Assembly: GCA_038063755.1 (NCBI GenBank) | Contig: JBBTUL010000012.1 | Span: 64,572-128,571 of the forward strand | DNA: 64,000 nt | Source: Patescibacteria group bacterium | GTDB taxonomy: Bacteria; Patescibacteriota; Minisyncoccia; UBA6257; 2-01-FULL-56-20 | Direction: 5' to 3' | In this document: positions 1 through 64,000 of the stretch, in pieces | How positions within the stretch are numbered: position 1 is the stretch's first letter | Layout of the letters: each line of letters starts with the position of its first letter | Program-made: the position numbers and the translations under genes | The notes under the pieces: model-generated | The model's input: only the letters and a program-made list of their open reading frames with translations | What the model was told of the DNA's origin: nothing | Databases searched by the model: none

Positions 1-1837
1 AGTTGTCTTGAGCTATGTCGGATGCTCCTCGAACGGCAATCGCAACATGGGCGAGCTTAAGGGCCGGGGCATCGTTGAATCCCTCACCAAGGAATCCGAC
101 AAGAGATTTTTCTTTCAACAGCTCGATGATTTCATATTTCTGCATTGGAAGCATGCGAGCGAAAACGTTTCGAGAAGAAGCCTCTCTCTTTTTTTCCTCG
201 AGCGACAAACGGTCGAATTCTTCTCCGGTTATGACGCGAGACTCGTGTTCGATAATTCCCGACTCACATCCAACCCAGCCAGCGACCTCTCGACTGTCTC
301 CAGTGATTATTTTTATCTGGACACCGAGCCTTCGGGCGTCTTTGACGGCTTGTTTCGTGCTTGGCTTGAGTGGATCAAAAAAGGAAACCATGCCTATAAA
401 ACCAAGATTGCGTTCGGATTGTTTTCCGATTTTCGTAGTCGTAGATGGAAAAAGCCTTTTTGCGACAGCCAAGATGCGATCGCCGCGTTGTCCTTGTTGA
501 TTTGCCCAAGCCTCCCCTTCGACTAGAAGCTTTTTTTTGAGTCCAGAAAGGGAGAAAATCACCTCCGGGGCCCCGCGCACATAAAGAGCCGATTTTTTTC
601 CCTCGCGAACGAGAATGGATTCTCTTTTTCGCTCTGGATCAAAAGGAACAAGGTCGAGGATCTCTCGACCATGGAATGCCTGGATGAGCGCTTTTGGCGC
701 GATGATTTTAAGCGCTTCGTCGAAAGCGCTCTTGTCCTTTTGAATTCCCGGGGTTGCCGCCGATCCCAAAAGGCATCCTTCGAGAACTGCCTGCTTGCTT
801 CCGAAGGTTTGATGCACGGCAAGCTTGTTTTCGGTAATCGTTCCGGTTTTATCGGTGCAAAGAATCTGAATACTGCCAAGGTCCTCAATCGCAGACAGGC
901 GTCGGGGGACGACATTTTTCTTTGCAAGCGCTACCGCGCCCCTGGTAAGCGAAAGAGTGGTAACGAGAGGGAGCGTTTCGGGAACAACGCTTATCATGAG
1001 AGCAACAGAAAAAAGAGAAAAAAGTGGCAGCGAAAAAGAATCGCGATGAACAATAAGGTTGATTATGAATATCAAAACTGTCGTAGAAAGGGCTAGCTTC
1101 AAAATGAATTTACTAAACTGGTTGATGCCAGCCTCGAACGCGCTTTCTTCGTTTGTTTTCGCAACGACAGAAGCGATTGATCCAACAGAACTTTCTTTGC
1201 CCGTTGCGAAGATAAGAAGCGATGCTTCGCCGCCGGTAAGCGTTGTGCGGGCAAATCCGATATTGTGTGCTTCAAAGGGTGTTTTTGCCTGCTGAGGCAA
1301 GGCACCTGCCCTTTTTCTTACCGGAGAAGATTCTCCCGTAAGAGCTGATTCATCCACGACGACCCCTTCTGCGGTTAAAAAGCACCCATCTGCGGGAATC
1401 ATATCCCCGGCTCTTAAGAGCACGATGTCTCCTGGAACCACGCATTCAACCGGAACAATTTCCGGATGTCCGTCCCGCAAGACCAAAGATTCTCTTTTCT
1501 CGAATTCACGAAGCAACTCGAGCGACCGCTCGGCACGGAATTCTTGTATAAATCCAAGAGTGGCATTTAGCAAAAGAAATCCAAAGACAAGCAGGGCATC
1601 TACGTACTCCTTAAGAAAGAACGAAATAAGTGCGGCTGCGGCGAGAAGATATACAAAAGAAGATTTGAATTGGCGGATTGCGACCTGCGTCCAGGAGCTA
1701 CTCCTTCCTTTGTAGGCATTCTCTCCTTGTTCGGCGAGGATTTCGCGAGCTCTTTCACTGTCGAGCCCGTGAGCAGTTCCTCCAAGCGCAGAGAGAAGAG
1801 CATCGGATTTTTGTGCCGAGGCCGAGGAAAAGTCCAT
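1..1837 (-). CDS. Cation-transporting P-type ATPase, MgtA-like, partial (C-terminus beyond window start)
   Basis: Manual reverse-complement translation gives one open frame from the ATG (rc of 1835-1837) to position 2, with an in-frame upstream stop at 1898-1900. Motifs: PADGCFLTAEGVVVDESALTGES (TGES), ILCTDKTGTITEN (DKTGT phosphorylation site), IKIITGDSREVA, GEGFNDAPALK (GDGxNDxP hinge). Absent from the ORF track because the stop lies outside the window. Confidence 0.85.
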   Translation of the reverse strand, partial: MDFSSASAQKSDALLSALGGTAHGLDSERAREILAEQGENAYKGRSSSWTQVAIRQFKSSFVYLLAAAALISFFLKEYVDALLVFGFLLLNATLGFIQEFRAERSLELLREFEKRESLVLRDGHPEIVPVECVVPGDIVLLRAGDMIPADGCFLTAEGVVVDESALTGESSPVRKRAGALPQQAKTPFEAHNIGFARTTLTGGEASLLIFATGKESSVGSIASVVAKTNEESAFEAGINQFSKFILKLALSTTVLIFIINLIVHRDSFSLPLFSLFSVALMISVVPETLPLVTTLSLTRGAVALAKKNVVPRRLSAIEDLGSIQILCTDKTGTITENKLAVHQTFGSKQAVLEGCLLGSAATPGIQKDKSAFDEALKIIAPKALIQAFHGREILDLVPFDPERKRESILVREGKKSALYVRGAPEVIFSLSGLKKKLLVEGEAWANQQGQRGDRILAVAKRLFPSTTTKIGKQSERNLGFIGMVSFFDPLKPSTKQAVKDARRLGVQIKIITGDSREVAGWVGCESGIIEHESRVITGEEFDRLSLEEKKREASSRNVFARMLPMQKYEIIELLKEKSLVGFLGEGFNDAPALKLAHVAIAVRGASDIAQDN

Positions 1838-1885
1838 TCCATCATTGTAACAGACCCCCTCATGGTCTTGGTGTAATATAAAAGC

Positions 1886-2515
1886 ATGGACTGGAGACTA
1901 CTTACGAGCGAAGAAAGAGGTATTTTTTCGCGGCTAAAAAACCCAGAGAAGGTTCAGGATTACTTAAATAATCTTGTACCGAAATCGAAGAGAGATGACG
2001 AAGACTATCTTTCTCCGCAACGCGTGCTCCAGGGAGCGCACGCCAACTGTTTTGAAGGAGCCTTGCTCGCGGCAGCGGCGTTCTGGTTCCACGGAGGAAG
2101 GCCGATCCTCCTTGATCTCGAACCAATTAGGGGAGACGACGCGCATGTGGTAGCTCTCTTTAAAAAGCATGGCGCGTGGGGAGCAGTTGGGAAGACGAAT
2201 CATGCTGTCCTGCGTTATCGCGAGCCGGTATATAAAACCCTCCGAGAGTTGGCGCTTTCATACTTTCATGAATATTTTTTAAACAATGGAAGGAAAACGC
2301 TCCGTACATATTCTTTTCCATTCGATCTTTCGAAAAAAAAGTACAGCGGGTGGGTAGTGGATAAGGGTGATTTGGGATGGATCGCGGCAGACCTGGAAGG
2401 CTCGACGCATAAAGATATCCTTCCTTCGAAAAACATGCGGATGCGGTTGGCCGAGCCGATCGAAATAAAAGCAGGAAAGATCGTGGAGTGGAGGAGCGGG
2501 CGACGTGTTCTATAG
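1886..2515 (+). CDS. Hypothetical protein (209 aa)
   Basis: Long ORF divergent from the P-type ATPase with a 48-bp shared upstream region; non-repetitive composition; no recognisable motif. Confidence 0.55.
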   Translation: MDWRLLTSEERGIFSRLKNPEKVQDYLNNLVPKSKRDDEDYLSPQRVLQGAHANCFEGALLAAAAFWFHGGRPILLDLEPIRGDDAHVVALFKKHGAWGAVGKTNHAVLRYREPVYKTLRELALSYFHEYFLNNGRKTLRTYSFPFDLSKKKYSGWVVDKGDLGWIAADLEGSTHKDILPSKNMRMRLAEPIEIKAGKIVEWRSGRRVL

Positions 2516-2771
2516 GTGGCGACCCTTCGGTTGTGCACTTCAGGGCCGCTAGGTTGGCTTTTTCCCTCGCTTCGAATACGTATAGCGGGAGGCGCCAATG
2601 GGTTCTCGTGTCGCGGCGACAAATCTTAGTTATCCACATCCACCTCCGACGTGGATGTCTTGCTTAAGCTATACTATAAGTAGCAACTCACAACTGAAAA
2701 CATCTCGATTATTGTCCGCTTAGCGGACTTCCATAATAGGGCTCCTTTTTCGAGGGGCCCGAAACATTTTT

Positions 2772-3539
2772 ATGCGTTTTTTCTTGCAATTATTACGACA
2801 AGGCGGGAGAATGATAGGTGAGCAAATGATCGAGATATCACGTCTTACTAAAATTTATGCTGGCCGGCGCGTTGTGGACGGTCTTTCTTTTTCTGTGCAA
2901 AAAGGAAGGGTTTTTGGATTCCTGGGGCAAAATGGAGCCGGAAAGACGACGGTAATCAAGGTTGTGGTTGGCATCTCTTTGTCGGATGAGGGGTGCGTGA
3001 GAATAGAAGGACTTCCGGCCGGAGATGTTGCGATAAAAGAAAAGATAGGCTTTATGCCGGAAGCTCCCTATTTTTATGCTCGACTCACCGGACTCGAATT
3101 TCTTCGTTTTTGCGGAGATCTTTTTCGCAATCGTAGATCGAAAGACACAGCATCACATGAGGAACTACTAAAAGAGGTTGGAATATACGAAGCACGGGAC
3201 AAGCGCATTTCCACCTATTCGAAGGGCATGAAGCAAAGGCTCGGGTTCGCTCAGGCCCTAGTAAACGACCCCGACTATGTCTTCTTAGACGAACCACTTG
3301 ATGGCCTTGATCCTATCGGAAGAAGGGAAATAAAAGAAATAATCAAAAGACTCAAGACGCGCGGAAAGACGATCTTTTTTAACTCGCACATCCTCTACGA
3401 CACGGAGGAGCTTTGCGATGATGTTGGCATCATACACGAAGGAAAGCTACTTTATTCGGGGCCGGTCAAAGAGTTTTGTGCTGGACGACCTCTTGAGGCG
3501 GCATTTATTAATACCATTGAAGCTGTTTCGAGAACATGA
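2772..3539 (+). CDS. ABC transporter ATP-binding protein (ABC-2 exporter type)
   Basis: Walker A GQNGAGKTT, ABC signature YSKGMKQRLGFAQAL, Walker B VFLDEPLDGLD; probable true start at an internal Met near 2811. Confidence 0.9.
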   Translation: MRFFLQLLRQGGRMIGEQMIEISRLTKIYAGRRVVDGLSFSVQKGRVFGFLGQNGAGKTTVIKVVVGISLSDEGCVRIEGLPAGDVAIKEKIGFMPEAPYFYARLTGLEFLRFCGDLFRNRRSKDTASHEELLKEVGIYEARDKRISTYSKGMKQRLGFAQALVNDPDYVFLDEPLDGLDPIGRREIKEIIKRLKTRGKTIFFNSHILYDTEELCDDVGIIHEGKLLYSGPVKEFCAGRPLEAAFINTIEAVSRT

Positions 3540-4294
3540 ACTCAATTTGGGTTATCGCGAAAAATACATTTAAGGAGGCGATTCGAGACAGAATTCTTTA
3601 CGGCATCTTGGGCTTTGCGGTTTTTTATCTGCTAACCGATCTTTTTTTTGCAAGGCTTGCTCTGGGCGACGTGTCGATGGTGAAGAGCTTTGGTCTCGCC
3701 GGAATATATGTATGCGGCGTTGTCGTCACTGTTTTTTTGGGAGCATCCGTTCTCTATAAAGAGATCGAATCGCGAACGCTTTATTTTGTTATTTCTAAAC
3801 CCGTTACGAGAGCGGAGATAGTTCTCGGAAAGTTTTTTGGGTTGTTTGCCGCGATTGCGCTTACCATCTCTGCGATGGCCGCAATTTATCTTGGTGTCGT
3901 TGGATACGAGGCGAGGGAGTTCGACATGCTCGGACTTCTCGCAATCCTCTTCGAGCTTTTTGAGATGGGATTTTTCGTCGCACTGCTTCTTTTCTTTTCG
4001 TCTTTTGCAAGCCCGCTTACCGCGACCATCTATTCCTCGATCCTCTTGTTTTCGGGGCATCTTCTAGAGCTTGTCCTTGAAAACGCCGCGCAAATCGGAG
4101 GAATCACGCTCAGGCTTGTTTCTGGGGCATATTATATCCTCCCAAACCTCGAAAAGTTCAACATTCGCGGCCTTGCCGCGCATCATACAATGATATCCTG
4201 GCCAGTCGGAATTTCTGTTTTTGTGTACGCCGTAGCGTATAGCACACTGCTTCTATATTTCGCAATCATATGCTTCAAGCGAAGAGAGCTTTAG
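3536..4294 (+). CDS. ABC-2 family transporter permease
   Basis: ATGA start/stop overlap with the upstream ATPase gene; six predicted hydrophobic TM segments. Confidence 0.8.
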   Translation: MNSIWVIAKNTFKEAIRDRILYGILGFAVFYLLTDLFFARLALGDVSMVKSFGLAGIYVCGVVVTVFLGASVLYKEIESRTLYFVISKPVTRAEIVLGKFFGLFAAIALTISAMAAIYLGVVGYEAREFDMLGLLAILFELFEMGFFVALLLFFSSFASPLTATIYSSILLFSGHLLELVLENAAQIGGITLRLVSGAYYILPNLEKFNIRGLAAHHTMISWPVGISVFVYAVAYSTLLLYFAIICFKRREL

Positions 4295-5109
4295 GAAGAA
4301 GACTGCTTATGGCTTGCGGGGTCGTGATTTTTGCTGTGGCCATTCCCGTCGCGCAGAGCGTGCACGATTCTTTTGTCGTTCGAGCACCGAAGGTAATTGA
4401 CTTCACGCCGCTTTCGTTTATTAAGGTATTCGACCTAGGACTTCACGAAGCCGTCGCGGCAATTCGGTGGGTGTCTCTTCGTTCCGACATGCCCCTGGTG
4501 CCGGACGGGTATGAAAAACTTGACTACGAGATCCGACTTATAAATAGCCTTGATCCAAGGTTTTCACAGCCATACTATTTTTCTACAATCGTTCTTCCGG
4601 AGATTCAGAAACATCCGTATCGTGTGCAGGCGGCGGTCGAGGTCGGGAAGCGGGGAGTTAGGCTTTCGGAGCCGGATTGGCGTGTGCCATTCTATCTAGG
4701 AGCCGTGAATCATGTTTACCTGCGCGATCGCGGAGAGGCCGCAAAGTATTTCGATCTTGCAGCCCAGACCACCGGCATACCAGAGTCCATTCGGCGATTT
4801 TCTCTCGGTTACGGCATAGCCCCAAAGTCGCGAGGCGAAATGAAAGAGATTTGGCTCGCGATAGAAGCTGGAGCGAATGATAAGGATACGAAGAAGCGAG
4901 CAGAGATGCATATTCGGCATCTGGAAATCATCGAGCTTTTACAAGACGCAGTTTCGACTTATCGGGAAGAAACAGGCAGCTTTCCGAGCGCCGTTGAAGA
5001 TTTGGTAAAAGAAGGGTTTATCGCAGAAGTTCCCAAGAGTCCTTTCGGGCTCAACTTTTTTATCTACGAAGGAGGACTTATTGGAATCAAACCGCTTTCG
5101 AGCGGATAG
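4270..5109 (+). CDS. Hypothetical membrane-anchored protein (279 aa), third gene of the ABC operon
   Basis: N-terminal TM segment (LLMACGVVIFAVAIPVA); overlaps the permease stop; same strand. Confidence 0.5.
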   Translation: MLQAKRALGRRLLMACGVVIFAVAIPVAQSVHDSFVVRAPKVIDFTPLSFIKVFDLGLHEAVAAIRWVSLRSDMPLVPDGYEKLDYEIRLINSLDPRFSQPYYFSTIVLPEIQKHPYRVQAAVEVGKRGVRLSEPDWRVPFYLGAVNHVYLRDRGEAAKYFDLAAQTTGIPESIRRFSLGYGIAPKSRGEMKEIWLAIEAGANDKDTKKRAEMHIRHLEIIELLQDAVSTYREETGSFPSAVEDLVKEGFIAEVPKSPFGLNFFIYEGGLIGIKPLSSG

Positions 5110-5230
5110 AAAAGAGACCCTGCTTATTGCGCTGCCCTGGTCTTCTATGGCATAGTAACGGAAGTATTTTTTTCGTTCTTTTACATTTCGCCGCTAGGCG
5201 ATATATATCACTAAAAACAACACAAACTCT

Positions 5231-5779
5231 ATGAAAAAAACCACAATTCTGTTTGTTTTTGGAGCGATTTTTGCCATATCAATCTTTGCGGGGCCACAAG
5301 GAGCCCGCGCCGCGGACGGAGCATCGGCAATTACCCCAGAACAAGCAGCGACACTTAAAACAGCCCTCGATATTCTCGGGAAAACTCTCGACATCCTTGA
5401 GGCAAGGGTCGCCGAAGAATTAGTCCCCGAGGCTCAAATCTCTCCCACCAAGCAAACGCTCGGCACGCTTCGCGGGAGCTTGGTGGCGCTCAACACGCTT
5501 CTCGTGCAAGGAGGGGCTTCGGCATTTGCAGTTGAGACCGGAAAGACCCTTCCCGCAGAAACTTCCGTGACGAACGTTCCCGTGGACGCTGGATCGGTTG
5601 TTGTGGGGATGGACAAGGCCTCGCAAGCGGAGAGTGTTCAGACTGCGTCCTTGTTCGATACGGTAAAAACGAGAAAAGGAAGAGCTGCGGCAGTCGCAGT
5701 ATTTCTCGTGCTCGGCGCGCTTTGTCTCGTCGGGGTTGAATATTTTCGACACCGCGTACGTCCGCTTCGGACGATCTAG
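5231..5779 (+). CDS. Secreted Ala-rich protein with C-terminal TM anchor and basic tail
   Basis: Signal peptide MKKTTILFVFGAIFAISIFAGPQGARA; C-terminal AAAVAVFLVLGALCLVGV + EYFRHRVRPLRTI; followed by a terminator. Confidence 0.6.
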   Translation: MKKTTILFVFGAIFAISIFAGPQGARAADGASAITPEQAATLKTALDILGKTLDILEARVAEELVPEAQISPTKQTLGTLRGSLVALNTLLVQGGASAFAVETGKTLPAETSVTNVPVDAGSVVVGMDKASQAESVQTASLFDTVKTRKGRAAAVAVFLVLGALCLVGVEYFRHRVRPLRTI

Positions 5780-5819
5780 ACGAAAACAAAGATCCCGCAT
5801 ACAGCGGGTTTTTTGTTTG
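5747..5819 (+). repeat. 73-bp direct repeat copy 1 (last 12 codons of the 5231-5779 gene plus its terminator)
   Basis: cgacaccgcgtacgtccgcttcggacgatctagacgaaaacaaagatcccgcatacagcgggttttttgtttg recurs at 7363-7435 with about 5 mismatches. Confidence 0.8.
5794..5819 (+). terminator. Rho-independent terminator
   Basis: Hairpin cccgc-ataca-gcggg followed by TTTTTTGTTT. Confidence 0.7.
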
Positions 5820-5838
5820 AAGAAACCGGCGTAGTTTC

Positions 5839-7104
5839 CTATTTATCCGTTCCTTGACCAGTCTCCGGATCTTGGTATGGACTGAACGTAAGGGTTATAT
5901 CAAGCATTTGGGCCGCGCGCTCAAGTTTTTTTATAAATTTTTCCTTTGAGCCTTTTTCTTTCATGATGAGCGAAACATCTCCGCTTAAAGCCCTAGAAAC
6001 CGCCTTTTCCGAATAAGGAGAAACGACTCGCGCGTGAGCCTTTCGATACTCATCGAGAGCTAGTTCGTACTTTTTTTCTATTTCAGGAGAAACAATCTCT
6101 CCTTTGGACTTTTTCCTCATGACATAATAGAGTCCCGACCCAGGGCTTTCTTTGGAAATCTTTGGGTCAAGAGAAAACTCCCATACGCCGGAGGGATCGA
6201 CAACGGCTCCTTTCACCTCCGCATCGTATCCTTCTTTGCTTATAACGTTTCCGAAAAAGTCAAAGATGTCCGGCGCGGAAGGCGGAAGAATGAGCGGTGG
6301 CAGTTTTCCTTCCTTCGCGTTTTGCGTATACGACCGTACGTCGTCTTTCGTTTTTGTTTCTAATCGCATCGCCCCGCGCCACGATTCGTATTCGTCGCTT
6401 GTCATGAGCTCCTCCCATGCCGAGAAAGAGTGGTTGTGGACAGAAATAAATTGATCTATGGCTTCCGTGTATCCTTCTTTAACGACAAGGTCTACGAGCT
6501 TTTCGGTGTCAATATCAATACTTGCCGTATTCCCCTGTACGTAGGCAAGGAGGCGAGTGTTTGCTTCCGGCTTCTTCGCGAGAACGATGAGCCATTCATG
6601 TTCTGCATTTTTTGCAAGAGCCCTAAAGTCTCCTTCAAGTACGGTTTTATAATTTCCCGAAAATCCCCCTTGACCTCGTTCCGAAATGCGACTTATCGCG
6701 CTTTCTCCGCTATCGGTCCCGGAATACTCTCGGCCGCCGCCCATCGTTTGCGCTCCTATTTCTCCTGCCGAGAAAAGCATACCAAGCAGCGCAAGCGCCT
6801 TTATTTTTTTCCGGAGAACTTGAGCGCGCTCCCTGATTCGCGAGAGAGTACTCAATATGCCGCCTGTTTCAGCAAGCCGCTCAACGTCATTTCGGGGAAG
6901 GTTGCTTGCCCGAAATGCCTCTTCCAGGAACAAGTCATTATTTCCTAGAATATCCAAAGAAAGCTCCATTTTTTCCATTCTTCTGGCAACGTCGAGACCA
7001 AGCTCCGGTTCATGGGCGCGCTCGCCCTCGCACGCTTCCGAAGGCATTATTGATGGGTGTTCAGCGTGCATTTGATGGGGTGATTTTTTTCCCTTTTTCG
7101 ACAA
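5839..7104 (-). CDS. Hypothetical protein (421 aa); probably continues upstream into ORF 7063-7224 through an A7-tract frameshift
   Basis: Long ORF with an internal TM segment (ALALLGMLFSAG). An upstream out-of-frame ORF (MLAQNKKIAEKNAVALSRILQKYEDELRLIKDEERVLLLSLVEKGKKITPSNAR) joins this frame exactly if one A of the gggaaaaaaatca run is removed. Confidence 0.55.
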   Translation of the reverse strand: MSKKGKKSPHQMHAEHPSIMPSEACEGERAHEPELGLDVARRMEKMELSLDILGNNDLFLEEAFRASNLPRNDVERLAETGGILSTLSRIRERAQVLRKKIKALALLGMLFSAGEIGAQTMGGGREYSGTDSGESAISRISERGQGGFSGNYKTVLEGDFRALAKNAEHEWLIVLAKKPEANTRLLAYVQGNTASIDIDTEKLVDLVVKEGYTEAIDQFISVHNHSFSAWEELMTSDEYESWRGAMRLETKTKDDVRSYTQNAKEGKLPPLILPPSAPDIFDFFGNVISKEGYDAEVKGAVVDPSGVWEFSLDPKISKESPGSGLYYVMRKKSKGEIVSPEIEKKYELALDEYRKAHARVVSPYSEKAVSRALSGDVSLIMKEKGSKEKFIKKLERAAQMLDITLTFSPYQDPETGQGTDK

Positions 7105-7362
7105 GAGAAAGCAAAAGAACGCGCTCTTCGTCTTTTATAAGGCGCAACTCATCTTCGTATTTCTGAAGAATCCGTGAAAGCGCGACGGCATTCTTCTCAG
7201 CAATTTTCTTATTCTGTGCGAGCATACGTTAACCAAACGACACAATCAAAAAGAAGTCAAAGCCTATTTAGGCGAGGTGGGGCGAAGCGGTAGACTTTTC
7301 GAAAATCAGATGGAATCAAGCTTCGGAAGAAATACGAGCCCTTCGAGATTTTCCCATCCTTC

Positions 7363-7435
7363 CGACACCGCGTACATCCGCTTCAAACGATCTAGACGAA
7401 AACAAAGATCACGCATACAGCGGGTTTTTTGTTTG
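7363..7435 (+). repeat. 73-bp direct repeat copy 2 (orphan gene 3' end plus terminator)
   Basis: Near-identical to 5747-5819; encodes the remnant tail ...FRHRVHPLQTI* after an in-frame stop at 7290-7292; hairpin cacgc-ataca-gcggg plus T-run at 7410-7434. Confidence 0.8.
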
Positions 7436-7444
7436 GGGATTTAT

Positions 7445-8227
7445 TCAGGTAAGGTCTTTTGAATTTGCCCAAATACTATCAAAAATAGCCCTCATCATCG
7501 CGAAGTGCTCTTCGGATTGGACAAGGATGCAGTAGTTGTTTTTCCTCGAAGATATATAAAGCGTCTTGTCGTCGTAGAAAAAGATTGTCGTGGAAAATAC
7601 ATTCCTCATTTCTTTCGGTAGAAGACGCACATGGGAGAGTTCCTGGTAGTACTTCTTTAAAAAATCCTTATTCGATCCATCTTCCCAAAGATTTTTTGTT
7701 CGAATGCCGCGCCGTACTCGCTCTTCGACATAGCTTTTTGAAAAAACATCATCGTTTTGCCAGAAGGAGTTTGCGCTTGGAACTATCGAGTAGATAAGCC
7801 GGCTCCGATTATATAGCGTGTACATGACCCGCATCTTTACGGCATCAATGCCTTCAAAAAAAGAAACCTGCGGCCGCTCTTCTCCCCGCGGCTTGGACTC
7901 AATACCTTCCGCCATTTTTTTCACCTCTTCTGCGAGGTGTTCAGCCTCACGAAGTTTTTTCGTCGCAAGGCCATTTAGCGAACCTACCGGCTCGACACGA
8001 AAGACACCCTTGTCGTTTGTGGACGTTTTGCTTACCAGGCCTCTTTGCAATAGGGCATTCAAAGCATAGTAGGCCGTGGGTCGTTTTCGTCGGGTGATTT
8101 TCATGATTTCCCGCACCGAAGAAGCTCCCTCAACCATAGCAAGATACACGTCAATTTCTGATTCGCTGAGGTCGAGCTTGGCAAGTGCTTGGCGTAGGTC
8201 AGTCATTGTATAACAGTTATTATACAC
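7445..8227 (-). CDS. TrmB-family transcriptional regulator
   Basis: N-terminal winged HTH typical of TrmB (LSESEIDVYLAMVEGASSVREIMKITRRKRPTAYYALNALLQRGLV) and a C-terminal sugar-regulator-like domain; true start may be Met8 (8206). Confidence 0.75.
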   Translation of the reverse strand: MYNNCYTMTDLRQALAKLDLSESEIDVYLAMVEGASSVREIMKITRRKRPTAYYALNALLQRGLVSKTSTNDKGVFRVEPVGSLNGLATKKLREAEHLAEEVKKMAEGIESKPRGEERPQVSFFEGIDAVKMRVMYTLYNRSRLIYSIVPSANSFWQNDDVFSKSYVEERVRRGIRTKNLWEDGSNKDFLKKYYQELSHVRLLPKEMRNVFSTTIFFYDDKTLYISSRKNNYCILVQSEEHFAMMRAIFDSIWANSKDLT

Positions 8228-8295
8228 TATTGAACAAGCTTCTCCAGGGGTAGAAAATGCTTTCAGAGCATTGAAAATCCAAAAAGGAGAAGCAA

Positions 8296-8835
8296 GTGCG
8301 ATTCCATAATCTTGACTGGGAAGGGAACCCTGACGTTTCCGATAAAGAACACGAAGAATTCGAGAGGGACGTACGAGCGGCGATGGAAAAAGAAGAGAGA
8401 AGAAAAAAGAGCGAAAGCCTGCGGAAAAAAAGGAATGAAAAAAGACAAGCTTCTGGTGTCGGCGCCGATGTCGATCGGGGATGGATGGCCGCCCTGCGCG
8501 CGTTCGAGGAGGGACGTAAGCGTGGAGAGGATCGAAAGAAGATGAGCTTCCGGATCGAGGAGGCGCTTGACGCAGAAAGAAAGGAAGCAGAGAGGCGCGA
8601 AGCGGAAACGGCAGAAAAGATACGCAAGATATTTGTAGGAAAAAAGATCACCTGCGTCTCCGTCGGTATCGACAAAAGAGCAACGAGAAAAGAAAAGTCA
8701 ATCGACAGAACATGGCAAGAGATCCGCTTTTCTTTCTCCGACGGGACGGAAGCAAATATCAGGATAAAACAAGAGGGCGGAGACGATGTCTATCTCTATG
8801 TTGGCGAAAATCACTTTTGGTTGAGCGGCATATGA
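8296..8835 (+). CDS. Hypothetical highly charged (K/R/E-rich) protein, 179 aa
   Basis: GTG start at 8296 preceded by SD AAAGGAG (8284-8290); the antisense ORF 8220-8675 is Ser-rich low complexity and was rejected. Confidence 0.6.
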   Translation: MRFHNLDWEGNPDVSDKEHEEFERDVRAAMEKEERRKKSESLRKKRNEKRQASGVGADVDRGWMAALRAFEEGRKRGEDRKKMSFRIEEALDAERKEAERREAETAEKIRKIFVGKKITCVSVGIDKRATRKEKSIDRTWQEIRFSFSDGTEANIRIKQEGGDDVYLYVGENHFWLSGI

Positions 8836-8883
8836 AGACTGCTCCGAGTTCGGACAAAAAAGAACAAAAAGAAAGGAGGGGTT

Positions 8884-9309
8884 GTGAACATCGAACAGCT
8901 CATCATCACTTCTTCGATTTTCGTTCCTGCGTTTCTTGGGCACTGTATTGGGGACTACCTTCTACAGTCAAAATGGATGGCGCTTACAAAGACGTCTCGA
9001 GGTGCGACCGGCATGATTGCCTGCACTATTCATGTTCTTCTGTATGCGACCGCTGTTTGCGCGATGATCCAAGTCTTTGACTGGCGTGTATGGCTTGCTG
9101 TCGCGATCCCGCACTGGATCATTGACAGATTTTCCATCGCCGATAAATGGCTCCGAATTATCCGCGGAAGAACCCCCGAAGGCGCGGCACGGCTTGGAGA
9201 CCTGCATCGAGAATTTCACATTGCATTCTGGGCACTTGTTTACACCGCGGTTGACAACATGCTTCACCTGCTTTGTCTTTGGTTTACGACTCTTATCATG
9301 TTTACATAA
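8884..9309 (+). CDS. DUF3307-like small membrane protein
   Basis: GTG start with SD AAGGAGG; motif GHCIGDYLLQSKWMALTK resembles the DUF3307 H-x-DF-LQ signature; four TM segments. Confidence 0.6.
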   Translation: MNIEQLIITSSIFVPAFLGHCIGDYLLQSKWMALTKTSRGATGMIACTIHVLLYATAVCAMIQVFDWRVWLAVAIPHWIIDRFSIADKWLRIIRGRTPEGAARLGDLHREFHIAFWALVYTAVDNMLHLLCLWFTTLIMFT

Positions 9310-9315
9310 AAAAAC

Positions 9316-9340
9316 GACGACCCTTTTGGTCGTCTTTTTA
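9316..9340. terminator. Bidirectional rho-independent terminator
   Basis: Stem gacgacc / ggtcgtc with a cttt loop, A-run upstream and T-run downstream; sits between convergent genes 8884-9309 (+) and 9354-9629 (-). Confidence 0.7.
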
Positions 9341-9353
9341 ATTTAACAATAGA

Positions 9354-9629
9354 TTAGCTGGGCAGGCGGTATTTTTCCTTTCTCACCCACCTCCCATCGA
9401 TCTGTTCGTAGAGCTCAAAGAGCGTAGAAAGGGCCTGATTTACTGCTTCCGGAGTCTCCTGATTGCGCCAACCGAAGAGGCCACCTCCAAGGAGATGCGA
9501 CGCGATTGCGCAAAACTGGTCTATTGAGAATTCGTATTCTCCAATACGCACACCGCTTGTTCCGAAAAACCCCCAGGTAAAGCCGGCTTCGGCTATTTCG
9601 CCTTTTTTCGTTGTTGCAAAAAGAGTCAT
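9354..9629 (-). CDS. Hypothetical protein (91 aa)
   Basis: ORF with GGAG-type SD upstream on the minus strand; no recognisable domain. Confidence 0.45.
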   Translation of the reverse strand: MTLFATTKKGEIAEAGFTWGFFGTSGVRIGEYEFSIDQFCAIASHLLGGGLFGWRNQETPEAVNQALSTLFELYEQIDGRWVRKEKYRLPS

Positions 9630-9684
9630 TCTTTTACTCCGCTCAAATCTTCTCCGTAGAGGGTAGCATTGCGGGATTCTCGCG

Positions 9685-9990
9685 TCAACGACATATTGCC
9701 TTGCGGGTGTTCATTTTTTTTGATTGGTTATGATCTTTAAGCGCGGCAAGAGTATAGATTCCATTTGACCAGAGAACGCCCTGAAGGAACCCGAGCCACC
9801 GAAACACCTTTTCCAGCTTTCCCTGACGAACGAATTCCACCATCTGATCCAGCATGCCATAGCAGTGTTCAAGCGCGCGAGTCGGATTATCCACGATTCT
9901 GTCGTGGCTGTAATCTATCGCCTTGATGCCTGTAGCAAAAAAATAATCCCGATACTTCTCAATAACATTAAGGATTTGTTCCGGCTTCAT
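9685..9990 (-). CDS. Hypothetical protein (about 101 aa; ORF track gives 9685-10074)
   Basis: Internal ATG (rc of 9988-9990) preceded by AAAGGAAAA; the longer N-terminal extension lacks an RBS. Confidence 0.45.
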   Translation of the reverse strand: MKPEQILNVIEKYRDYFFATGIKAIDYSHDRIVDNPTRALEHCYGMLDQMVEFVRQGKLEKVFRWLGFLQGVLWSNGIYTLAALKDHNQSKKMNTRKAICR

Positions 9991-10269
9991 GTTTTTTCCT
10001 TTTGATAAGTACTGAAGGTAGAGTAACGGACGAACAAAAAAATACAATACTTCTCGAATGGTCTTTCTGCGCAAAAAAACCAGCGGGATTGCTGGTTTTC
10101 GGATAGAGACTATCGGCTAGGAACTACAGACGAATTCACGCACATATTGAGGCGCACAATCAAGAAGCACTTTTTTGAATCGATCCACCCTGTTTTCCCC
10201 GCCGCTAGCAGCGAGAAAAAATCTAGAACCTGCTGAAATGAAGAGGGAATTCAGATATAATTACAACCA

Positions 10270-12954
10270 ATGACACAATCATGGTATTCCTTTTCACTAG
10301 AGGAAACATTCAACAAGCTAGGAAGTTCCGATCGGGGCCTCTCTTTTGATTTAACGAAAGAACGACTCAAACAATACGGCGCAAACAGCCTCCCCGAGGA
10401 AAAGCCGCGCTCAAAACTACGGCTCTTTTTAGGCCAGTTCCAAAGTCCACTTATCTATATTCTTCTTGCCGCAAGTGCGGTCGTTTTCGCTTTGGGAGAA
10501 ACTGTTGATGGCTCAATCATTCTTGCCGTTCTTCTCTTCAACGCCATTGTCGGTGTCATTCAGGAAGGCAAGGCTCAAAACACGCTCCTTGCTCTGAAAA
10601 AATTTGTAGAGACAAACGCGACAGTTCTTCGTGACGGCAAAGAATACATTATTCCCGATCACGAGGTGGTCCCGGGTGATATTGTCCTTCTCCAGGAAGG
10701 AGAGCGTATCCCTGCCGATGCTCGGGTTGTTGCATCTCAAAGCCTAAGGGTAGACGAAGCATCTCTTACCGGAGAATCCGAGCCAATATACAAAAGCGTT
10801 GAAGCGCTAGAGCGTAATGATCTACCCACAGCGGAACAAAAGAATATGGTCTTCAAGGGTACTCATATAGTTGCCGGACATGGCCGAGCGGTTGTTGTTG
10901 CTACTGGTCTCTCCACGGTCATTGGCGGGATTGCAAAACAAATTTCATCCATAGACACGGAGATTCCGCTCAAGGCAAACATCAGGTATCTCTCAAGAGC
11001 AATTATCGCCACGGTGGCAACAATCAGCACGGTGCTATTTATTGTTGGTGTTTTTATGGGCCATACCGCCAAGGAAATGTTTACGACCGTCGTTTCGCTT
11101 TCCGTTTCAATCATTCCCGAAGGTCTTCCTATCGTGATGACGCTGGTCCTTGCCACAGGAGTTTGGCGAATGTCAAAACGGAACGCACTTGTTAAAAAAC
11201 TCCAGGCAGTTGAAGCTTTGGGGCAAGCGCGGGTCATCGCGGTAGACAAAACAGGAACCATTACCAAAAATGAACTTGTTGTCCGCAAAGTATGGACCGC
11301 CGACAGGTTGTTTGAGATTGGTGGTGTTGGCTATGAGCCTAAAGGGGACATTAAGCTTGGGGGAAATGCTGTTGACGCGGCAAATCAAGATGATCTCCTG
11401 TATCTTGGAAAAGCAGCTGCTTTTGTTGCGACCGCACGGCTCTCGTACGCGGAAGAAACAAAAGAATGGAGAATTTCTGGAGACCCGACTGAGGCCGCTA
11501 TGCTCGTTTTTGCCGAGAAGGCAGGTTTTAATAAGGAAGATCTTCTACGGGAATCCCCCCTGTTATCGGAAATTCCTTTTGACTATAAGTTAAAATATCA
11601 CGCCACCGTTCATCAGGTTGGCGAGAAGTCACTTTTAACCGTTGCCGGAGCGCCAGAAATAGTACTTGCTCTTTGTGGCGATATCGGGCGCGGAGGTAAG
11701 AATCATTCTCTTTCGAAAAGGGAAAAAGAAGAGCTTGAAGCGACATTTGCGCGCATGTCCGAAGAAGGCCTTCGGGTCATAGCGGTTGCGGTTCGTCATG
11801 ATGCTCCAAAACAACTGAACACAGACTCCATCAACTCGCTTTCTTTCGTTGGTTTCTTTGGTATGCAGGATACGCTTCGACCAGAAGTGAGGAAAGCAAT
11901 AAGTCGCGCGAAAGAAGCTGGCATCAGAGTGGTCATGATTACTGGCGATCACAAGATAACCGCTCGGGCTATTGCCAAGGAAGCCGGAATATACCAAGAG
12001 GGGGATACGGTTTTGACCGGAGATGAGATTGAATCAATGCATGACGCCCAGCTTGCCGATAAGCTTGCGGGAACGACCGTATTTGCAAGAGTGACACCGG
12101 AGCACAAGATGCAAATCATCAATGCCTACAAAAGACGAGGCGAGATCGTAGCCATGACCGGAGACGGAGTTAACGATGCACCGTCGCTAGTCGCTGCTGA
12201 CCTTGGGGTATCCATGGGGAAAATCGGTACCGAGGTGGCGAAAGAAGCTTCGGATATCATTTTACTTGACGATAACTTCGGGAGTATTGTTTCGGCGATC
12301 GAGGAGGGAAGGAGTATTTACAAAACAATTAAAAAGGTCATTCTCTATCTTTTCTCGACCAGCACCGGAGAAGTGCTCGTGATTTCGGGCGCACTATTTC
12401 TTGGGTATCCATTGCCAATTCTCGCGGCACAAATTATCTGGCTCAACTTTGTAACAGACGGATTTCTTGATGTAGCTTTGGCTATGGAGCCCAAAGAGAA
12501 AGGACTGCTGGCAGGCACGTTTGAGCATCCCAGAAAATACCTCGTTGATTCGTTGATGCTCCAAAGAATGGCTGTCATGGCGATACCGATGATGTTTGGA
12601 ACCCTCTTTCTCTTTAACCAATACTTTGACACCGACATTGCAAAGGCATGGACAATTTCACTCACCACACTCGCAGTCTTTCAATGGTTCAACGCTTGGA
12701 ACTGTCGCTCTGAGAATAGATCAATCTTCGGTATGGAGTGGTTTTCAAATAAATATCTTGTTGGGGCAACTCTGGTGGTCGTCGCACTTCAGATGGCAGC
12801 GTTATACACCCCGATCATGCAAACGATTCTTCGCACCACGCCGCTTACGCCCTCCGAGTGGCTCATGATCATACCCGTTGCAGCTTCGATAATCGTTGTT
12901 GAAGAAGTCAGGAAGTTTTTCTATCGTAGGAGGTCCCGGCTCTTAAATACCTAA
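10270..12954 (+). CDS. Cation-transporting P-type ATPase (P2-type, Ca2+-ATPase-like)
   Basis: 894 aa; TGES, DKTGTITKNE, TGDHKITARAIA and AMTGDGVNDAPSL motifs; ten predicted TM helices. Confidence 0.92.
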   Translation: MTQSWYSFSLEETFNKLGSSDRGLSFDLTKERLKQYGANSLPEEKPRSKLRLFLGQFQSPLIYILLAASAVVFALGETVDGSIILAVLLFNAIVGVIQEGKAQNTLLALKKFVETNATVLRDGKEYIIPDHEVVPGDIVLLQEGERIPADARVVASQSLRVDEASLTGESEPIYKSVEALERNDLPTAEQKNMVFKGTHIVAGHGRAVVVATGLSTVIGGIAKQISSIDTEIPLKANIRYLSRAIIATVATISTVLFIVGVFMGHTAKEMFTTVVSLSVSIIPEGLPIVMTLVLATGVWRMSKRNALVKKLQAVEALGQARVIAVDKTGTITKNELVVRKVWTADRLFEIGGVGYEPKGDIKLGGNAVDAANQDDLLYLGKAAAFVATARLSYAEETKEWRISGDPTEAAMLVFAEKAGFNKEDLLRESPLLSEIPFDYKLKYHATVHQVGEKSLLTVAGAPEIVLALCGDIGRGGKNHSLSKREKEELEATFARMSEEGLRVIAVAVRHDAPKQLNTDSINSLSFVGFFGMQDTLRPEVRKAISRAKEAGIRVVMITGDHKITARAIAKEAGIYQEGDTVLTGDEIESMHDAQLADKLAGTTVFARVTPEHKMQIINAYKRRGEIVAMTGDGVNDAPSLVAADLGVSMGKIGTEVAKEASDIILLDDNFGSIVSAIEEGRSIYKTIKKVILYLFSTSTGEVLVISGALFLGYPLPILAAQIIWLNFVTDGFLDVALAMEPKEKGLLAGTFEHPRKYLVDSLMLQRMAVMAIPMMFGTLFLFNQYFDTDIAKAWTISLTTLAVFQWFNAWNCRSENRSIFGMEWFSNKYLVGATLVVVALQMAALYTPIMQTILRTTPLTPSEWLMIIPVAASIIVVEEVRKFFYRRRSRLLNT

Positions 12955-13052
12955 GCGTTTTTTGTTTCGGGCTGCGCGTGGTTAAACAAACGACTGGGTA
13001 AATAAAAATACCCCCATGAGGTTGGGGGCCTTGCGTTGAAGCAACGAATAAT

Positions 13053-13298
13053 CTATCGCGCTTGGCTTTCGGCCAAGAAGCGATTGCTGTGAATCTCGAT
13101 GAGCATTACCCACAGCGCGTGGATTGCGTCGGCATCGTTGTCCTTTGGCAGGATCGAAGCCACATGATGGTACCACGAGCGCTTACGAATGCTTCCCATG
13201 TCGCCATCACCCAAGCAATCAACGAGCTCGGCAAGTTCGTCTACGGTCAGACTACTAACGGCTTCCTGAATGGATGGTGCGGCTAGCGCTGTTTTCAC
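13053..13298 (-). CDS. Hypothetical small acidic protein (81 aa)
   Basis: GTG start (rc of 13296-13298) preceded by SD AAGGAG with a 6-nt spacer. Confidence 0.5.
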   Translation of the reverse strand: MKTALAAPSIQEAVSSLTVDELAELVDCLGDGDMGSIRKRSWYHHVASILPKDNDADAIHALWVMLIEIHSNRFLAESQAR

Positions 13299-13396
13299 AA
13301 CGAGCTCCTTTATGACCAGAAACTAGACATATAATGCCCGACAACGCTTGTTGCGTCAAACTCGAGTGATAATGCGCACGCACATATGGCAGGTTT

Positions 13397-13541
13397 TTTC
13401 TCTCGCGTGGTTTACCACGAGTGAGTCCCGCTAAAGCGGGACGAAAATATGCCCCTCGAATTCCTCGGGGCACTCGATTCGTAATGTGGTTTACCACGAG
13501 TGAGTCCCGCTAAGGCGGGACGAATCGAGTGGAGATGGAGG
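13397..13541 (+). repeat. ssrA-flank repeat copy A: two tandem hairpin modules (gtggtttaccacgag...cccgctaaRgcggga) ending in gtggagatggagg, the complement of the tmRNA 3' terminus
   Basis: About 95 percent identical to 15925-16070, which lies directly downstream of and overlapping the ssrA 3' end. After the 13-nt core the copy diverges into catggccgctcgg, which is shared with the copy at 15490-15502. Confidence 0.85.
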
Positions 13542-13892
13542 CATGGCCGCTCGGTAACCCTCGCTATGCACTTCCTATATATCCGTCGCCCTTGGCGACT
13601 TTAGTTTCGGAGGTCGGGACCCGAACCAAGGTTCGCCCTCGTCGGCCCCGCCTCTGGCGGGGCACGTGTTTCGTAATACAAAACCTCCTGACGAGCAGGA
13701 GGTTTTGTTAACTACAACAGCGCGGAGTGTCTCCGGACAACTGGCGAACTCTGATAGATAGGATTTTTATGTTTATGCAAAAATAAAAGAGCCATCACGG
13801 GTGGTAGGCAACGACCCTCTCGTTTTCTACCCGTGACGGCTGATTGTTTATCTGAGTACCGAAACCACTATATGTCCAGGGTCATATTTTAC

Positions 13893-14141
13893 TCAGGGAA
13901 CTCCCAGGCGTGGGTCGTCTCGGTGAGTGAAAGTCGGGACGTAGCTAATTATTGGTGGGCGACCAACCACGTTGGCTCGGATGTGGATAGTGACGGCATT
14001 GTCGTCCGCCGAGCAAACAATGTCTGCGACCGCATCCTCGCGGTCCCACCCATGCACCACAAGCGCGATCTTGTGTGCGGCGCTCACGGCCTTCGCGAGC
14101 TTGTTGGGTGATGCGGTGATTCGCAACGACTGGATTCTCAT
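13893..14141 (-). CDS. Hypothetical small protein (82 aa)
   Basis: ATG (rc of 14139-14141) preceded by SD AAAGGAG with a 7-nt spacer; the overlapping plus-strand ORF 13833-14111 has no RBS and was rejected. Confidence 0.4.
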   Translation of the reverse strand: MRIQSLRITASPNKLAKAVSAAHKIALVVHGWDREDAVADIVCSADDNAVTIHIRANVVGRPPIISYVPTFTHRDDPRLGVP

Positions 14142-14358
14142 CACAAACTCCTTTTCAAGGTGCAGAAGGAGTCCCGGTATTGGGACCCTCCCTTGAATGG
14201 TCATGCACTCAAGGGAACGTCCAATACCAAAAAACCCGCCGGAAAGGCGGATTTCTTGGTATTTACTTACTTGCTGTTAAACCAAATTATCCCGCCTTCC
14301 GATATGCCGGGCGCGGGGACGGGGAAACGATGTTGGAATGGATGTGAATCATTACTAG

Positions 14359-15402
14359 GTGACTATAGCCTTTGTCATAGTAAATGTCAAGAAAATATGC
14401 GCGAAAGTTCGCTCTTCCGTCCAAAAGAGAAGAGCTTTAATTGGGAATTGGATCGACGAGCGGGATAGCGGAGCGGCTTGGCGAGGGCATTCTGTGCGCG
14501 ATATACTTAACTTATATATGAGAGAAGTGTTAAAAAATCACCTAGGTTCCGCGGTGGTCGTTTCTCTTGTGGTCGTTGGCCTTCTCGGACTTTTCATATC
14601 CATCTCTTTGCTGAGAGATCGGATAGGCGCAGGAACAGATGGCGAGGGCATCAAGGACTGGAAGACATATAAGAGCGAGGAGTATGGGTACCAATTTCAA
14701 TATCCAGCGGACTGGTTTTTTGAAGATGACGAGATGGGGGGCAACGTGAGTATTAGAAATTATGCCGAAGAAAAAGACAAGGACAACAAAGAATCAGTCA
14801 TTCTCAATCTACAAGCTCACACCAAACCTTTTTACACAGACCTTTTTTCGCTTGCAGAGCAGGATCTTGATTCGCCGAGCGAGCTCGATGGATCTCTGGT
14901 TGGTGGCGTGCCAACAAGAAAAGAGATCCGCGGGCTTCCGGTTGTGATGACCGAACGGTCCGTTGTATTTTGGGGAGAAGGACCTGGTTATTACATTGAA
15001 AAAGACACGGAACACTTTATTTATGCAATAATCTCTAAAAAAGAGTACCCGGAGGTGGTTGATCAAATTATTTCAACAATCAAGTTTTCAAGCTCTGTTC
15101 AAAACCCCGATCCCGTAAAAAGTTTTCTTTCGGCGGCACCAATAGGATATCAGTGGACCGCGACTCTCGACTGGGACAACTCCGTTGTTTCAAAATGTCT
15201 CGTTAGGGAAAACGAAGAGGAGATAAGCGATGGGACATATGAGCAGATGAGGGCCGTAAGTCCACCGGTGGGATATCGATGGACAACGACGCAAAAGATT
15301 TTTCCTTCTGGCGAAAATGTAAACGTCGGTCTGTGCCTTTTGAGAATAGCTTGTCCAGATGGGAAAGTTCCGAACAGCAAGTCGTGCATAGTGCCAAGGT
15401 AG
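14359..15402 (+). CDS. Hypothetical secreted or membrane-anchored protein; likely true start at internal Met 14518 (MREVLKNHLGSAVVV...)
   Basis: N-terminal signal-anchor (AVVVSLVVVGLLGLFISISLL) followed by a ~270-aa hydrophilic domain; no recognisable enzymatic motif. Confidence 0.55.
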   Translation: MTIAFVIVNVKKICAKVRSSVQKRRALIGNWIDERDSGAAWRGHSVRDILNLYMREVLKNHLGSAVVVSLVVVGLLGLFISISLLRDRIGAGTDGEGIKDWKTYKSEEYGYQFQYPADWFFEDDEMGGNVSIRNYAEEKDKDNKESVILNLQAHTKPFYTDLFSLAEQDLDSPSELDGSLVGGVPTRKEIRGLPVVMTERSVVFWGEGPGYYIEKDTEHFIYAIISKKEYPEVVDQIISTIKFSSSVQNPDPVKSFLSAAPIGYQWTATLDWDNSVVSKCLVRENEEEISDGTYEQMRAVSPPVGYRWTTTQKIFPSGENVNVGLCLLRIACPDGKVPNSKSCIVPR

Positions 15403-15476
15403 TTCTCGGGCCTCCGGCGCTGGCACCGCTGTGAGCAGCGAAGCCCCGAGGCAATTTCTTTAACAAATTCGGAATG

Positions 15477-15502
15477 GTGGAGATGGAGGCATGGCCGCTC
15501 GG
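15477..15502 (+). repeat. Third copy of the ssrA 3'-terminal 13-mer plus shared 13-nt extension (gtggagatggagg-catggccgctcgg)
   Basis: Exact 26-nt match to 13529-13554; on the minus strand it reads ...GCCUCCAUCUCCACCA, ending in an encoded CCA. Confidence 0.8.
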
Positions 15503-15526
15503 CGGGCAGAGGCGGATCGCCGCACC

Positions 15527-15793
15527 CTATAGCTTTGTTGACAAATCCTTTTTATATCTTTCGATCAAGACCTCCTTTTTGTCCCTGCGCCACTTTTTGA
15601 TCTGAATTTCCCTTCGGCGTGCTTCGACTAATGTGGGGTATTTTTCCTGAAACACCACGCTGAACTTTGCTTTACCCTTTGTGAATTGAGCGCCTTGATG
15701 CGCGTTATGGTAGTAAATACGGGTATGCGGATTGGCCGTGACACCAACATACAATTTCCCGAAGTCGTTTTTGATCATGTAAACGTAGTACAT
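15527..15793 (-). CDS. GIY-YIG nuclease family small protein
   Basis: N-terminus MYYVYMIKNDFGKLYVGVTANPHTRIYYHN matches the GIY-YIG signature (YVY...YVG...R...H/N); 88 aa, similar to UPF0213 / YhbQ-type proteins. Confidence 0.8.
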   Translation of the reverse strand: MYYVYMIKNDFGKLYVGVTANPHTRIYYHNAHQGAQFTKGKAKFSVVFQEKYPTLVEARRREIQIKKWRRDKKEVLIERYKKDLSTKL

Positions 15794-15924
15794 GCAACAA
15801 GCTTAGCGCGAGGGCGTAAAAAATTTCTAAAACCAACCTGCCCATTCGACTTATCGCCTGCAGTGAGCGCAGGCGAACCGCTCAGGGCACTCGACTCAAA
15901 AGAAAACGCCAAAATGGCGTTTTC

Positions 15925-16070
15925 TTTTTCTCTCGCGTGGTTTACCACGAGCGAGTTTCGCTAAGGCGGGACGAAAACATGCCCCTCGAATTCCTCGGGG
16001 CACTCGATTCGTAATGTGGTTTACCACGAGTGAGTCCCGCTAAGGCGGGACGAATCGAGTGGAGATGGAG
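15925..16070 (+). repeat. ssrA-flank repeat copy B (immediately downstream of the tmRNA; last 11 nt overlap the ssrA 3' end)
   Basis: Direct repeat of 13397-13541; each copy contains two hairpin modules with stems gtgg/ccac and cccgc/gcggg. Confidence 0.85.
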
Positions 16071-16412
16071 GGAATCGAACCCTCGTCTAAAGGTGGGATC
16101 AGTGAATCGTCTACGAGCGTAGATTAGCCGAAGCTAAACGGATTGCCTCGCGTGTTTTACTCCGGTGCGGCAAGGCGGTACATCCGGAGCGAGCCTCCTT
16201 ATATGAGACCGGTTATGAATCGAAGAGGCGCCGATTCGCCGATCCTCTCGCTTCCAGCGGATTGCCAGAAGGGGAGAGTTCTCAAGCTTACGCAAAAGCG
16301 AAAGCCGGAGCTGCAACGCGTTGGTTGGCAGTTATCGTTTTTTGTCGGTTTTACAAGACAACGCTTGGCTCGCAAATCCATGAACCATCTCTATCGAAGC
16401 CAGTGCATCCCC
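16060..16412 (-). ncRNA. ssrA: tmRNA (SsrA)
   Basis: Minus-strand RNA GGGGAUGCACUGGCUUCGAUAGAGAUGG......GACGAGGGUUCGAUUCCCUCCAUCUCCA. The 5' GGGGAUG pairs with the 3' CAUCUCC, the T-arm is GAGGG-UUCGAUU-CCCUC, and the discriminator is A with no encoded CCA. Predicted tag ORF GCC AAC CAA CGC GUU GCA GCU CCG GCU UUC GCU UUU GCG UAA gives (A)NQRVAAPAFAFA. It lies 10 nt downstream of smpB. Confidence 0.85.
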
Positions 16413-16421
16413 AAAGATGGA

Positions 16422-16859
16422 TTATAGTCTTCTCGCTATGTCGCGCTCTATCGCGCGCTTTTTTAAAAGATCTCGCTTGTCCTTCTGCTTTCGCGAGCGT
16501 CCGAGTCCTAGCTCGAGCTTTATGAGTCCTCGCTTCGGATATGCTTTGAGGGGAACGAGGGTCAGGCCTTTTTCCTCGAGGCGTCCCGAGAGCATCTTGA
16601 TTTCTTTTTTCTGGATCAAGAGCTTCCGCGTGCGGGTGGAGTCATATCCCTCCGGTGCGTTTTTCGGTTGATACGCCGGAATCTTGGCGTTTGTAAGCCA
16701 GAGCTCTCCCGCGCGGATCAAGCAGTAGCTCCCTGGGAGCTCCATACGACCCTCCTTCACGCTCTTTACCTCGTACCCGTAGAGTTCAATGCCCGCTTCG
16801 AGCGTCTCAAGCATATCATAGTCAAATCTCGCCCGACGATTTTCCGCAAATGGAGCCAT
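16422..16859 (-). CDS. smpB: SsrA-binding protein SmpB
   Basis: 145 aa; FAENRRARFDYDMLETLEAGIELYGYEVKSVKEG matches the conserved SmpB N-terminus; adjacent to ssrA. Confidence 0.92.
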   Translation of the reverse strand: MAPFAENRRARFDYDMLETLEAGIELYGYEVKSVKEGRMELPGSYCLIRAGELWLTNAKIPAYQPKNAPEGYDSTRTRKLLIQKKEIKMLSGRLEEKGLTLVPLKAYPKRGLIKLELGLGRSRKQKDKRDLLKKRAIERDIARRL

Positions 16860-16982
16860 GCTTTCATCTTATCGGTATACGAGAGGTTTGTCAGCACGCT
16901 CGATACGCGATATTGTAAAGGAAAAGCAAGCCACACTGGACCCATTATACCATACTCAAGTAATATTGTCCATATTCAGCCA

Positions 16983-18677
16983 ATGCGAAAGAAACTATCC
17001 CTTTTGGTCCAAAAAGCGCTTCAGACAGATATTGACCCGGAACTTACCATTCCCGAACACTCGGAGTTCGGCCATTTCTCGACCAATATCGCCATGCGCC
17101 TCGCAAGCGAGCGGAATGAGGACCCGCTTAAGATTGCAGAGAGCATTATAGAGAAGGTGAGAGCTGACGGAGTGAAGCTTGTCGAGCGCGTGATGGTTGC
17201 CGGTCCGGGGTTTATTAATTTTTGGCTTCAGCCAAAAGCGATTCAAGAAGAATTCTCCGCAATACTCAAGAATAAAAAAACATTCGGAAAAAGTAGCAGC
17301 GGAAAAGGGAAGCTGGTGATTGTTGAATATTCTCAGCCAAACATAGCGAAACCTTTGCATGCCGGACACCTGCGAAACACAATCCTGGGAGACGTCCTCG
17401 CGAACGTCCATGCGTGTACCGGACACAAGGTAGTCAGATGGAATTACCTAGGGGACTGGGGGACGCAGTTCGGACGGGTAATCGCCGCATGGAAGCGCGG
17501 AAGCGACGAGGCCGAGCTCAAAAAAACCCCGATCGAGTATCTCGAGAGGCTCTACGTTGAGTTTGGGAAGAAGGCGAAAGAAAATGACGAGCTGGCGGAT
17601 GCCGGACGAGAAGAGTTCCGAAAACTTGAAGCAGGAGACAGGGAAAATTTCAAATTATGGAAAAGATTCAAAAAAGAGTCCCTAAAAGAAATAGGAGAGA
17701 TTTACCGAATGCTTGGAGTGCGCTTCGATACATATATTGGAGAATCCTCTTTTCGAGGAGACATGAGTTCGCTTGTGAAAAACATGCTTGACAAAGGAGT
17801 GGCGATGCGAAGCGAGGGAGCGGTCATCGTGCCGCTTGAGGAGTTTGGTCTGCCCCCCGCACTCATCCAAAAAAAGGACGGAGCGAGCCTGTATCATACA
17901 CGCGACATTGCCGCATTCGATTACCGCCTCAAGAAACATCATCCCGATCGATTCCTCTATGTGGTGGGGAACGAACAGACACTCCACTTTGCCCAACTTT
18001 TGGCGATATTGAAAAAACTTGGCCTCGGGAGGGAGTGCGAGGTGGTGCACGTGAAATACGGCCTCTTGCTGGGAGTTGGCGGCAAAAAGATGTCGACGCG
18101 CGAAGGAACGGCGGTTTCGGTGCGAGGCATTATTAAAAAGGCAATTACCCTTGCGAGCGATGTTGTAGAAAAAAAGAACCCGAATCTTTCGGGGCGCGAG
18201 CGGAAGCGCGTTGCGGAGGCAGTCGGCATCGGTGCCCTGAAGTACGCGCTTCTCAAAGAAAACAGGATGTCGGACATCGTATTTGACTGGGACCGGATGC
18301 TTGATTTTTCGGGAGATAGTGGGCCATATCTTCAGTACACTCGTGCCCGCCTGCTTTCGATCATACGAAAGGCGGGGTGGCGCGGGAAGGCCGATTTCAC
18401 CGAACTTTCAAGTGATCTTGAGCTCGCGCTCATGAGAAAGATTTTTGAATTTCCCGAAGAAGCGGAGCGAAGCTTAGAGACGTTCTACGTGAACAATCTC
18501 GCGCAACACCTCAATAGTCTTGCCGTGCTTGCGAATCGGTTTTACGAATCAACGCCGATACTGAAAGATGAGAACAAAAAAAGAAAAAATGCGCGGCTTC
18601 AGCTCATCGGCATGGTGTCGGTGGTTATCGAGCGAGAACTCGCGCTTCTAGGAATTGAATCGCCGGACAATATTTGA
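16983..18677 (+). CDS. argS: Arginyl-tRNA synthetase
   Basis: Class I HIGH-type motif PNIAKPLHAGHLRNT and KMSKS-type motif KKMSTREG; ArgS-like N-terminal add-on domain. Start set at Met 16983 (MRKKLSLLVQKAL) because the ORF-track 5' extension (16668-16982) overlaps smpB on the opposite strand. Confidence 0.9.
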   Translation: MRKKLSLLVQKALQTDIDPELTIPEHSEFGHFSTNIAMRLASERNEDPLKIAESIIEKVRADGVKLVERVMVAGPGFINFWLQPKAIQEEFSAILKNKKTFGKSSSGKGKLVIVEYSQPNIAKPLHAGHLRNTILGDVLANVHACTGHKVVRWNYLGDWGTQFGRVIAAWKRGSDEAELKKTPIEYLERLYVEFGKKAKENDELADAGREEFRKLEAGDRENFKLWKRFKKESLKEIGEIYRMLGVRFDTYIGESSFRGDMSSLVKNMLDKGVAMRSEGAVIVPLEEFGLPPALIQKKDGASLYHTRDIAAFDYRLKKHHPDRFLYVVGNEQTLHFAQLLAILKKLGLGRECEVVHVKYGLLLGVGGKKMSTREGTAVSVRGIIKKAITLASDVVEKKNPNLSGRERKRVAEAVGIGALKYALLKENRMSDIVFDWDRMLDFSGDSGPYLQYTRARLLSIIRKAGWRGKADFTELSSDLELALMRKIFEFPEEAERSLETFYVNNLAQHLNSLAVLANRFYESTPILKDENKKRKNARLQLIGMVSVVIERELALLGIESPDNI

Positions 18678-18735
18678 CGAAAAAGGCCTTTTTGGGGTAT
18701 TTTGCCTGTGGCACAAACAATGAGAGGAGAAGGGT

Positions 18736-19029
18736 ATGCAAATGCAAATGAATCCACTCGAGATTCTAGGGTTGTTTTTAATTTTAGCATTTATTGCCCC
18801 GGGAATGTTTTACGTGCAGAGATATGCCAAGAATACCGGCGTGGCAATGAGCGTATTTCTCTTTACGGCCTTTCTTGTGAAGTATAGCGGGTTGCGAGAA
18901 GTTCTTAAGAAAGAAGTGTTCGGGTTGCCACAGCCGACCGCGGGCGATATTCTCGCCTTCATAGCGACATCATTCCTTGTGATTTCAGTAATCAGGGACG
19001 GGTTGGATTTGTACCGTAAGCAACCATAA
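18736..19029 (+). CDS. Hypothetical small membrane protein (97 aa)
   Basis: SD GAGGAG upstream of the ATG; three hydrophobic segments. Confidence 0.5.
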   Translation: MQMQMNPLEILGLFLILAFIAPGMFYVQRYAKNTGVAMSVFLFTAFLVKYSGLREVLKKEVFGLPQPTAGDILAFIATSFLVISVIRDGLDLYRKQP

Positions 19030-19077
19030 GGGCCAAAAGCCCTTTTTTCTTTATTCTGGCGTTGTTTCAAGAAAAAG

Positions 19078-22000
19078 TTGCAGTTCATGTGTGTCATCGG
19101 TATGATTACTCGTACGTATCAAATGTTTACCGAAGAAGGGCCATTTAGCCTGCCAAAGCTTGAGGAAAAAGTTCTTGAGTTTTGGAAAAAGAAGGGTATT
19201 TTCGAAAAAAGTCTTATCGCAAGAAAAGGAAAGAAAAGCTTCGTTTTTTATGAAGGGCCGCCCACCGCAAACGGCAGGCCGGGCATTCACCACGTGCTTG
19301 CCAGATCGTTTAAAGACATCATTCCCCGCTATCGGACGATGCGTGGTTATTTCGTTGAGCGAAAGGGTGGGTGGGATACCCACGGCCTCCCCGTCGAGCT
19401 TGAGGTAGAAAAGAAGCTTGGTCTTAAATCTAAAAAAGAGATCGAAGAATACGGCATTGCGGAGTTCAATAAAAAATGCCGAGAATCGGTTTGGCAATAC
19501 AAAGACGAGTGGGAGCGCCTTACGGAGCGGATGGGTTTTTGGATCGACCTGAAGAACCCATATATTACTTACGAGAATAAATACATAGAGACGCTCTGGT
19601 GGATCATCAAGAAGTTTTTCGAAAAGGAGCTTATGTATCTTGGGCACAAAGTTGTGCCGTGGTGCTCGCGATGCGGCACAGCGCTTTCTTCCCACGAACT
19701 CGCTCAAGGGTACAAAGAAGTCGAAGATCAGTCGGTATACATCAAGTTCAGGTTGAAGCATGGGCAAAAGGTTGGCGAATGGATCACGACAGATCACACC
19801 TATATCCTTTCTTGGACGACGACACCCTGGACGCTTCCTGGAAACGTTGCACTTGCTGTGGGGAGGGATATTGAGTACAAAGCGATCGAAACAGCCGATG
19901 GAGAGGTTTTAATTTTTGCAAAAGACAGAGAGGGGACGCTTGGAGTTTCAGGAAGAGAAGTCGCGACAATTTCCGGCGAAAAACTTCTCAATCTTGAGTA
20001 TTTCCCGCTTTTCAACATCCCAGCACTTCAGACGCTTCGTTCATATCGAGTTTATCCGGCTGACTTTGTTACGACCACAGACGGCACCGGCGTCGTGCAC
20101 ACTGCCGTAATGTATGGAGAAGATGATTATCAGCTGGGTGCCTCCGTAGGGCTTCCGCAGCACCACACCGTGACCGAAGAGGGAATCTTCACTTCTGACA
20201 TCACGAAGCTGGGCGGGTTATACGTGAAAGATCCTGAAGCGGAAAAAAGAATATTTGACCATCTGACAAAAAACAACAATCTTTTGCGCGCAGAGACATA
20301 TAAGCATGAATACCCACACTGTTGGCGTTGCAGCACCCCGCTTCTTTACTACGCGCGCAGCTCATGGTTCGTTTCGATGTCAAAGCTTCGCACCGAGCTT
20401 TTGCGCAGGAATAAAAAAATAAACTGGACACCAGAGCACATCAAAGAGGGAAGATTTGGCGAGTGGTTGAAAGAGGCTAAAGACTGGAATTTCTCTCGCG
20501 AAAGATATTGGGGGACGCCCTTGCCGATATGGCATTGCGAGTCCTGCAAGTCGAGGTTTGTGCCGGGGAGCATGGAGGAGCTTATTAATGCAGATTATTT
20601 CAGAAATACATTTTACCTGCTGCGACACACAGAAGCTGAGCATGTGGTAAAAAAGCTTCTAGCATACGGCCCGGAGACCGACGAGACCAACACGGCGCAT
20701 CTTACTTCAAAAGGGCGAAAAGAGGCGGAACAGATTGCAAAAAAACTTGGGAAGCAAAAATTTGCTGCGATCTACGCCTCGCCATATGCGCGAACGAAAG
20801 AGCTCGCCGAATTGATTCACAAAGAAACAGGTGCGCCTCTTTTCCTGGATGATCGTCTTGGCGAGCTAAACGTAGGAACATTTGCCTGGCACCCAATAAA
20901 AGAATTCGGGAAGTATTTTAAAAACAGCCTCGAACGATTTACCGAGAAGCCGGAGGGGGGTGAAAGCTTGCGCGATGTGCGAGCGCGAGTCATGCGCGCG
21001 GTTCTTGATATCAACAAGCGATACCGCGGAAAGGAAATTCTTATTGTTGGACACGGAGATCCGCTCTGGATGCTTGAGGCCGCGATGAAGGGTGTGTCCG
21101 AGGAAGAAGCACTCAAAATGCCGTATATCGAACTCGGGGAGACGAGGAAGGTCGCGTTGCGCAATCTACCATACGACGAATCCGGGCAAGTTGATCTTCA
21201 CCGCCCCTATGTAGATGAGCTTTTTCTCGGCTGCGCGAAATGCCACGGGAAGATGGTTCGCGTAAAAGAGGTGGCCGATGTATGGTTCGATTCCGGCTCA
21301 ATGCCGCTTGCGCAGAGTCATTATCCGTTCGAACAAGGACCAAAGAATAAACAAAAAACGGATACGGCAGGAGATGTTTCTCGGGCGACATTCCGCGCCC
21401 TTTCATATCCGGCAGACTTTATATCCGAGGCGATGGATCAAACGCGCGGATGGTTCTATACGCTTCTTGCGGTCGCAACGGCGCTTGGACTCGATGCGCC
21501 ATACAAAAATGTTATTTCGTTGGGGCTGATCCACGACAAGTTTGGGCAAAAAATGTCTAAGTCGAAGGGAAATGTTGTTGATCCGTGGATTATGATGGAA
21601 AAGTATGGTGTCGACGCGGTTCGCTGGTATTTTTATACTTCAACGCCGGCCGGCGAGCCGAAAAATTTTGACGAAGTGGATGTCGGGAAGTCATTTCGTA
21701 AATTTCACGCGATCATCTGGAATTCGTTGGTATTTTACCGGACGTATGCTTCAAAGCACCCAGCGGTGATTGTCAGACCGAAACACATTTTAGACCGATG
21801 GATTCTTGCTCGGCTAAATGACACTATTGCGAAAACGATTCGGGCGCTTGACGCCTATGAAGTTAGAGAAGCCGGACTTGCGCTCGAGGCATTTACCGAC
21901 GACCTTTCTCGCTGGTACATCAGACGCTCCCGTCGCCGCTTTCAAAAGCCGATAAGCCAAGCGGACTACCGCGAAGCAACGGGAACGCTAAAGCTCATCC

Positions 22001-22650
22001 TCCTCGATCTTTCGAGGCTCATCGCTCCGTTTAGCCCATTTTTCGCCGAGGGAATATACGAAGGAATTACCGAGGGAGATCGCGGGAAGAAAGAGTCGGT
22101 GCACCTAGAGAATTTTCCGACTCCCAAGCGGAACTTGATTGACCGGAGACTACTTCGCTCCATGGAAGACGCTCGTCGTGTTTCAAGCCTTGGACTTGCG
22201 AAGCGTGCCGAGATCGGCATCAAGGTTCGTCAGCCACTCGCCCTGCTCACCGTAAGGGACGGCGGATCAGTTCGAACAAATAAAGATTTGCTTGTGATCG
22301 TGAAAGAAGAAGTGAACGTAAAGGCGATGAAGTTCGACAAAAATATTTCCGATGAGCTGGTTTACGACACCGTAATTACCCCTGAGCTTAAAGCCGAGGG
22401 GTTGATCCGCGAGATAACGCGCGCGGTGCAGGATTTGAGGCAAGAGACCAAGCTTTCGCCAAAAGAGGGTATTGTTCTTGTGCTTGATGTACCAAAAGAA
22501 GTCGCTCGTATGCTCATTGGGGCAGAAAAAGTTTTTTCCAAAGAAGTTGGTGCGGTTGCGCTTGAATACGGGCGAGAGAAAAAACTCGACGCAGAAGCAG
22601 AGATAAAAACAGACGAAGGAATTTTGCGGATCGGTATACGGAGGGCATAA
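19078..22650 (+). CDS. ileS: Isoleucyl-tRNA synthetase (type 2) with an inserted histidine-phosphatase (PGAM-like) domain
   Basis: HIGH-region PPTANGRPGIHHVLARSF, IleS signature WTTTPWTLPGNVALAV, KMSKSKGN, zinc-knuckle pairs CWRCSTP / CESCKSR / CAKCHGK. Residues ~507-700 (nt ~20590-21180) read LRHTEAEH...LTSKGRKEAEQIAKKL...IYASPYARTKELAELI...GESLRDVRARV...ILIVGHGDPLWML. This is collinear with the stand-alone histidine phosphatase at 61204-61746 (RHGETDFN...GKTQANDLADML...IFSSPLKRARKTADVI...GESATEVKSRL...VILVTHGGIIRLL). Total length is 1190 aa; the start codon is uncertain (19078, 19102 or 19123). Confidence 0.9.
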   Translation: MQFMCVIGMITRTYQMFTEEGPFSLPKLEEKVLEFWKKKGIFEKSLIARKGKKSFVFYEGPPTANGRPGIHHVLARSFKDIIPRYRTMRGYFVERKGGWDTHGLPVELEVEKKLGLKSKKEIEEYGIAEFNKKCRESVWQYKDEWERLTERMGFWIDLKNPYITYENKYIETLWWIIKKFFEKELMYLGHKVVPWCSRCGTALSSHELAQGYKEVEDQSVYIKFRLKHGQKVGEWITTDHTYILSWTTTPWTLPGNVALAVGRDIEYKAIETADGEVLIFAKDREGTLGVSGREVATISGEKLLNLEYFPLFNIPALQTLRSYRVYPADFVTTTDGTGVVHTAVMYGEDDYQLGASVGLPQHHTVTEEGIFTSDITKLGGLYVKDPEAEKRIFDHLTKNNNLLRAETYKHEYPHCWRCSTPLLYYARSSWFVSMSKLRTELLRRNKKINWTPEHIKEGRFGEWLKEAKDWNFSRERYWGTPLPIWHCESCKSRFVPGSMEELINADYFRNTFYLLRHTEAEHVVKKLLAYGPETDETNTAHLTSKGRKEAEQIAKKLGKQKFAAIYASPYARTKELAELIHKETGAPLFLDDRLGELNVGTFAWHPIKEFGKYFKNSLERFTEKPEGGESLRDVRARVMRAVLDINKRYRGKEILIVGHGDPLWMLEAAMKGVSEEEALKMPYIELGETRKVALRNLPYDESGQVDLHRPYVDELFLGCAKCHGKMVRVKEVADVWFDSGSMPLAQSHYPFEQGPKNKQKTDTAGDVSRATFRALSYPADFISEAMDQTRGWFYTLLAVATALGLDAPYKNVISLGLIHDKFGQKMSKSKGNVVDPWIMMEKYGVDAVRWYFYTSTPAGEPKNFDEVDVGKSFRKFHAIIWNSLVFYRTYASKHPAVIVRPKHILDRWILARLNDTIAKTIRALDAYEVREAGLALEAFTDDLSRWYIRRSRRRFQKPISQADYREATGTLKLILLDLSRLIAPFSPFFAEGIYEGITEGDRGKKESVHLENFPTPKRNLIDRRLLRSMEDARRVSSLGLAKRAEIGIKVRQPLALLTVRDGGSVRTNKDLLVIVKEEVNVKAMKFDKNISDELVYDTVITPELKAEGLIREITRAVQDLRQETKLSPKEGIVLVLDVPKEVARMLIGAEKVFSKEVGAVALEYGREKKLDAEAEIKTDEGILRIGIRRA

Positions 22651-22744
22651 CTCTCGCCTTCCACGCATTACGAAGGATGGGTTGAACGAGGAAGAATAGT
22701 GTGCTAAATTCTTCGCAGTACTTCTTGGCAGGGCAGGAGGTGGT

Positions 22745-23047
22745 ATGAAAAAGGTCATAGGGTTGTTTCTCGATGTGTTTTTTGATGCGGTGTGTCTTGT
22801 CGGATTCGTATTTTTTGTCGTTTTTCTCATAGGAGTCGTTGCGCTGGCTCTCTGGTTTGGTTCTGTGGTTCCTTGGCCGATCCTCGCCCTTGTTTCCATT
22901 TTCTGGTGGGTCTTGAGCTCGAAGATTCTTGGCGAGCGGGATCGAAACGAGACTGAGATCGCGATCATCGGGTTTATCGAGTGGAGTGTTGTTGGCATCA
23001 TTCGATTTCTCGTTATCGTGGCGTGGGCTGGAAAGCTCGTTTTTTAA
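22745..23047 (+). CDS. Hypothetical small membrane protein (100 aa)
   Basis: SD GGAGG upstream; three TM segments; terminator follows. Confidence 0.5.
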   Translation: MKKVIGLFLDVFFDAVCLVGFVFFVVFLIGVVALALWFGSVVPWPILALVSIFWWVLSSKILGERDRNETEIAIIGFIEWSVVGIIRFLVIVAWAGKLVF

Positions 23048-23062
23048 AAAGATTTTTTAATA

Positions 23063-23090
23063 AAAACTCCGGTTCTCCGGAGGTTTTTGT
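23063..23090 (+). terminator. Rho-independent terminator
   Basis: Stem ctccgg / ccggag with loop ttct, followed by a T-run. Confidence 0.65.
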
Positions 23091-23150
23091 TTACAAATCT
23101 TTCTTGAGACAGTAGAGTGTGGGAAGCAGCTTCCAGCGGAGACTAAAAGG

Positions 23151-23402
23151 ATGGAAAAAAAGAAGTATATCTATCTTGCGATTCTTTGGTTTCTCACCAT
23201 CGCGAGTCTTGTCGCCGGACTCGGGGGCAGCACAGAGCTTTTTGAGGCGACGGAGCTTCTTAGGGCGATTCTCCTTGTTGGATCAACCACGCTTTTCGTT
23301 GATATTTGGATAAGGTGTGGAAGCGTCGAAACGCGCTTCGCGATTCGTTTATCCCTCTGGATCCTCGCTGACCTGGGAATCGCTTTTAACGCCTATATTT
23401 AG
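23151..23402 (+). CDS. Hypothetical small membrane protein (83 aa)
   Basis: Hydrophobic ORF; RBS spacing is suboptimal. Confidence 0.4.
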   Translation: MEKKKYIYLAILWFLTIASLVAGLGGSTELFEATELLRAILLVGSTTLFVDIWIRCGSVETRFAIRLSLWILADLGIAFNAYI

Positions 23403-23449
23403 AAATTTCTTTGCTGACCCCGGCTATACCAGCCGGCTTTTTATTTCGG

Positions 23450-24436
23450 TTATGGCGAGAGGCCAACTTTCTTTTTAGCGGCGAAAAGCGTTTTTTCGGC
23501 TACTTTCGAAGCCTTCTTTGAGCCGGACACAAGAAGCGATTTGAGCGCTGCGGACTTCACCATAAGCCCAGCCTTCTTGTTTCGATACTCTCGGAAATGC
23601 TCGGCGAGCGCGAACGCGACTCGTTCTTTAAGGTGTGAATAGGTGTTTCCGGCAAATTCCTTCTCAACGTCTCGCATGGGCCGTCCAGTGACTGCCGAGT
23701 AAATTCCGAGGAGATTGGAGACGCCCGGCTTTTCCTTCGGGTCATATTTTATTTCGGAACCGGAGTCGGTCACGGCGCGCTTTACCTTATCGTGGATTTC
23801 TTCCGGCGAGTCATCGAGAAAGAGACAGCTTGCGGGGTCCGACTTCGACATTTTCCTTGAAGAATCCCTAAGGCTCATCACGCGCGGCGTGTGCGTGAGG
23901 ATTCCTTTCGGCTCAGTAAAAATCCTGCCGAATCTTCCATTAAACTTTCTCACGATCGTACGCGCGAGCTCAAGATGTTGTAGCTGATCATCTCCGACCG
24001 GAACAGCCGCGGGGTTATAGAGAAGAATATCGGCGGCCATGAGCGTGGGGTATGTAAAAAGACCCGCATTTACAATCTCAGCCTTTGCGCTTTTATCCTT
24101 GTACTGCGTCATTCGTTCAAGCTCACCCATCGGAGTGATGGTATTGAATATCCAGGCAAGCTCTGTATGTGCGGGAACGAGCGACTGGAGAAAAAGAGTC
24201 GATTTCTTTGGATTAAGTCCGGCGGCCAAAAAATCGGCGGCAAGCTCGAGTATTTGTTTTTGCTTTTTTTTCGGGTCAAAGCTCTCCGTAATCGAGTGGA
24301 GGTCCGCGATGAAGAAAAAACAATCGTATTTGCCGGAGTTTTGAAGTTCTACGAAGTTTTTGAGCGCGCCCAGATAGTTCCCGATGTGGAGCTTGCCAGA
24401 CGGCTGTATTCCCGAGACGAGGACTTGTCGTTTCAT
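23450..24436 (-). CDS. trpS: Tryptophanyl-tRNA synthetase
   Basis: 328 aa; SGIQPSGKLHIGNYLG (HIGH region) and KMSKSD (KMSKS); length typical of TrpS. Confidence 0.92.
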   Translation of the reverse strand: MKRQVLVSGIQPSGKLHIGNYLGALKNFVELQNSGKYDCFFFIADLHSITESFDPKKKQKQILELAADFLAAGLNPKKSTLFLQSLVPAHTELAWIFNTITPMGELERMTQYKDKSAKAEIVNAGLFTYPTLMAADILLYNPAAVPVGDDQLQHLELARTIVRKFNGRFGRIFTEPKGILTHTPRVMSLRDSSRKMSKSDPASCLFLDDSPEEIHDKVKRAVTDSGSEIKYDPKEKPGVSNLLGIYSAVTGRPMRDVEKEFAGNTYSHLKERVAFALAEHFREYRNKKAGLMVKSAALKSLLVSGSKKASKVAEKTLFAAKKKVGLSP

Positions 24437-24473
24437 GGTTTTGGCGGACGGCGGAGAGCCAAGCGTGCCAGCG

Positions 24474-26288
24474 CTAAATCTTGATGAGCACCGGCAGAAT
24501 CATTGGTCTGCGCTTAGTCTTATTATACAGGAAGTTTCCAACCTGATCTCGGATAAGCGTCTTTACGTAGTCGGGTTCGACCTCGCGGTTGTTCGGAATG
24601 CGGCCGATGATATTTTTGACGCGCTTTCTGACTTCTTCAAGCATTTCTTGATTGTCTTTAAGATAGATGAATCCTCGCGAGATAATGTCCGGATTTTTGA
24701 CGATGCGTCCACCTTGATCGACAACGACGATCACAACAATCATTCCTTCCTGGGAGAGGTTGAGTCTGTCTCGAAGAACGACCTCTTCTACGTCGCCAAC
24801 GCCCAAGCCGTCAACCATAACATACCCGGCAGGGACCTTCTCGCCCGAGACGGTAAAATTTTCTTTGGTAACATAGGCCACTTCGCCATTGTCCATGACG
24901 ATAACGTGGTTCTTGGGGATGCCAACCTGCTCGGCAATTTTCCTTAAAGCGCAGCGGAAAAGATAGTAGCCGTGAATCGGGATAACGTACTCAGGCTTTA
25001 CGAGCCTCAAGACGAGCTTCAGGTCTTCCTGGTGGGCATGGCCCGTTGCGTGAAGGTCAAGGATTTTTGTGTTGTATACCTCGTCTACCTGGCGCGCGAT
25101 ATTGTCTTGGAGCGACTGAACGCTTCGTTCGTTTCCAGGGACAACTGACGAGGAGAAAATAACGGTATCGGTACGCTTGAGCTGCATCAAGCGATGCTCG
25201 CCGTTTACGATGCGGGTAAGTCCTGAGTTCGGCTCTCCTTGCGAGCCGGTCGTAAGGATAACCATCTTATCGTCTCGGTGTTTATGAAGCTCTTCGAGCG
25301 GGACCAGAAAGTCCTTTGGCGGCTTGTAGTAGCCCAGGTTTTGCATGATTTGGAAGTTATCTTTCATTGAGCGGCCGTTTAGTGAAACCTTTCGTCCAAG
25401 CTTTACAGCGATTTTCATGATTTCCGTAAGGCGGGTCATAAGGGAAGCGAAGGTGGCGATGACAATTCTTCCTTTCGCCGGGGACATAAGTTCCTCAAGG
25501 TTGTCGCTTACGGCTTCTTCGGAAAACGAAAATCCGGGACGGAGAGCGTTGGTGCTGTCGATGAATACCGCCCGTACCCCTCTTTTTCCGACATCTTCGA
25601 ATACCTCAAGGTCGGTGGGTTTGCCGTTTTTGTCCATACGAACGCGAAAATCTCCAAAGCTCACCATGTTGCCGACCGGCGTATCAAGCACGAAGCCGAG
25701 CGCGTCGGGTACCGTATGGTCGACGTTGAAGAATTCAACGTTAAAATATTTTCCAAGGCGAGTCTTGCTGCCGTGTTTTACAACTTCGAAATGAAGCTTC
25801 GGGGCACTTGTAAATTCTTCATGACGACGTTCAACAACGGCCTTCGTGAAGTCGGCGGTATAGATGAGCGGATTGCCCCATTTTTCAATGAGATAGTGGA
25901 TTGCGGCAATGTGGTCGTAGTGTCCATGCGTCAGAAGGATGGCCTTGATGTTGTTTTTCTTCGAAGCAAGGTACGCCTCGTTTGGGATGATGTAGTCGAT
26001 TCCCGGGGTTTCTTCTTCTGGAAATTGGATGCCAACGTCAACGACAATGATCTCATCCTTGTATTCGTAGAAGTAGCAGTTGCGACCGATTTCTTCGAGG
26101 CCCCCCAAGGGAACAAAGCGAAGAACGTCTTTTTCTGGCGGATGTTCTCCGCCGGTCTTCGTCTTTTGCGAAGGGTGGAAAACCGTCGTGCGGATCGGGC
26201 CGCGCGATTTTCCCTTTGTTTGATTATTTGCGATTGGAGAGAAGCGTGATGTCCGACCTCCTGCTCGTCGCATTGGTGAATGATTCAT
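24474..26288 (-). CDS. rnj: Ribonuclease J (metallo-beta-lactamase / beta-CASP family)
   Basis: LRFVPLGGLEEIGRNCY N-terminal region, HxHxDH motif LLTHGHYDHIAA, beta-CASP and C-terminal domains; 604 aa with a ~50-aa N-terminal extension. Confidence 0.9.
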   Translation of the reverse strand: MNHSPMRRAGGRTSRFSPIANNQTKGKSRGPIRTTVFHPSQKTKTGGEHPPEKDVLRFVPLGGLEEIGRNCYFYEYKDEIIVVDVGIQFPEEETPGIDYIIPNEAYLASKKNNIKAILLTHGHYDHIAAIHYLIEKWGNPLIYTADFTKAVVERRHEEFTSAPKLHFEVVKHGSKTRLGKYFNVEFFNVDHTVPDALGFVLDTPVGNMVSFGDFRVRMDKNGKPTDLEVFEDVGKRGVRAVFIDSTNALRPGFSFSEEAVSDNLEELMSPAKGRIVIATFASLMTRLTEIMKIAVKLGRKVSLNGRSMKDNFQIMQNLGYYKPPKDFLVPLEELHKHRDDKMVILTTGSQGEPNSGLTRIVNGEHRLMQLKRTDTVIFSSSVVPGNERSVQSLQDNIARQVDEVYNTKILDLHATGHAHQEDLKLVLRLVKPEYVIPIHGYYLFRCALRKIAEQVGIPKNHVIVMDNGEVAYVTKENFTVSGEKVPAGYVMVDGLGVGDVEEVVLRDRLNLSQEGMIVVIVVVDQGGRIVKNPDIISRGFIYLKDNQEMLEEVRKRVKNIIGRIPNNREVEPDYVKTLIRDQVGNFLYNKTKRRPMILPVLIKI

Positions 26289-26317
26289 TTAGTACGCTAT
26301 GTTTTTATTTTTATTCG

Positions 26318-26400
26318 TGGGGATGGGGAGAGTTGAACTCCCACGTCCGAAGGACACACGGCTCTGAACCGTGCGCGTCTGCCAGTTCCGCCACATCCCC
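26318..26400 (-). tRNA. tRNA-Leu (anticodon CAG), type II with long variable arm; CCA not encoded
   Basis: rc sequence GGGGATGTGGCGGAACTGGCAGACGCGCACGGTTCAGAGCCGTGTGTCCTTCGGACGTGGGAGTTCAACTCTCCCCATCCCCA. Acceptor GGGGATG/CATCCCC, anticodon stem CACGG/CCGTG with loop TTCAGAG, variable arm TGTCCTTCGGACG, T-arm GGGAG-TTCAACT-CTCCC. Confidence 0.85.
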
Positions 26401-26544
26401 AAGACCATGCCGCCGATTTTGCTAAAAGTCCTCTTCTTCTTATTATGCATATTATAAAACGCAGACGTATCGGAAGCCTTCTTAATGCATCAAAAAGGAG
26501 GAATTACAACGTTATTTGTATTATAGCAAATATTGTCTCAAAGG

Positions 26545-28203
26545 TCAATCTTTCGCGGTTCGGGTCGTTTCAAGATGCCACCTGGAAACCGACAGGAACC
26601 GGTCAGAGATATTTTCAAGAAAAGAAGGGGAAATGCCGCGGACTCCTTTTCCGGTGACATAAAGGTAGTCCGGCGAGAAGAGGAAGATCGCAGGATTCTC
26701 GCTTCGGACAAGCTCATAAAGCTCCAAGGCCCTTTTTGTTTGCTCGTCGATGCTTGCCGTGTTTCTCATGGACTCGATGACCTGATCCGCCTTTTTGTTG
26801 TTGTAGAGCGAGATATTTAAACCGGGGTAGAATCGTTCTGAGGAGTGCCAGAACGCAAAAAGGTCGTTCAAGCGGAGGACGCTGTTCCCGAAGAGGATTC
26901 CCTGATAGTCTCGATTTTTGATTGCCGAATTCATAATTTCTTCCGTCGAGGCGATGACGATGTTTACGTTTGCACCAAGCGCGATCCACGAAGCGCGGAG
27001 CGAATCAGCGATCTCTTTAAGAAGCGGGACGTCTGGAACGAGAAGCGAGAACGAAAGCGGAAGCCTCGTTTTCTTGATGGTTTTTTCGCGAATGCTTGAT
27101 CCATCTGGAATCTTCCATCCATCATCTTGCAGTAATCGCCTTGCTTCTTCGATGTTCCCATTCATGCTTCCGGTCGGGATCTGGATCCCCGGAAATCCTG
27201 GAGGAATTGGACCAAACGAAGGCTTTCCTTCTCCGCGCAAAAAGTTTTTAACAATCATTTCTCGATCAATGGCAAGATCAAGCGCTTTTCGAACTTCGGC
27301 ATATTGCAGTGGAAGGTTTTGGCTTTGATTCCAAAAAACCGCATAGGAGGCTGGAGATGTGAAGGCGACGATCTCATGCGGACGAGCAATCATGTCGAGC
27401 GATGCGGCAGACGGACTTACGAATCCATCGATCTGACCAGCATCGAAGGCTCCGATCAAGTCTTTTTCTTCTCCGTAAAAAAATGCATCAAAAGCGCTCA
27501 AGAGAGGCTGTTCTCCAGCGTAACGATTGTTTTTCGCAAGATGAAAGGCCGTAATGAATCCATCGGGTCGTTTTTCATACGATAGGAATGCGTAGGGGCC
27601 GCTTCCGACGGGGCGAAGATTGTACTCGGAAAGTCTCCAGTTTGCTCCTGGAATATTTACGAAAACATGCTTTGGGACGACACGAAGGGCGTCAAGGGTT
27701 TCTTTAAAGAACTGGTACGGCCCGCTAAGACGGAAAATAACCTCCAGCTTGCTTCCTCGAGAAGCGACAATTCCCTGCCATGACGAGAAAAGCGGAGATC
27801 CAGTTTCTGTTTCTTGTATCTTTTCTACGGTGAAAATAACATCGTCGCTCGTAAGCTCTCTGCCGTCTGACCAGGCGAGATTCTCTTTAAGACGAACACG
27901 AACCGTTCGGTCGTTTTCGGAAGTTTCTATTTTCTCTGCAAGGGAAGGAAGGTTCGCGAAGAGGAGCCGAACGAGTCCCCGATCGGTATTGGTTCCCGCG
28001 ATAACCGGATTTATGTGCGTTGGTTGTCCAAGAAATCCTTCGGCGTATGAGCCTCCCTTTGCGGGGACGACCTCAGTTTGTTTTTGAATTGTAAAACCGA
28101 CAAGGAGAACAAGCGCTACTGCGGCTGCTATGGCAGACACGAAGAAGGCGCGACGTTCGGCCGGCGAAAAAGCGCTTAAGATTTGTTTCAGTCGCTTGAA
28201 CAC
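26545..28203 (-). CDS. ABC transporter substrate-binding protein, family 5 (OppA/DppA-like)
   Basis: 552 aa; N-terminal signal-anchor; SBP_bac_5-like sequence throughout. Confidence 0.85.
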   Translation of the reverse strand: MFKRLKQILSAFSPAERRAFFVSAIAAAVALVLLVGFTIQKQTEVVPAKGGSYAEGFLGQPTHINPVIAGTNTDRGLVRLLFANLPSLAEKIETSENDRTVRVRLKENLAWSDGRELTSDDVIFTVEKIQETETGSPLFSSWQGIVASRGSKLEVIFRLSGPYQFFKETLDALRVVPKHVFVNIPGANWRLSEYNLRPVGSGPYAFLSYEKRPDGFITAFHLAKNNRYAGEQPLLSAFDAFFYGEEKDLIGAFDAGQIDGFVSPSAASLDMIARPHEIVAFTSPASYAVFWNQSQNLPLQYAEVRKALDLAIDREMIVKNFLRGEGKPSFGPIPPGFPGIQIPTGSMNGNIEEARRLLQDDGWKIPDGSSIREKTIKKTRLPLSFSLLVPDVPLLKEIADSLRASWIALGANVNIVIASTEEIMNSAIKNRDYQGILFGNSVLRLNDLFAFWHSSERFYPGLNISLYNNKKADQVIESMRNTASIDEQTKRALELYELVRSENPAIFLFSPDYLYVTGKGVRGISPSFLENISDRFLSVSRWHLETTRTAKD

Positions 28204-28218
28204 GGGGTTGGTGCTGTT

Positions 28219-28437
28219 CTATCGTAAAATTTGGAGGATCGCGACGACCCCGAAAGCGAGGCCGAGCACGATTGTGCCCCAAAAGATTCCACGCTCAATT
28301 CCTCTGCGGGTCTGATACGCCCCGCCCCCATCGCCACCACCACCGAAGAGGCCCGACATACCAGCTGAACGCTCTTGGAGGAGGATGAGAATGACAAGCA
28401 GGACGGAAATAACGATTTGTAGTAGGGAAAGCTTCAT
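28219..28437 (-). CDS. secG: Preprotein translocase subunit SecG
   Basis: 72 aa; LLQ...SAGMSGLFGGGG...RRGIERGIFWGTIVLGLAF pattern typical of SecG (two TM segments flanking a Gly-rich loop). Confidence 0.75.
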   Translation of the reverse strand: MKLSLLQIVISVLLVILILLQERSAGMSGLFGGGGDGGGAYQTRRGIERGIFWGTIVLGLAFGVVAILQILR

Positions 28438-28796
28438 CGTGAGTTTCGGGTTGCGATGTGAAAGACAAGGTTGATAACTCCGAACACAATCGTTGCCTCA
28501 AAAAGCGCAAGCACCGTTTGAATGGTAAGTGCAACAAAGAAAAAGTCAAGCAATTTTAAAATAAGAGCGTTTACTACGATAAGGCCGAGTCCGAGAGAAA
28601 GAATAATAAACGGCCCCAAGATAAGCTTCAAAAGCGGTTTCAAAAAGAAGTTCAGGAGCGTAAGGGCGAGCGCGATTATCGCGATTTCGCGGAAGTTCTG
28701 GGTGATACTGAAACCGGCGACAAATTGACTTACGAGAATAAGTCCGACGACGTTTATGGCGACCGCAGCAAGGATCCTTGCGATAAATTTAATCAT
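28434..28796 (-). CDS. Four-TM membrane protein (DUF360 / phage-holin-4_2-like)
   Basis: 120 aa, four hydrophobic segments; 4-nt overlap with secG start. Confidence 0.5.
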   Translation of the reverse strand: MIKFIARILAAVAINVVGLILVSQFVAGFSITQNFREIAIIALALTLLNFFLKPLLKLILGPFIILSLGLGLIVVNALILKLLDFFFVALTIQTVLALFEATIVFGVINLVFHIATRNSR

Positions 28797-28869
28797 GTTT
28801 CTATTATAAAGGATTCCTGTAAAACGGTAAGCAGGTCGTTTCGCGCTTGATTTTCCGATGGGAAAACCG

Positions 28870-30408
28870 CTACTGTATGTTCTTTATAAGGCTTTCGCCG
28901 GTCATGTCTTCCGGCTTTGGAATGCTCATAATGTCGAGAATGGTGGGGGCGATATCGGAGAGAATTCCGGCGGTTTCCCGAGCAAGGTTGCCCTGGTTCG
29001 AAAATCTTTTTCCTCGAAAGCGATCGCCGATTAAATAGAGCGGAACGGGATTCGGGTCGTGCTGTGTCTCGGCTCGGCCGGTCATCGGATTTATAACTTC
29101 TTCAAGGTTTCCGTGATCGGACGTAATAAGGAGCGTGATGTCGGGATGGACTGCTGCTTGCAGGACTTTACCGATCTGAGCATCGATAACGCGCACCGCT
29201 TCTTGCGCGGCATCATAATTTCCGGTGTGCCCGATGGTGTCAGGGTTCGCATAGTTTACGAGTATAAAGTCGAATGCCTGGTCCTGTATTGCCTGCAGGA
29301 GTCGATCAGTGATTGCCGGCGCCATCATGGCCGGATGTTCGTCTGGGTGAGGGATCGACTCGGAGGGGATAAGCACTCGGTACTCATTTTTGTATGGAGT
29401 TTCGTCGTATCCGTTGAAAAAGTAGGTGATGTGAGCATATTTGTAGCTCTCCGCAAGGCGGAGCTGTGTCATGCCTCGCTCGGCAAGAATTTTTCCAAGC
29501 GGCAATTTTACGTTTTCCGACGCGAAGGCAACAGGTACCGAAAAGGTCTCTTTGTAGCGTGTCATGGTCGCGATAAACAGATTCGAGAAATTCTTTCTTG
29601 GGAACTTGTCGAATTCCTTTGCAATAAAGGACTCGGCAATTTCTCGAATACTGTCTTCTCTGAAGTCGAAGAAGAAGAGCGCGTCGTTTTCCTCGATATT
29701 CATCTCCGGCCCACCGAAACGAAGCGCCGGTAAAAATTCTTCGGTGAGCCCCCGGCTGTAGTTTTTTTCAAGAATCGCGGCGAAGTTTTCTTTTGCCATC
29801 ATGCCACCACCACTTACCAGGCAGTTGTAGGCTTCTTTTATAAGGTCCCAATTGCCCTCTCTGTCCATTGCGTAGTAGCGGCCGGTTACTGTCGCGATCA
29901 TTTCTTGGGGAAGCGTCGCGAGAAGCTCTTGTACGGTGTGGGGCGGCATGTCTTTGCCGTCTGCGAAAAGATGGAGCTTTACGCGTGATACTCCTTCTTC
30001 TTTTGCGAGCTTTATGAGTGCGTGGAGGTGTTCAAGAGATGCATGTACGTTTCCCTTTGTGAGGAGTCCGACAAAATTAATTGAAGAGTTGTTTTTTTTC
30101 GCGTGATCGCAAACCTTGCGGAGCGTTTCGTTTTTGAAAAAAGTTCCGTCCGCGATGCTCATTACGATGCGCGGATAGTATTGATAAATCACCTTTCCTG
30201 CTCCGATCGTAAGGTGTCCAACTTCGCTATTTCCGACCTCTCCCCAGGGGAGACCAACGGAAATTCCAGACGCCTGCAGGCTGGTTACAGGATAGTTTTC
30301 TTCGATCCACTTCAGGGCTTGCGGGTTTACAACGTGGATCGGGTTCGATTCGTCATCTCGGCCGATGCCCCACCCATCCAGAATCATAAGAACGACAGTC
30401 TTCTTCAT
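28870..30408 (-). CDS. gpmI: 2,3-bisphosphoglycerate-independent phosphoglycerate mutase
   Basis: 512 aa; N-terminus MKKTVVLMILDGWGIG and C-terminal SDHGN metal-binding motif. Confidence 0.92.
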   Translation of the reverse strand: MKKTVVLMILDGWGIGRDDESNPIHVVNPQALKWIEENYPVTSLQASGISVGLPWGEVGNSEVGHLTIGAGKVIYQYYPRIVMSIADGTFFKNETLRKVCDHAKKNNSSINFVGLLTKGNVHASLEHLHALIKLAKEEGVSRVKLHLFADGKDMPPHTVQELLATLPQEMIATVTGRYYAMDREGNWDLIKEAYNCLVSGGGMMAKENFAAILEKNYSRGLTEEFLPALRFGGPEMNIEENDALFFFDFREDSIREIAESFIAKEFDKFPRKNFSNLFIATMTRYKETFSVPVAFASENVKLPLGKILAERGMTQLRLAESYKYAHITYFFNGYDETPYKNEYRVLIPSESIPHPDEHPAMMAPAITDRLLQAIQDQAFDFILVNYANPDTIGHTGNYDAAQEAVRVIDAQIGKVLQAAVHPDITLLITSDHGNLEEVINPMTGRAETQHDPNPVPLYLIGDRFRGKRFSNQGNLARETAGILSDIAPTILDIMSIPKPEDMTGESLIKNIQ

Positions 30409-30511
30409 ATAGAGACATTATATCTTACATTCGTTCAGCACGACGGAACATTGACTTTTTTTGGATACGTGATATGTAGAAGGTAGCAGATTGACCGAGG
30501 AGGAGCTAGTG

Positions 30512-30958
30512 ATGAAAAACAGGACAACGCTCGTTGTTCTCTTTCTTCTCACCATTCTTACTGTTTTTCTGTTTACTTGGAGCGCCCCCGAGACTCGGTT
30601 TTTTGCTTTTTGGTTCGGGGTGGTTTCTGGGTTAGGGTGTTTTCTCGCGACGAAAAAGAGAGCCGTCGCTATTGTAGACAAGACGCTATTGGGGAGCCTG
30701 TTTGCTCGGCAGAGGCTCGAGGTGAGATTTGAGGACAGGCCCGCCCTCCAGATGATCATTACACTTCTTTGTGTTGCGCCTGTCCTCGTAGTTTGTGAGG
30801 CGGTGAGCGGGAGCGCCGTTTATGACTTCAATGGAGTGGCGTGCGCAATGGCTACAGTTTTTACGGGTTGGCTGGTGGAAGCTCTATCCGGGAGTGCCTA
30901 TTATTTCTTGTTTATGCATGGGGAGTTAGCCGCCCAGCCCTTTTCGCCTTCATCTTAA
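30512..30958 (+). CDS. Hypothetical membrane protein (148 aa; ORF track starts at TTG 30491)
   Basis: ATG at 30512 preceded by SD GAGGAGG with an 8-nt spacer; four hydrophobic segments. Confidence 0.5.
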   Translation: MKNRTTLVVLFLLTILTVFLFTWSAPETRFFAFWFGVVSGLGCFLATKKRAVAIVDKTLLGSLFARQRLEVRFEDRPALQMIITLLCVAPVLVVCEAVSGSAVYDFNGVACAMATVFTGWLVEALSGSAYYFLFMHGELAAQPFSPSS

Positions 30959-30982
30959 CCGCGCTTTTGCGCGGTTTTCTTG
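30958..30982 (+). terminator. Rho-independent terminator
   Basis: Stem accgcgc / gcgcggt with loop tttt, followed by TTTTCTT. Confidence 0.7.
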
Positions 30983-31105
30983 TGGGAAAACAGATTGACG
31001 GGGCGGCTCATTCGGGGTAGTATTCAAGAAATAAAAGTCACCACAGATCAATCGAATTTCCTAAAAAATTCATCAAATTCATGAAGAATTTAGGGACATA
31101 TTTTA

Positions 31106-32626
31106 ATGACAAACATTATTCTCGCACTCGCGGGCCTTCTTGTTGGCGCCGCGGCAGGCTATGCGCTGCGAAGGTTTATAGTTACGCAGAAGGTTGGATC
31201 GCTTGAGCGCGAACTTGAGGAAAAAACAAAAGCGGCAGAGACCATATCGAAAGAGATCGTTTTAGAGGCGAAAGAAAAAGCAGCCTCGCTTTTGGTTGAG
31301 GCAAAAAACGAGGAAAAGGAGCGCAAGGTGCAGCTTTCTGAGCACGAGAATCGCTTGCTTGAGCGCGAGTCGGTTCTGAACAAAAGACTCAATTCACTTT
31401 CTGAGGAAGAAGGGTTGCTAAAGAAAAAAGACGCGGCACTTTCTGATAAGGAAAAAGAGGTTGCCGAAATAAAAACGCGAGCCGAACACGAACTCGAGAA
31501 GGTAAGCGGTCTTTCTCCGGAGAAGGCAAAAGAAATTCTCATGGAGGACCTGAAGTCGAAATACAAAGATGATCTTATAAAGTCAGTTCAGAAAATCGAA
31601 CAGGACCGGCATGACGAGATAGAGAAGCGTTCGATGGAAATTATCACCGTTGCTCTTCAGCGTTATGCCAGATCGCACGTTTCCGAGCTTACAACAACCA
31701 TGTTTAATCTTTCCGACGAAGAGATGAAGGGAAAGATTATCGGAAGGGAGGGAAGAAATATTCGCGCCCTTGAAAGGGCGACTGGGGTTGAGTTTGTGAT
31801 CGACGAAGCTCCGGGGGCGGTCGTGATTTCTTCATTTGATCCATATCGTCGCGAGGTGGCTCGCTTGGCCCTTGAAAAACTCGTGAAAGACGGGCGCATC
31901 CAGCCAGCGAAAATCGAAGAGAAGGTTGAGGAGGCGAAGAACGAGCTTTTGAAGCGGACCATGGAAATTGGAGAAGCGGCGGCAGGAGAGGTGGGGGTCT
32001 ATGACCTTCCGAAAGAAATCATCCAGCTTTTAGGGAGGCTTCATTTTAGAACAAGCTTCGGGCAAAACGTTTTGAATCATTCGATCGAGATGACGTACAT
32101 CGCCGGCATGATGGCGGACGAACTTGGCCTCAATGTTGCGGTTACCAAGAAGGGAGCGCTTTTGCACGATATTGGAAAGGCAATCGACCAGGAGGTCGAG
32201 GGAACGCACGTCGAACTAGGCATGAAGCTTCTTAAGAAATACGGCATCCCCGATCAGGTAATCCAGGCGATGCAATCCCATCACGATGACTATCCGTACG
32301 CGATTCCTGAAGCATACGTGGTAACTGCTGCGGACGTTCTCTCTGCTGCACGACCTGGGGCGCGTCGCGGAACGCTTGAAAACTACATTAAGCGCTTGGG
32401 CGATCTTGAGAGAATCGCAGGAGAGTTTCCGGGGGTTAAGAATGCATACGCTATTTCCGCCGGCCGCGAGTTGCGCGTATTCGTCACTCCGGAAAAGATA
32501 GATGACTTCAAGGCCCTTGAACTTGCCAGAGAAATTGCGAACAAGATCCAGTCCGAGTTAAAATACCCGGGAGAGATCAAGGTGAATGTAATTCGCGAAA
32601 TGCGCGCCGTTGAGTACGCGCGTTAA
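31106..32626 (+). CDS. rny: Ribonuclease Y
   Basis: N-terminal TM segment, coiled-coil region, KH domain IIGREGRNIRALERATGV and HD domain with HDIGKA; 506 aa. Confidence 0.92.
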   Translation: MTNIILALAGLLVGAAAGYALRRFIVTQKVGSLERELEEKTKAAETISKEIVLEAKEKAASLLVEAKNEEKERKVQLSEHENRLLERESVLNKRLNSLSEEEGLLKKKDAALSDKEKEVAEIKTRAEHELEKVSGLSPEKAKEILMEDLKSKYKDDLIKSVQKIEQDRHDEIEKRSMEIITVALQRYARSHVSELTTTMFNLSDEEMKGKIIGREGRNIRALERATGVEFVIDEAPGAVVISSFDPYRREVARLALEKLVKDGRIQPAKIEEKVEEAKNELLKRTMEIGEAAAGEVGVYDLPKEIIQLLGRLHFRTSFGQNVLNHSIEMTYIAGMMADELGLNVAVTKKGALLHDIGKAIDQEVEGTHVELGMKLLKKYGIPDQVIQAMQSHHDDYPYAIPEAYVVTAADVLSAARPGARRGTLENYIKRLGDLERIAGEFPGVKNAYAISAGRELRVFVTPEKIDDFKALELAREIANKIQSELKYPGEIKVNVIREMRAVEYAR

Positions 32627-32632
32627 TCCAAC

Positions 32633-34111
32633 ATGTTTTTCAAAGCCTCAAAGTTTTTTCTTCACGCAACAGTTTTCAACGTGGCGATTGTGACGCTTTC
32701 TACGCTTTTCCCGTTTATCGTAGGGAAGTATGTCTGGTTTCGTACGTCGATCGACCTTGCGCTTATTGCGTTCCTCTTAGGACTAGTTTTTTCTTCTGAG
32801 GAAGGCAGTGCGTACCTTGAGCGGATGAAAAAACTCTTTAAAACGCCGATCGGAATTACTGTTACTGTTTTTGCCGCGGCGTTTGTGATCGCGGGATTTT
32901 TCGGCATCGACCCATCGTTTTCGTTTTGGTCGAATTTCGAGCGTGGCGAAGGAGGATTCCAAATGCTTCACCTCGCAACGTTTTTTGTGCTCCTTGCGAC
33001 GCTCTTTACGAAAGAGAAAGATTGGCAAAAATTTTTCTGGTACTTCATGATTGCGGCGGCCCTGGTTATTCTTTACGGCGTCGGGGCATCGCTTAAATTT
33101 GTTGACGCAGAAACAACGATGCGGATAAGCGATGGTGTTCCGACCAAGGAGCTGACTGGAAAGGGGGGGCCATACTATCAAATATTCCAAAACTTCATCG
33201 GGTCGGCATTTAGCGATCCTGGATTTCGTTTCGCCGGATCTATTGGAAATCCTGCGTACACCGCAACATACCTCCTTTTCGCATTTTTTTTCGCACTCTA
33301 TCTTTTGATCTGGTCAAAGAGACCTTTTAGGTCTCTGCGGTCGTGGGTAATCATTGGTTTCGTAGTCCTTTTCTTTTCATTCTTCATTCTTGCCGCAACG
33401 CGTGGCGCATTTTTGGGATTTGCAGCCGGCACGGGAGCGGGCATGGTCTATCTTATCGCGACAAACAAAAAACTTCGACCGTGGCTTATTGCGCTCGCAA
33501 TTCTCATGTGCGTTGTCTTGGGAACACTTATTCGCTTTAAGGACTCCTCGTTCGTGCAGGGCCTACCGTTCGGGCGTATTTTTGACATTTCGTTTACAAC
33601 GGAAACCTTTGAAGACAGAGCTATTATGTGGTCTATCGCCTGGGACGCTTTTAAGGAGCGGCCGGTCTTCGGTTATGGTCCAGAAAACTTCATCTTTGCA
33701 TTTGACCGGCACTTCAATCCAAAATATTTTGTTCCGGATGAGGGTTTTGGGGCCTGGTTTGACCGTGCGCATAGTTTTGTATTCGACTATCTTGCAGAGA
33801 CGGGACTTGTCGGATTTCTTTCTTATCTCGGAGTTTTTGTGGCGGCATTTTGGCACCTCCTGCGCCGGAAAAGCAATATCGCCGCAGGCGAAGAGAAACC
33901 AGAGACACACAAGCACCGCTCGACGAAACATCTCCTCGAGAAGGTCATTCTCATCGCCATTCCTGTCGGACATCTTGTTCAGGGACTCGTTCTCTTCGAG
34001 GTTTTGGTTATCTATATGAGCATCTTCATCTTCTTTGCGTTTCTTGCCTACAAGTTTGCGCTTCCCGCAGATGACCTTGAGATCGAGAAAAACGAAAAAA
34101 AATATGCATAA
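32633..34111 (+). CDS. O-antigen ligase/polymerase family membrane protein (Wzy_C-type)
   Basis: 492 aa multi-TM protein with a periplasmic loop carrying AATRGAFLGFAAG...RAHSFVFDYLAETG, typical of Wzy_C / WaaL family proteins. Confidence 0.65.
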   Translation: MFFKASKFFLHATVFNVAIVTLSTLFPFIVGKYVWFRTSIDLALIAFLLGLVFSSEEGSAYLERMKKLFKTPIGITVTVFAAAFVIAGFFGIDPSFSFWSNFERGEGGFQMLHLATFFVLLATLFTKEKDWQKFFWYFMIAAALVILYGVGASLKFVDAETTMRISDGVPTKELTGKGGPYYQIFQNFIGSAFSDPGFRFAGSIGNPAYTATYLLFAFFFALYLLIWSKRPFRSLRSWVIIGFVVLFFSFFILAATRGAFLGFAAGTGAGMVYLIATNKKLRPWLIALAILMCVVLGTLIRFKDSSFVQGLPFGRIFDISFTTETFEDRAIMWSIAWDAFKERPVFGYGPENFIFAFDRHFNPKYFVPDEGFGAWFDRAHSFVFDYLAETGLVGFLSYLGVFVAAFWHLLRRKSNIAAGEEKPETHKHRSTKHLLEKVILIAIPVGHLVQGLVLFEVLVIYMSIFIFFAFLAYKFALPADDLEIEKNEKKYA

Positions 34112-34691
34112 AGAGACTTCGATTTCTAAATACGTGATTGTTTCTCTTGGAATTGGGATCGCGGTTTTGGCGATCGTTTTTGGATCCATTCTTCCCATGG
34201 CCAAGGCGAAAAGATACATAAAGTCTGTGCGAAATCTTTCGCAGGTTCGGAGCATGGAGCAGTTTAAGATAAATTTCGATGCGGTATTGAATTTTTACTC
34301 TCCCATAGGAGACGAGGAGACAGGAAAGTTTCTCGGGAATGAAATTTTCGGGGCGGTAAACAACACAAAACAACCGGAAGAGGTTTCGCGCGCGCTTGTC
34401 GACTATATCGAACCGCGGCTCATGAAAGACAACGTAAGACATCTTCTTCTTGTGGGAAGGATGTATTACGCTATGTGGATGAATTTCAAAAAAGAAAGCG
34501 ATTTTGCGAAGTCAGAAGAGATGTTCCTTCGCGCCCATGAAATAGGCCCACGTCTCCCGAATCCGCTCTACGGACTCCTTGATCTCTACCAGCGCAAGGG
34601 CGAGAAAGAGAAGGCTCGCATTACTGCCGAGGAAATCCTCAAAGAATGGCCGACCGACAAAAGGATTCAGGGTGTTCTTATGCAGAAATAA
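34104..34691 (+). CDS. Hypothetical membrane-anchored protein (195 aa; ORF track extends to 34035)
   Basis: ATG 34104 overlaps the upstream gene by 8 nt; N-terminal TM segment followed by a soluble domain. Confidence 0.5.
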   Translation: MHKETSISKYVIVSLGIGIAVLAIVFGSILPMAKAKRYIKSVRNLSQVRSMEQFKINFDAVLNFYSPIGDEETGKFLGNEIFGAVNNTKQPEEVSRALVDYIEPRLMKDNVRHLLLVGRMYYAMWMNFKKESDFAKSEEMFLRAHEIGPRLPNPLYGLLDLYQRKGEKEKARITAEEILKEWPTDKRIQGVLMQK

Positions 34692-34700
34692 ATACGCGCC

Positions 34701-35756
34701 ATGCGCATCGTCTTTCTGGCAAGCGGTATTCGTCCGCCAGGCGGAATACAAAAGTTCTCTACGGGCTTTGTTCGCGCTCTTCAAGACTTAGGACATGAAG
34801 TTTTTGTTATAAGCCGCGATGCCCACGTGTCAAAACTCTCTTTTGTGGCAGCTTCGTTGTTTGCCATCTTGAGAAGGCGGCCAGATTTTGTTTTGTGTGG
34901 GCACGTTGCAGTCGCTCCGCTCGCAAGGATCGCGCTCCTTTTAAATATTCCTTTTGTGGTGTGCGTGTATGGCATTGAAGCGTGGAGCGGGCTTCGGTCG
35001 ATCGAAAAGAGCGCTCTTCGAAAAGCGCTAACCGTTATCGCCATCTCGGATTTTACGAAAGAGAAGGTATCGCTTTATTCTGACATTCCCGCGAAAAGTT
35101 TTTTCATGCTCCCTCCTTTCGTCGATGGCGCTGAATTTTACATTCGAAAACCAAGCGAAGGATTTATGAAGCGGTCGGGACTTTTGGGGAAAAAGGTGAT
35201 ATTTACTTTGGCGAGACTTTCCGCAAAGGAACAGTATAAGGGATACGACTTTGTGCTTGAGGTTCTGCCAAGACTGGTGCGGGAGATCCCGAATCTTGTA
35301 TATGTTCTTGCGGGTGAGGGTAGCGACATTCCGAGAATCCGTGAGCTTGCGCGAAATCTTAACGTTGCCGGTCATCTTGTCATGCCGGGGTTCATTCTTG
35401 CCGAAGATATCCTTGATTATTATGGAGCATGCGATGTTTTCGTGATGCCATCAACCGGAGAGGGTTTTGGAATAGTTTTTCTCGAGGCAATTGCCTCTGG
35501 GAAGCCGGCAATAGGAGGGAATATAGATGCGTCGAAAGAGGCGCTCCGAGGCGGGGAATTAGGAAAACTTATCAACCCTCACGATTCGGAAGCTTTATTT
35601 ACGGCTATAAGAGACGATTTTCGCGCGGAAGGGACTGCCCAAAAAGAGCGCGGGGAGCTGTTGCGACGCAAGGCTCTCGAGTATTATGGATATGAGGCGT
35701 TTCGAGAGAGGGTGGCGCATCTTGTTCGAGAAATCTCAGAATCTTTTCGCCCATGA
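34701..35756 (+). CDS. Glycosyltransferase family 4
   Basis: GT-B fold with the GT4 EGFGIVFLEAIASGKPAIGG motif; 351 aa. Confidence 0.85.
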   Translation: MRIVFLASGIRPPGGIQKFSTGFVRALQDLGHEVFVISRDAHVSKLSFVAASLFAILRRRPDFVLCGHVAVAPLARIALLLNIPFVVCVYGIEAWSGLRSIEKSALRKALTVIAISDFTKEKVSLYSDIPAKSFFMLPPFVDGAEFYIRKPSEGFMKRSGLLGKKVIFTLARLSAKEQYKGYDFVLEVLPRLVREIPNLVYVLAGEGSDIPRIRELARNLNVAGHLVMPGFILAEDILDYYGACDVFVMPSTGEGFGIVFLEAIASGKPAIGGNIDASKEALRGGELGKLINPHDSEALFTAIRDDFRAEGTAQKERGELLRRKALEYYGYEAFRERVAHLVREISESFRP

Positions 35757-36748
35757 ACGAAGAAAAGAAGAAAAAAGCACTCATCACTGGCATTACGGGA
35801 CAGGATGGATCATACCTTGCCGAGCTGCTGCTTTCGAAGGGCTACGAAGTGCACGGTCTTGTGCGGCGCGTTGCATATGAGAATGCGACAAATCGCTTTT
35901 CACGGATTGCGAATATTCTGTCCCAGGTCACTCTTCATCAAGGAGACGTTGCGGATTATGCGACTATATGGCGGCTCATCTCTCGAATAAAACCCGACGA
36001 GATCTATCACCTGGCCGCCCAGAGCCAGGTTCACGTTTCCTTTGAAGACGACTTCGGGACGATGAAGATCAATATCGACAGCACCCACTACATTCTTTCT
36101 GCGCTACGGGATCTTGCTCCAGAATGCCGAATGTATTTTGCGGCCACGAGCGAAATGTTTGGCGAGGTACGAGCAACTCCGCAAAACGAAACAACGCCGT
36201 TCAATCCGGTCTCTCCATATGCCATTGCGAAACTTGCTTCGTTTTACCTGGTGCGCCTCTATCGGAGCGCATACGGACTACATGCGTCTTCTGGTATTCT
36301 CTTTAACCACGAATCCCCGCGACGAGGACTTGAGTTCGTGACAAGAAAGATCACCGCGGCCGCCGCCAGAATCAAGCTTGGACTCGATAAGGAGCTGCGG
36401 TTGGGGAATCTTGAGGCAAAGAGGGACTGGGGCTATGCGGGAGATTATGTCGAAGCGATGTGGTTGATGTTGCAACAGCCGACGCCGGATGATTACGTTA
36501 TCGGCACCGGAGAGGAGCACAGCATCCGTGAATTTTTGGACGAAGCATTCGGTGTCGTGGGGCTTGATTGGAGACAATACGTCATTGAAGACGAGCTGTA
36601 TAAAAGGCCGAAAGATGTTATTACGCTTCGAGCGGATGCCTCAAAAGCGAAGCGCGAGCTTGGATGGCAGTCGAAGAAAAAGTTTAAGGAGCTCGTTGCG
36701 CTTATGATGGAGGCAGATATTCAAAAGAATAAAGAGGAAAAAAAATGA
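35753..36748 (+). CDS. gmd: GDP-mannose 4,6-dehydratase
   Basis: KKALITGITGQDGSYLAELLLSKGYEVHGLVRR plus conserved Gmd catalytic residues (SPYAIAK); ATGA overlap with the upstream gene. Confidence 0.92.
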   Translation: MNEEKKKKALITGITGQDGSYLAELLLSKGYEVHGLVRRVAYENATNRFSRIANILSQVTLHQGDVADYATIWRLISRIKPDEIYHLAAQSQVHVSFEDDFGTMKINIDSTHYILSALRDLAPECRMYFAATSEMFGEVRATPQNETTPFNPVSPYAIAKLASFYLVRLYRSAYGLHASSGILFNHESPRRGLEFVTRKITAAAARIKLGLDKELRLGNLEAKRDWGYAGDYVEAMWLMLQQPTPDDYVIGTGEEHSIREFLDEAFGVVGLDWRQYVIEDELYKRPKDVITLRADASKAKRELGWQSKKKFKELVALMMEADIQKNKEEKK

Positions 36749-37491
36749 ACACAAAAAAAGACTATCGCGACGAGCTATACGGGGTATATGCTTCGGGACA
36801 TACGAGCCACCTCTACAGAGAAGAGACGGCGGAGACCATTGGGAGCGAACAGCCAGCGTGGGCTGCGTATTTTGGAGGAGTGTTGCCTCGCGATAAGCGC
36901 GCACGCATCTTGGACATTGGATGCGGAACCGGGAGCTTCGTCTATTGGCTACAAGGGTTGGGATACGCGAACGCGACAGGAATCGATGTGAGCAAAGAGC
37001 AGGTTGCTATTGCCGAGAAACTTGGCATAACGAATATACGCGAGGGAGATCTTCGCGAAGCACTTAAAGCTGCCGCATCTGGGTATGATGCGATAGTCGC
37101 AAGAGACGTGCTTGAGCATTTTAAAAAAGAGGAAGTTCTTGAGATTTTGAAGCTTGTGTTTTTGGCGCTTGCTCCTGGGGGAGTATTTATCGCGCAGACG
37201 TTGAATGGCGAAAGTCCTTTTGTGGGAAGGCTGCGATACGGAGACTTTACCCACGAGACCTGTTTTACCAAATCAAGCATGGAGCAGATATTGTCCTGGG
37301 CGGGGTTCTCGCGAGTTTCGATACGCCCGCAGGATCCGGTAGTTCACGGATTCGTGTCGTTTGTGCGCAGTGCGCTTTTTGTGTTTGCAAAATATTGTCT
37401 GAGGGGGTATTTATTGCTCGAAACCGGATCATCCGGAGGAATTCTGACACAAAACCTCATTGCTGCTGCATGGAAAGAAAATCAGAGGTAA
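36745..37491 (+). CDS. Class I SAM-dependent methyltransferase
   Basis: Motif I ILDIGCGTGSF and downstream DAIVARDVLEH; ATGA overlap with gmd. Confidence 0.8.
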   Translation: MNTKKDYRDELYGVYASGHTSHLYREETAETIGSEQPAWAAYFGGVLPRDKRARILDIGCGTGSFVYWLQGLGYANATGIDVSKEQVAIAEKLGITNIREGDLREALKAAASGYDAIVARDVLEHFKKEEVLEILKLVFLALAPGGVFIAQTLNGESPFVGRLRYGDFTHETCFTKSSMEQILSWAGFSRVSIRPQDPVVHGFVSFVRSALFVFAKYCLRGYLLLETGSSGGILTQNLIAAAWKENQR

Positions 37492-38642
37492 ATCACATTG
37501 CGATTCTCACGTCGCATCCGATTCAATATCAAGCGCCATTCTTTGAGGCGCTTGCCAAGGACGAGAGAATTAGTCCCGTCGTGTACTTTGTGCAAAACAT
37601 CGGTGTCGATCGCCCGATGTTTGATTCGGAGTTTGGTCGAGAGGTGAGGTGGGATCTGCCCCTGCTTCGGGGATATTCCCACGTGTTTCTTCGCGGGTGG
37701 TGGTCGTTCGTAACGGAACTTTATCGCAATCGTCCGCAGTCGCTCTTGGTCTTGGGGTGGAATTCTTTCTATACATGGATCGGTTTCGCGGCCGCGAAAC
37801 TTTTAGGTATTTCTTTTTGGGTGCGAGGCGAGAACCCGCTCTCACAGGAACCGAAGAAGCTCTCAGCGTTGAGGCGGGCAAAGCGTGGTTTACTACGGTT
37901 ACTTTTCCGCAATACCGACAGGTTCCTTTACATCGGGAACGAAAATAAAAAGTTTTACGAACACATGGGGGCTTCGAAGGACCGACTGTTTTTTGTTCCC
38001 TACGCGGTAGACAACGAGCGGCTTTTCCGCGCGGCGGAAGCGTATAAAAACAAAAAAAGCGATTTACGGGTTAAGTATGGCATTCCAAACGATGCGATAG
38101 TTATTCTTTTTGCTGGAAAGCTTATTTCAAAGAAGCGTCCCGAAGATTTGTTGCGAGCGTACGCCGGAGTTGCCGAAAGAACTTCCGGGGGCACAATAAC
38201 GGCTCTGGTCTATGCCGGTGACGGGGCGCTTGCGGACGATCTTCAAAATATCGTGAAAGAAGAGAAAATCCCGAACGTTTTTTTTCTCGGATTTCGAAAC
38301 CAGACAGAACTTCCGGAGTGTTATGCAATGGCGGATATTTTTGTACTGCCATCCGGAATCGGGGAAACCTGGGGACTCGTAGTGAACGAGGCGATGTGCT
38401 TCGGTCTTCCGGTTATTATCTCCGACATTGTCGGATCGGGAACGGACCTGGTGCATGAAGGAGAAAATGGTCATATCGTACCGTGTGGTAACGCAGCCGC
38501 CCTTGAGAGGGCGATTACGGAACTTGTCGAAAGCCGAAGCTTGAGGATAGAGTATGGGAAGAAGTCGGTCGAGATCGTTTCGGGATACGGATTCGCCGCG
38601 GACATCGACGGCATGCGCCGAGCATATGAAACAAGAAAATAA
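37470..38642 (+). CDS. Glycosyltransferase family 4
   Basis: Start at internal Met MERKSEVNHIAILTSHP (37470); C-terminal GT4 motif ETWGLVVNEAMCFGLPVI. Confidence 0.85.
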   Translation: MERKSEVNHIAILTSHPIQYQAPFFEALAKDERISPVVYFVQNIGVDRPMFDSEFGREVRWDLPLLRGYSHVFLRGWWSFVTELYRNRPQSLLVLGWNSFYTWIGFAAAKLLGISFWVRGENPLSQEPKKLSALRRAKRGLLRLLFRNTDRFLYIGNENKKFYEHMGASKDRLFFVPYAVDNERLFRAAEAYKNKKSDLRVKYGIPNDAIVILFAGKLISKKRPEDLLRAYAGVAERTSGGTITALVYAGDGALADDLQNIVKEEKIPNVFFLGFRNQTELPECYAMADIFVLPSGIGETWGLVVNEAMCFGLPVIISDIVGSGTDLVHEGENGHIVPCGNAAALERAITELVESRSLRIEYGKKSVEIVSGYGFAADIDGMRRAYETRK

Positions 38643-39522
38643 AATTTCGGTAAGCATTATCATACCCTCATTCAACGAGGGCGATGACGTGCGTCTTTCC
38701 ATCGAGTCGGCACTCGGACAAACACATCCGCCGAAAGAGATTTTGGTTGTCGATGACTCGAAAGACGAGACCCCACACATCATAGGAGAATACGCCTCGC
38801 AGGGCGTCAAATTACTACGGGGACCGGGCAAGGGTTGTTGTGAAGCCCGAAATATGGGAATGGAGGTGGCGACGGGAGACGTCATCATGCTTTTGAATGC
38901 CGACGTGGTGCTTCCGGAAGATTTTATTTCCCGGATCGCGAAGCACTATGAAAAAGGTGCCGACTATGTGCTTGTCGAATCGAAAGTGTTTAACACGGAT
39001 TACCTACTCGCCCGATTCGTGGAAGCACAACACCACGTCGAGCACGACAACCGGACCGATCTCGAATGGACCGAGGGTTTTTCATGTAAGCGCAGTGCGG
39101 CACAGGCGATAGGTTTTATACCCGGGAATTTTCCGGTCCGATTTTGCCGAGATTGGTTTTTGGGAAAAACGCTTCATGAGAAAGGATTTCGAAAAGTTAT
39201 CGATCGAACCATTGTGGTTACGCACAAAGCCCCGGAAATATTCGGCGAATACTGGAATGTCCGTTCGACGCGAGGGAGATTCGCGGTTCTCGCACAGCGA
39301 TACTTACTTCACCGATCCCGCACGCACGTCTTTTTGAAGCTTGTCGCAAAGCACGCAATCCTCGCGGTTTTGCTTGCGACGCTTGTGTATCCGCTTCAGT
39401 TTGTCGTGCGGGCGGCAAGAAAAAGCGATCGAGGAATGAGGGACGTCTTCCCGTTTTTCGCCGCCTTCGTGATCCAGGAGGTCGCGCGCGCTTACGGGGA
39501 GTGGCGGGGGTGGATGTTGTGA
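38626..39522 (+). CDS. Glycosyltransferase family 2
   Basis: Start MKQENKISVSIIIPSFNEGDDV (typical GT2 N-terminus); DxD-like DVIMLLNADVV. Confidence 0.8.
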   Translation: MKQENKISVSIIIPSFNEGDDVRLSIESALGQTHPPKEILVVDDSKDETPHIIGEYASQGVKLLRGPGKGCCEARNMGMEVATGDVIMLLNADVVLPEDFISRIAKHYEKGADYVLVESKVFNTDYLLARFVEAQHHVEHDNRTDLEWTEGFSCKRSAAQAIGFIPGNFPVRFCRDWFLGKTLHEKGFRKVIDRTIVVTHKAPEIFGEYWNVRSTRGRFAVLAQRYLLHRSRTHVFLKLVAKHAILAVLLATLVYPLQFVVRAARKSDRGMRDVFPFFAAFVIQEVARAYGEWRGWML

Positions 39523-39553
39523 TCTGGTATAGTCAATTACATAACATTACGGC

Positions 39554-40525
39554 ATGGACGCAACACGACAGGCAATTTTCGATCACGACCTCGACGAAGC
39601 GCAAGGCTGGGGGGTGAGGGCGATCATTCGATTAAAACTTTTCTACTACTTATTCTCGCGAATACGACAGAATAGGACTCTTCGGGAGGAGCTTCGCCCG
39701 GCACTCGGGGAAAACGGTATTGCCCGCAAGATCGACCTTTTTCTCCGGGACGACGGAGGAATGTTCAAGCATTACGCTTACGGGCGCATTCAAGGGCGGC
39801 GGTCGCTTCGGGGAGCCCGTGTGCTGGTTCCCGGTGTCGGGTACGGAAGAAACCTCGCACAACTCGCCGCATTCCGACCCAAGGAAATCGTTGCATTCGA
39901 TTTTTATGAATATCCGGAGGATTGGGAATATCTTAAAAAATCCCTTGGAGAAAGATTCGGGGTCAATATCACGTTTCTCACAGGTGACTTCGACGTGGTG
40001 CCGGAGTCGTACCGCGGAAGTTTCGATGCTATCGTCTCCGACGCCGTACTCGAGCACGTTCCCGATCTTCCCAAATTCATGTCCTATTCGGAGTTGTTTC
40101 TGAAAGAAGGCGGCGTGTTTTTCGCTTCATTCGGTCCGATCTGGTACGGACCGAGCGGGGACCACGTTGAGTGGGGTCCAGACAACCTCTTCGACCATCT
40201 GTTGCTTTCTCGCGCGGCGTACGCAAAACAAGTTGCCGCCCGCATCGCCGTCGCCGAACACGATTCCTGCGACCCCGGATTTATGGGACAGGAAGAATTA
40301 TTCTCTTATCTTGCCGTGGATACGTATCTCAATGAGTTGTTGCGCCGTCCTTCGTTCGAAAAAATGTGCATTGCCGCGAAGATTTCTTCGAAAGCGGTCG
40401 CGCTTTTTAGGAGACATCCGAATTTTCACCGAACCTTGGACGAGGCGAATATCCCCTTATTCGATCGTTTTTGCTCCGGATTCTATGTTTGGCTCGTACG
40501 TCGAGGACCAGAAACAAAAACATGA
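39554..40525 (+). CDS. SAM-dependent methyltransferase-like protein
   Basis: VLVPGVGYGRN (motif I-like) and DAIVSDAVLEHV; 323 aa. Confidence 0.6.
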   Translation: MDATRQAIFDHDLDEAQGWGVRAIIRLKLFYYLFSRIRQNRTLREELRPALGENGIARKIDLFLRDDGGMFKHYAYGRIQGRRSLRGARVLVPGVGYGRNLAQLAAFRPKEIVAFDFYEYPEDWEYLKKSLGERFGVNITFLTGDFDVVPESYRGSFDAIVSDAVLEHVPDLPKFMSYSELFLKEGGVFFASFGPIWYGPSGDHVEWGPDNLFDHLLLSRAAYAKQVAARIAVAEHDSCDPGFMGQEELFSYLAVDTYLNELLRRPSFEKMCIAAKISSKAVALFRRHPNFHRTLDEANIPLFDRFCSGFYVWLVRRGPETKT

Positions 40526-41667
40526 AGGTGGTGGTGTCGGTCGGAGGGGGGTTCCATGCGTTTCATTTGAGTCGCGAGCTTGAACGGCAGGACGCGCTTT
40601 TGCGCTTGTTCACTTCCTATCCTGCTTCGCACGCAATCCGTCGCGGAGTAAGTAAAGACCGGGTTACCTCCCTTATGCTCAAGGAAATTCTTCAGCGCGG
40701 GTGGGGGATGTTGCCGAGTGCGCTCAAGGGTTTTGGAGATCCGCGCCCATGGCTACACAACTTGTATGATCTGCAGGTCGCGCGCCGTATGCCGCAAGCG
40801 GATATTTTCGTGGGGTGGTCCTCCTTCGCACTTCAAAGCATCAGGCGAGCAAAAGCTCTCGGCATGAAGTCCCTTGTCGACCACGGAAGTTCCCATATCG
40901 AATTTCAGCGGGATATATTGACCGAAGAGGCCAAGAGAACGGGCGTTTGTCTTGGTATGCCGCATCCGCTTATCGTCGAAAAAGAAATTCGTGAGTATCA
41001 CGAAGCGGATTATATTGTGATTCCATCGACATATGCTCGAAACACGTTTATCGAGAAAGGAGTTCCAGAAGAAAAACTCATTCAGATTCCATACGGAGTC
41101 GACCTCGAGATTTTTGCTCCAGGAAAGAAAAATGACGACGTATTTCGGGTGATTTACGCGGGTGGTATGACCATTCAGAAGGGGGTCCACTACCTTCTGG
41201 AGGCGTTTGCGGGTATGGATCGTCCCAATACGGAACTCGTGCTTATAGGAGGCAAGAGCCCCGAGATTGAGGGGTATTTCGAAAAGTATGCAGGCATTTT
41301 CAAATGGATCGGGAGCGTTCCCCGACAAGAACTTGTCCGCGAGTATCAAAATGGGTCTGTGTTCGTTCTAAACTCGATCGATGATGGATTCGGCATGGTG
41401 ATGGCGGAGGCGATGTCCTGCGGTTTGCCGGTCATCGCAACCGACCATACCGGAGGACCGGATCTTATTGATGAAGAAAAAAACGGATTCATAATTCCCA
41501 TACGAAGCCCCGGGATCCTTGCGGAGAAGTTGAGATATCTCTATGACCATCGGGATGTTTTGGACGGTATGAGCAATGACGCAAGGCGGCGTGTTCACGA
41601 AGGATGTTCTTGGTACGACTACGGAAACAGCGTTTTCGCTTCATATAAAAAAATAATCGAAACATAG
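40522..41667 (+). CDS. Glycosyltransferase family 4
   Basis: Start MKVVVSVGGGFHAF at 40522 (ATGA overlap); C-terminal DGFGMVMAEAMSCGLPVIATD. Confidence 0.85.
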   Translation: MKVVVSVGGGFHAFHLSRELERQDALLRLFTSYPASHAIRRGVSKDRVTSLMLKEILQRGWGMLPSALKGFGDPRPWLHNLYDLQVARRMPQADIFVGWSSFALQSIRRAKALGMKSLVDHGSSHIEFQRDILTEEAKRTGVCLGMPHPLIVEKEIREYHEADYIVIPSTYARNTFIEKGVPEEKLIQIPYGVDLEIFAPGKKNDDVFRVIYAGGMTIQKGVHYLLEAFAGMDRPNTELVLIGGKSPEIEGYFEKYAGIFKWIGSVPRQELVREYQNGSVFVLNSIDDGFGMVMAEAMSCGLPVIATDHTGGPDLIDEEKNGFIIPIRSPGILAEKLRYLYDHRDVLDGMSNDARRRVHEGCSWYDYGNSVFASYKKIIET

Positions 41668-41675
41668 AAGAGTCC

Positions 41676-42738
41676 ATGCTGTGGAAGAAAATCGTACTTT
41701 CTGTCGTGGCAACCGTGGCGGGCATCCTTCTCCTTGAGGGCGCACTTAGAATTTTAGGGGCCGGAGGTCCCGCAGAGCCGATTGTTGACGCGATAAACGA
41801 ACTGAACAGGATTCACGGATACAATTCCGACATGGGCTGGGTGCTTGTCCCCGGTTCGTCGGGGCGTCAAAGACTTCCCGACTTCGATGTGGTGTATCGC
41901 ATAAACGACGAAGGGTTCAGGGACGACCGCGTCTATCCGGAGACGCACGACACAAGGCGGGCCCTACTTTTCGGAGATTCGTTTGCGTTCGGTATCGGAG
42001 TTTCAAACGAAGAAACATTCGCGAAGAAATCCGAGAAAGAGACCGGACACGAAGTTTTGAATTTCGGTGTTTCCGGATACGACCCCGGCCAATATTTGTT
42101 GGCGCTCAAGAAGGCGCAATTGACGTACCATGCCGATGCGGTGATCTTTTCGACATACCTCGGAAACGATATTGAAGACGTTTTGCTCGACCACCTCTTT
42201 GCCCAGCCCGAGAAGAACAAGCCCTACTTCGTGTTAGAGGAAGGACATCTTGAGCTGCGCGGGATTCCGGTCCGTCGACCCGAGATCTTTGCTTGACTAC
42301 CGAGTAAAAAACAGGACGATAAATAATATCGCGAGTTTTATTCTGAAATCGCGAATCGGGTTTATTTTTAAAAACGTTCTCAAAAACAACGCCTACCCGT
42401 TCCTCGAGCGTCTTGGTGTGGTGAAGACGATTCGGGATTACGATAAAAATTTCGAATTACTCGAGGCGATTTTGAAAGAAGCAAAGATGACTGCGCCCGG
42501 CGAGCGCCTGGGGGTTCTGGTAATTCCGTCGAAGAACATCGCCTCAAATTACCTTGAGCGGCAGTTCGGAAGTCGTCTTGCGCAAGTTCTTGAAGCGCAG
42601 GGCATACCGTACCGTAGCCTTGTCTCGGACGGCGAGAAGGACCCCGGGATATATTTTGAGGGAGAGGGGCACTTTAACGAAAGAGGACATGCGGTTGCCG
42701 CCAAGGCCCTTGGAGAAGTTCTGGAGGAGTTGCGATAG
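41676..42738 (+). pseudogene. SGNH/GDSL-type hydrolase split by a +1 frameshift (ORFs 41676-42296 and 42250-42738)
   Basis: N-terminal part has the GDS-like block LLFGDSFAFG; C-terminal part has the D-x-x-H block EGEGHFNERGH. Both halves are collinear with the intact paralog at 45719-46909; the frame change must lie between 42238 and 42294. Confidence 0.55.
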
Positions 42739-42783
42739 GCCCGTGTTGCAAGGCGTTCGGGGCGCTGTTAAAATGACTTCCGT

Positions 42784-42975
42784 ATGAAGATGCTCTCTTC
42801 TTTGTGGCGATCGGTAACAATTCGGTTTTCCATCATCGGAAGGCTGTTCGGGTTTCTTTGGGAGAACAAAATGTGGTGGATGATCCCGATGATCCTTGTC
42901 TTGGTGGTTTTTTTCCTCATCCTCATCTTTGCCCAGAGTTCTCCGCTCGGTCCGTTTATCTATACTCTTTTTTAG
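42784..42975 (+). CDS. DUF5989 (SxtK-like) small membrane protein
   Basis: C-terminus ...SSPLGPFIYTLF and the preceding LW-x-x-KMWWMIP segment match my recollection of the conserved pattern of this family; true start probably internal. Confidence 0.55.
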   Translation: MKMLSSLWRSVTIRFSIIGRLFGFLWENKMWWMIPMILVLVVFFLILIFAQSSPLGPFIYTLF

Positions 42976-42987
42976 CCACGCTACCCA

Positions 42988-43215
42988 ATGTCAATCCTGA
43001 AAAAAGTCTGGAAGCTATTTGAGCGATTTGCATTCTTTCTCGGCGATATTATTACGGGAGTTGTGCTCGTGGTTTTTTACTACACAATATTCGCCGTTGT
43101 CGCGATACCATTCCGACTTTTCGGGAAAAACCCGCTGGCTCCATACGCTCCCGATTCGAATTGGATTCCAAAACAGAAAACTCCTCATTCGCTTGAGGAC
43201 TTCAAGAGCGAATAA
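42988..43215 (+). CDS. SxtJ-like small membrane protein
   Basis: 75 aa with two TM segments, immediately upstream of a carbamoyltransferase; this family is typically co-located with it. Confidence 0.5.
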   Translation: MSILKKVWKLFERFAFFLGDIITGVVLVVFYYTIFAVVAIPFRLFGKNPLAPYAPDSNWIPKQKTPHSLEDFKSE

Positions 43216-43220
43216 CAACC

Positions 43221-45014
43221 ATGAAGATTCTCGGTCTTTCATTTTTCTATCATGATGCGGCGGCGGTGCTTTTGATCGACGGAAAGCCCGCCGTGATGGT
43301 GGAGGAAGAGCGATTTTCCCGAAAGAAGCACGACGACGACTTCCCCGAACGTGCAATCAAATTTGCCCTCGAAGAAGCCGGCATTACCGCAGCGGATCTC
43401 GACTATGTGGTGTTTTACGAGAGACCCTTCATAAAGCTCGCCCGTATCTTTAAAACGGCCCTAGCCACGTTTCCCTGGACCCCGTCCGTGTTTGTGAGAG
43501 CGATCAAGAGCCTTTTCCTCTCCAAGCTCTGGGTTCGCGCGCTCATCGCCAAAGAGCTCGATATTCATCCAGACAAGATATTGTTTACCGAACATCACCT
43601 ATCGCATGCCGCGGCGTCGTTTTTCCCTTCGCCATACGAGAAGGCGGCGGTTGTGACGATTGACGGAGTGGGAGAGTGGGCCTGTACGACGATCGGGGTA
43701 GGCGACGGAACCGATCTTACGATTCTCAAAGAAATGAATTTTCCCCATTCGCTCGGTCTTCTTTATTCCGCGTTTACGGCCTTTCTGGGATTCCAAATAA
43801 ACGAAGGCGAATACAAGGTCATGGGCATGGCGCCCTACGGAAAACCGAAATACGTGGACAGGGTCAAGAAGCTCATCAATTTCTTTGACGACGGATCGTT
43901 TTCGTTGAATCTCGAGTATTTCTTGTTTTACCGATCCTCCAAAAAGACCTATTCCCGGAAATTCGTGGAGCTATTCGGGAATCCTCGAGATCCGAAGTCA
44001 AAATTTTTCACGCGTGACTCCGGGTGGCCGTCCTATTTTGGAGAGAAGCCCAGGGGTGAAGAATTCGAGAAGCTCGCCAATGATCAGGAATATTATGCCG
44101 ATATTGCCGCATCGCTTCAGAAAGTGACCGAAGAGACGATCGTGAGAATCGTCAAAGAAGCGCACAGGGTGACCGGCTGCGACAAGCTTTGTATCGGAGG
44201 AGGTGTGGGACTAAACTCCGTGGCAAATTGGAAAATCATTGAGGGGACTCCGTATAAAGAAATGTTTATCCAACCGGCGGCAGGGGATTCGGGCGGAGCT
44301 CTGGGTGCGGCGCTCTCGATCTATCACACGGTTTTTAAGAAGCCGAGGGAGTTTGTCATGAAGCACGCGTATTACGGCAAGGCGTATACCAAGGCGGAGA
44401 TAGAAGAGTTTATCGCCCGCAAAGGACTTGAGGCAGAGTATGTGCCAGACGAAGATACGCTCGTCACGAAAGTGGTCGCCGAAATTCTTGAAGGAAAAGT
44501 CATCGGTTGGTTCCATGGGAAGTTCGAGTGGGGCCCGAGGGCCCTCGGGAGCAGATCGATCTTGGCGGATCCGCGCAGGACCGACATGAAAGACATCGTG
44601 AATACAAAAATAAAATTCAGAGAACCCTATCGGCCATTCGCCCCTTCGGTACTTTCGGAGCACGCCCATGAGTTCTTCGAAATATCCGACGTTCCGAAGC
44701 ACTTTCCGGCCCGCTTCATGCTCTACGTGGTCAACGTTCGCAAGGAAAAGCAGGCAGTCATTCCTGCTATCACGCATGTTGACGGTACTGGACGCCTCCA
44801 AACCGTATTTAAGGAGGAAAGTCCTCGATATTGGAAGCTCATTAACGCATTTTACGAAAAAACCGGCGTTCCTCTTCTTCTGAACACTTCGTTCAATCTG
44901 CGGGGTGAGCCGATCGTAAATACTCCAGAGAACGCCTACAACACGTTCTCGGCGAGCGGAATGGATGTGCTGGTGCTCGAGAACTATATCGTACGGAAGA
45001 AGCATGCCTCGTAG
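43221..45014 (+). CDS. Carbamoyltransferase (NodU/CmcH family)
   Basis: 597 aa; N-terminus MKILGLSFFYHDAAAVLLIDGKPAVMVEEERFSRKKHD and conserved Carbam_trans N- and C-terminal domains. Confidence 0.9.
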   Translation: MKILGLSFFYHDAAAVLLIDGKPAVMVEEERFSRKKHDDDFPERAIKFALEEAGITAADLDYVVFYERPFIKLARIFKTALATFPWTPSVFVRAIKSLFLSKLWVRALIAKELDIHPDKILFTEHHLSHAAASFFPSPYEKAAVVTIDGVGEWACTTIGVGDGTDLTILKEMNFPHSLGLLYSAFTAFLGFQINEGEYKVMGMAPYGKPKYVDRVKKLINFFDDGSFSLNLEYFLFYRSSKKTYSRKFVELFGNPRDPKSKFFTRDSGWPSYFGEKPRGEEFEKLANDQEYYADIAASLQKVTEETIVRIVKEAHRVTGCDKLCIGGGVGLNSVANWKIIEGTPYKEMFIQPAAGDSGGALGAALSIYHTVFKKPREFVMKHAYYGKAYTKAEIEEFIARKGLEAEYVPDEDTLVTKVVAEILEGKVIGWFHGKFEWGPRALGSRSILADPRRTDMKDIVNTKIKFREPYRPFAPSVLSEHAHEFFEISDVPKHFPARFMLYVVNVRKEKQAVIPAITHVDGTGRLQTVFKEESPRYWKLINAFYEKTGVPLLLNTSFNLRGEPIVNTPENAYNTFSASGMDVLVLENYIVRKKHAS

Positions 45015-45023
45015 ATTCATATC

Positions 45024-45713
45024 ATGAAACAGCACCAATCTGGCTCCGACACGAAGCCGAAACTGCACATTGGTTGTGGACTCATTGCGCCCGCCGGATG
45101 GGTGAATCTCGACGGCTCGGCCGGAGCCTGGATCGCAAAACATCCTGTCCTTAAGAAGACGCTCAAGACATTTCACCTCGCTCCGCGATCGCTTTTCGAC
45201 ACCGCGTGGAGTCCGGATATCGTGGTACACGACATACGGAGGCGACTTCCATTTGATAACGACTCGATCGGCGCCGCGTACGGGTCGCATCTTCTGGAGC
45301 ACCTCTATCGAGACGAAGCAGTTTCTCTTCTTGGAGAGTGTTTTCGGGTGCTTGCCCCAGGAGGAATTGTGCGGATGATGGTTCCCGATCTTCGAGGTCA
45401 TGCGGAAAGCTATCTGAACGATTCCATCCCGACCCGAGATGGGCTCACGAAAGCGGATGTGTTTGTCGAGGCGCTGAATTTTAGGGATCCGCATCCGGTC
45501 CGGGGAAGCGCGGTGTACCGTCTTTATACCGCACTCAAAGACTTTCATACGCATAAATGGATGTATGACGCGGATTCGCTTTCGTCGTATTTCAAAGAAG
45601 CCGGATTTACTGAGATACGAACAATGAAACGGCACGAGAGCCGCATCAAGGGAATCGAAGAGGTTGAGCGAAACGACGGGTTGTGCGTTGAAGGCCTGAA
45701 GCCTGACAATTAA
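45024..45713 (+). CDS. SAM-dependent methyltransferase-like protein
   Basis: HIGCGLIAPAGWVNLDGS glycine-rich motif and LLEHL; 229 aa. Confidence 0.65.
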   Translation: MKQHQSGSDTKPKLHIGCGLIAPAGWVNLDGSAGAWIAKHPVLKKTLKTFHLAPRSLFDTAWSPDIVVHDIRRRLPFDNDSIGAAYGSHLLEHLYRDEAVSLLGECFRVLAPGGIVRMMVPDLRGHAESYLNDSIPTRDGLTKADVFVEALNFRDPHPVRGSAVYRLYTALKDFHTHKWMYDADSLSSYFKEAGFTEIRTMKRHESRIKGIEEVERNDGLCVEGLKPDN

Positions 45714-45718
45714 ATTCC

Positions 45719-46909
45719 ATGCCCCTTATCTTTAAAAAAATATTATTGAGCGTTGTCTCGCTCACGATCTTGGTCGGAGTTTGTGAGGTGTCTTCTCGTT
45801 TCTACGAAAGAAAAGAAATTCGGGATTTCCCGCCAGCGCCCGACAATGCGGAAGGATTCGGAGATTTCAAAGGGTTGCTTCGCTGGGTTGGCGATCTCGG
45901 ACGAGTTCAGGGATACATTGTCCCCGAAGGAGGCGTCGACTATCTGCCGTACACGATTACGGGACTCAAACCCAGCTTCCCGTTTCATATAAAGAACGTT
46001 GATTATCGGACCAACGCCCAAGGATTCCGGCACGAAGGAGAGATCGTCATGCCGAAACCCGCCGGAGCCTTCCGCATTTTTTTGCTCGGCGGATCGACCG
46101 TTCAAGGAATATTCAATCACCAATGGACCATCTCGTACTATCTTGACCGCGCCCTTAAGGCAAACCATCCGAACGTGGAAGTGATAAACGCCGGAGTGGT
46201 TGGGTATCGTTCGCAAAGCGAGATGGCGCTTCTTACGACCAAGATCCTCGACATGGACCCCGACCTGGTTGTCGTACTCGACGGGAGGAATGATCTTTAT
46301 TACTCGATACTTCCGACATGGCGGAATCGTGAGGGTGCGGATTATCTTGCCGAAAAGACTATTCTTGATAACCTGGTGAATTATCCTTCCGAGGTTCAAA
46401 TTTCGAAATACGCCGCGAAGGTATTTCTAAAGAGGAGTTCGCTTGCTACGCGCATCATTAACCTCACCCACCGGAGCGGCGCCTCGAGCACATATCCGCC
46501 GGATGCGAAGATTAAAGACGAGGCGGTAAAGACATATCTTGGAAATCTTGCGATCATGAAAGCGATTCTGGAATCCCGTGGAATTCGAGGCATTCTTGCA
46601 TTTCAACCGACGCTCGGATATTGCAAGGACGATACCAGTGATTACGAGAAAAGCGTGATTTCGTATCTTGTCGAGGTCGAGAAGAGCAACTGGCTCGATG
46701 AGGTTCGCTCGAAGTGGAAGGAAGTGGGCGAACGCGTCGATGGCATCCCGGATTCTTCCCTGGTTGAGACACACGATCTCACGTGCCTTTTTTCCGACAT
46801 GAAGGAAACCGCATATATCGACTCCGTCCATTACGTCCCCAAGTCTTCGCAGGTGCTCGGCGAGCGATTCGCGCAAATCGTGGAATCGCAGTTTCTTACC
46901 CGCAAATGA
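45719..46909 (+). CDS. SGNH/GDSL hydrolase family protein
   Basis: N-terminal TM segment; GDS-like block FRIFLLGGSTVQG; D-x-x-H block DSVHYVP; paralog of the split gene at 41676-42738. Confidence 0.65.
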   Translation: MPLIFKKILLSVVSLTILVGVCEVSSRFYERKEIRDFPPAPDNAEGFGDFKGLLRWVGDLGRVQGYIVPEGGVDYLPYTITGLKPSFPFHIKNVDYRTNAQGFRHEGEIVMPKPAGAFRIFLLGGSTVQGIFNHQWTISYYLDRALKANHPNVEVINAGVVGYRSQSEMALLTTKILDMDPDLVVVLDGRNDLYYSILPTWRNREGADYLAEKTILDNLVNYPSEVQISKYAAKVFLKRSSLATRIINLTHRSGASSTYPPDAKIKDEAVKTYLGNLAIMKAILESRGIRGILAFQPTLGYCKDDTSDYEKSVISYLVEVEKSNWLDEVRSKWKEVGERVDGIPDSSLVETHDLTCLFSDMKETAYIDSVHYVPKSSQVLGERFAQIVESQFLTRK

Positions 46910-48195
46910 GATTGCTCCTCGCACCGCGGAAGCTCGACGTGTTCGATCTGGTAACGTCCGGGGTGGTCTACTACGCGAGCGCGTATCTTTTTCCGCTCGT
47001 CGTTTTTTTTCACCTTCCCACAAAATACTTCGATTTTTCGAGCGCTGCATGGAGCCCCGCGACACTCCTTTACGTAACCGGAGGACTTTTGGCTTTCTTG
47101 GTTGGCTCCGTGACTGCCCCCCGAGGGACGGTGCGCTGGGTGCTTGGCGCGACAAAATTTATTGCGAGACCCTGGAGTCCCGGCCGGAGGACGATCGTCT
47201 ATGCGGGATCGGCCGTCGCCACAGTTCTCTTCTGTGCGGTGTGGTTGTGGGGAGGATCGTATTTTCATCTCGATCCTCAGGGCGTGGGAAAAATCGGCGT
47301 GCGATTCTATTCCCTCATCGGATCTCTTCGTTGGCTTTTCCTCGTGACACTCTTGGTGCTTACATTCGAGCGGTTTTTTACCGCACTCCGCGAGGGCGGC
47401 AAAGAAGTCTCTCGACTGCGGATTATTGCGTGGACTCTTCTCCTTGCGGCCGCCTGCTACGGCTTCTTCTCCGCATCCCGCTATTCGGTGCTCTTCCCGT
47501 TTTTCTCTTACATGATCGTTCGCCACTATTACTGGAGGAAATATATGATTCGGGATATCGCGTCCATCGCGCTCCTCGTGATGGTGGGGATGGCGCTCAT
47601 CAATATCTATAAAGAACCGAATATCTGGCTCACCTCGTACCGCCCGAACAACGCATCGCGGACGATTGCGGCAACGCAGTACGTAGTAGACAACAGCATC
47701 GGACGGATAAGTCCGTACGCGGTACTCGAAAAAATATTCACTCCTCATAAGGAATATCGAGGGACGACCCCCGCGAACTTTCTGATCAACATTGCCATTC
47801 CCCGTATTTTATGGAAAGAGAAACCCGTCATGAGCCCCGACGGAAACGCGTTCGGGAGGGCGCTTGGCATCTTGCAGCCGGACGACTACCGGACAACGGT
47901 TGCGCCAACCATGATGGGTGATTTTTATCTAGGCTTCGGCTTGTGGGGGATGTTTTTCGCGATGTTTTGCCTGGGATTTGTATTCAGAGTATTGGCGCGA
48001 GTTTTTCTCGGAGGAGGGGGAGCAAGCCCGACCGGCATTCTTGTATATGTGGTGTTATGGCTTCAGCTTGTGAAGGGAATGGAGGATTGGGCCTCTCCTG
48101 TTTTCGCCGGGACAATAAAAATGATTGCTATCCTCCTTATTGTCCACCTCTTTGCGATGAAACGGATGGTGCCCGCAACCCCGGCTACTTCGTAA
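46906..48195 (+). CDS. Putative oligosaccharide repeat-unit polymerase (Wzy-like) membrane protein
   Basis: Start MRLLLAPRK at 46906 (ATGA overlap); about 11 predicted TM segments; no other motif. The 5' extension in the ORF track overlaps the previous gene. Confidence 0.5.
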   Translation: MRLLLAPRKLDVFDLVTSGVVYYASAYLFPLVVFFHLPTKYFDFSSAAWSPATLLYVTGGLLAFLVGSVTAPRGTVRWVLGATKFIARPWSPGRRTIVYAGSAVATVLFCAVWLWGGSYFHLDPQGVGKIGVRFYSLIGSLRWLFLVTLLVLTFERFFTALREGGKEVSRLRIIAWTLLLAAACYGFFSASRYSVLFPFFSYMIVRHYYWRKYMIRDIASIALLVMVGMALINIYKEPNIWLTSYRPNNASRTIAATQYVVDNSIGRISPYAVLEKIFTPHKEYRGTTPANFLINIAIPRILWKEKPVMSPDGNAFGRALGILQPDDYRTTVAPTMMGDFYLGFGLWGMFFAMFCLGFVFRVLARVFLGGGGASPTGILVYVVLWLQLVKGMEDWASPVFAGTIKMIAILLIVHLFAMKRMVPATPATS

Positions 48196-50149
48196 TTCGA
48201 TCGATAAATTCGAGCGCAGGTATAGTGTCTTCAATCGAGACCGGAGTTTGTTCGTGAGGGTCTTTCACTGCTCGAACGAAGAGGCGATAGAGCTCCTCGT
48301 GTGATGTAGGGGGCTTTCGAAATCGCGAAACAGCATATGCAATAATCGTGCGCAGTTCATGCACAAGTCTCGTTGCAGGAGTCGGAGATCCCGAAAGGCA
48401 CTCAAGGCTTTCGGGGTAGAAATGAAGCTTGTATACAACGTCTTTCTTTACGAATTCAAGCCATGTTGCCGCGTATGGAGGGTGAAGACGCAGGTCAATA
48501 TCTACCGAGATTCCGCGGTCCGTTTTTGCTCTTGCAAGCACCCTCCGAAGGGTTTTGTGGTCTCCGCCTCGCGCAGTTTCAAGATGCTCTACGTCAACCA
48601 CCCTTCCCCCAAACTCTGCTACGAGATCAAGAAAGTGATATGCCATTTCGTGAGTGAGGGCATTTTTAAACTCTTCACGCCAGCTTTTTGCGCTTTGTAT
48701 CGTTGGTCCGCTCCAGAACCGCAGAGAAATTGATTCCAGCGGTTCCCCGATGGTTTCGGAAAGGGCCCGACGGAGGGCGAGTACGTTTCTGCGGAAACGG
48801 TAGTTGTTCACCACGCACACTCGGACACCATGTTCTTTCGCTAGGACGTCAAGATCGAGCGCCTCGCGTAGTTTATGAGAGACTGGTTTTTCAACGAGTA
48901 CGTGAATTCCTCTTGCGACGAATTCTTTTGCGAGGGGAACGTGTGTGTCTGGCGGGGTTACTATAACCGCAAAATCGACAGACTGCCCGCTTAGCTCTTC
49001 CGAAGTCTCAAGCACAGATGCATTCGGGAAGAATTTATTCCTAACCTCCATCGCTCTTCCTCGATCTGCATCATAGAGCGCTTGCACCTTGATGCGTGGT
49101 ATGCGTTGGATTGCCGGAGCATGAAGCGTTTGCGTCGCAAAACCGCAACCAATGATCGCGATTCGTACATCGCCAGAAGAAAGATCAGCAGCACCTTTTA
49201 TGGCTGTGTTGAGGGGGGTTTTCGGATTCCACCCTGTCTTTTGCATCAATTTCTGCGGTGAGTAAAAGACATCTTTTTGCATGCGCGAAAAAAGATAGGC
49301 AATCCTTCCGATGCGCCCGTGTTTCGAAAAAAGCGATCCGAACACGGTTATGGGCGCAAAAAGAATTCGTGGAACGGGGATAAATCGAACGGGTATCTTG
49401 GAGTGAAGATTGTATTCTTCAACGATTGATCGAACAGTCGGCTGTTCGGTGCTTACAACGTTATATATCGCAGACCCTTCGTTTGCCTCAAGACAGGCCA
49501 AGATCGCACCGTATACATCATTTACATGCACATAGGGCATTCTCTTGTTTGCGGTCCCTGGCGCAATGCAAAAATTCTTGAAAAAAAATCCGCAACCGAT
49601 AAGCGGAGCCTTCATGTTTTCTGCGTAAATAAGTCCAGCTCGCAAGATGTCGACCGGCACTCGTAGGGTGGCAAGGCGAGAAGTAAATACATTTTCTCCA
49701 AGAAGTTTGGAGTGTGCATACCATCCGCGTAATTCAGGATGCGGTTCAAGCGCATGATTTTCAGTTACGACATTTTCGTTTTCGCTCGAAAAAAGATCGT
49801 AGATGCCGACCGAGCTCATGACAAGCAGCCGCTCAATGCCGTATTTCTCAGCGAGGGACAGGAGGGTTTCTGATCCAGTGACGGTCGTCTGATGGTAATC
49901 GGTCCATCTTCCTCGTGTGCCGGCAGCGAGGTGGACGATGATATCAGACGCTTTTACAAAGGGCTCAAGCTGTGTCGCCTCCGCAATGTCGCCTTCAAAA
50001 ATACGGAGCGGAACCCCTTTTGTCGCAAGGAAGGCTATTTTTGATCGATCTCGGACGTATACATTAACCGCGTACCCGTCGGCGAGAAAGCGAGAGACGA
50101 GATGTTTTCCAACGAATCCGCTGGCTCCAGTTATGCCTATTCGCTTCAT
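48185..50149 (-). CDS. Bi-domain oxidoreductase: NAD-dependent epimerase/dehydratase (N) fused to Gfo/Idh/MocA oxidoreductase (C)
   Basis: N-terminus MKRIGITGASGFVGKHLVSRFLADGYAV (extended-SDR Rossmann); C-terminal half has RIAIIGCGFATQTLHAPAIQRIPRIKVQALYD (Gfo/Idh/MocA N-terminal fold); 654 aa. Confidence 0.8.
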   Translation of the reverse strand: MKRIGITGASGFVGKHLVSRFLADGYAVNVYVRDRSKIAFLATKGVPLRIFEGDIAEATQLEPFVKASDIIVHLAAGTRGRWTDYHQTTVTGSETLLSLAEKYGIERLLVMSSVGIYDLFSSENENVVTENHALEPHPELRGWYAHSKLLGENVFTSRLATLRVPVDILRAGLIYAENMKAPLIGCGFFFKNFCIAPGTANKRMPYVHVNDVYGAILACLEANEGSAIYNVVSTEQPTVRSIVEEYNLHSKIPVRFIPVPRILFAPITVFGSLFSKHGRIGRIAYLFSRMQKDVFYSPQKLMQKTGWNPKTPLNTAIKGAADLSSGDVRIAIIGCGFATQTLHAPAIQRIPRIKVQALYDADRGRAMEVRNKFFPNASVLETSEELSGQSVDFAVIVTPPDTHVPLAKEFVARGIHVLVEKPVSHKLREALDLDVLAKEHGVRVCVVNNYRFRRNVLALRRALSETIGEPLESISLRFWSGPTIQSAKSWREEFKNALTHEMAYHFLDLVAEFGGRVVDVEHLETARGGDHKTLRRVLARAKTDRGISVDIDLRLHPPYAATWLEFVKKDVVYKLHFYPESLECLSGSPTPATRLVHELRTIIAYAVSRFRKPPTSHEELYRLFVRAVKDPHEQTPVSIEDTIPALEFIDRITK

Positions 50150-50222
50150 ACGGATACATGGTACTCCAAAAACTCACAGGGAGACAATCTTGTCGTTAAG
50201 ACCCCGCCATGAGAGGATAATA

Positions 50223-51419
50223 ATGCGCATGAAAGTACTTCATATCGTTTCGTTTTATGCCCCCGCGTATCGCTACGGTGGGCCAATAGGATCTGTCCAT
50301 GGGCTCAATAAGGCCCTCGTAAAGAAAGGCGTGGACGTGACGGTCTACACCACCAACATGGACGGAGGCGGGGCGCTTCCACTTCCAGCAAATACTCCGA
50401 TAGATCGCGACGGAGTGCATGTGCACTATTTTGAGCCCTCGCCGGGAGGGCGATGGTGGGAATATTCCCACCGCCTTCATAGAACCATGAAGGCAACCGT
50501 CAAAAATTTCGATGTTGTTCATATCACGGGAGTGTTTCGCGCCGCATCTTTCGTGGGTGCCCGAACCGCAAAAAAAAATAACATACCGTATCTTATCTCG
50601 CCCAGAGGGACGCTTATGGAAAAGCCACTCACGCTCCATCACTCGCTCGGAAAAAAGATATACCTTTCCTTTTTTGAGAAATATAATCTTTCGCATGCCG
50701 CGGCGATCCATTTTACGGTCCCAAGAGAAGAAGAGGAGTATGTCGCCGCAGGCCTACCGCTTCGAAAAAGCGTAATCATCCCCAACAGCATTGACGGCGA
50801 GACGTTCCCAAAAAATCCCGGGGACGGGAGGTTTCGGAAAAGCCTCCATGTTTCGGAAAAAACACCAATCGTCCTTTTCTTGGGAAGATTGAACTGGAAA
50901 AAAGGGTTCGACACGCTCATCCCCGCATGGAAGGAGGTTCGCGAGAAACATGCGGACGCGTTACTCGTTATCGCGGGAGGGGACGACGAAGGGTATCGAA
51001 CAAAAATCGAGGACATGATCCATGATGCGGGCGTACGGGATTCGGTGGTGTTTACGGGAATGCTCGAAGGCGAAGATCGCGTCGCGGCGTTTTCGGAATC
51101 CGACATATTTATACTTCCTTCATACTCCGAGAATTTCGGGATGGCTCCCGTGGAGGCGGCGTACTTCGGTCTTCCGGTCATAGTGACGGACGGGGTTGGC
51201 ATCGCCCCCGACATTGAAGCGTTCAAGGCGGGACTCGTGGTTCCCAAAGAAGTTGCCGCCGTTTCGAACGCCATTACGGGCCTCTTAAGCGACGTCGGAC
51301 GGCGCCGCAATATGGGCGAGGCGGGGAAGCACCTGGTTGAATCCCGGTTTCGTACGGAGGCGGTCGCCGACCGGTTTATCGAGGTCTATAATGAACTCAA
51401 AGACGGAAAAAGAACATGA
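50223..51419 (+). CDS. Glycosyltransferase family 4
   Basis: Start MRMKVLHIVSFYAP at 50223 preceded by SD GAGAGGA; C-terminal ENFGMAPVEAAYFGLPVIVTD. Confidence 0.85.
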   Translation: MRMKVLHIVSFYAPAYRYGGPIGSVHGLNKALVKKGVDVTVYTTNMDGGGALPLPANTPIDRDGVHVHYFEPSPGGRWWEYSHRLHRTMKATVKNFDVVHITGVFRAASFVGARTAKKNNIPYLISPRGTLMEKPLTLHHSLGKKIYLSFFEKYNLSHAAAIHFTVPREEEEYVAAGLPLRKSVIIPNSIDGETFPKNPGDGRFRKSLHVSEKTPIVLFLGRLNWKKGFDTLIPAWKEVREKHADALLVIAGGDDEGYRTKIEDMIHDAGVRDSVVFTGMLEGEDRVAAFSESDIFILPSYSENFGMAPVEAAYFGLPVIVTDGVGIAPDIEAFKAGLVVPKEVAAVSNAITGLLSDVGRRRNMGEAGKHLVESRFRTEAVADRFIEVYNELKDGKRT

Positions 51420-52282
51420 AGAAACTTCCGATCACGGTCATCATTCTCACGCGAGATGAAGAGATTCATCTCGAACGCTGTCTCGAAAACATTGTGCCTC
51501 ACGCCGAGCGGGTTCATGTTGTCGACTGGGGAAGCGTGGACAAGACGAGAGAGATCGCAAAGCGATTTGGTGCGGTAATCACCGAGCACGAATTCGTGCA
51601 CCAGGCGGATCAATTCAATTGGGCGCTCGACCACCTCTTAATTGAAACTCCCTGGATATTGCGTCTTGACGCGGATGAGTACTGCACTGCGGAGTTGTGG
51701 AAAGAGATCGGGGAGAGCATCGGGGCCGCGCCCGAAGGAACTTCCGGGTTTTACATAAAACGTCGGGTTTACTTTATGGGGCGGTGGATCCGCCACGGAG
51801 GATATTATCCTTCCTGGTTCTTGCGCTTGTTTCGGAAAGGTATGGCACGATACGAAGAGCGAGAGATGGACGAACACCTACTTCTAGAGTCCGGCGGCGC
51901 GGGATTCTTAAAAAACGATTTTGTGGATTGGAACTTGAAGGGGCTCGCGGATTGGACCGCGAAACACAACGGATATTCGACTCGTGAAGTTGCCGCCCGA
52001 CTTCGGGAGGAGAGCGAAGGATTTACCGCAAGCGGCAGCGAAGGACAGGCCGCGAGAAAAAAGTGGATGAAGCATAACATATACGGACGTCTCCCGCTCT
52101 TTATCCGCCCGTTCATCTATTTTGTCTATCGATACGTTTTCCGTCTCGGATTTCTGGACGGTGTTCCCGGTTTTGCATTCCACGTACTGCAGGGTTTTTG
52201 GCATCAGTTTTTGATCGACGTGAAGCTTCATGAGGCGAAATATATCGCGAATGAAAAGAAGGAGAAAGCGTCTAATAAGTGA
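51416..52282 (+). CDS. Glycosyltransferase family 2
   Basis: N-terminus MKKLPITVIILTRDEEIHLERCLENI; DxD-like LRLDADE. Confidence 0.85.
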   Translation: MKKLPITVIILTRDEEIHLERCLENIVPHAERVHVVDWGSVDKTREIAKRFGAVITEHEFVHQADQFNWALDHLLIETPWILRLDADEYCTAELWKEIGESIGAAPEGTSGFYIKRRVYFMGRWIRHGGYYPSWFLRLFRKGMARYEEREMDEHLLLESGGAGFLKNDFVDWNLKGLADWTAKHNGYSTREVAARLREESEGFTASGSEGQAARKKWMKHNIYGRLPLFIRPFIYFVYRYVFRLGFLDGVPGFAFHVLQGFWHQFLIDVKLHEAKYIANEKKEKASNK

Positions 52283-52351
52283 TACAGGACCCTCGAGAGG
52301 GCTCGCAATTATTATCTAAAGTGCAGTTGCGTCGGTCGTTTTAAGCCTTGA

Positions 52352-53590
52352 TCAAGCCAGAGTTTTTGAGATAAAAACCTCTTTCAGGAGTTTTTCCAAA
52401 TGGGCCGATATTTTCTTTCGGTCATAGTGCTGTTCTGCATATCTGCGCCCGTTACTTCCCAGCTTTTTTGCGAACGATGGATCGTGATAAATCTTTAGAA
52501 TCGATTCTTTCAAAGATTCGGGACTTTCTGGTTCTGCGATCAAACCACAATTTGCAGCTTTGATAATCGCGGCTCCCTCGCCGTCTAGGTTGATAATAAT
52601 CGGCTTTTCCGCGGACATGTAGTCGAACATCTTTGATGGTAGTACATCTCTGAAAAGCGCCTCATTTTTATAAGGAATTATGGCCACACCAGCTCGAGAT
52701 GCGAAGGCCGGCATCTCGGCGCGGGGACGTTCTCCGGTAAAAATGACATTTTTAAGACTATATTTTTGCGCCAGCTCTTCGCACTGTTTTTTTAGAGCTC
52801 CTTCGCCGACAACCAGAAACACGACATCGTTTTTATCCTTCAGGAGGTTCGCCGCTTCGATCACGACGTACGGGGCCTGCGCGAGTCCAAGAAGACCGGT
52901 GTACAGAACCACAAATTTATCTTTCAGGCCATAACGTTTCTCTATTTCCGCGTAATCCACGCCCGCGCGAAACAGGTCCAGCTCCGCTCCATTAGTAAGA
53001 AGGGTCATTTTTTCCTGCGACACCCCTTTTTCAATATGCAGGCGCTTAATGATGCCCTGAGCGTTTGCTACCACCGCCACGCTTTGTCGATAAATCGTCT
53101 TTTCGATCACCTCAACAAATCGGAAGGCAATATTTTTCTTGAGCATGCCGACCGCGACAGCGGAATCGGGCCAAATATCTCGGATTTCCGAAATCAACGG
53201 TATGCGTCTCAATTTTGCTACGAGCGCTCCGGCAAAAAGCCCGAAAAGAGGAGGAGATGTAGCGAAAACAACATCCGCTTTTTTTACCCGCATACCCGCC
53301 ATGAAGGAGGAAAAGAAAAACGATACATAATTCAAGACTCTAAACAGAAATGATTTTTTCGTGGTTATCCAAACCCAGGATCGAACTACCTGTACGCCTC
53401 CCCAGCTTTCTCTTTGAAAAAACCCATTCTTGTATCCAGGAAACAATACGCCCTTGGGGTAGTTGGGAGCTTCACAGATTACGGTCACATCGTGTCCGGC
53501 ACCTGCGAGGTGTTTCGCAAAAAACCCGAGACGATGCGCCGGAGCATTTGTTTCTGGTGGGAAATACTGGGTGAAAATGAGAACCTTCAT
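52352..53590 (-). CDS. Glycosyltransferase family 4 (WbuB-like)
   Basis: N-terminus MKVLIFTQYFPPETNAPAHRLGFFAKHLAGAGHDVTVI; 412 aa. Confidence 0.85.
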   Translation of the reverse strand: MKVLIFTQYFPPETNAPAHRLGFFAKHLAGAGHDVTVICEAPNYPKGVLFPGYKNGFFQRESWGGVQVVRSWVWITTKKSFLFRVLNYVSFFFSSFMAGMRVKKADVVFATSPPLFGLFAGALVAKLRRIPLISEIRDIWPDSAVAVGMLKKNIAFRFVEVIEKTIYRQSVAVVANAQGIIKRLHIEKGVSQEKMTLLTNGAELDLFRAGVDYAEIEKRYGLKDKFVVLYTGLLGLAQAPYVVIEAANLLKDKNDVVFLVVGEGALKKQCEELAQKYSLKNVIFTGERPRAEMPAFASRAGVAIIPYKNEALFRDVLPSKMFDYMSAEKPIIINLDGEGAAIIKAANCGLIAEPESPESLKESILKIYHDPSFAKKLGSNGRRYAEQHYDRKKISAHLEKLLKEVFISKTLA

Positions 53591-53662
53591 TTAGTTATTA
53601 ATTCTTGGTAACTTTTACCAGATTGTCAAAATCTCCAAGTTTCTGTATCGTTCATAGTATTC

Positions 53663-54937
53663 ATGAAGGACAGAAAAAAAACAACAATTAGCGTAATTGG
53701 CCTTGGTTATATGGGTCTCCCGATGGCGTGTCTGCTGGCCAAGCAGGGTTTCAACGTTGTGGGGGTTGATGTCGACCGCGACAAAATCAAAAAATTGCAG
53801 AAGGGGAAGATGATATTCCACGAGCCAGGACTCGCGACTCTTTTTAGAAGGAATCGGAAGCGGATATCGTTTCACTCAAAGCCAGCGTCAGCTGACGTTT
53901 TTATTGTCGCAGTGCCGACACCGATCACTCAAAAAAAGAGAGCAGATCTCTCTTTTGTGAAAAGCGCCGTGCGCTCAATTGTGCCGGTTTTAAGAGAGGG
54001 AAACCTGGTGATTATTGAATCCACGGTTGCGCCCGGGACTTCGTCCGGCGTAGTGAAGAGGATTCTCGACAAGAAGAAATTCAGATACGCCCTTGCGCAT
54101 TGTCCTGAAAGAGCCTTTCCGGGAAGAACTCTTAAGGAGATGATAGAGAACTACCGCGTGATAGGCGGACTTGATCAGGGCTCAGGAGAGATGGCAAAGC
54201 GGATCTATAAAACATTCGTGAAGGGCAATATATTTCTTACAGACCTTACTACCGCAGAAACGGTGAAACTCCTCGAGAATTCATATCGCGATGTAAACAT
54301 CGCATTTGCCAATGAAATGGCGAAGCTCGCTCACCGCATAGGTATTAACATGTGGGAGGCAATTCGTCTTGCCAACTACCACCCGCGCGTCAACATTCAC
54401 GTTCCTGGGCCGGGTGTCGGTGGACACTGCATCCCTCTTGATCCTTGGTTTTTGGTAGACGTGGCGCGCAAGGAATCCCCGCTTTTGAAGAAGTCGTTAT
54501 TATTGAACGAGCAAATGCCCTTGTTTGTGGCACAGCTTGCGGCTGATCATGTCCGTAAATATGGACTCAAGATAAAACGTTTTGGCATCTTGGGTGTGGC
54601 GTATAAGAAGAACGTTGACGATGCCAGAGAAACTCCGGCGCTCCGACTTGCCGAAGAGTTCAAGCGTCGCGGATATGAGGTTCGCTGTGCTGACCCCTAC
54701 GTCAAGCACTTTCCGCATCCGCTCGTGAAACAAGACGATCTCATCCGTTGGGCGGACGCTCTCGTGATAGTCACGGACCACGACATATACAAGGAGGCAA
54801 AGCTGTCCTCGGAGAATATTAAGCTCGTCATAGATACGAGAAATATGTTGAGCGACAGACAGAGAAAAGCCCTTGTTGGCGCCCACGTCATTCTCCTTGG
54901 CGCGGGGGAAGAAAAAATCACCCATGGCAGAGCATAA
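53663..54937 (+). CDS. Nucleotide-sugar dehydrogenase (UDP-N-acetyl-D-mannosamine dehydrogenase, WecC-like)
   Basis: ISVIGLGYMGLPMACLLAKQGFNVVGVDVD Rossmann fold, catalytic-Cys region GGHCIPLDP; adjacent to wecB. Confidence 0.8.
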   Translation: MKDRKKTTISVIGLGYMGLPMACLLAKQGFNVVGVDVDRDKIKKLQKGKMIFHEPGLATLFRRNRKRISFHSKPASADVFIVAVPTPITQKKRADLSFVKSAVRSIVPVLREGNLVIIESTVAPGTSSGVVKRILDKKKFRYALAHCPERAFPGRTLKEMIENYRVIGGLDQGSGEMAKRIYKTFVKGNIFLTDLTTAETVKLLENSYRDVNIAFANEMAKLAHRIGINMWEAIRLANYHPRVNIHVPGPGVGGHCIPLDPWFLVDVARKESPLLKKSLLLNEQMPLFVAQLAADHVRKYGLKIKRFGILGVAYKKNVDDARETPALRLAEEFKRRGYEVRCADPYVKHFPHPLVKQDDLIRWADALVIVTDHDIYKEAKLSSENIKLVIDTRNMLSDRQRKALVGAHVILLGAGEEKITHGRA

Positions 54938-56117
54938 ATCGACTAGGAAAGTTGCTGTGGTTTTCGGCACTAGGCCGGAAGCGATCAAGCTCGTCCCGGT
55001 GATACGCGAGCTTCAGCATCACGACCGGATTAAGCTTTTTACGTGCGTTTTCTGGCAGCATAAAAAAATGTTGCAACAAGTACTGGGTGTGTTCGATATC
55101 ATCCCAACCCACCAGATACCATTCCCCCTGGGCGACAAAGGAATATGGGGATCCGGCGGGATTTTGAAAACCGTATTGAACGGTCCTCGGCTCGGGTACG
55201 GACTTTTTAAATTCTTTTCTTTTTTGCGCCGGGAGCGTCCCGATCTGCTTATCGTCCAGGGAGACACCTCAACGGCATTTCTTGCGGCATTCCTGGCATT
55301 TCATTTCAGAATTTCCATCATGCACGTTGAAGCGGGACTGCGCACATTCGACAAATACGCTCCATTTCCCGAGGAGATAAATCGACGACTTATTAGTGTT
55401 CTTGCGGATATTCACTGTGCGCCCACGGATCACGCCAGAGAAAATCTTGTGCGTGAGCAAGTTCCCGAGAGCTCGATATTCGTCACTGGAAACACCGCGC
55501 TTGATGCCTTGCGGATTATTCTCAAATCGGAAAAGCGTGAGGATTTTCGAAGGTGGGAGAGCTTGCTTCTTGCAAAGGGACAGAACCTCCGAGGAGGCAA
55601 GAAGTTATTGCTAATCACGGCGCATCGTCGGGAGAGCTTCGGAGAAGGCCTCGAGAATATCTGTGGAGCCATCAGGCAGATTGCGACTTTGCGATCCGAC
55701 GTAATTTTCTTATACCCCGTGCACCTGAACCCGAATGTCCAAAAAGTCGTTCGCGAAAAACTGTCGGGCATCTCAAACGTGATCCTCACAGAACCTCTCT
55801 CATATGAAATATTCTCTTTTCTAATGGATGCGGCATATCTGATTCTGACCGATTCGGGGGGGATACAGGAAGAGGTTTCGTTTCTCGGCAAGCCGATATT
55901 GGTGTTGCGCGAAAAGACCGAGCGTCCCGAAGGGATTACGGCCGGCAATGCCATGCTTGTCGGGGCAAACAAAGAAAGGATTGTCCGTGAAGTTCTCCGC
56001 CTTCTCGACGATACCGATCAGTACCGGTTTTTTGCGAGAAAACACACCGCATTTGGTGATGGTCATGCCGCAGAAAGAATCGGAGTGATCATTGAAAGCT
56101 TCTTTGGGGTAGAATAA
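54924..56117 (+). CDS. wecB: UDP-N-acetylglucosamine 2-epimerase (non-hydrolysing)
   Basis: Start MAEHKSTRKVAVVFGTRPEAIKLVPVI at 54924; conserved epimerase_2 blocks throughout. Confidence 0.9.
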   Translation: MAEHKSTRKVAVVFGTRPEAIKLVPVIRELQHHDRIKLFTCVFWQHKKMLQQVLGVFDIIPTHQIPFPLGDKGIWGSGGILKTVLNGPRLGYGLFKFFSFLRRERPDLLIVQGDTSTAFLAAFLAFHFRISIMHVEAGLRTFDKYAPFPEEINRRLISVLADIHCAPTDHARENLVREQVPESSIFVTGNTALDALRIILKSEKREDFRRWESLLLAKGQNLRGGKKLLLITAHRRESFGEGLENICGAIRQIATLRSDVIFLYPVHLNPNVQKVVREKLSGISNVILTEPLSYEIFSFLMDAAYLILTDSGGIQEEVSFLGKPILVLREKTERPEGITAGNAMLVGANKERIVREVLRLLDDTDQYRFFARKHTAFGDGHAAERIGVIIESFFGVE

Positions 56118-56121
56118 TAGG

Positions 56122-58305
56122 ATGAAGCAAGTATTTCAAAATCCGAAATCCGGAAAAACGAGGACCGAAGAAATCACCCCACCGCCCGTCCGCCGTGGTG
56201 GAGTTTTCGTAAAGAATATCTTTTCCGTCATCAGTGTCGGTACCGAGAGGAGCGTCATTGCCCTGTCGAAGAAAGGGTTACTGCAAAAAGCGAAAGAGCG
56301 ACCCGATTATGTCCAGAAGTTTTTGCTTGCCGTCAGAACGAAAGGATTTCTCGCCGCGTGGAAGATGGCTCAAGCAAAACTCGCGACCGACATAGCGCTT
56401 GGCTACTCAAGCGCCGGTGAAGTGCTCTCCGTGGGCGACGACGTGGAGGAGTTCAAAGCGGGGGACAGAGTTGCATGCGCGGGGCAGGATTACGCTTCGC
56501 ACGCGGAGTATGTATTTGTTCCGAAGAATCTTTGCGCCAAGATCCCGGCCGGGGTGGCGGAAGACGAAGCCGCTTTTGCGACACTTGGCGCTATCGCCAT
56601 GCAGGGGATCAGGCGCGCGGATCTTACTCCCGGAGAAACGGTGGGCGTAATCGGTTTGGGACTCTTGGGTCAGATCGCAACCCGCACGCTCAAGGCCTAC
56701 GGCCACCGAGTCATCGGATTCGATGTAAACTCCGGCCAGATCGCGTTTGCGAAAGAAAACGGCATTGATGCGGAGGTAATCATCGGAAAAGACGATGCGG
56801 ACGGCATAGTCGCGAAACTTACCGGCGGACGCGGATTGGATGCGGTTATCGTTTACGCGAGCACGAAGAGCGATGAACCCCTGAAGCTTGCGGTGCAGGT
56901 CGTTCGTGACCGGGGGAGAATTGTTCAGGTTGGCAATGTTCTCGCCAATATTCCATGGCGCGACTTCATAGCGAAGGAACTCACGTACCACTCTTCGCGC
57001 TCCTATGGCCCTGGAAGATACGACAAGAATTACGAAGAGCGAGGGAACGACTATCCGGTCGGATATGTTCGTTGGACGGAGCGACGGAACATCGAGGAAT
57101 TTTTGCGGCTTCTCGCGGACAAGAAAATGTCGGTCAAGAATCTCATTACCAGGTCTTTCGACATCGCGGAAGCGGAGAAGGCATACGAATTGGTGTTCAA
57201 CCCCCAAGGGTTAGTGCACGGAATCGTGCTTCGTTATCCGAAAGAAGGGAAGCCCGGCCCGTCCTTTATCAGATTGCGTGAGAATAATATCGTTTCTCGG
57301 GAACCGCTTGCGAAGCCCATTATAAACATCGGACTTATCGGTATCGGATCGTTCATGAAGTCGACCGTTATTTCGCACTTGAAGGAGGTGGAAGGAGTCC
57401 AAGTTGCCGCGGTTGCGCACACGAAAGGCCTTCCCGCTAAAGAGCTCGCGAAGGAAGCGGGAGCGGAATACGTGACATCCGAGTACGAGCGCCTGATTGA
57501 AGACAAAAATATCGATCTCATCATTTGCGCCACGCGGCACAGTTCGCATGCGAAAATCGCAAAAGAGGTTCTTGCTGCGGGGAAAAACCTCTACATCGAG
57601 AAGCCGCTCGCGCTCAACAAGGAAGATTTGGACGGAGTTATGGAGGCGGCGCGAAAATCGAAAGGGAGACTTCTCGTCGGATTCAATCGAAGGTTTTCTC
57701 ATCACTTTATGGAAGCGAAAAAAGAATTCGATGGGTCGAGTACGCCGCTTAATATCCTGTATCGGGTAAACGTGGGACCACTCGAATCGAACCACTGGTC
57801 GTACGACCCGAAAGAAGGCGGAAGGATTTTAGGCGAAGCGTGTCACTTCGTCCACGCGCTTCAGTACCTCACGGGTTCGCTTCCGAAGCGTCTCTGGACT
57901 GCGGCAATTCCCGCAGGAGGATCGGTTGCTCACGAAGAGAATTTTTCACTTACGATCGAATACGAGAACGGATCGCTCGGCACCGTCTCCTACTCCGCAC
58001 TCGGGAACTTCCGCGTGCCGAAGGAATATATAGAAATATACGGCGACGGGAAGATAATGATCATCGATAACTTCAAGAGTGGCCGTGTGATCCTTCCTTC
58101 GCGAACGAAAAACCTGAATCTGCGCCATCAGGACAAGGGCTATACCCGCGAGATCGAATTGTTGGTGAAGGCAATCAAGGACGGGACGCCGTCTCCGATG
58201 TCGCTCGATGAAATTTATGCCGCGCACCTCGCATCTTTCGCGATGATCGAGTCATTAAAAACCGGTAAGCCGATTTCTTTCGAGGACGGGACACAAAAAG
58301 CCTGA
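56122..58305 (+). CDS. Bi-domain oxidoreductase: zinc-type (MDR) alcohol dehydrogenase domain fused to Gfo/Idh/MocA oxidoreductase
   Basis: N-terminal half has GETVGVIGLGLLGQIATRTLKAYGHRVIGFDV (MDR Rossmann); C-terminal half has INIGLIGIGSFMKSTVISHL...ICATRHSSH (Gfo/Idh/MocA); 727 aa. Confidence 0.8.
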   Translation: MKQVFQNPKSGKTRTEEITPPPVRRGGVFVKNIFSVISVGTERSVIALSKKGLLQKAKERPDYVQKFLLAVRTKGFLAAWKMAQAKLATDIALGYSSAGEVLSVGDDVEEFKAGDRVACAGQDYASHAEYVFVPKNLCAKIPAGVAEDEAAFATLGAIAMQGIRRADLTPGETVGVIGLGLLGQIATRTLKAYGHRVIGFDVNSGQIAFAKENGIDAEVIIGKDDADGIVAKLTGGRGLDAVIVYASTKSDEPLKLAVQVVRDRGRIVQVGNVLANIPWRDFIAKELTYHSSRSYGPGRYDKNYEERGNDYPVGYVRWTERRNIEEFLRLLADKKMSVKNLITRSFDIAEAEKAYELVFNPQGLVHGIVLRYPKEGKPGPSFIRLRENNIVSREPLAKPIINIGLIGIGSFMKSTVISHLKEVEGVQVAAVAHTKGLPAKELAKEAGAEYVTSEYERLIEDKNIDLIICATRHSSHAKIAKEVLAAGKNLYIEKPLALNKEDLDGVMEAARKSKGRLLVGFNRRFSHHFMEAKKEFDGSSTPLNILYRVNVGPLESNHWSYDPKEGGRILGEACHFVHALQYLTGSLPKRLWTAAIPAGGSVAHEENFSLTIEYENGSLGTVSYSALGNFRVPKEYIEIYGDGKIMIIDNFKSGRVILPSRTKNLNLRHQDKGYTREIELLVKAIKDGTPSPMSLDEIYAAHLASFAMIESLKTGKPISFEDGTQKA

Positions 58306-59282
58306 TGTTGAGGGATAGGATCGATTATTTCAGGCGCATCTTCAGGGTTTACCTGACCTCGGACAAGGGATACCTTTCGTTTTGGCACGAACGTCCGGCC
58401 GTGAACGAAAATCTGATTCCCGGAGAACTGGGAGGCTACTACATGACCTTCGAGGACAAGGCCTCCTATCTCGGGCCAAAAGATGACGACGGGGTGATAC
58501 TCTTCGACTATTTTGCCGACATCGGAAGACAATATAACCCTCTTGCGGTCGCGCAATACGGACTGGCACACTATAACCTATACCTGAAGACCAAGCAGCG
58601 GGAACACCTCGATGTTGCACGGGCGCAGGCCGATTGGCTCGTGAAAAATCTCGAGGAGAACGATGCGGGCATTCCTGTCTGGAAACATAACTTTCGCTGG
58701 CGCTATAAACAGTACCTCGCTCCTGGGTGGTACTCGGCGCATTCCCAGGGTACAGGGATCTCGCTTCTGGGGCGGATGTATCATACGACGGGCGACGAGC
58801 GATACTTATATACGGCGAAAGAGGCGTTTCGGGCGCTTGATACGCGCATAGGAGACGGTGGCGTAAAGTGCATCGATGCCGCGGGAAATGTATGGCTTGA
58901 AGAGTACCTCGTAGACCCTCCCACACATATCCTGAACGGTTTTCTCTGGGGGCTGTGGGGCGTCTGGGACTACTATCTTCTTACCAACGATCCGCGGGGG
59001 TCGGGTCTCTTCGGGGATTGTATTAAAACACTGCTGGGGAATCTGAAACGATACGACACAGGATATTGGTCCCTGTATGACCTCTCCCAGCAATCAATGC
59101 ACATGCTGGCGAGCCCGTTCTATCAGCGCCTCCATATCGTACAGATGCGGATAATGTTTCTGATCACACACAACCCCCTCTTTGATTTTTACTGCCGAAG
59201 GTTCACTTTGTACGAGTCCCGCGGATGGAATCGATATCGCGCGATTCTGTACAAAGCGATTTTCAAACTCTTCTACTTCTAG
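58305..59282 (+). CDS. D-glucuronyl C5-epimerase C-terminal-domain-like protein
   Basis: 325 aa; blocks NPLAVAQYGLAHYNLY, PGWYSAHSQGTGISLLGRMYHTTGDERYL and NGFLWGLWGVWDYYLL resemble the (alpha/alpha)6 C5-epimerase C-terminal domain. Confidence 0.55.
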   Translation: MLRDRIDYFRRIFRVYLTSDKGYLSFWHERPAVNENLIPGELGGYYMTFEDKASYLGPKDDDGVILFDYFADIGRQYNPLAVAQYGLAHYNLYLKTKQREHLDVARAQADWLVKNLEENDAGIPVWKHNFRWRYKQYLAPGWYSAHSQGTGISLLGRMYHTTGDERYLYTAKEAFRALDTRIGDGGVKCIDAAGNVWLEEYLVDPPTHILNGFLWGLWGVWDYYLLTNDPRGSGLFGDCIKTLLGNLKRYDTGYWSLYDLSQQSMHMLASPFYQRLHIVQMRIMFLITHNPLFDFYCRRFTLYESRGWNRYRAILYKAIFKLFYF

Positions 59283-61204
59283 GAAGCGTTGCTGCTGAAC
59301 CAGTAGTCATACCAGAGTGAGAGCGAGATGAGGTTCCAGATTCTGAAGTTGTGGTTCACCGCCCCGCTTTGATGGAGTGATATGATGCGGTCGATGTAGT
59401 CGTAATCAAGGATTCCAAGCTCGCGGAGTTTCGAATTCTTGATCGCGGCGAGAAGCGGTTCTGCCGTTTTCGGATTTTTGAGCCATTCGGTCATGGGTGC
59501 TCCGAAGCCCTGTTTTTTTCGCGAGATGATCTCGTCGGGAATAATGCCTTGCACCGCTTTCTTAAGAATATATTTCGTTATGCGTTTCTTGAGTTTCAAT
59601 TTCTCCGGTATATGGAGCGCAAGTTCGACAAGGCGTTTGTCGAGGAACGGCACGCGCGCCTCGATTGAATGGGCCATGCCCATTTTGTCCACGCGGGCGA
59701 GAAGGAGTTCGGGGAGGCGAATTTTTAGCTCAAGGTAAGTAAGTCGTTCAAGGAAGTCTGCACCGGGATGTACGCGGTCAACCTCGTCGTAGTAGCTTTT
59801 TATCGTCGCGTATTCGTGTCCTGGCGTAAGCGTTGCGCGATATTCGGGAGTAAGCAGCTGCCTTTTCTGAGAGGGAGTAAAGGCGATGGCGTTTCCCCAA
59901 AACGGTTCTTCTCCGTCCGCAAGGCGTCTAAAATACTCTTTTTGGAATTCGTATTTGCCTGAGAGAAGCGGCGAAAGCATCCAATGCGGAATTTTGCGCA
60001 GAAATCTTGGAAGATAGCGCAAAAATCTCCATCCGGCGTTGTGGAGTCGAACCGAAAGAAGATATGCGGGATATCCGGCGAAGAGCTCATCGGCTCCTTC
60101 GCCGACTTGGGCCACAATAACGCAGCTCTTCCGGATAAGCTTCGAAAGATAATAGACAAGAAAACAAATTTGATCGCCGTTCGGGTCGTCTGCAGAGAAT
60201 CCGTAATCTGGGAGGAACGCGAGGAGGTCCTTCTCGCTCACGATGAGCTCGTGCGACTTTGCCCCCAAAAGCTCAACGATCTTTCGGGAGTATTCGAACT
60301 CATTGTAATGAGGATGCTCGTCGGACCCGACGGAAAAGGTCTCGACCGGCTTCCCGATGGCCCTACTCATAAGCGTCGCGTTTGTCGAAGAGTCGATGCC
60401 GCCGGAGAGGAAACATCCGAAAGGAACGTCCGAGACCATTTGCTTTCGAATGGAGTCTGTGAGAAGAGATCTAATTTCGTGAATATATTCTTCCTCGCTT
60501 TTTTCGCTCTCGCCCTCACGCATCAGAGGATTCCAGTACTCGCGGACGTTAACGTCCGCGCCTTTTTCGATTAAGAGAAAATGAGCCGCAGGAAGCTTTT
60601 TGATATCGCGGAAAAGGGTAAGCGGCGCGGGCATACAGGCAAACGTAAGATAATAAGAAACATTTTCTTTAGCAAGTTCTTTTCTAAATGACGGGTGGGC
60701 GAGAATCGCCTTCGGCTCGGAACCAAAGTAGAACGTGTCGTCCTGGACGGCATAGTAGAAAGGTTTAATACCGATGTGGTCGCGCGCTGCAAACAAAACT
60801 TCTCGCTTTTCATCCCAGATCACAAACGCGAACATGCCGTTTAGCCTTTTTACGACATCTGTGCCGTACTCTTCGTATCCATGGAGTATCGTCTCGGTGT
60901 CCCCGTGAGTTTTAAGAGTGTGCCCTTTTTTTAGAAGGTCCTCGCGAAGCTCCTGGAAGTTGTAAATTTCACCATTGAACGTGATCCAAACAGTGCCATC
61001 TTCGTTTGTCATCGGGCACGCCGCTTCCGGAGAAAGATCGATAATCGCGAGGCGGCGCTGGCTTAGCCCAACGTTTTTGTTCTTCGAAATGAAGTTAGCG
61101 GCACCATCGGGCCCGCGATGTTTAAGCGCATCGCGCATATGCGAGAGTTCCGAATCCAAAATTTCCCCGCCTTTTAACTTATATAATCCGGATATGCCGC
61201 ACAT
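59279..61204 (-). CDS. Asparagine synthase (glutamine-hydrolysing) family amidotransferase (AsnB/WbpS-like)
   Basis: N-terminal MCGISGL (Ntn glutaminase Cys2), PP-loop SGGIDSS; 641 aa. Confidence 0.9.
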   Translation of the reverse strand: MCGISGLYKLKGGEILDSELSHMRDALKHRGPDGAANFISKNKNVGLSQRRLAIIDLSPEAACPMTNEDGTVWITFNGEIYNFQELREDLLKKGHTLKTHGDTETILHGYEEYGTDVVKRLNGMFAFVIWDEKREVLFAARDHIGIKPFYYAVQDDTFYFGSEPKAILAHPSFRKELAKENVSYYLTFACMPAPLTLFRDIKKLPAAHFLLIEKGADVNVREYWNPLMREGESEKSEEEYIHEIRSLLTDSIRKQMVSDVPFGCFLSGGIDSSTNATLMSRAIGKPVETFSVGSDEHPHYNEFEYSRKIVELLGAKSHELIVSEKDLLAFLPDYGFSADDPNGDQICFLVYYLSKLIRKSCVIVAQVGEGADELFAGYPAYLLSVRLHNAGWRFLRYLPRFLRKIPHWMLSPLLSGKYEFQKEYFRRLADGEEPFWGNAIAFTPSQKRQLLTPEYRATLTPGHEYATIKSYYDEVDRVHPGADFLERLTYLELKIRLPELLLARVDKMGMAHSIEARVPFLDKRLVELALHIPEKLKLKKRITKYILKKAVQGIIPDEIISRKKQGFGAPMTEWLKNPKTAEPLLAAIKNSKLRELGILDYDYIDRIISLHQSGAVNHNFRIWNLISLSLWYDYWFSSNAS

Positions 61205-61746
61205 TACAAAACAAATTCGTGGATCGAAGCGCTTTTAAGATTAAGCTCGATATCTTCTCCGAGCATTTTATGAAGCAGACGAATAATGCCACCGTGTGTT
61301 ACGAGGATGACGTTTCGATGGCGAGTTTTTTTGAGCTCTCTTAGAAAAGAAGTGAGGCGTGATTTGACCTCTGTGGCGGACTCTCCTCCATACGGTCGGT
61401 AATCGTATTTCAAAAGAGTTTTGTCGATATATTCCATGTCTTTTCCTGCAATCTTAGCGACCTCCTTCCATGTCTTTCCTGAGAGCGATCCAAAATCACA
61501 CTCTGAAAGTTCCTCTTTTTCAGTTATCTTCATGCCGACTTTTTTCGCGATGACATCGGCTGTCTTCCTTGCGCGCTTCAGAGGCGAAGAAAATATTGCA
61601 TCAACCTTCTCTTGGGCGAGCATGTCGGCAAGATCGTTCGCCTGAGTCTTCCCTTCGGTGTTTAGCGACAGGTCCTCCCTTCTTCCCTGAAGCTTTCCGC
61701 TTTTATTAAAATCGGTTTCTCCGTGCCTTACGACGACGAGATTCAT
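61204..61746 (-). CDS. Histidine phosphatase family protein (phosphoglycerate-mutase-like)
   Basis: MNLVVVRHGETDFN (RHG motif), ...HGGIIRLL; 180 aa. Confidence 0.85.
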   Translation of the reverse strand: MNLVVVRHGETDFNKSGKLQGRREDLSLNTEGKTQANDLADMLAQEKVDAIFSSPLKRARKTADVIAKKVGMKITEKEELSECDFGSLSGKTWKEVAKIAGKDMEYIDKTLLKYDYRPYGGESATEVKSRLTSFLRELKKTRHRNVILVTHGGIIRLLHKMLGEDIELNLKSASIHEFVL

Positions 61747-61829
61747 GTATGTAAGTATCCCACATTCTTGACTTTTTGTGAAGAACAGACGTATGCTGTG
61801 ATCGGCATTTTGGGAGAGGAGAAAAAGGC

Positions 61830-62186
61830 ATGAGCAAGCCTGATTTCAATGAATTTCTAACGGTGGACGTGGAAGAAGATGAGCCAAAGCTTGGAAGCGG
61901 CATATCGCACAGCTTCAGCGTTCCGATAAGGGATGTCGTTGCGGTCTTTTCGGTTCAAAACACGGGAATTCTGCATGAATACGATGTTGTTGTTGCGTTG
62001 CAGAACGGTTTGCAAATTCGCGTGGCTACAGGAATGAGATTGGATTCCGCCACGTTTGTTTTTCAGGTTCTTTCTGCTCGGTGGCATGCCAATCTTGAAA
62101 AGAGAAAGGAATGGGTTCGTAAACAGTTTAGTCCGACTATTCCGAAGGTGCCAAGCCCTACTTGCGCTTCGGGGCTTTTGGAATAG
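61830..62186 (+). CDS. Hypothetical protein (118 aa)
   Basis: SD GGAGAGGAG upstream of the ATG; terminator follows. Confidence 0.5.
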   Translation: MSKPDFNEFLTVDVEEDEPKLGSGISHSFSVPIRDVVAVFSVQNTGILHEYDVVVALQNGLQIRVATGMRLDSATFVFQVLSARWHANLEKRKEWVRKQFSPTIPKVPSPTCASGLLE

Positions 62187-62192
62187 TTTCAT

Positions 62193-62220
62193 CCCGCCAA
62201 TAATCTGGCGGGTTTTTTTA
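62193..62220. terminator. Bidirectional rho-independent terminator
   Basis: Stem cccgcc / ggcggg with loop aataatct and a T-run; sits between convergent genes. Confidence 0.7.
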
Positions 62221-63558
62221 TTTATTCGTCACGAAGATATACCGAATGGTTCGGATGATGATGAGAAGATCAAGTACGAACGAGCGATTTTTTACGTAAT
62301 AAATATCATATTCAAGTTTCGCGCGCGCCTCTTCAAGCGAAGAGGAGGGTTTGTAGTTTATCTGCGCCCAGCCGGTTAGTCCTGGTTTTACCACATGGCG
62401 AATGTCGTAGTAGGGGATGTCCTGGTATTTTTTTGCGAGCTCGCTCCGCTCCGGACGTGGTCCGGTGAAAGAGATATCTCCCTTTATAATATTCCAAAGT
62501 TGAGGGACTTCATCGGCATGAGTAAGGCGAAGGAGCTTGCCGAGAGAAGTGATCCGGGGGTCATTCTCTTCTGTCCAGAGCGGCCAATTGTCTTTGTGAC
62601 CCTCCATTTTCATTGTTCTGAATTTATAGAGCGGGAAAAGCTTCCCGTTTTTCCCGAAGCGTTCTTGGATGAAGAGGGCTGGTCCTCGCGAGTCGATTTT
62701 TATCCCCAGCGTCACGAGAAGCGCGATGGGCGAAAGGATAATCCCGATTATAAGGCCGAGGAGAATGTCGAGCAGGCGCTTCGCGGCATCGTAGAACGGG
62801 CGGCGCATGGCAATGTGCTCGATTACCCACCCGTCCTTGATTTCGTCGAGCGGTACGCGATCGAGGATGAGTTCATAAAAATCCGAAAAACTTATGACGG
62901 CTGTTTCAAATGGAGACATGGAGTAGATAGCATGCACGATGTCCGATTTCTCCGAAAGTTTTGGCTGGACCACGATTGTTCGTGCGCCCGATTCTTTAAC
63001 TAGGGCGGGGATTTTTTTTAATTCATCTGGAGAGGCGTTCTTTATCCACCCGGCGAAGCGATAGCCCGCATGGAGGTTTTCTTCGAGATAGCGCGCGGTT
63101 TCTTCGATGCGCGGTGAGTTTCCGATTACGACAACAGGTGTTCTGCCGGAACGGAATACCGCGCCCAAGAAGGTCCTCCAGAGATAGCTCTCAAGAAAGA
63201 ATACAGTCGTAAAGATGAGGAGATTTGTTTTTGGCGCAAGCTCAAAGAACGGGCCGAAAAGATAGAAAAGAACCACGGAGGCGATTGCGGATATCGCGGT
63301 TGCAAGCGTCAGCTCGCTTGCAATGATGCTTTGCGTCCGGAAAGATTTTTGGCGGTAGAGATCAGCAAGATAAAAAACGAAAAGCCAAATAAGGAATATA
63401 GCCGAAAACGGGAGTGCGTGGTCTTCCAGGCGATCAAAAAAAAGATTTCGAGGGTAGCGTATAAAAAGCGTGACGGCAAGAGCGAAGAAAAGAAGTGCAA
63501 CGTCGCTTGCGGCGAGAAGCAATTTCTTTATTGTTGGCATATAAAAACATCCTACCAC
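62218..63558 (-). CDS. Undecaprenyl-phosphate sugar phosphotransferase (WbaP/CpsE-like initiating transferase)
   Basis: C-terminal bacterial sugar transferase domain KRLLDILLGLIIGIILSPIALLVTLGIKIDSRGPALFIQERFGKNGKLFPLYKFRTM...PGLTGWAQ; 446 aa with N-terminal TM segments. Confidence 0.9.
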   Translation of the reverse strand: MVGCFYMPTIKKLLLAASDVALLFFALAVTLFIRYPRNLFFDRLEDHALPFSAIFLIWLFVFYLADLYRQKSFRTQSIIASELTLATAISAIASVVLFYLFGPFFELAPKTNLLIFTTVFFLESYLWRTFLGAVFRSGRTPVVVIGNSPRIEETARYLEENLHAGYRFAGWIKNASPDELKKIPALVKESGARTIVVQPKLSEKSDIVHAIYSMSPFETAVISFSDFYELILDRVPLDEIKDGWVIEHIAMRRPFYDAAKRLLDILLGLIIGIILSPIALLVTLGIKIDSRGPALFIQERFGKNGKLFPLYKFRTMKMEGHKDNWPLWTEENDPRITSLGKLLRLTHADEVPQLWNIIKGDISFTGPRPERSELAKKYQDIPYYDIRHVVKPGLTGWAQINYKPSSSLEEARAKLEYDIYYVKNRSFVLDLLIIIRTIRYIFVTNK

Positions 63559-63603
63559 AGCACGCTTTGTATGGGGAGGCGTGTTTTTACTCCGCGAATT
63601 GTT

Positions 63604-64000
63604 CTAAGAAATCCTTAAAAGCCGATGCAGTGACGGAGGGATGAAGCGCAGCAACGATTGTTCCCGTGTGAAAAAGAGAATTGCAAAGTACGCAAGGGCG
63701 CCAAAACAGACCGAGAGGAGAACGTGCATTTCAAAGCTCGACAGGAGCCAAACCAAAAGACCCATGATGAGAGAGGACGGAATAATCTTTTTAAGGTGTG
63801 GAAGGGTGGTAAAACCGCTAGTTTTTTTGAGCGTGATCCATATGGCTCCCGTCGAAAGCACTTGGGCGACAACGGTCGCGATCGCGGCTCCTGCAATTCC
63901 ATACGGCGGGATAAGGAAGTAGTTAAGAATAACGTTTCCGATTGCTCCCAGGCCGAGCGATGTTATAAAGATTTTTTGTTTTCCTGCCGCAAAAACGGCG
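63604..64000 (-). CDS. Polysaccharide flippase (Wzx/MOP family), C-terminal part; N-terminus beyond window end
   Basis: Frame open from 63604 to the window end; ...YGIAGAAIATVVAQVLSTGAIWITLKK... typical of polysaccharide biosynthesis (Wzx) C-terminal helices. Confidence 0.55.
   Translation of the reverse strand, partial: AVFAAGKQKIFITSLGLGAIGNVILNYFLIPPYGIAGAAIATVVAQVLSTGAIWITLKKTSGFTTLPHLKKIIPSSLIMGLLVWLLSSFEMHVLLSVCFGALAYFAILFFTREQSLLRFIPPSLHRLLRIS

Follow-up and report, generated by a model that had tools for sequence, protein, structure and literature searches.

Organization of the ssrA Locus

We analyzed the 3' flank of the tmRNA gene in the window, that is, the whole 64-kb stretch of DNA to which all coordinates below refer; features lie on the minus strand unless stated otherwise. 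The smpB gene (16422-16859; Pfam SmpB, 8.3e-48) was found directly upstream of ssrA, which was located by ARAGORN at 16059-16412 with the tag ANQRVAAPAFAFA and matched the Rfam tmRNA model RF00023 at 16057-16412 with 120.7 bits. No CCA was encoded; the gene ended in ...CTCCAC, directly followed by TCGATTCG.

The last 13 nt of ssrA (GTGGAGATGGAGG, or CCTCCATCTCCAC on the gene strand), hereafter the core, were present in exactly three copies: 16059-16071 (core copy 1, the genuine gene end), 15477-15489 (core copy 2), and 13529-13541 (core copy 3). These three copies, reported in the first-pass annotation, are real: 0.08 were expected, and 0 of 100 shuffles attained three. The genuine end had, however, been placed one base off, at 16058-16070. 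Core copy 1 corresponds exactly to the interval from the T-loop TCGATTC to the first TCGATTC of the structured element described below. A further 13 nt (CATGGCCGCTCGG) adjoined only the two distal copies, as had been noted, and gave identical 26-mers at 13529-13554 and 15477-15502. The accompanying repeat, previously described as a block of ~130 bp with ~95% identity, was confirmed, but its extent was 147 nt (13395-13541 versus 15925-16071; 97% identity, spacing of 2530): the ssrA-proximal 83 nt were 100% identical, and every mismatch fell in the remaining 64 nt. Within each block, a 39-nt unit also occurred twice, at a distance of 79 nt, an internal duplication that had been missed.

The segment next to ssrA, designated M1, begins with two units of the structured element. 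Unit u1 (15981-16058; compact, T-type; delimited by covariance model and sequence reading) matched our covariance model R1 at 15972-16062 (79.5 bits, E 3e-18) and comprises S (TCGATTCG), hp1 (TCCCGCCTTAGCGGGA), the invariant hairpin (CTCACTCGTGGTAAACCAC), S' (CGAATCGAGTG), and P4 (CCCCGAGGAATTCGAGGGGC). Unit u2 (15840-15977; C-type) has lost the 5' strand S; it retains hp1 and the invariant hairpin (15937-15975), a terminator-like hairpin with a T run (15898-15929), S' (GAGTCGAGTG, 15888-15897), and a long P4 (15840-15887). A stand-alone GIY-YIG nuclease of 88 aa and of the UPF0213/YhbQ type was encoded at 15527-15793 (Pfam PF01541, 1.6e-15). Its matches in the PDB were 1zg2_A (9e-10, residues 2-78) and 1ywl_A (1.4e-7); the catalytic domain occupies residues 1-78 of the 88 aa, and no separate DNA-binding domain is present. 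The M1 tail (15490-15526) ends in the 13-mer P (CCGAGCGGCCATG, 15490-15502), and core copy 2 closes the segment.

The M2 body (13555-15476, no strand assigned) represents either a decayed generation or inserted DNA. It contained a plus-strand gene for a 294-aa putative secreted protein (14518-15402) and a minus-strand ORF of 103/82 aa (13893-14204); together with the nuclease gene, these are the GIY-YIG, 82-aa, and ~300-aa reading frames listed previously, all of which are real. Divergent promoter-like sites at 14362-14507 lie upstream of both genes. A terminator hairpin was found at 13680-13706, and a possible S'/P4 relic (17/20 match plus a hairpin, E about 0.03) at 13646-13677. Next come P copy 2 (13542-13554), identical to P at the end of M1, and core copy 3.

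M3 consists of an orphan copy of u1 (13451-13528; R1 match at 13442-13532, 80.7 bits, E 1.6e-18), with 100% identity to the M1 copy over 13459-13528, and of the 5' part of u2 (13395-13447; 5-6 differences from M1), truncated at exactly the point where the terminator starts in M1. The hp1 of u2 is intact in M3 and broken in M1. An ORF of 81 aa follows (13053-13298, with a promoter-like site at 13331-13359); its position and orientation relative to M3 match those of the GIY-YIG gene in M1, and it had no family match. The 294-aa, 103-aa, and 81-aa proteins had zero homologues among all collected loci, and a Pfam/NCBIfam search with the 294-aa protein gave only a sub-threshold PsbP-like match.

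ARAGORN called no tRNA-like gene part at P+core. Recombinase domains were absent from the ORFs of 13395-16071 and from every ORF of at least about 150 aa in the 64-kb window. The proposed comparison of 13542-15924 with its flanks revealed no composition anomaly or difference, the G+C content being 0.45-0.55, as in the flanks.

Fold and Conservation of the Structured Element

The element belongs to a conserved structured nucleic-acid motif family, newly defined here. It always begins at the mature 3' end of an RNA gene, with the cassette lying directly after ...CCAC. An 11-bp long-range helix pairs CAC+TCGAYTCG with CGARTCGA+GTG and thus takes in the terminal CAC. Enclosed by this helix are the hypervariable, paired hp1, the invariant hairpin (CTCRCTCGTGG-YAAR-CCAC), and, in most copies, an intrinsic-terminator hairpin; P4, a short covarying hairpin, comes after the helix. 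All family loci were retrieved with an element-derived pattern, and the invariance of the hairpin is therefore partly a matter of ascertainment.

The base pairs are kept by compensatory change across independent sequences, P1 being variable at few positions. Pairing in P1 reached 98%, and one of its pairs was C-G in 17 sequences but U-A in 10; P4 covaried at three of its four pairs; and hp1, in 40 distinct sequences, had 173 Watson-Crick pairs and 3 others (including one G-T and one A-C). In the true register, 95.8% of cells were paired, versus 31-40% when the strands were slid. RNAalifold independently recovered P1 and the invariant hairpin, and the fold of 15830-16075 had a z-score of -7.4. 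Folding energies gave no preference for the sense over the antisense strand (sense more stable in 10 of 27 cases, p = 0.08 in the other direction); because both strands fold equally and wobble pairs are nearly absent from hp1, the element may act as RNA or as DNA.

A scan of 12800-16600 against Rfam 15 (E ≤ 1) yielded, besides tmRNA, five sub-threshold matches (8.7-26.7 bits; gathering scores of 39-68), none credible, and no Rfam intron or ribozyme model matched the cassette. The tmRNA_permuted match at 15978-16084, which overlaps u1, was rejected, its 18.5 bits being below the gathering score of 47.

Distribution of the Cassette

A metagenome scan with the invariant 19-mer gathered the family loci, mostly from groundwater and sediment; ~23 pattern matches proved to be unrelated, belonging to a coding sequence conserved among soil bacteria, and were excluded. 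At least 54 distinct element instances were obtained; in diverse Patescibacteria, at least 24 of them abut a tmRNA gene and at least 9 a tRNA gene (Tyr, Ala, Phe, Ile, or Leu), and within a genome only one or a few tRNA genes carry the element. The same 19-mer gave no matches in a scan of viral contigs. The element is tied to the 3' ends of RNA genes and to a single GIY-YIG clade, and its distribution is patchy. The first-pass annotation had regarded the repeat as native flank duplicated by integration; it is instead a conserved structured element found at dozens of unrelated metagenomic loci. The annotation had also allowed for a dispersed repeat family unrelated to ssrA: the family is indeed dispersed across genomes, yet it is tied to tmRNA and tRNA 3' ends.

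A GIY-YIG ORF lay within 400 nt of the element in 31 of 49 instances among the matches listed; with three that our script missed (L054, frameshifted; L063 and L109, ORF start), the figure is about 34 of 49. The nuclease gene, previously counted as cargo, is therefore the hallmark gene of the cassette. The cassette ORFs form a tight UPF0213 clade of 34 members whose alignment keeps the catalytic residues Y, Y, R, H/N, and E, and most of the nuclease homologues are on contigs shorter than 2.5 kb. Nuclease identity is out of step with host distance (77% at 93% SmpB identity; 71-73% at 53-57%). The same element and GIY-YIG gene also occurred directly after ssrA in three unrelated Paceibacteria loci (SmpB 47-52% identical). 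No description of the cassette was found in Rfam or in the literature searched for GIY-YIG with tmRNA, tRNA genes, or Patescibacteria/CPR, and for UPF0213/YhbQ/COG2827.

Only 4-5 of ~24 SmpB-anchored ssrA loci were occupied; relatives at 63-67% SmpB identity were unoccupied. Empty sites occur in more distant relatives, where ssrA is followed by a plain terminator only. None was found at the strain level: exact-protein look-ups with SmpB, the GIY-YIG protein, and the ATPase gave nothing but this arrangement, interrupted at the repeats. The sister species L161 (SmpB 93% identical) is occupied by M1. Its locus contains, in order, ssrA, one element (~90% identical to M1 u2), the GIY-YIG gene, CCGAGCGGCCACG, and CCTCCATCTCCAC. 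Since this proximal cassette, with its 13-nt repeats and CCGAGCGGCCA(C/T)G tail, is common to both species, it is ancestral and not a recent integration. The arrangement as a whole is only partly ancestral: the first ~25 nt of the M2 body are shared with L161, whereas u1, the remainder of M2, and M3 with the third copy are specific to this genome. Across the other loci, the 13-nt P and the 15-mer P+CC were found solely in copies of this genome; P is kept in L161 as CCGAGCGGCCACG and partly in L163 as CCGAGCAGCG....

Several loci bear signs of mobility. In L163, a 3.1-kb segment with a large serine recombinase (PF00239, PF07508, PF13408) lies between ssrA and a displaced cassette, and the trailing fragment CCCTCCATCTCCAC corresponds to the tmRNA end found in the window rather than to that of L163's own tmRNA. 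L055 carries a 358-nt cassette within a Thr-Tyr-Thr-Trp tRNA cluster, which L019 has without the cassette. L078, L087, L091, L116, and L028 have orphan elements or displaced 3'-end fragments downstream, and the displaced-end signature was also recognized at the ssrA/tRNA loci L078, L087, L091, L116, L028/L074, L161, and L163 of other Patescibacteria. L116 and L087 have ~190-nt inserts flanked by 19-20-nt duplications starting in the T-loop. In most loci the RNA-gene end is not repeated beyond the cassette, so such duplication is no general feature. The distal 13-mers of the window behave as displaced copies of the ssrA end left by insertions, in agreement with the first-pass annotation. Its broader reading as an integrative-element scar stands as regards the intact or regenerated target gene with displaced 3' fragments; neither a tyrosine nor a serine recombinase was found among the sizeable ORFs of the 64-kb window.

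Origin of the Repeats

We lean toward reading the three 13-mers and the 147-nt repeats as the seams of a three-deep stack of one selfish, homing-type, nuclease-driven cassette. In this lineage, the cassette would consist of the structured element, the ~88-aa UPF0213 GIY-YIG gene, and a short tail ending in CCGAGCGGCCATG and a further copy of the 13-nt core. The nuclease would cut cassette-free tmRNA or tRNA gene ends, and repair would copy in the cassette together with a replacement 3' end for the RNA gene, pushing the old 3' end and whatever came after it downstream. Repeated insertion at the ssrA 3' end would have left three generations: M1 (15477-16058), intact; M2 (13529-15476), which may have decayed by losing both the element and the nuclease gene and in which two unrelated genes are now found; and M3 (13395-13528), apparently reduced to the structured element. 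The near identity of the M1 and M3 elements makes gene conversion necessary as an extra assumption if M3 is old, and such conversion between M1 and M3 could account for the 83 identical nt. The driver would be the GIY-YIG nuclease acting in a homing-like manner or an integrase acting in trans.

Several observations count against a homing model: the GIY-YIG protein, at 88 aa, is without the DNA-binding module that known homing endonucleases have; most loci show no duplicated RNA-gene end after the cassette; and the 13-nt P common to the ends of M1 and M2 resembles an integrase att arm.

A more tentative extension is that the fold directs the minimal GIY-YIG nuclease to ...CCA(C) RNA-gene ends, in which case the cassette could be a previously unrecognised, integrase-free mobile element whose site specificity depends on a structure or guide. 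The guiding fold would act as RNA or as single-stranded or cruciform DNA, its long helix taking in the last bases of the target gene.

Several other explanations have to be weighed. The least probable by far is that the third copy is an assembly artefact, either a contig mis-join at the repeat or a collapsed excised circle or strain variant. Contigs of two SPAdes-type short-read assemblies of the same population do end at 13459 and 13461, within the distal 147-nt repeat, and k=31 Logan contigs are also broken inside the repeats; the join of the window across the distal repeat is for this reason without an independent view. However, one short-read contig carries ssrA together with the third 13-mer, the second 26-mer, and 83 nt of the distal repeat; the other contig stops in the neighboring part of the element, where it keeps the register and bears copy-specific substitutions. 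The distal repeat is collinear with the proximal copy, with no indels, and analogous orphan copies lie on unrelated contigs (e.g., L091, L087). A host function is improbable as well, though less so. Here the element would be a 3' trailer or terminator for tmRNA/tRNA 3' processing or for coupling to downstream genes, the nuclease a processing or repair enzyme, and the repeats the product of local unequal crossing-over between element copies. Such a role would suit the constant start at the mature 3' end, the helix holding the terminal CAC, the terminator embedded in most copies, the conserved and intact nuclease, and the small ORF that follows M3 in the same orientation, and the internal 79-nt duplication points to a locus prone to slippage. 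It is at odds with the patchy distribution, since most relatives' ssrA loci lack the element and only one or a few tRNA genes per genome carry it, as well as with orphan and decayed copies, one frameshifted nuclease, the incongruence of nuclease identity and host distance, and the foreign-type trailing ssrA fragment in L163.

Integrase-driven tandem accretion is a more serious competitor, albeit still a rather unlikely one. M1 and M2 would then be small cis-mobilisable, CIME-like elements lacking an integrase, which a tyrosine or serine recombinase, located elsewhere in the genome or lost, inserted successively at the 3' end of ssrA, with the 26-nt P+core as att and the GIY-YIG cassette as a resident carried along. 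The common ending of M1 and M2 (13-nt P, then 13-nt core) argues for this, as does the distal junction P-core-u1, which is exactly that of a tandem array or circular form; the serine recombinase of L163 and the T-loop-starting duplications of L116/L087, a classical tDNA-island signature, point the same way, and tmRNA genes are well-known sites of island integration (PMC4383910). Against it, sizeable ORFs of the 64-kb window encode no recombinase domain, P occurs nowhere else among the collected loci, and M1 is only ~0.57 kb long and was vertically inherited in L161. Accretion also leaves unaccounted for why, in many genomes, the GIY-YIG clade is paired with the element at tmRNA genes and at no fewer than 9 tRNA genes.

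Relation to Known Systems and Significance

The proposed nuclease-driven cassette would resemble IS200/IS605-type elements in always inserting directly behind a short constant sequence (...CCAC in this case), in its conserved subterminal hairpins, and in the lack of target duplication in most copies. It differs from them in having a GIY-YIG nuclease instead of HUH (TnpA) or TnpB proteins and in its sites, nearly all of which are ends of RNA genes. tmRNA genes commonly harbor islands. With Islander/TIGER-class tmRNA/tRNA islands (PMC4383910, PMC11915505), the cassette shares insertion at the ssrA 3' end, regeneration of that end with a displaced fragment at the far boundary, tandem stacking, and a recombinase-bearing segment at the same site in a relative (L163). 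Unlike those islands, it has no integrase in the element or window, its unit is ~0.57 kb, its constant content is the structured element plus the GIY-YIG gene, and the displaced fragment is just 13 nt long and comes with another shared 13-mer, P.

Free-standing GIY-YIG homing genes near tRNA genes, such as SegB of phage T4 (PMC2330249), are likewise located among tRNA-type genes and patchy among relatives, with signs of preferential inheritance or recombination (the type-2 example being L064 versus L097). In contrast, the cassette protein has 88 aa and the UPF0213 catalytic domain only, with no DNA-binding domain, its host is cellular (Patescibacteria), and a structured element always separates the RNA gene from the nuclease gene. 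Patescibacteria also have group I introns with homing endonuclease genes, in the T-loops of tmRNA genes and in tRNA genes (PMC11915505, PMC13011429); these are selfish elements of the same phylum that likewise go with tmRNA/tRNA genes. The cassette, however, lies after the mature 3' end and not within the gene. The nuclease shares sequence family and size with UPF0213/YhbQ/BH0048/EF2693 proteins and the SLX1 nuclease domain (PDB 1zg2, 1ywl, 7wme). In the searched literature, we found nothing that connects UPF0213 with the 3' ends of tRNA or tmRNA genes or with a structured element.

UPF0213 is a widespread family for which we know of no established function, and the cassette gives its proteins a genomic context and a testable role. 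The element adds a new structured-motif family to the catalogues of non-coding RNAs and mobile elements. The cassette may also explain assembly breaks at the tmRNA and tRNA loci of small genomes, consistent with the short contigs that carry most nuclease homologues. If the fold does guide the nuclease, the cassette would embody a targeting principle new among homing elements.

Repeats Downstream of ssrA

The ssrA gene was located on the minus strand at 16059–16412 (ARAGORN; Rfam tmRNA, 120.7 bits), directly preceded by smpB. Its last 13 nt (the core), GTGGAGATGGAGG on the plus strand, occurred three times, starting at 13529, 15477, and 16059; 0.08 such occurrences were expected, and none of the shuffled sequences gave three. 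A further 13 nt, CATGGCCGCTCGG (designated P), adjoined the core in both distal copies, making them identical 26-mers. A direct repeat of 147 nt (13395–13541 and 15925–16071) had an identity of 97%: its 83 ssrA-proximal nucleotides were identical, and every mismatch fell in the other 64. Within each 147-nt block, a 39-nt unit was present twice at a spacing of 79 nt. These 13-mers, 26-mers, and the long repeat had been reported in the first-pass annotation, and our analysis confirmed them, with its coordinates correct to within one base.

The Structured Element and Its Fold

The ssrA loci of relatives were retrieved via SmpB, and tmRNA genes were then located in them. Three distant Paceibacteria (loci L030, L032, and L033; SmpB 47–52% identical) carried, directly 3' of ssrA, the same kind of element as the block immediately downstream of ssrA in the window (L1). 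The sequence there runs CCAC|TCGAYTCG, then a hairpin of variable sequence, CTCRCTCGTGGYAARCCAC, an insert that also varies, CGARTCGAGTG, and a short hairpin; the small GIY-YIG gene after it was 56–65% identical to that of the window. L1 and the GIY-YIG ORF of the window have this same arrangement. The element and this gene of about 88 codons are hereafter called the cassette.

Scanning metagenomes for the element's invariant 19-mer yielded at least 54 distinct instances, soil coding-sequence matches excluded. In about 23 soil-metagenome loci (within L041–L115), the 19-mer matched a conserved soil-bacterial protein-coding sequence (...GATGATAGAAATACC...CAACTCGTC+pattern) unrelated to the cassette. 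The element began directly 3' of a tmRNA gene in at least 24 loci and of a gene for tRNA-Tyr, -Ala, -Phe, -Ile, or -Leu in at least nine; in the other listed instances, it was preceded by a short ...YCCAC resembling a displaced RNA-gene end. Exactly two full copies were found in the window by a covariance model (13442–13532 and 15972–16062), and among the SmpB-anchored loci the model found copies only in L028, L030, L032, and L033, with a weak match in L010. No Rfam family matched the element.

The long-range helix of CAC+TCGAYTCG with CGARTCGA+GTG (strands S and S') was 98% paired in an alignment of 27 instances, a value inflated by the requirement for a near-complement of the distal strand during instance extraction; one of its pairs alternated between C-G (17 sequences) and U-A (10). 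Covariation was found at three of the four pairs of the short hairpin P4, paired cells reached 95.8% in the true register versus 31–40% when slid, and RNAalifold independently recovered the same helices. The variable hairpin hp1 was represented by 40 distinct sequences forming end-closed hairpins, with 173 Watson–Crick pairs, one G-T, and one A-C. The fold z-score of 15830–16075 was −7.4. Since wobble pairs were nearly absent and the folding energy of the element revealed no strand preference, the fold may act as RNA or as DNA.

Sister Species and the GIY-YIG Nuclease

The sister species, L161, has an SmpB 93% identical to that of the window and the same tmRNA tag. In its locus, ssrA is followed by one C-type element, GIY-YIG, ...CTGCCGAGCGGCCACG, CCTCCATCTCCAC, and CGTTTTCCGATTTT; this shared order makes the ssrA-proximal cassette of the window (M1, 15477–16058) ancestral, together with the 13-mer on either side of it, P, and roughly the next 25 nt. 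L161 has neither the compact unit u1 of the element nor the third core copy, and its sequence past the approximately 25 shared nucleotides differs. A cassette of this lineage is also present at locus L163, where it ends in CCGAGCAGCG...CCCTCCATCTCCAC; the trailing fragment is of the window type, unlike L163's own tmRNA end. From the cassette ends in L161 and L163, P plus the core represents the conserved right end of the window's cassette lineage. Within 2465–6300 of L163, a 3.1-kb segment between ssrA and a displaced element with its GIY-YIG gene encodes a large serine recombinase (559 aa; Resolvase, Recombinase, and Zn_ribbon_recom domains), whose gene either adjoins the 3' end of the tmRNA gene or overlaps with it. 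Integrase-bearing DNA also uses the ssrA-end site in relatives.

A GIY-YIG ORF was found within 400 nt 3' of the element in 31 of the 49 listed instances having enough downstream sequence, and three further ones (one frameshifted, two with extended starts) had been overlooked by the script. The element-linked nucleases clustered tightly into one clade, in which the catalytic residues are conserved and a basic tail (...REIQIKKWRRxKKE) is shared, and were assigned to UPF0213 (match 1zg2, 9e-10). The nuclease of the window was 77% identical to that of L161 (SmpB 93%) and 71–73% identical to those of L162 and L163 (SmpB 53–57%); this incongruence may be read as a sign of mobility.

A second UPF0213 type likewise adjoins tmRNA/tRNA genes. 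Comparison of L064 (7318–7651) with L097 (4425–4469) revealed a 290-nt segment with a GIY-YIG gene of this type, located between smpB and ssrA, only in the former. The two loci were 85–89% identical upstream and 99.9% identical over 4.2 kb from the first ssrA base; the nuclease gene lies at this recombination breakpoint. Among the matches listed, most of the 120 GIY-YIG homologues were carried by contigs shorter than 2.5 kb, suggesting that assemblies often break around cassettes, via repeats or strain variation.

Signs of Mobility in Other Loci

Comparison with relatives' ssrA loci, proposed in the first-pass annotation as a way of locating an empty site, gave a divided answer: only a plain terminator follows ssrA in L014, L010, and L011 (SmpB identity 63–67%), whereas L161 shares M1 and its repeats. 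Cassette occupancy of ssrA loci is patchy. In L055, an entire 358-nt cassette was located within a tRNA cluster, between tRNA-Tyr and tRNA-Thr; in L019, the same cluster lacked this cassette at that position. As in the window, the RNA-gene end of L091 is followed by the element, GIY-YIG, a single unrelated ORF, ATTTCCAC, and a diverged orphan element. Behind ssrA, L087, L028/L074, and L116 also carried elements that are orphan or displaced, and L078 contained a different ssrA-end fragment 12 nt past the nuclease stop codon.

Directly 3' of the tmRNA end, L116 (798–995) and L087 (471–668) carried an insert of about 190 nt, flanked by 19–20-nt ssrA-end duplications that start in the T-loop. Besides a terminator, it contained a segment resembling the tmRNA 3' end in inverted orientation; it ended with GCGACTTG(G)TA in both loci and looks like a miniature element targeting the tmRNA T-loop. 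Between the cassette and the next tRNA-Thr of L102 (2270–2420), tRNA 5'-half-like fragments (GCCAGCGTAGCTCAATGGTAGA..., GCCGATGTAGCTCAGTGGTA...) suggest that tRNA genes next to the cassette have been broken or duplicated. In L081 (2548–2575), the element's initial 13 nt (TCGACTCGTTCGC) recur directly after the GIY-YIG stop codon, so that the cassette there has its own 5' end on both sides. A 33-nt stretch of u1, CGAATCGAGTGCCCCGAGGAATTCGAGGGGCAT (15981–16013 and 13451–13483), was identical at 1550–1582 of L087, in an orphan element on an unrelated metagenome contig. Unit u1 is absent from L161 and may spread alone in a MITE-like manner.

Model of the Locus

In ssrA orientation, the window contains the ssrA core, M1, M2 (13529–15476), M3 (13395–13528), and an 81-aa ORF. 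M1 includes u1, the second unit u2, a terminator, GIY-YIG, and P-core. M2 includes about 25 nt of ancestral sequence, a gene for a 294-aa protein in the opposite orientation, a 103-aa ORF, a terminator, a possible S'/P4 relic (13646–13677), and P-core, while M3 retains u1 and the 5' part of u2. All units start after ...CCAC, and P-core closes both M1 and M2. Repeated insertion at the ssrA end would have produced three stacked generations, the older two of which then decayed; the 83 identical and 64 mismatch-bearing bases of the long repeat fit partial gene conversion between M1 and M3.

We infer, and favour with modest confidence, that the insertions were made by the nuclease of the cassette itself in a process akin to homing. 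A trans-acting integrase, or one that has been lost, is a distinctly weaker candidate: the P common to the ends of M1 and M2 and the L163 serine recombinase at the same site speak for it, but no recombinase was found within the 64 kb of the window, and the tight partnership of nuclease and element also argues against it. Two other readings were judged less likely. A role in the host as a trailer or in processing, combined with local duplication, seems improbable, and we give very little credence to the third copy being an assembly artefact. In two short-read assemblies of the same population, contigs end at 13459 and 13461, and k=31 contigs break within the repeats; the join at the distal repeat is therefore deduced from its collinearity with the proximal copy.

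Other Features of the Window

On the minus strand, the stretch 14228–14390 ahead of the 103-aa ORF holds a promoter-like site, TTGACA-17-TATAGT (11/12, near consensus), and, about 110 nt past it, a terminator-like hairpin with a T run. It may represent an attenuator leader or a small RNA; Rfam gave only sub-threshold matches there (OrzO-P, NrrF). Isoleucyl-tRNA synthetase (19078–22650) contained a His_Phos_1 (PF00300) histidine-phosphatase domain between two tRNA-synt_1 segments; proteins with this insertion, kept in L001, L161, and L163, are 1187–1218 aa long. The region of approximately 32600–63600 encodes glycosyltransferases, sugar epimerases and dehydratases, methyltransferases, an O-antigen ligase-like protein, carbamoyltransferase, asparagine synthase, and sugar transferase, and is a surface-polysaccharide locus, large for a small genome.

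Relation to Known Systems

As at a tDNA island, the gene is restored and a displaced fragment stays behind, and to this extent the earlier interpretation as integration at the ssrA end stands; however, the integrase gene that defines such islands is missing, and M1 is ancestral in L161. The cassette is similar to GIY-YIG homing endonuclease genes of the free-standing kind, one example being T4 segB, which lies among tRNA genes (PMC2330249). It differs from them by having no DNA-binding domain and by including a conserved fold. Neither Rfam 15 nor the searchable literature was found to describe the cassette, a negative result valid within those libraries. The cassette is best described as a new form among known site-specific selfish elements.

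Follow-up and report, generated by a model that had tools for sequence, protein, structure and literature searches.

A histidine phosphatase-like domain nested in the isoleucyl-tRNA synthetase of Patescibacteria

Introduction

Aminoacyl-tRNA synthetases are among the best-studied enzymes, and their accessory domains, whether for editing, tRNA binding or signalling, have each revealed new biology. The closest described relatives of the synthetase considered here are the type-2 isoleucyl-tRNA synthetases (IleRSs) of Thermus thermophilus (1ILE) and Priestia megaterium (IleRS2; 8C8U-8C9D). A class I signature of the G/AXHH type is described for IleRS2 (PMC10485003), and a structure comparison identified a zinc-binding motif in the CP3 subdomain of the T. 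thermophilus enzyme and found that the topology of CP3 varies among IleRSs (PMC7191050). The closest described relative of the second enzyme in this account is PhoE (YhfR) from Geobacillus stearothermophilus (1EBB/1H2E), a free-standing, broad-specificity phosphatase of branch 1 of the histidine phosphatase superfamily.

In the window, by which we mean the whole 64,000-nucleotide stretch of Patescibacteria DNA analysed, these two families meet in one polypeptide: where the IleRSs of Thermus and Priestia have 11-12 residues, the IleRS of the window has a phosphatase segment of 202. Throughout a large radiation of uncultivated bacteria, IleRS contains a phosphatase that is predicted to be catalytically intact, and the two are paired in several ways: as neighbours in an operon, by nesting of the domain at different loops, and in tandem arrays. 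Coupling between the two activities would mean that tRNA charging is subject to reaction control or substrate repair of a new kind, and would hint at how translation is managed in ultra-small symbiotic bacteria. Without coupling, the case would still show clearly how nature can nest a domain repeatedly in the permissive loops of an essential enzyme, which would make it useful to protein engineers and as a marker of lineage.

The host enzyme is an otherwise complete type-2 IleRS

The first-pass annotation had reported an uninterrupted ileS reading frame of 1190 aa, and reading frame analysis agrees: the forward-strand ORF at 19078-22650 has no interruption and gives 1190 aa counted from a TTG at 19078. 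Translation of ileS likely begins at the ATG of position 19123, since the peptide MFTEEG encoded there lines up with the first residue of T. thermophilus IleRS; residue numbers throughout are those of the 1175-aa protein read from this codon. The features of the host enzyme are as follows.

19123-22650, + strand: ileS gene, type-2 IleRS of 1175 aa (Pfam, 1ILE alignment, TIGR00392)
19282-19293, + strand: class I signature motif in the non-canonical form G54-I-H-H57 (G/AXHH type), aligned to T. thermophilus HVGH
21283-21297, + strand: WFDSG motif of the Rossmann fold, where the IleRS chain resumes after the insert (1ILE alignment)
21343-21396, + strand: low-confidence IleRS surface loop, aa 741-758 (pLDDT <50)
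21550-21564, + strand: KMSKS motif (from the translation)

With the NCBIfam ileS model TIGR00392 the protein reaches 861 bits (cut-off 621), which makes it a member of the isoleucine--tRNA ligase family. The class I motifs, the editing-domain segments (TTTPWT and GTGVVH) and the type-2 C-terminal domain were all detected, the last as a Pfam match to DUF5915 next to one to Anticodon_1. The similarity to 1ILE (E 5e-236) and to P. megaterium IleRS2 (E 3e-224) is accompanied by the same domain order as in type-2 IleRSs, including the DUF5915-type C-terminus, and AlphaFold models the full-length protein with a pLDDT of 88.9 and a pTM of 0.83. Outside the insert, the IleRS is thus, as judged from these motifs and profiles, a complete type-2 enzyme.

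The insert splits the zinc knuckle of CP3

The segment that sets this IleRS apart lies between the two cysteine pairs of the CP3 zinc knuckle, as had been proposed at the outset.

20536-20547, + strand: first Cys pair of the knuckle (C472, C475), aligned to the first T. thermophilus CP3 pair
20584-21189, + strand: inserted segment, aa 488-689, made up of a short linker, the phosphatase domain and a return linker (break in the 1ILE alignment)
20611-21123, + strand: His_Phos_1 domain (PF00300), residues 512-682 of the 1190-aa ORF (Pfam)
21232-21243, + strand: second Cys pair of the knuckle (C704, C707), aligned to the T. thermophilus CP3 pair

In the alignment to 1ILE, residues 1-487 pair with T. 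thermophilus residues 1-476 and residues 690-1033 with 488-821; because the alignment breaks between 487 and 690, 202 residues stand in place of 11. The four CP3 cysteines are common to this enzyme and the Thermus IleRS. They are also kept among 121 sequences, namely the window IleRS and its 120 best full-length homologues, which form the sample for all conservation counts given below: C472, C704 and C707 are present in 121/121 and C475 in 117/121. Across the same sample the insert measures 199-223 aa. The coordinates first proposed, 20590-21180, bracket the domain correctly, and each motif quoted with them (LRHTEAEH, LTSKGRKEAEQIAKKL, IYASPYARTKELAELI, GESLRDVRARV, ILIVGHGDPLWML, CESCKSR and CAKCHGK) was found in the translation.

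The insert is predicted to be a PhoE-like histidine phosphatase

The profile match, on which the original reading of the insert as a histidine phosphatase of the PGAM fold depended, is strong: PF00300 is matched with E 1.3e-31 and 110.2 bits against a gathering cut-off of 21.7, over profile positions 1-170 of 194, and the match is nested within that of tRNA-synt_1. Structure prediction agrees with the profile search. AlphaFold models the insert alone with a pLDDT of 94.7 and a pTM of 0.91, and Foldseek assigns this model a probability of 1.00 to PhoE, phosphoserine phosphatase, Rv2419c and dPGMs (TM 0.7-0.8), the best match being PhoE 1H2E/1EBB (TM 0.77, 29% identity). The closest solved sequences are again PhoE 1EBB/1H2E (E 3e-16), together with the metal-independent phosphoserine phosphatase 4IJ5. 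PhoE, the best match in both sequence and fold, shares with the insert a size of about 200 aa, the R-H...R...E...H set and the GES and LTxxG motifs; unlike PhoE, the insert has N- and C-terminal linkers leading back to IleRS, a motif of its own, H-[GE]-[DY]-P-[LI]-W, and, following strand 1, a variable flap of greater length. Taken together, profile and predicted fold identify the insert as a complete PhoE-like domain of branch 1 of the histidine phosphatase superfamily.

Several more specific identities were considered and rejected. A glycolytic mutase is ruled out by the presence of an iPGM gene in the window and by dPGM models far below their cut-offs; the NCBIfam mutase models give 69 bits against 225 for dPGM_arch, the best of them, 51 against 261 for GpmB and 23 against 82 for pgm_1. 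Neither alpha-ribazole phosphatase CobC (TIGR03162; 93 bits against a cut-off of 162.9) nor phosphohistidine phosphatase SixA (TIGR00249; 23.5 bits against 74.5, with the first 70 residues alone covered) was retained.

The residues expected to carry out the chemistry are these.

20623-20631, + strand: R501-H502-T503, RHG-type motif, with H502 the predicted phospho-accepting nucleophile (homologue alignment)
20791-20793, + strand: R557, second phosphate-binding Arg, in an SPxxRT motif (121/121 homologues)
20863-20865, + strand: E581, predicted general acid, aligned with the LxE motif of PhoE
21052-21054, + strand: H644, second catalytic His and part of the subfamily motif HGDPLW (H644 in 121/121 homologues)

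All of them (R501/H502, R557, E581 and H644) align with their PhoE counterparts. By analogy with the chemistry of the family, H502 would attack the terminal phosphate of the substrate while R501, R557 and H644 hold that phosphate, E581 would give a proton to the leaving group, and the phospho-histidine intermediate would then be hydrolysed. With such chemistry beside that of IleRS, one protein would contain two catalytic centres.

A different view is that the phosphatase chemistry is dead and the fold survives for a structural or RNA-binding role. The window itself offers some reason to think so, as it departs from the consensus by having RHT for RHG, followed by Val at a position where 87/121 homologues have N, and some loss of activity in the window's own lineage is conceivable. 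In the RHG-type motif, however, R and H are present in 121/121 sequences and the variation falls on the third position (G 109, T 5, A 5). The catalytic His and Arg residues, whose alignment had been suggested as a check, are intact in the window: R501, H502, R557, E614 and H644 are invariant in 121/121 despite an overall identity of 52-79%, and R622 is found in 120/121. At the position of E581, 101 of the 121 sequences have E and the other 20 have D, and the subfamily motif, in its variants HGDPLW and HEYPIW, keeps W649 in 114/121. Pseudo-enzymes normally lose their catalytic residues, yet here even every tandem or other-site copy retains the RH motif and the second His, and a dead module is accordingly very unlikely. 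We consider it probable that the domain is complete, nested, clade-wide and, as its residues predict, catalytically competent, a judgement that leaves the substrate aside. In histidine phosphatases the flap after strand 1 usually sets specificity; among the homologues this region varies in both length and sequence, which argues against one tightly defined substrate.

The nested architecture is clade-wide

All of the 120 best full-length homologues, which come from Paceibacteria/Parcubacteria MAGs of many projects and are 52-79% identical, carry the insert with its PF00300 match. The fusion is also seen elsewhere, in a search with a 267-aa query (insert plus flanks) whose matches, mostly fragments, were all 459 aa or shorter. 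When the search was made with an eight-sequence alignment for the variant HGDPLW[MI]L, at least 116 GTDB species genomes were found, a count that is a lower bound and biased to a subgroup because this variant alone was covered. Of the loci, 80 were kept, and in 79 of these the domain sits inside a long ORF, usually flanked on either side by recognisable IleRS motifs. The nested architecture is therefore clade-wide rather than peculiar to the genome of the window, and within Patescibacteria a large group (Paceibacteria/Parcubacteria) has it as a fixed trait.

This distribution bears directly on the suspicion that the arrangement is an artefact, be it through chimeric assembly, through fusion by a frameshift or through selfish insertion in the manner of an intein. 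The same architecture recurs in more than 100 independent assemblies, which excludes the chimera or frameshift that the first-pass annotation had named as one way in which its reading could fail. The IleRS sequence is in frame on either side of the insert, and the G+C content of the insert, 0.48-0.52, is the same as that of its flanks, with no compositional break. The insert had also been held not to be an intein, and this still holds: the whole protein matches seven Pfam families at E up to 0.01, none of them an intein family, and the His_Phos_1 fold accounts for the entire insert. An artefact of any of these kinds is scarcely credible.

At 50% clustering, 536 representatives match the phosphatase with E <1e-30, and among the best 150 of these 99 are in an IleRS context, one is in ArgRS and one in Sua5/TsaC; for five other relatives longer than 235 aa among the best 150 a partner domain was not found, the short ones being scanned in part. 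IleRSs of Bacteroidales, considered as carriers of a degenerate phosphatase, were rejected, since they have only a helical CP3 extension of ~45 residues and their matches covered 56% of the query.

Stand-alone copies, other insertion sites and other hosts

Two further genes of the window are needed for comparison.

16983-18677, + strand: argS (ArgRS), the upstream neighbour of ileS (Pfam Arg_tRNA_synt_N, tRNA-synt_1d, DALR_1)
61204-61746, - strand: separate His_Phos_1 gene of 180 aa, a comparator of a different subfamily (Pfam E 1.3e-44)

The second of these had been proposed to be collinear with the insert, which BLASTP supports (27% identity, E 1e-17). It has a VTHGG motif where the insert has HGDPLW, and it is outside the ileS system.

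In other Patescibacteria the phosphatase of the same subfamily is found as a stand-alone gene encoding roughly 190 aa. Close stand-alone copies adjoin argS and/or ileS in 8/10 contexts read (L073, L081, L082, L083, L084, L092, L093 and L095), typically in the order argS-phosphatase-ileS, and two (L085 and L088) lie in unrelated contexts. Among 63 insert-bearing ileS loci with enough upstream sequence, argS is directly upstream in 34. Between argS and ileS in the window there is nothing but a hydrophobic ORF of 97 aa and a hairpin resembling a terminator, with no remnant of a stand-alone phosphatase; a leader RNA was not found there either, Rfam giving tmRNA alone. Gene order in Patescibacteria is conservative, so the adjacency could be inherited synteny, not functional coupling.

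Within IleRS the domain occupies at least three sites: the CP3 region (site A), a position following WFDSG (site B) and the stretch that separates SC-fold and anticodon-binding domain (site C). At site B, two proteins (P0285 and P0320) carry it after WFESGSMPYAS, the equivalent of the window loop at aa 741-758. Some lineages have 2-4 phosphatase copies in tandem in IleRS. Beyond IleRS, an ArgRS fusion is found on two independent 70-kb contigs and a fusion to Sua5/TsaC on one 3.7-kb contig only. In each of these forms, as in the stand-alone genes, the catalytic residues are conserved. An ArgRS fusion was seen in no more than 3 clusters (120 best of 8000 candidates), and in view of this rarity we claim no synthetase-wide association. 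In a neighbour-joining tree of 165 domain copies the stand-alone and nested forms are interleaved without clear structure; since the tree does not fix the number of events, independent captures are read from the distinct insertion sites. The stand-alone neighbours between argS and ileS, the other IleRS sites and copies, and the ArgRS and Sua5/TsaC fusions together indicate, at the level of sequence, that the pairing of phosphatase and IleRS is old and recurrent.

What the phosphatase may do in IleRS

Recurrence by itself is open to a modest explanation: a housekeeping phosphatase, acting on sugar phosphates, phosphoserine or a broad range of substrates, once lay beside ileS, became fused into it and kept its unrelated job, with IleRS offering a permissive loop and co-expression only. 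The nearest relatives of the domain are indeed generalist or metabolic enzymes (PhoE, phosphoserine phosphatase and glucosyl-3-phosphoglycerate phosphatase), the flap that shapes specificity varies, and 2/10 stand-alone copies sit in unrelated contexts. The loop would also be a permissive one, as the topology of CP3 differs among IleRSs (PMC7191050), and a tether point that varies shows that precise geometry is not required. Read-through, however, cannot place an upstream gene in the middle of a downstream one, and chance fusion sits uneasily with capture at at least three IleRS loops, with tandem arrays and with the concentration of the best 150 relatives in IleRS (99, beside one ArgRS and one Sua5/TsaC). 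Because of these three observations, some benefit from the pairing is hard to avoid, and we regard fusion without functional consequence as possible, if doubtful.

Our own tentative proposal, which we put somewhat short of an even chance, is that the phosphatase is a tethered functional partner of IleRS whose substrate would most likely be either a phospho-compound free to diffuse or a tRNA phosphorylated at its 3' end. Candidate compounds would be those tied to the adenylate-forming reaction, such as AMP or another nucleotide, possibly PPi; a literature search on the pyrophosphatase idea gave nothing relevant. As the tether point differs by lineage and the copy number varies, a tethered accessory enzyme is suggested rather than a precise channel. 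We speculate further, with more reserve, that the domain could be a dedicated accessory catalytic subunit of class Ia synthetases in Patescibacteria, a third activity beside synthesis and editing that acts on aminoacylation itself. Hydrolysis of PPi or AMP would then drive charging in cells of minimal metabolism; alternatively, a blocking phosphate or pyrophosphate would be taken off the tRNA 3' end. Such coupling, if selected, would explain the capture at at least three IleRS loops, the tandem copies and the fusions to ArgRS and Sua5/TsaC.

One specific form of partnership would be the cleaning of tRNA ends: once the domain had taken a 2'/3'-phosphate or pyrophosphate off A76, tRNA-Ile could be charged by the same protein. 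Some toxin enzymes pyrophosphorylate the tRNA CCA end, and the blocking group might be left by these or by nucleases, for example. The proteins with which the domain is paired, namely IleRS, ArgRS and Sua5/TsaC (a t6A enzyme), all act on tRNA. Flexible tethering would fit a substrate that the synthetase has already bound, and the median pI of the family is basic, at 9.3. A basic pI is, however, general in these organisms (the rest of IleRS has a pI of 9.0), Sua5/TsaC does not handle the tRNA 3' end, and a special need of tRNA-Ile alone is left without explanation. We also know of no enzyme of the histidine phosphatase fold that acts on RNA ends, and this form of the proposal seems unlikely.

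Regulation is another candidate role: the domain may be a protein phosphatase for phospho-His, phospho-Ser or phospho-Thr, acting on IleRS itself, where it would reverse an inhibitory phosphorylation, or on a signalling protein. Small RHG domains do work on proteins, as the C-terminal RHG domain of mycobacterial MutT1 dephosphorylates sensor kinases (PMC12407098) and SixA acts on Ndk (PMC12934123). The domain in IleRS is, however, PhoE-sized and PhoE-like, unlike SixA, whose model it matches weakly (23.5 bits against 74.5), and 2-4 catalytic copies in tandem would be odd for a regulator acting in cis. We find such a role quite unlikely, and tethered partnership with IleRS in the broader sense is the reading that we carry forward.

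Comparison with known systems

The first-pass annotation knew of no phosphatase embedded in an aminoacyl-tRNA synthetase, and our literature searches bear this out, as they returned no description of a phosphatase nested in IleRS. The passages searched in a recent survey of 96,219 IleRS sequences and in the hyper-resistance paper do not mention such an insert, and 25 of 27 NCBIfam matches, those that were listed, include no model for a His_Phos form of IleRS. A curated precedent for an IleRS with a second enzymatic domain exists in NF040702, "ileS_w_GNAT", where the addition is a GNAT acetyltransferase; that domain differs in fold and chemistry, and the IleRS of the window scores 317 bits against a cut-off of 1999.

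Branch-1 phosphatases joined to a nucleotide or nucleic-acid enzyme, as here, are found in mycobacterial MutT1 (Nudix plus RHG) and in the RNase H/acid phosphatase NF005567, which the insert matches partially, with 73 bits against a cut-off of 326. The RHG domain of MutT1 has a role separate from that of its partner domain (PMC12407098). Both of these fusions are end-to-end and their partners are not aminoacyl-tRNA synthetases, whereas in the window the phosphatase is nested within the synthetase chain.

A histidine phosphatase domain nested in isoleucyl-tRNA synthetase

The ileS gene lies in a single ORF without interruption (19078-22650, + strand). Residue 16 of its product, at the ATG at 19123 (MFTEEG), aligns with residue 1 of Thermus thermophilus IleRS, and our numbering starts at this Met, giving a protein of 1175 aa. 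The Pfam matches are tRNA-synt_1, Anticodon_1 and DUF5915, with His_Phos_1 nested within tRNA-synt_1. A score of 861 bits with the NCBIfam ileS equivalog, above its cut-off of 621, marks the host enzyme as a true IleRS. Its class I signature (19282-19293) reads G-I-H-H instead of H-x-G-H, with G54, H56 and H57 nearly or fully invariant in the family; one report ties this swapped G/AXHH form to mupirocin hyper-resistance in type-2 IleRS (PMC10485003).

Aligned with the solved Thermus IleRS (1ILE), residues 1-487 match Thermus 1-476 and residues 690-1033 match 488-821, leaving 202 insert residues (aa 488-689, nt 20584-21189) in the place of 11. The insert is flanked by C472/C475 and C704/C707, which align with both Cys pairs of the Thermus CP3 region. 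In Thermus this subdomain holds a zinc-binding motif, and CP3 topology varies between IleRSs (PMC7191050), which suggests that CP3 lies at the enzyme's periphery and is variable. The first-pass annotation had proposed a PGAM-like domain inside ileS from the sequence alone, and this is confirmed: the ORF is uninterrupted, the His_Phos_1 match is nested, G+C content has no break over the insert junctions, and every motif quoted there is found in the translation. An artefact is excluded.

His_Phos_1 (PF00300) matches the insert at E 1.3e-31 (110 bits, cut-off 21.7). Among solved structures, the best sequence match of the insert alone is the broad-specificity phosphatase PhoE (1EBB/1H2E, E 3e-16), followed by a metal-independent phosphoserine phosphatase (4IJ5). 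AlphaFold, given a 30-sequence alignment, models the insert alone at pLDDT 94.7 and pTM 0.91, and Foldseek again returns PhoE (TM 0.77, 29% identity), together with phosphoserine phosphatase, glucosyl-3-phosphoglycerate phosphatase and dPGMs. In the full-length model (pLDDT 88.9, pTM 0.83) the insert equals the rest of the protein in confidence; the sole disordered internal stretch is a lineage-specific loop at aa 741-758 (21343-21396, KNKQKTDTAGDVSRATFRA), with pLDDT below 50. No specific functional model is reached by the insert, whether CobC (93 bits against 163), PspA (65 against 350), archaeal dPGM (69 against 225) or SixA (23.5 against 74.5), so it belongs to the histidine phosphatase superfamily, its specificity unassigned.

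A role as glycolytic mutase was rejected, since the window encodes its own cofactor-independent phosphoglycerate mutase and glycolysis does not need the insert. The window also has a separate histidine phosphatase gene, which is just 27% identical to the insert and is without its subfamily motif (HGDPLW). The neighbouring 641-aa ORF begins at its end and shares one base with it, an overlap that suggests co-transcription.

28870-30408, - strand: cofactor-independent phosphoglycerate mutase gene
59279-61204, - strand: 641-aa ORF that looks, by sequence, like an asparagine synthetase
61204-61746, - strand: separate His_Phos_1 gene, 180 aa, abutting the 641-aa ORF

Conservation and spread

PF00300 is present in all 120 of the best full-length homologues (52-79% identity, 1152-1373 aa), with inserts of 199-223 aa. 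In the alignment of 121 sequences every one has R501, H502, R557, E614 and H644, 120 have R622, position 581 is E or D, and the four zinc Cys are also retained. That the insert is a dead structural module is unlikely in view of these invariant residues. It is a conserved trait and not an accident: the catalytic set is complete, in a PGAM-type fold predicted with confidence, and purifying selection acts on this domain within an IleRS that is itself complete.

Where homologues carry a source name, it is Paceibacterota or Parcubacteria, including Liptonbacteria, Jorgensenbacteria and Wolfebacteria. Some date back to the deposition of the GW2011 genomes, and public databases hold such proteins under generic names, for example "class I tRNA ligase family protein". 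A profile built from the insert matches 536 representatives (50% clustering) at E <1e-30. A GTDB scan of one genome per species, using the sole motif variant HGDPLW[MI]L, confirmed 116 genomes; the domain lies inside a long ORF in 79 of 80 kept loci, most of those with IleRS motifs on either side.

A few fused ileS records also appear under the labels Sedimentisphaerales, Binatia, Gammaproteobacteria and, many from one bulk submission, "uncultured Candidatus Saccharibacteria"; the oddly labelled records include loci L004, L005, L010, L028 and L052 and protein P0001. Many MAGs have taxonomic labels that we regard as unreliable, and those outside Paceibacteria probably reflect bulk or mis-binned records rather than true occurrences beyond the Paceibacteria-like group.

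Stand-alone copies and the argS-ileS locus

Among the best 150 of the 536 representatives, 99 have the domain in an IleRS context; stand-alone proteins of some 190 aa account for 45, and the remaining six are of other kinds. Gene context was read for ten stand-alone copies (HP). Six directly precede an ileS that lacks the insert (L073, L081, L082, L083, L092, L093), usually in the order smpB-infC-rpmI-rplT-argS-HP-ileS-x-recO, and complete copies of this ileS encode enzymes of 931-960 aa. In L084 argS-HP is followed by a convergent ileS, in L095 (a 1.9-kb contig) by a different gene on the opposite strand, and two copies are in unrelated contexts (L085, L088).

In the window, as in 34 of the 63 insert-bearing loci with sufficient upstream sequence, argS is directly upstream of ileS; the window's argS-ileS is the same locus as argS-HP-ileS, minus the separate phosphatase gene. 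The position of that gene is occupied by a hydrophobic ORF, after which come a GC-rich hairpin and a T-run (about 19030-19050). Immediately upstream of argS there is a tmRNA gene; in relatives smpB is found close to this locus.

16057-16412, - strand: tmRNA gene (Rfam, 120.7 bits; tag peptide ANQRVAAPAFAFA)
18736-19029, + strand: hydrophobic ORF, 97 aa, between argS and ileS
23450-24436, - strand: TrpRS gene, near ileS
24474-26288, - strand: RNase J gene, near ileS

Further insertion sites and fusions

CP3 (site A) is one of several loops that house the domain. Site B follows the WFDSG segment, in the loop equivalent to aa 741-758 (P0285, P0320 and the second copy in P0251), and site C separates the stem-contact fold from the anticodon-binding domain (P0258, P0285, P0320, P0350); independent insertions are counted here from distinct sites rather than by resolving a tree. 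CP3 itself houses tandem pairs in P0284, P0304 and P0352, the last from Peribacteria, and P0241 has four copies in one protein. The RH motif and second His are kept in all site-B, site-C and tandem copies. Three proteins of 382-410 aa (P0322, P0348, P0386) are free-standing tandem pairs of this phosphatase subfamily without a synthetase part. The IleRS-like P0383 (1066 aa), with Y1_Tnp (IS200-type transposase, aa 340-461), His_Phos_1 and a C-terminal GNAT, is an unusual mosaic unless the ORF was mis-called.

Other partners are rarer. Among the best 120 of 8000 candidates, ArgRS carries a C-terminal phosphatase in three clusters; one such protein, P0299, is encoded on two independent 70-kb contigs (L090/L091, 5001-7070), with recO next and ileS gone from the locus. 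A fusion of this phosphatase subfamily to Sua5/YciO/YrdC of the t6A pathway was seen once (P0330, L089 977-2140, 3.7-kb contig).

The phosphatase might be a housekeeping enzyme that hitch-hikes with its neighbour, a reading we rank second, a little below the favoured one. Read-through cannot place an upstream gene mid-way into the next one, yet the domain is nested in several loops and its copies have multiplied, which argues that physical linkage is beneficial. Since the tether point shifts and copies occur in tandem, what counts is more likely proximity or stoichiometry than a fixed channel.

Possible function

By the established mechanism of the superfamily, H502 would accept a phosphoryl group from a phosphomonoester or other terminal phosphate, which R501, R557 and H644 would hold in place; E581 would serve as the acid, and water would then free the phosphate. 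The synthetase and phosphatase activities may cooperate. IleRS, ArgRS and Sua5/TsaC each form an adenylate from ATP, releasing PPi and later AMP, and each has its place in tRNA biology. Because the partners have this in common, our tentative preference is for a phosphatase that is tethered to its partner and has a nucleotide-derived compound or the end of a tRNA as its substrate. A protein phosphatase, ranked third, has a precedent in the RHG domain of the mycobacterial Nudix enzyme MutT1 (PMC12407098) and appears improbable.

Relation to known systems

In full-text literature searches, no aminoacyl-tRNA synthetase turned up that was described as carrying a histidine phosphatase, and the searched passages of recent IleRS papers, including a survey of 96,219 IleRS sequences, do not mention a phosphatase insert. 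The IleRS-phosphatase architecture is real and widespread and, to judge from these searches, undescribed. Its parts, type-2 IleRS and a PhoE-like phosphatase, are already known, as are histidine phosphatase domains joined to Nudix or RNase H enzymes. The gain of extra domains by synthetases is likewise a known phenomenon, and the NCBIfam-curated IleRS with a GNAT domain provides a precedent within IleRS itself.

Follow-up and report, generated by a model that had tools for sequence, protein, structure and literature searches.

A predicted single-domain C5-epimerase of the GlcE family in a Wzx/Wzy-type surface-glycan locus of Patescibacteria

In the window, i.e., the whole 64,000-nucleotide stretch of DNA that we analyzed, the gene at positions 58305 to 59282 encodes a short bacterial protein related to animal heparan-sulfate C5-epimerase (GLCE), in which the catalytic residues are intact, and the locus to which it belongs is, judged from its gene content, a Wzx/Wzy-type surface-glycan locus of Patescibacteria. 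We lean towards a role in which this protein would, without a cofactor, invert C5 of a residue that derives from ManNAcA and is part of an undecaprenyl-PP-linked unit, and amidation would follow. The features of the locus that bear on this reading are as follows:

46783–48195, plus strand: candidate Wzy-type polymerase, a weak match (O_anti_polymase E = 3.6e-4, below cutoff)
52352–53590, minus strand: WcaI/WbuB-like GT4, inverted and upstream of the epimerase operon here
53663–54937, plus strand: WecC-like nucleotide-sugar 6-dehydrogenase, closest to UDP-ManNAc dehydrogenase models
54873–56117, plus strand: WecB, non-hydrolysing UDP-GlcNAc 2-epimerase (Epimerase_2 1.4e-98; TIGR00236 387 bits, cutoff 210)
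56122–58305, plus strand: bi-domain oxidoreductase of 727 aa, with an MDR/ADH-like half and a Gfo/Idh/MocA half
58305–59282, plus strand: C5-epimerase, ATG to stop, 325 aa, a soluble single-domain member of the GlcE family (PF06662)
59279–61204, minus strand: Asn-synthase-type glutamine amidotransferase, which starts MCGI, so that Cys2 is present
62218–63558, minus strand: initiating polyprenyl-phosphate glycosylphosphotransferase (Bac_transf; TIGR03025 343 bits, cutoff 296)
63615–64000, minus strand: 3′ part of a Wzx flippase running past the window end, with 39% identity to residues 362–474 of the Wzx of locus L001

The epimerase scores 142 bits with the profile of Pfam family PF06662 (C5-epim_C; cutoff 23.3, E = 1.8e-41), with its residues 125–300 covering profile positions 6–186 of 188. 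Among PDB sequences, phmmer matched it to human GLCE (6hzz, E = 2e-26) and the zebrafish enzyme (4pw2, E = 6e-25); the significant alignment is confined to GLCE chain residues 310–518, and a second, weak match of 60 residues carries the motif AQYGLxHY. The AF2 model of the protein (pLDDT 92, pTM 0.90) is a single helical domain, and its top eight Foldseek matches are all human and zebrafish GlcE chains (E ~1e-13), on which the model superposes with an rmsd of 1.7–2.0 Å over ~212 columns at 30% identity, followed by GH76 and cellobiose 2-epimerase at E ~1e-4 and an rmsd above 5 Å. The match to the GlcE family is thus far beyond chance, and the same Pfam, PDB and Foldseek searches gave no match of the epimerase to a beta-helix (AlgG/AlgE) or to a heparinase II/III toroid with beta-sandwich (DS-epimerase and heparinase II/III-like epimerases). 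The GlcE catalytic set, which in human numbering consists of E499, Y500, N510, Y560 and Y578 (PMC13308652), corresponds to E200, Y201, N211, Y258 and Y273 of the epimerase, all of which are present. All 85 sequences of the subfamily have E200, N211, Y258 and Y273, and 77 of the 85 have Y201, which is thus not universal.

These results bear out an earlier note on this DNA, made from the sequence alone, which had proposed a resemblance to the C-terminal domain of animal C5-epimerase: the profile match, the superposition of the predicted model on GlcE and the conserved tyrosines and glutamate all agree with it. The same note described bacterial homologs as rare and seldom characterized. The latter still holds, in that a single bacterial member, from Bermanella, has been characterized (PMC13308652), but the homologs are not rare: there are 4,545 of them at E ≤ 1e-3, each representing a 50%-identity cluster, two motifs were matched in 293 species genomes, and NCBI already lists the identical protein as a “D-glucuronyl C5-epimerase family protein”. 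The gene is, in this respect, a correctly annotated and ordinary-looking member of a large known family. In a plasmid collection, only distant relatives were found (27–30% identity, in Deinococcus and Priestia).

Since a hydropathy scan found neither a signal peptide nor a transmembrane segment, with a non-hydrophobic N-terminus and a highest 19-residue KD value of 0.86, the protein is most likely cytoplasmic; a cytoplasmic epimerase in a Wzx/Wzy pathway would therefore meet only nucleotide sugars or lipid-linked repeat units. The genes for the WecC-like dehydrogenase, WecB, the bi-domain oxidoreductase and the epimerase are co-directional with gaps of at most 19 nt, with the epimerase last in the operon and with the TGA stop of the oxidoreductase overlapping the ATG of the epimerase (TGATG), i.e., the two are translationally coupled. 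The true start of WecB is likely the GTG at 54957, which is preceded by an AGGAAA motif. The WecC-like protein, the sole sugar 6-dehydrogenase of the locus, scores 376 and 347 bits on ManNAc dehydrogenase models versus 160 bits for UDP-Glc dehydrogenase, with scores below the equivalog cutoffs of the UDP-ManNAc dehydrogenase models, and the MDR/ADH-like half of the oxidoreductase lacks the canonical Zn ligands. The amidotransferase gene is convergent with that of the epimerase and overlaps its 3′ end, and we infer that its product would form a uronamide. In most related loci, the counterpart of the inverted GT4 directly follows the epimerase, and homologs of the candidate Wzy are present in loci L001 and L005. 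Scans for promoters and terminators gave counts at background level.

The arrangement recurs widely: a module that combines the oxidoreductase and the epimerase with a GT4 and an Asn-synthase-like amidotransferase, with or without WecB and WecC, occurs in several phyla, among them Patescibacteria, Acidobacteriota and Chloroflexota. Upstream of the epimerase, no other gene is as constant in Patescibacteria as that of the oxidoreductase, which adjoins it in 13 of 14 CPR loci, and all three oxidoreductase homologs that we sampled (45–47% identity) have C5-epim_C downstream, so that the pairing is reciprocal. A GT4 directly follows the epimerase in 11 of 14 CPR loci and 45 of 62 other loci, and the amidotransferase lies within 10 kb in 9 of 9 CPR loci. 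WecB and WecC are less constant companions: within 10 kb of the epimerase, CPR relatives have WecB in 0 of 9 and WecC in 1 of 9 cases, and among non-CPR loci WecB is directly upstream in 11 of 60 and a WecC-like gene is nearby in only 2 of 43. Two unrelated lineages nevertheless have both inside this module, co-directional with its other genes, one represented by the window and L015 and the other by L085, a locus of a distant genome (57.5% GC) with the same six genes, all co-directional, in the order amidotransferase, oxidoreductase, WecB, WecC, epimerase and GT4. In acidobacterial loci, the epimerase–GT4 pair adjoins an initiating WecA-type transferase, which speaks for epimerization after glycosyl transfer, and in locus L003 a CapK-like ligase, analogous to VpsH, lies beside the genes for oxidoreductase, WecB and epimerase.

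Domain fusions add to this picture. The family includes proteins in which C5-epim_C is fused to Wzx (P0176) or to a GT4 (P0139 and P0145), as well as extracellular forms with CWB2, PKD or dockerin domains. The fusions to Wzx or GT4 point to an action on lipid-linked sugars, and the tail of P0176 past the last transmembrane helix, with 11 K/R in 40 residues, suggests that its epimerase domain is cytoplasmic. The fusion in P0139 appears to show only a generic coupling to GT4, because its GT4 is not of the WcaI-like partner type (22% identity).

In the pathway that we favor, WecB and the WecC-like dehydrogenase would produce UDP-ManNAcA, as their family scores suggest, and the bi-domain oxidoreductase possibly re-tailors a ring hydroxyl of the uronic acid before it is transferred, as we envisage, to an undecaprenyl-PP-linked repeat unit. 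The epimerase would then invert C5 of the lipid-linked residue on the cytoplasmic face, ahead of Wzx flipping. By homology, the C5 proton alpha to the carboxylate would be removed and a proton returned from the opposite face with no cofactor, in a catalysis relying on the GlcE-type constellation of E200, Y201, N211, Y258 and Y273. The C5 epimer of D-ManNAcA is L-GulNAcA (PMC3901696, PMC13463779), and the product would thus be an L-GulNAcA-type residue, or an L-GalNAcA-type residue if the oxidoreductase also inverts C3. The Asn-synthase-like amidotransferase would finally turn the carboxylate into an amide, a step that would remove the acidifying carboxylate and so lock an otherwise reversible epimerization.

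Several observations count against this pathway. Few CPR relatives carry WecB or WecC nearby, so that ManNAcA may not be the family-wide substrate; the WecC-like protein stays under the UDP-ManNAc dehydrogenase equivalog cutoffs; with the bi-domain oxidoreductase in the module, the true substrate may be something other than plain ManNAcA; only 77 of the 85 subfamily sequences have Y201; the WcaI/WbuB-like partner GT4 fits epimerization of a nucleotide sugar instead; and the GT4 fused in P0139 is not WcaI-like.

Alternatives to the lipid-linked pathway differ mainly in the substrate. Epimerization at the nucleotide-sugar level, by which UDP-ManNAcA or an oxidoreductase-modified derivative would become a UDP-L-uronate and the WcaI/WbuB-like GT4 would transfer the L-sugar, strikes us as unlikely. 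It would suit a cytoplasmic epimerase that is tightly coupled with nucleotide-sugar enzymes in one operon, and its constant WcaI-family-like GT4 neighbor, as WcaI/WbuB-like glycosyltransferases usually use L-configured nucleotide donors. A UDP-L-IdoA route that runs through a “Gae C5-epimerase” is also depicted in a review of E. coli O antigens, which states that it has no experimental data for it (PMC7685785). Against this, every characterized uronic-acid C5-epimerase (GlcE, the Bermanella enzyme, AlgG/AlgE, VpsJ and Agl32) acts after transfer (PMC4432689, PMC13308652, PMC13463779), and nucleotide sugars cannot be the substrate of those members of the family that are joined to Wzx or bear extracellular CWB2, PKD or dockerin domains. 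Lower still we place the reading that this GlcE-type epimerase acts on another uronic acid (e.g., GlcA, ManA or GalA) made elsewhere, the adjacency of WecB and WecC being incidental: it would account for the CPR relatives, most of which lack both genes inside 10 kb, for the scarcity of WecC-like genes in non-CPR loci and for locus L002, which instead has GDP-mannose pathway genes close by, and is opposed by the shared WecB/WecC-containing module of the two unrelated lineages and by the loci in which WecB directly precedes the epimerase.

A protein that is no epimerase at all, i.e., an alpha/alpha-barrel lyase or hydrolase (e.g., for chain trimming) or a non-catalytic partner of the GT4, is highly improbable. 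Epimerases and lyases have their first chemical step in common, and the protein has weak matches to the alpha/alpha toroids of GH76, GH127 and LanC type, but the GlcE match is ~9 orders of magnitude better than that of any hydrolase fold, the GlcE catalytic set, including the tyrosines for both faces, is invariant save for Y201 (77 of 85), and the setting is cytoplasmic and biosynthetic. We see next to no prospect of a heparosan-type enzyme converting GlcA to IdoA in a GAG-like polymer, a reading that the context largely refutes. It draws on the 30% identity to GlcE with fully conserved catalytic residues and on the Bermanella homolog, which epimerizes O-desulfated heparin in vitro (PMC13308652). 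Among the locus proteins scanned, however, there is no UDP-Glc dehydrogenase and no heparosan-synthase-type glycosyltransferase, the glycosyltransferases being generic GT4 and GT2; the epimerase carries no export signal; Wzx/Wzy polymerization happens outside the cytoplasm; and the epimerase lacks the beta-hairpin and beta-sandwich domains of GlcE. The earlier note had rightly placed WecC-type uronic-acid formation upstream of the epimerase, but its view of a heparosan-type, polymer-level enzyme giving an iduronic or altruronic-type residue does not fit a locus whose WecB and WecC would give UDP-ManNAcA and L-GulNAcA as its epimer, and this heparosan and iduronate framing should be dropped.

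The oxidoreductase was considered separately. Many loci consist of oxidoreductase, WecB, epimerase and GT4 without WecC, which prompted the idea that the oxidoreductase substitutes for WecC as a post-transfer C6 oxidase; we rejected this as a general explanation since both genes share a module in the window, in L015 and in L085, and it is also disfavored by the GFO half, which resembles ring-hydroxyl-oxidizing dehydrogenases. A pairing of the oxidoreductase with heparinase II/III-like genes instead was unsupported, as 3 of 3 sampled contexts had C5-epim_C, and a literature search on the oxidoreductase or a heparinase/Asn-synthase cassette returned nothing relevant. We put forward only tentatively, as a possibility we would not bet on, that the module is an undescribed phylum-spanning pathway that assembles, on a lipid carrier, a rare L-configured 2-acetamido-hexuronamide. 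ManNAcA could, for instance, become L-GalNAcA(N) if the two redox domains between them oxidized and re-reduced C3, thereby inverting it, and the epimerase inverted C5.

The prokaryotic members of PF06662 are diverse and run to thousands, but the only bacterial one to have been assayed was given a non-native substrate. The present subfamily sits in a tightly conserved, uncharacterized module that spans several phyla, including Patescibacteria, Acidobacteriota and Chloroflexota. If an L-acetamido-uronamide is indeed made on a lipid-linked intermediate, the substrate range of GlcE-type enzymes would extend beyond GlcA; the epimerase would be the first of its family to act on an acetamido-uronic acid instead of GlcA, and the VpsJ reaction would have evolved a second time, independently. 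A function would also be given to a widespread bi-domain oxidoreductase, and a way opened to study the surface-glycan chemistry of CPR bacteria, which are uncultured.

Of the known systems, animal GLCE (PDB 6HZZ, 6I01, 4PW2 and 4PXQ) belongs to the same Pfam family and shares with the Patescibacteria epimerase a superposable helical catalytic domain and the five catalytic residues, and cofactor-free proton abstraction and re-addition at the uronic-acid C5 is presumably common to both. GLCE is a three-domain protein of 617 aa, whereas the 325-aa epimerase has no N-terminal beta-hairpin dimerization domain, beta-sandwich domain or membrane anchor; GLCE is Golgi-luminal and acts in the context of N-sulfated heparosan on chains of six or more sugars, whereas the epimerase is predicted to be cytoplasmic, in a ManNAcA-type, Wzx/Wzy context, where it probably acts on a short unit linked to a lipid. 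RED65_08024 of Bermanella marisrubri, a bacterial PF06662 member likewise, is the only one characterized biochemically (Raedts 2013, cited in PMC13308652 and PMC4432689), with activity shown there only on O-desulfated heparin or HS; compared by description, it is longer (448 aa) and far more GlcE-like (BLAST E = 2e-76; PMC3068255 Table 2). The Gae protein of E. coli O112ab and Shigella boydii 15, also likened by description, resembles the epimerase in form, being a ~323-aa single-domain PF06662 protein in a Wzx/Wzy O-antigen cluster (PMC3068255). Gae correlates with the sole L-IdoA-containing E. coli O antigen, an assignment by correlation (PMC7685785), and its substrate is presumably GlcA-derived, unlike the ManNAcA-type context here.

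Post-transfer C5 epimerization of a uronic acid, as proposed for the Patescibacteria epimerase, is also carried out by AlgG/AlgE and by Agl32 of Halobacterium, whose substrate is a short lipid- or protein-linked glycan; AlgG/AlgE are beta-helix proteins and Agl32 is alpha-helical without the GlcE catalytic residues, so that their folds and active sites are unrelated or remotely related to those of the epimerase (PMC13308652). A functional analogy to the proposed pathway is offered by the VPS system of Vibrio cholerae (VpsJ with VpsA, VpsB, VpsK and VpsH), in which WecB/WecC homologs supply ManNAcA that is C5-epimerized to L-GulNAcA on a cytoplasmic lipid-linked disaccharide and then amidated (PMC13463779). 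The window locus matches the WecB/WecC-type UDP-ManNAcA supply of this system, with a WecC-like score below cutoffs. VpsJ itself represents, according to its description, an epimerase class of its own; its fold is AGE-like and its sequence yields no informative matches, so that membership of PF06662 is disfavored (PMC13463779). The VPS pathway has no bi-domain oxidoreductase, unlike the Patescibacteria locus, and its amidation adds glycine via a CapK/PaaK-like ligase, whereas an Asn-synthase-type enzyme would add ammonia here (PMC13463779).

The second half of the window, which is from a Patescibacteria MAG, holds a surface-glycan cluster that includes the following genes.

Genes around the epimerase (window positions, strand)
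53663-54937, +, WecC-like dehydrogenase (376 and 347 bits against UDP-ManNAc dehydrogenase models, under their equivalog cutoffs, versus 160 bits for UDP-Glc dehydrogenase)
~54957-56117, +, WecB (TIGR00236, 387 bits versus a cutoff of 210)
56122-58305, +, bi-domain oxidoreductase, 727 aa
58305-59282, +, epimerase (ORF listing, PF06662)
59279-61204, -, Asn-synthase-type amidotransferase, convergent with the epimerase operon
61204-61746, -, histidine phosphatase (His_Phos_1), likewise convergent
62218-63558, -, initiating phosphoglycosyltransferase (PGT), likewise convergent
63615-64000, -, 3′ end of a Wzx flippase gene that continues past the window end

The oxidoreductase stop codon overlaps the epimerase start (TGATG), and upstream of the operon are GT4 and GT2 transferases, methyltransferases, a carbamoyltransferase, a GDP-mannose dehydratase and Wzy-like proteins. 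Also in the window are a 654-aa fusion of an SDR epimerase/dehydratase domain and a Gfo/Idh/MocA domain (48185-50149, -), with homologs of 43-45% identity in related loci L004 and L009, and, inside the glycan cluster, two overlapping ORFs of 206 and 162 aa (41676-42296, + and 42250-42738, +) with no Pfam match, which could be a frameshifted or a novel gene. Housekeeping genes (RNase Y, RNase J, a class-I tRNA synthetase, iPGM) lie in the first half, and we also located a tmRNA gene (16057-16412, -; Rfam 120.7 bits; tag peptide ANQRVAAPAFAFA) and tRNA-Leu(CAG) (26317-26400, -).

The epimerase is an ATG-initiated ORF of 325 aa, exactly where the earlier note had placed a relative of the C-terminal domain of animal D-glucuronyl C5-epimerase (GlcE), and our searches bear that likeness out. 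It matches PF06662 (C5-epim_C) with E=1.8e-41 and 142 bits (gathering score 23.3) over profile positions 6-186 of 188, and phmmer against PDB sequences matches residues ~100-305 to human GLCE (6hzz, E=2e-26) and zebrafish Glce (4pw2, E=6e-25), with a second, weaker N-terminal motif match (PLAVAQYGLAHY versus PIQIAQYGLSHY); NCBIfam gave no specific model, only LanC-type matches at noise level. We modeled the protein with AlphaFold2 from 17 homologs (pLDDT 92, pTM 0.90) and searched the model against the PDB with Foldseek: GlcE chains fill the first eight places (E~1e-13, 30% identity, rmsd 1.7-2.0 Å over ~212 columns), and GH76 and cellobiose 2-epimerase are the next folds (E~1e-4, rmsd >5 Å). 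This likeness to the GlcE catalytic domain is genuine and far above chance.

The catalytic Tyr and Glu, which the earlier note had asked to be checked, are also retained: human E499, Y500, N510, Y560 and Y578 (PMC13308652) align in HMMER with E200, Y201, N211, Y258 and Y273, all five present. Neither outcome that the earlier note named as refuting, a missing C5-epimerase profile match or lost catalytic residues, was therefore obtained. In a subfamily alignment (n=85), E200, N211, Y258 and Y273 are invariant and Y201 is retained in 77 sequences and is T, A or V in the others; T, A, V or F takes its place in a minority of subfamily members (loci L017, L023, L037, L040, L042, L051, L055 and L064; family proteins P0095, P0116, P0117 and P0176). 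Either this Tyr is dispensable in the subfamily, or the Tyr-less members work another way.

The AlphaFold2 model and phmmer matches show a single helical domain, with no counterpart of the beta-hairpin and beta-sandwich domains described in animal GlcE (PMC13308652). The protein is predicted to be cytoplasmic, because it has no hydrophobic segment (highest 19-residue Kyte-Doolittle mean 0.86) and no signal-like N-terminus. Its profile match, fold and catalytic residues place it with the PF06662 catalytic domains, but it lacks the architecture, the location and the heparosan context of a full animal GLCE.

Bacterial homologs are abundant, not rare as the earlier note had it. A word-indexed search gave 2,179 matches at E<=1e-5, and exhaustive phmmer of 1.84 billion cluster representatives gave 4,545 at E<=1e-3, of which 2,874 reach E<=1e-10. 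Searching with just two peptide motifs was enough to find relatives in 293 species-level genomes, including Patescibacteria, Acidobacteriota, Chloroflexota, Desulfobacterota, Bacteroidota, Leptospira, Planctomycetia and Nitrospira. Prokaryotic candidates had already been listed in 2011 (PMC3068255), and NCBI gives an identical protein the name [quoted passage not shown]; ours is a further, already annotated member of a known family. Few have been characterized, as the earlier note said: the Bermanella enzyme is the only bacterial member to have been assayed, on a non-native substrate (PMC13308652). Of moderate interest are the native substrate of so abundant a subfamily and what its oxidoreductase partner does.

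That partner belongs to a very large family (at least 8,000 matches at E<=1e-20), on whose function our literature search found nothing. In the Gfo/Idh/MocA half the EKP motif is intact, and the closest relatives of this half are inositol, aldose and glycoside 3-dehydrogenases; the MDR half reads LGYSSAGEV versus LGHESAGTV in zinc ADHs, and since GYS replaces GHE, the canonical catalytic zinc ligands are missing. The oxidoreductase and C5-epim_C genes are linked reciprocally. From the epimerase side, we ran tblastn with the window's proteins against 87 related loci.

Genes near the epimerase in related loci (Patescibacteria relatives; other phyla)
Oxidoreductase directly upstream: 13/14; 6/60
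Oxidoreductase <=10 kb: 9/9; 19/43
WcaI-family-like GT4 directly downstream: 11/14; 45/62
Asn synthase <=10 kb: 9/9; 13/43
PGT <=10 kb: 9/9; 1/43
WecB <=10 kb: 0/9; 16/43 (directly upstream 11/60)
WecC <=10 kb: 1/9; 2/43

Outside Patescibacteria the usual order is oxidoreductase-WecB-epimerase-GT4. A search from the oxidoreductase side found C5-epim_C downstream of all three homologs sampled (45-47% identity), and in L085 (57.5% GC, 3-Mb genome) the amidotransferase, oxidoreductase, WecB, WecC, epimerase and GT4 genes are co-directional in this order; conservation of the module thus extends over several phyla, with a WecB/WecC link that recurs independently and is not universal. The window's GT4 counterpart is inverted and upstream of the epimerase (52352-53590), as in L015, and where Patescibacteria relatives have amidotransferase-Wzx-PGT, the window has the histidine phosphatase after the amidotransferase and Wzx displaced beyond the PGT, which looks like local rearrangement. 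A NodU/CmcH-type carbamoyltransferase is encoded at 43221-45014 (+) and, in 10 of 43 non-Patescibacteria loci (L031, L043, L044, L047, L050, L056, L057, L076, L079, L081), ~1.2 kb upstream of the epimerase, which hints that the glycan common to these loci is O-carbamoylated. In 40 loci, mostly Acidobacterial (L044:8904-9959, L072:8810-9904 and 38 more), a 351-364 aa protein with an Asp-box-like SxDxGxTW motif, without Pfam or NCBIfam match and absent from the window, takes the place directly upstream held by the oxidoreductase in Patescibacteria.

With confidence only slightly better than even, we propose that the epimerase acts on a ManNAcA-derived lipid-linked residue that is then amidated; we are surer that it is a uronic-acid C5-epimerase, and less sure of its exact substrate and level of action. 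WecC-type uronic-acid formation is encoded upstream, as the earlier note said, the dehydrogenase scoring best, below equivalog cutoffs, against UDP-ManNAc dehydrogenase models. WecB and this enzyme would make UDP-ManNAcA, which, possibly after the coupled oxidoreductase has modified one of its ring hydroxyls, would be moved to the lipid-linked unit. The epimerase would then take H5 alpha to the carboxylate and re-protonate the opposite face, using its Glu/Tyr/Asn/Tyr/Tyr set. Finally, the amidotransferase would turn the carboxylate into an amide, so that the inversion could not be undone. We infer this final lock from two parallels, the locking of IdoA by 2-O-sulfation and the order of VpsJ before VpsH in Vibrio cholerae. 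In place of the iduronic or altruronic-type product suggested earlier, the WecB/WecC context points to ManNAcA, whose C5 epimer is L-GulNAcA (PMC3901696); by our own reasoning the product would be L-GulNAcA(N), or L-GalNAcA(N) should C3 be inverted by the pair of redox domains.

Action on a finished heparosan-like polymer to give iduronate, the earlier reading, is very improbable, as we found no UDP-glucose dehydrogenase or heparosan-synthase-type enzyme among the window's glycan-locus proteins, and the helical domain stands alone. Moreover, the pathway is Wzx/Wzy-type, so polymerization follows export, and a cytoplasmic enzyme would thus meet only nucleotide sugars or undecaprenyl-PP-linked repeat units. 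Epimerization of the UDP-sugar, the main rival, is favored by the WcaI/WbuB-like partner GT4, because such transferases usually use L-sugar donors; we nevertheless think it unlikely, since extracellular and flippase-fused family members cannot use nucleotide sugars and characterized uronic-acid C5-epimerases all act after glycosyl transfer (PMC4432689, PMC13308652). Fused or duplicated domains occur in P0176, P0139, P0145, P0220, P0264, P0212, P0196, P0144 and P0186, and include fusions to a Wzx flippase (P0176) and GT4 (P0139, P0145), tandem C5-epim_C duplications (P0144, P0186), and cell-wall-binding CWB2 repeats, PKD domains and a dockerin. Judged by these domains, the CWB2-, PKD- or dockerin-bearing forms must be extracellular, while the P0176 tail past the last TM helix (11 K/R in 40 residues, a crude method) suggests a cytoplasmic epimerase domain; the family would therefore have both architectures.

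The pseudomurein of Methanothermobacter has N-acetyl-L-talosaminuronic acid, a sugar that corresponds formally to D-AllNAcA epimerized at C5 (the 3,5-di-epimer of GlcNAcA). Its synthesis may link a ring-hydroxyl oxidoreductase to a GlcE-type epimerase; PF06662 homologs are listed in Methanothermobacter species (PMC3068255, Table 2). The nearest functional precedent for the lipid-linked reading is V. cholerae VPS, where VpsA, VpsB and VpsK place ManNAcA on lipid-linked glucose, VpsJ inverts this residue at C5, yielding L-GulNAcA, and VpsH afterwards joins glycine to the carboxyl as an amide (PMC13463779). The same paper presents VpsJ as a new class that has no informative sequence matches, and PF06662 would therefore be a different scaffold following the same logic; in locus L003, a CapK-like ligase analogous to VpsH adjoins the oxidoreductase-WecB-epimerase genes.
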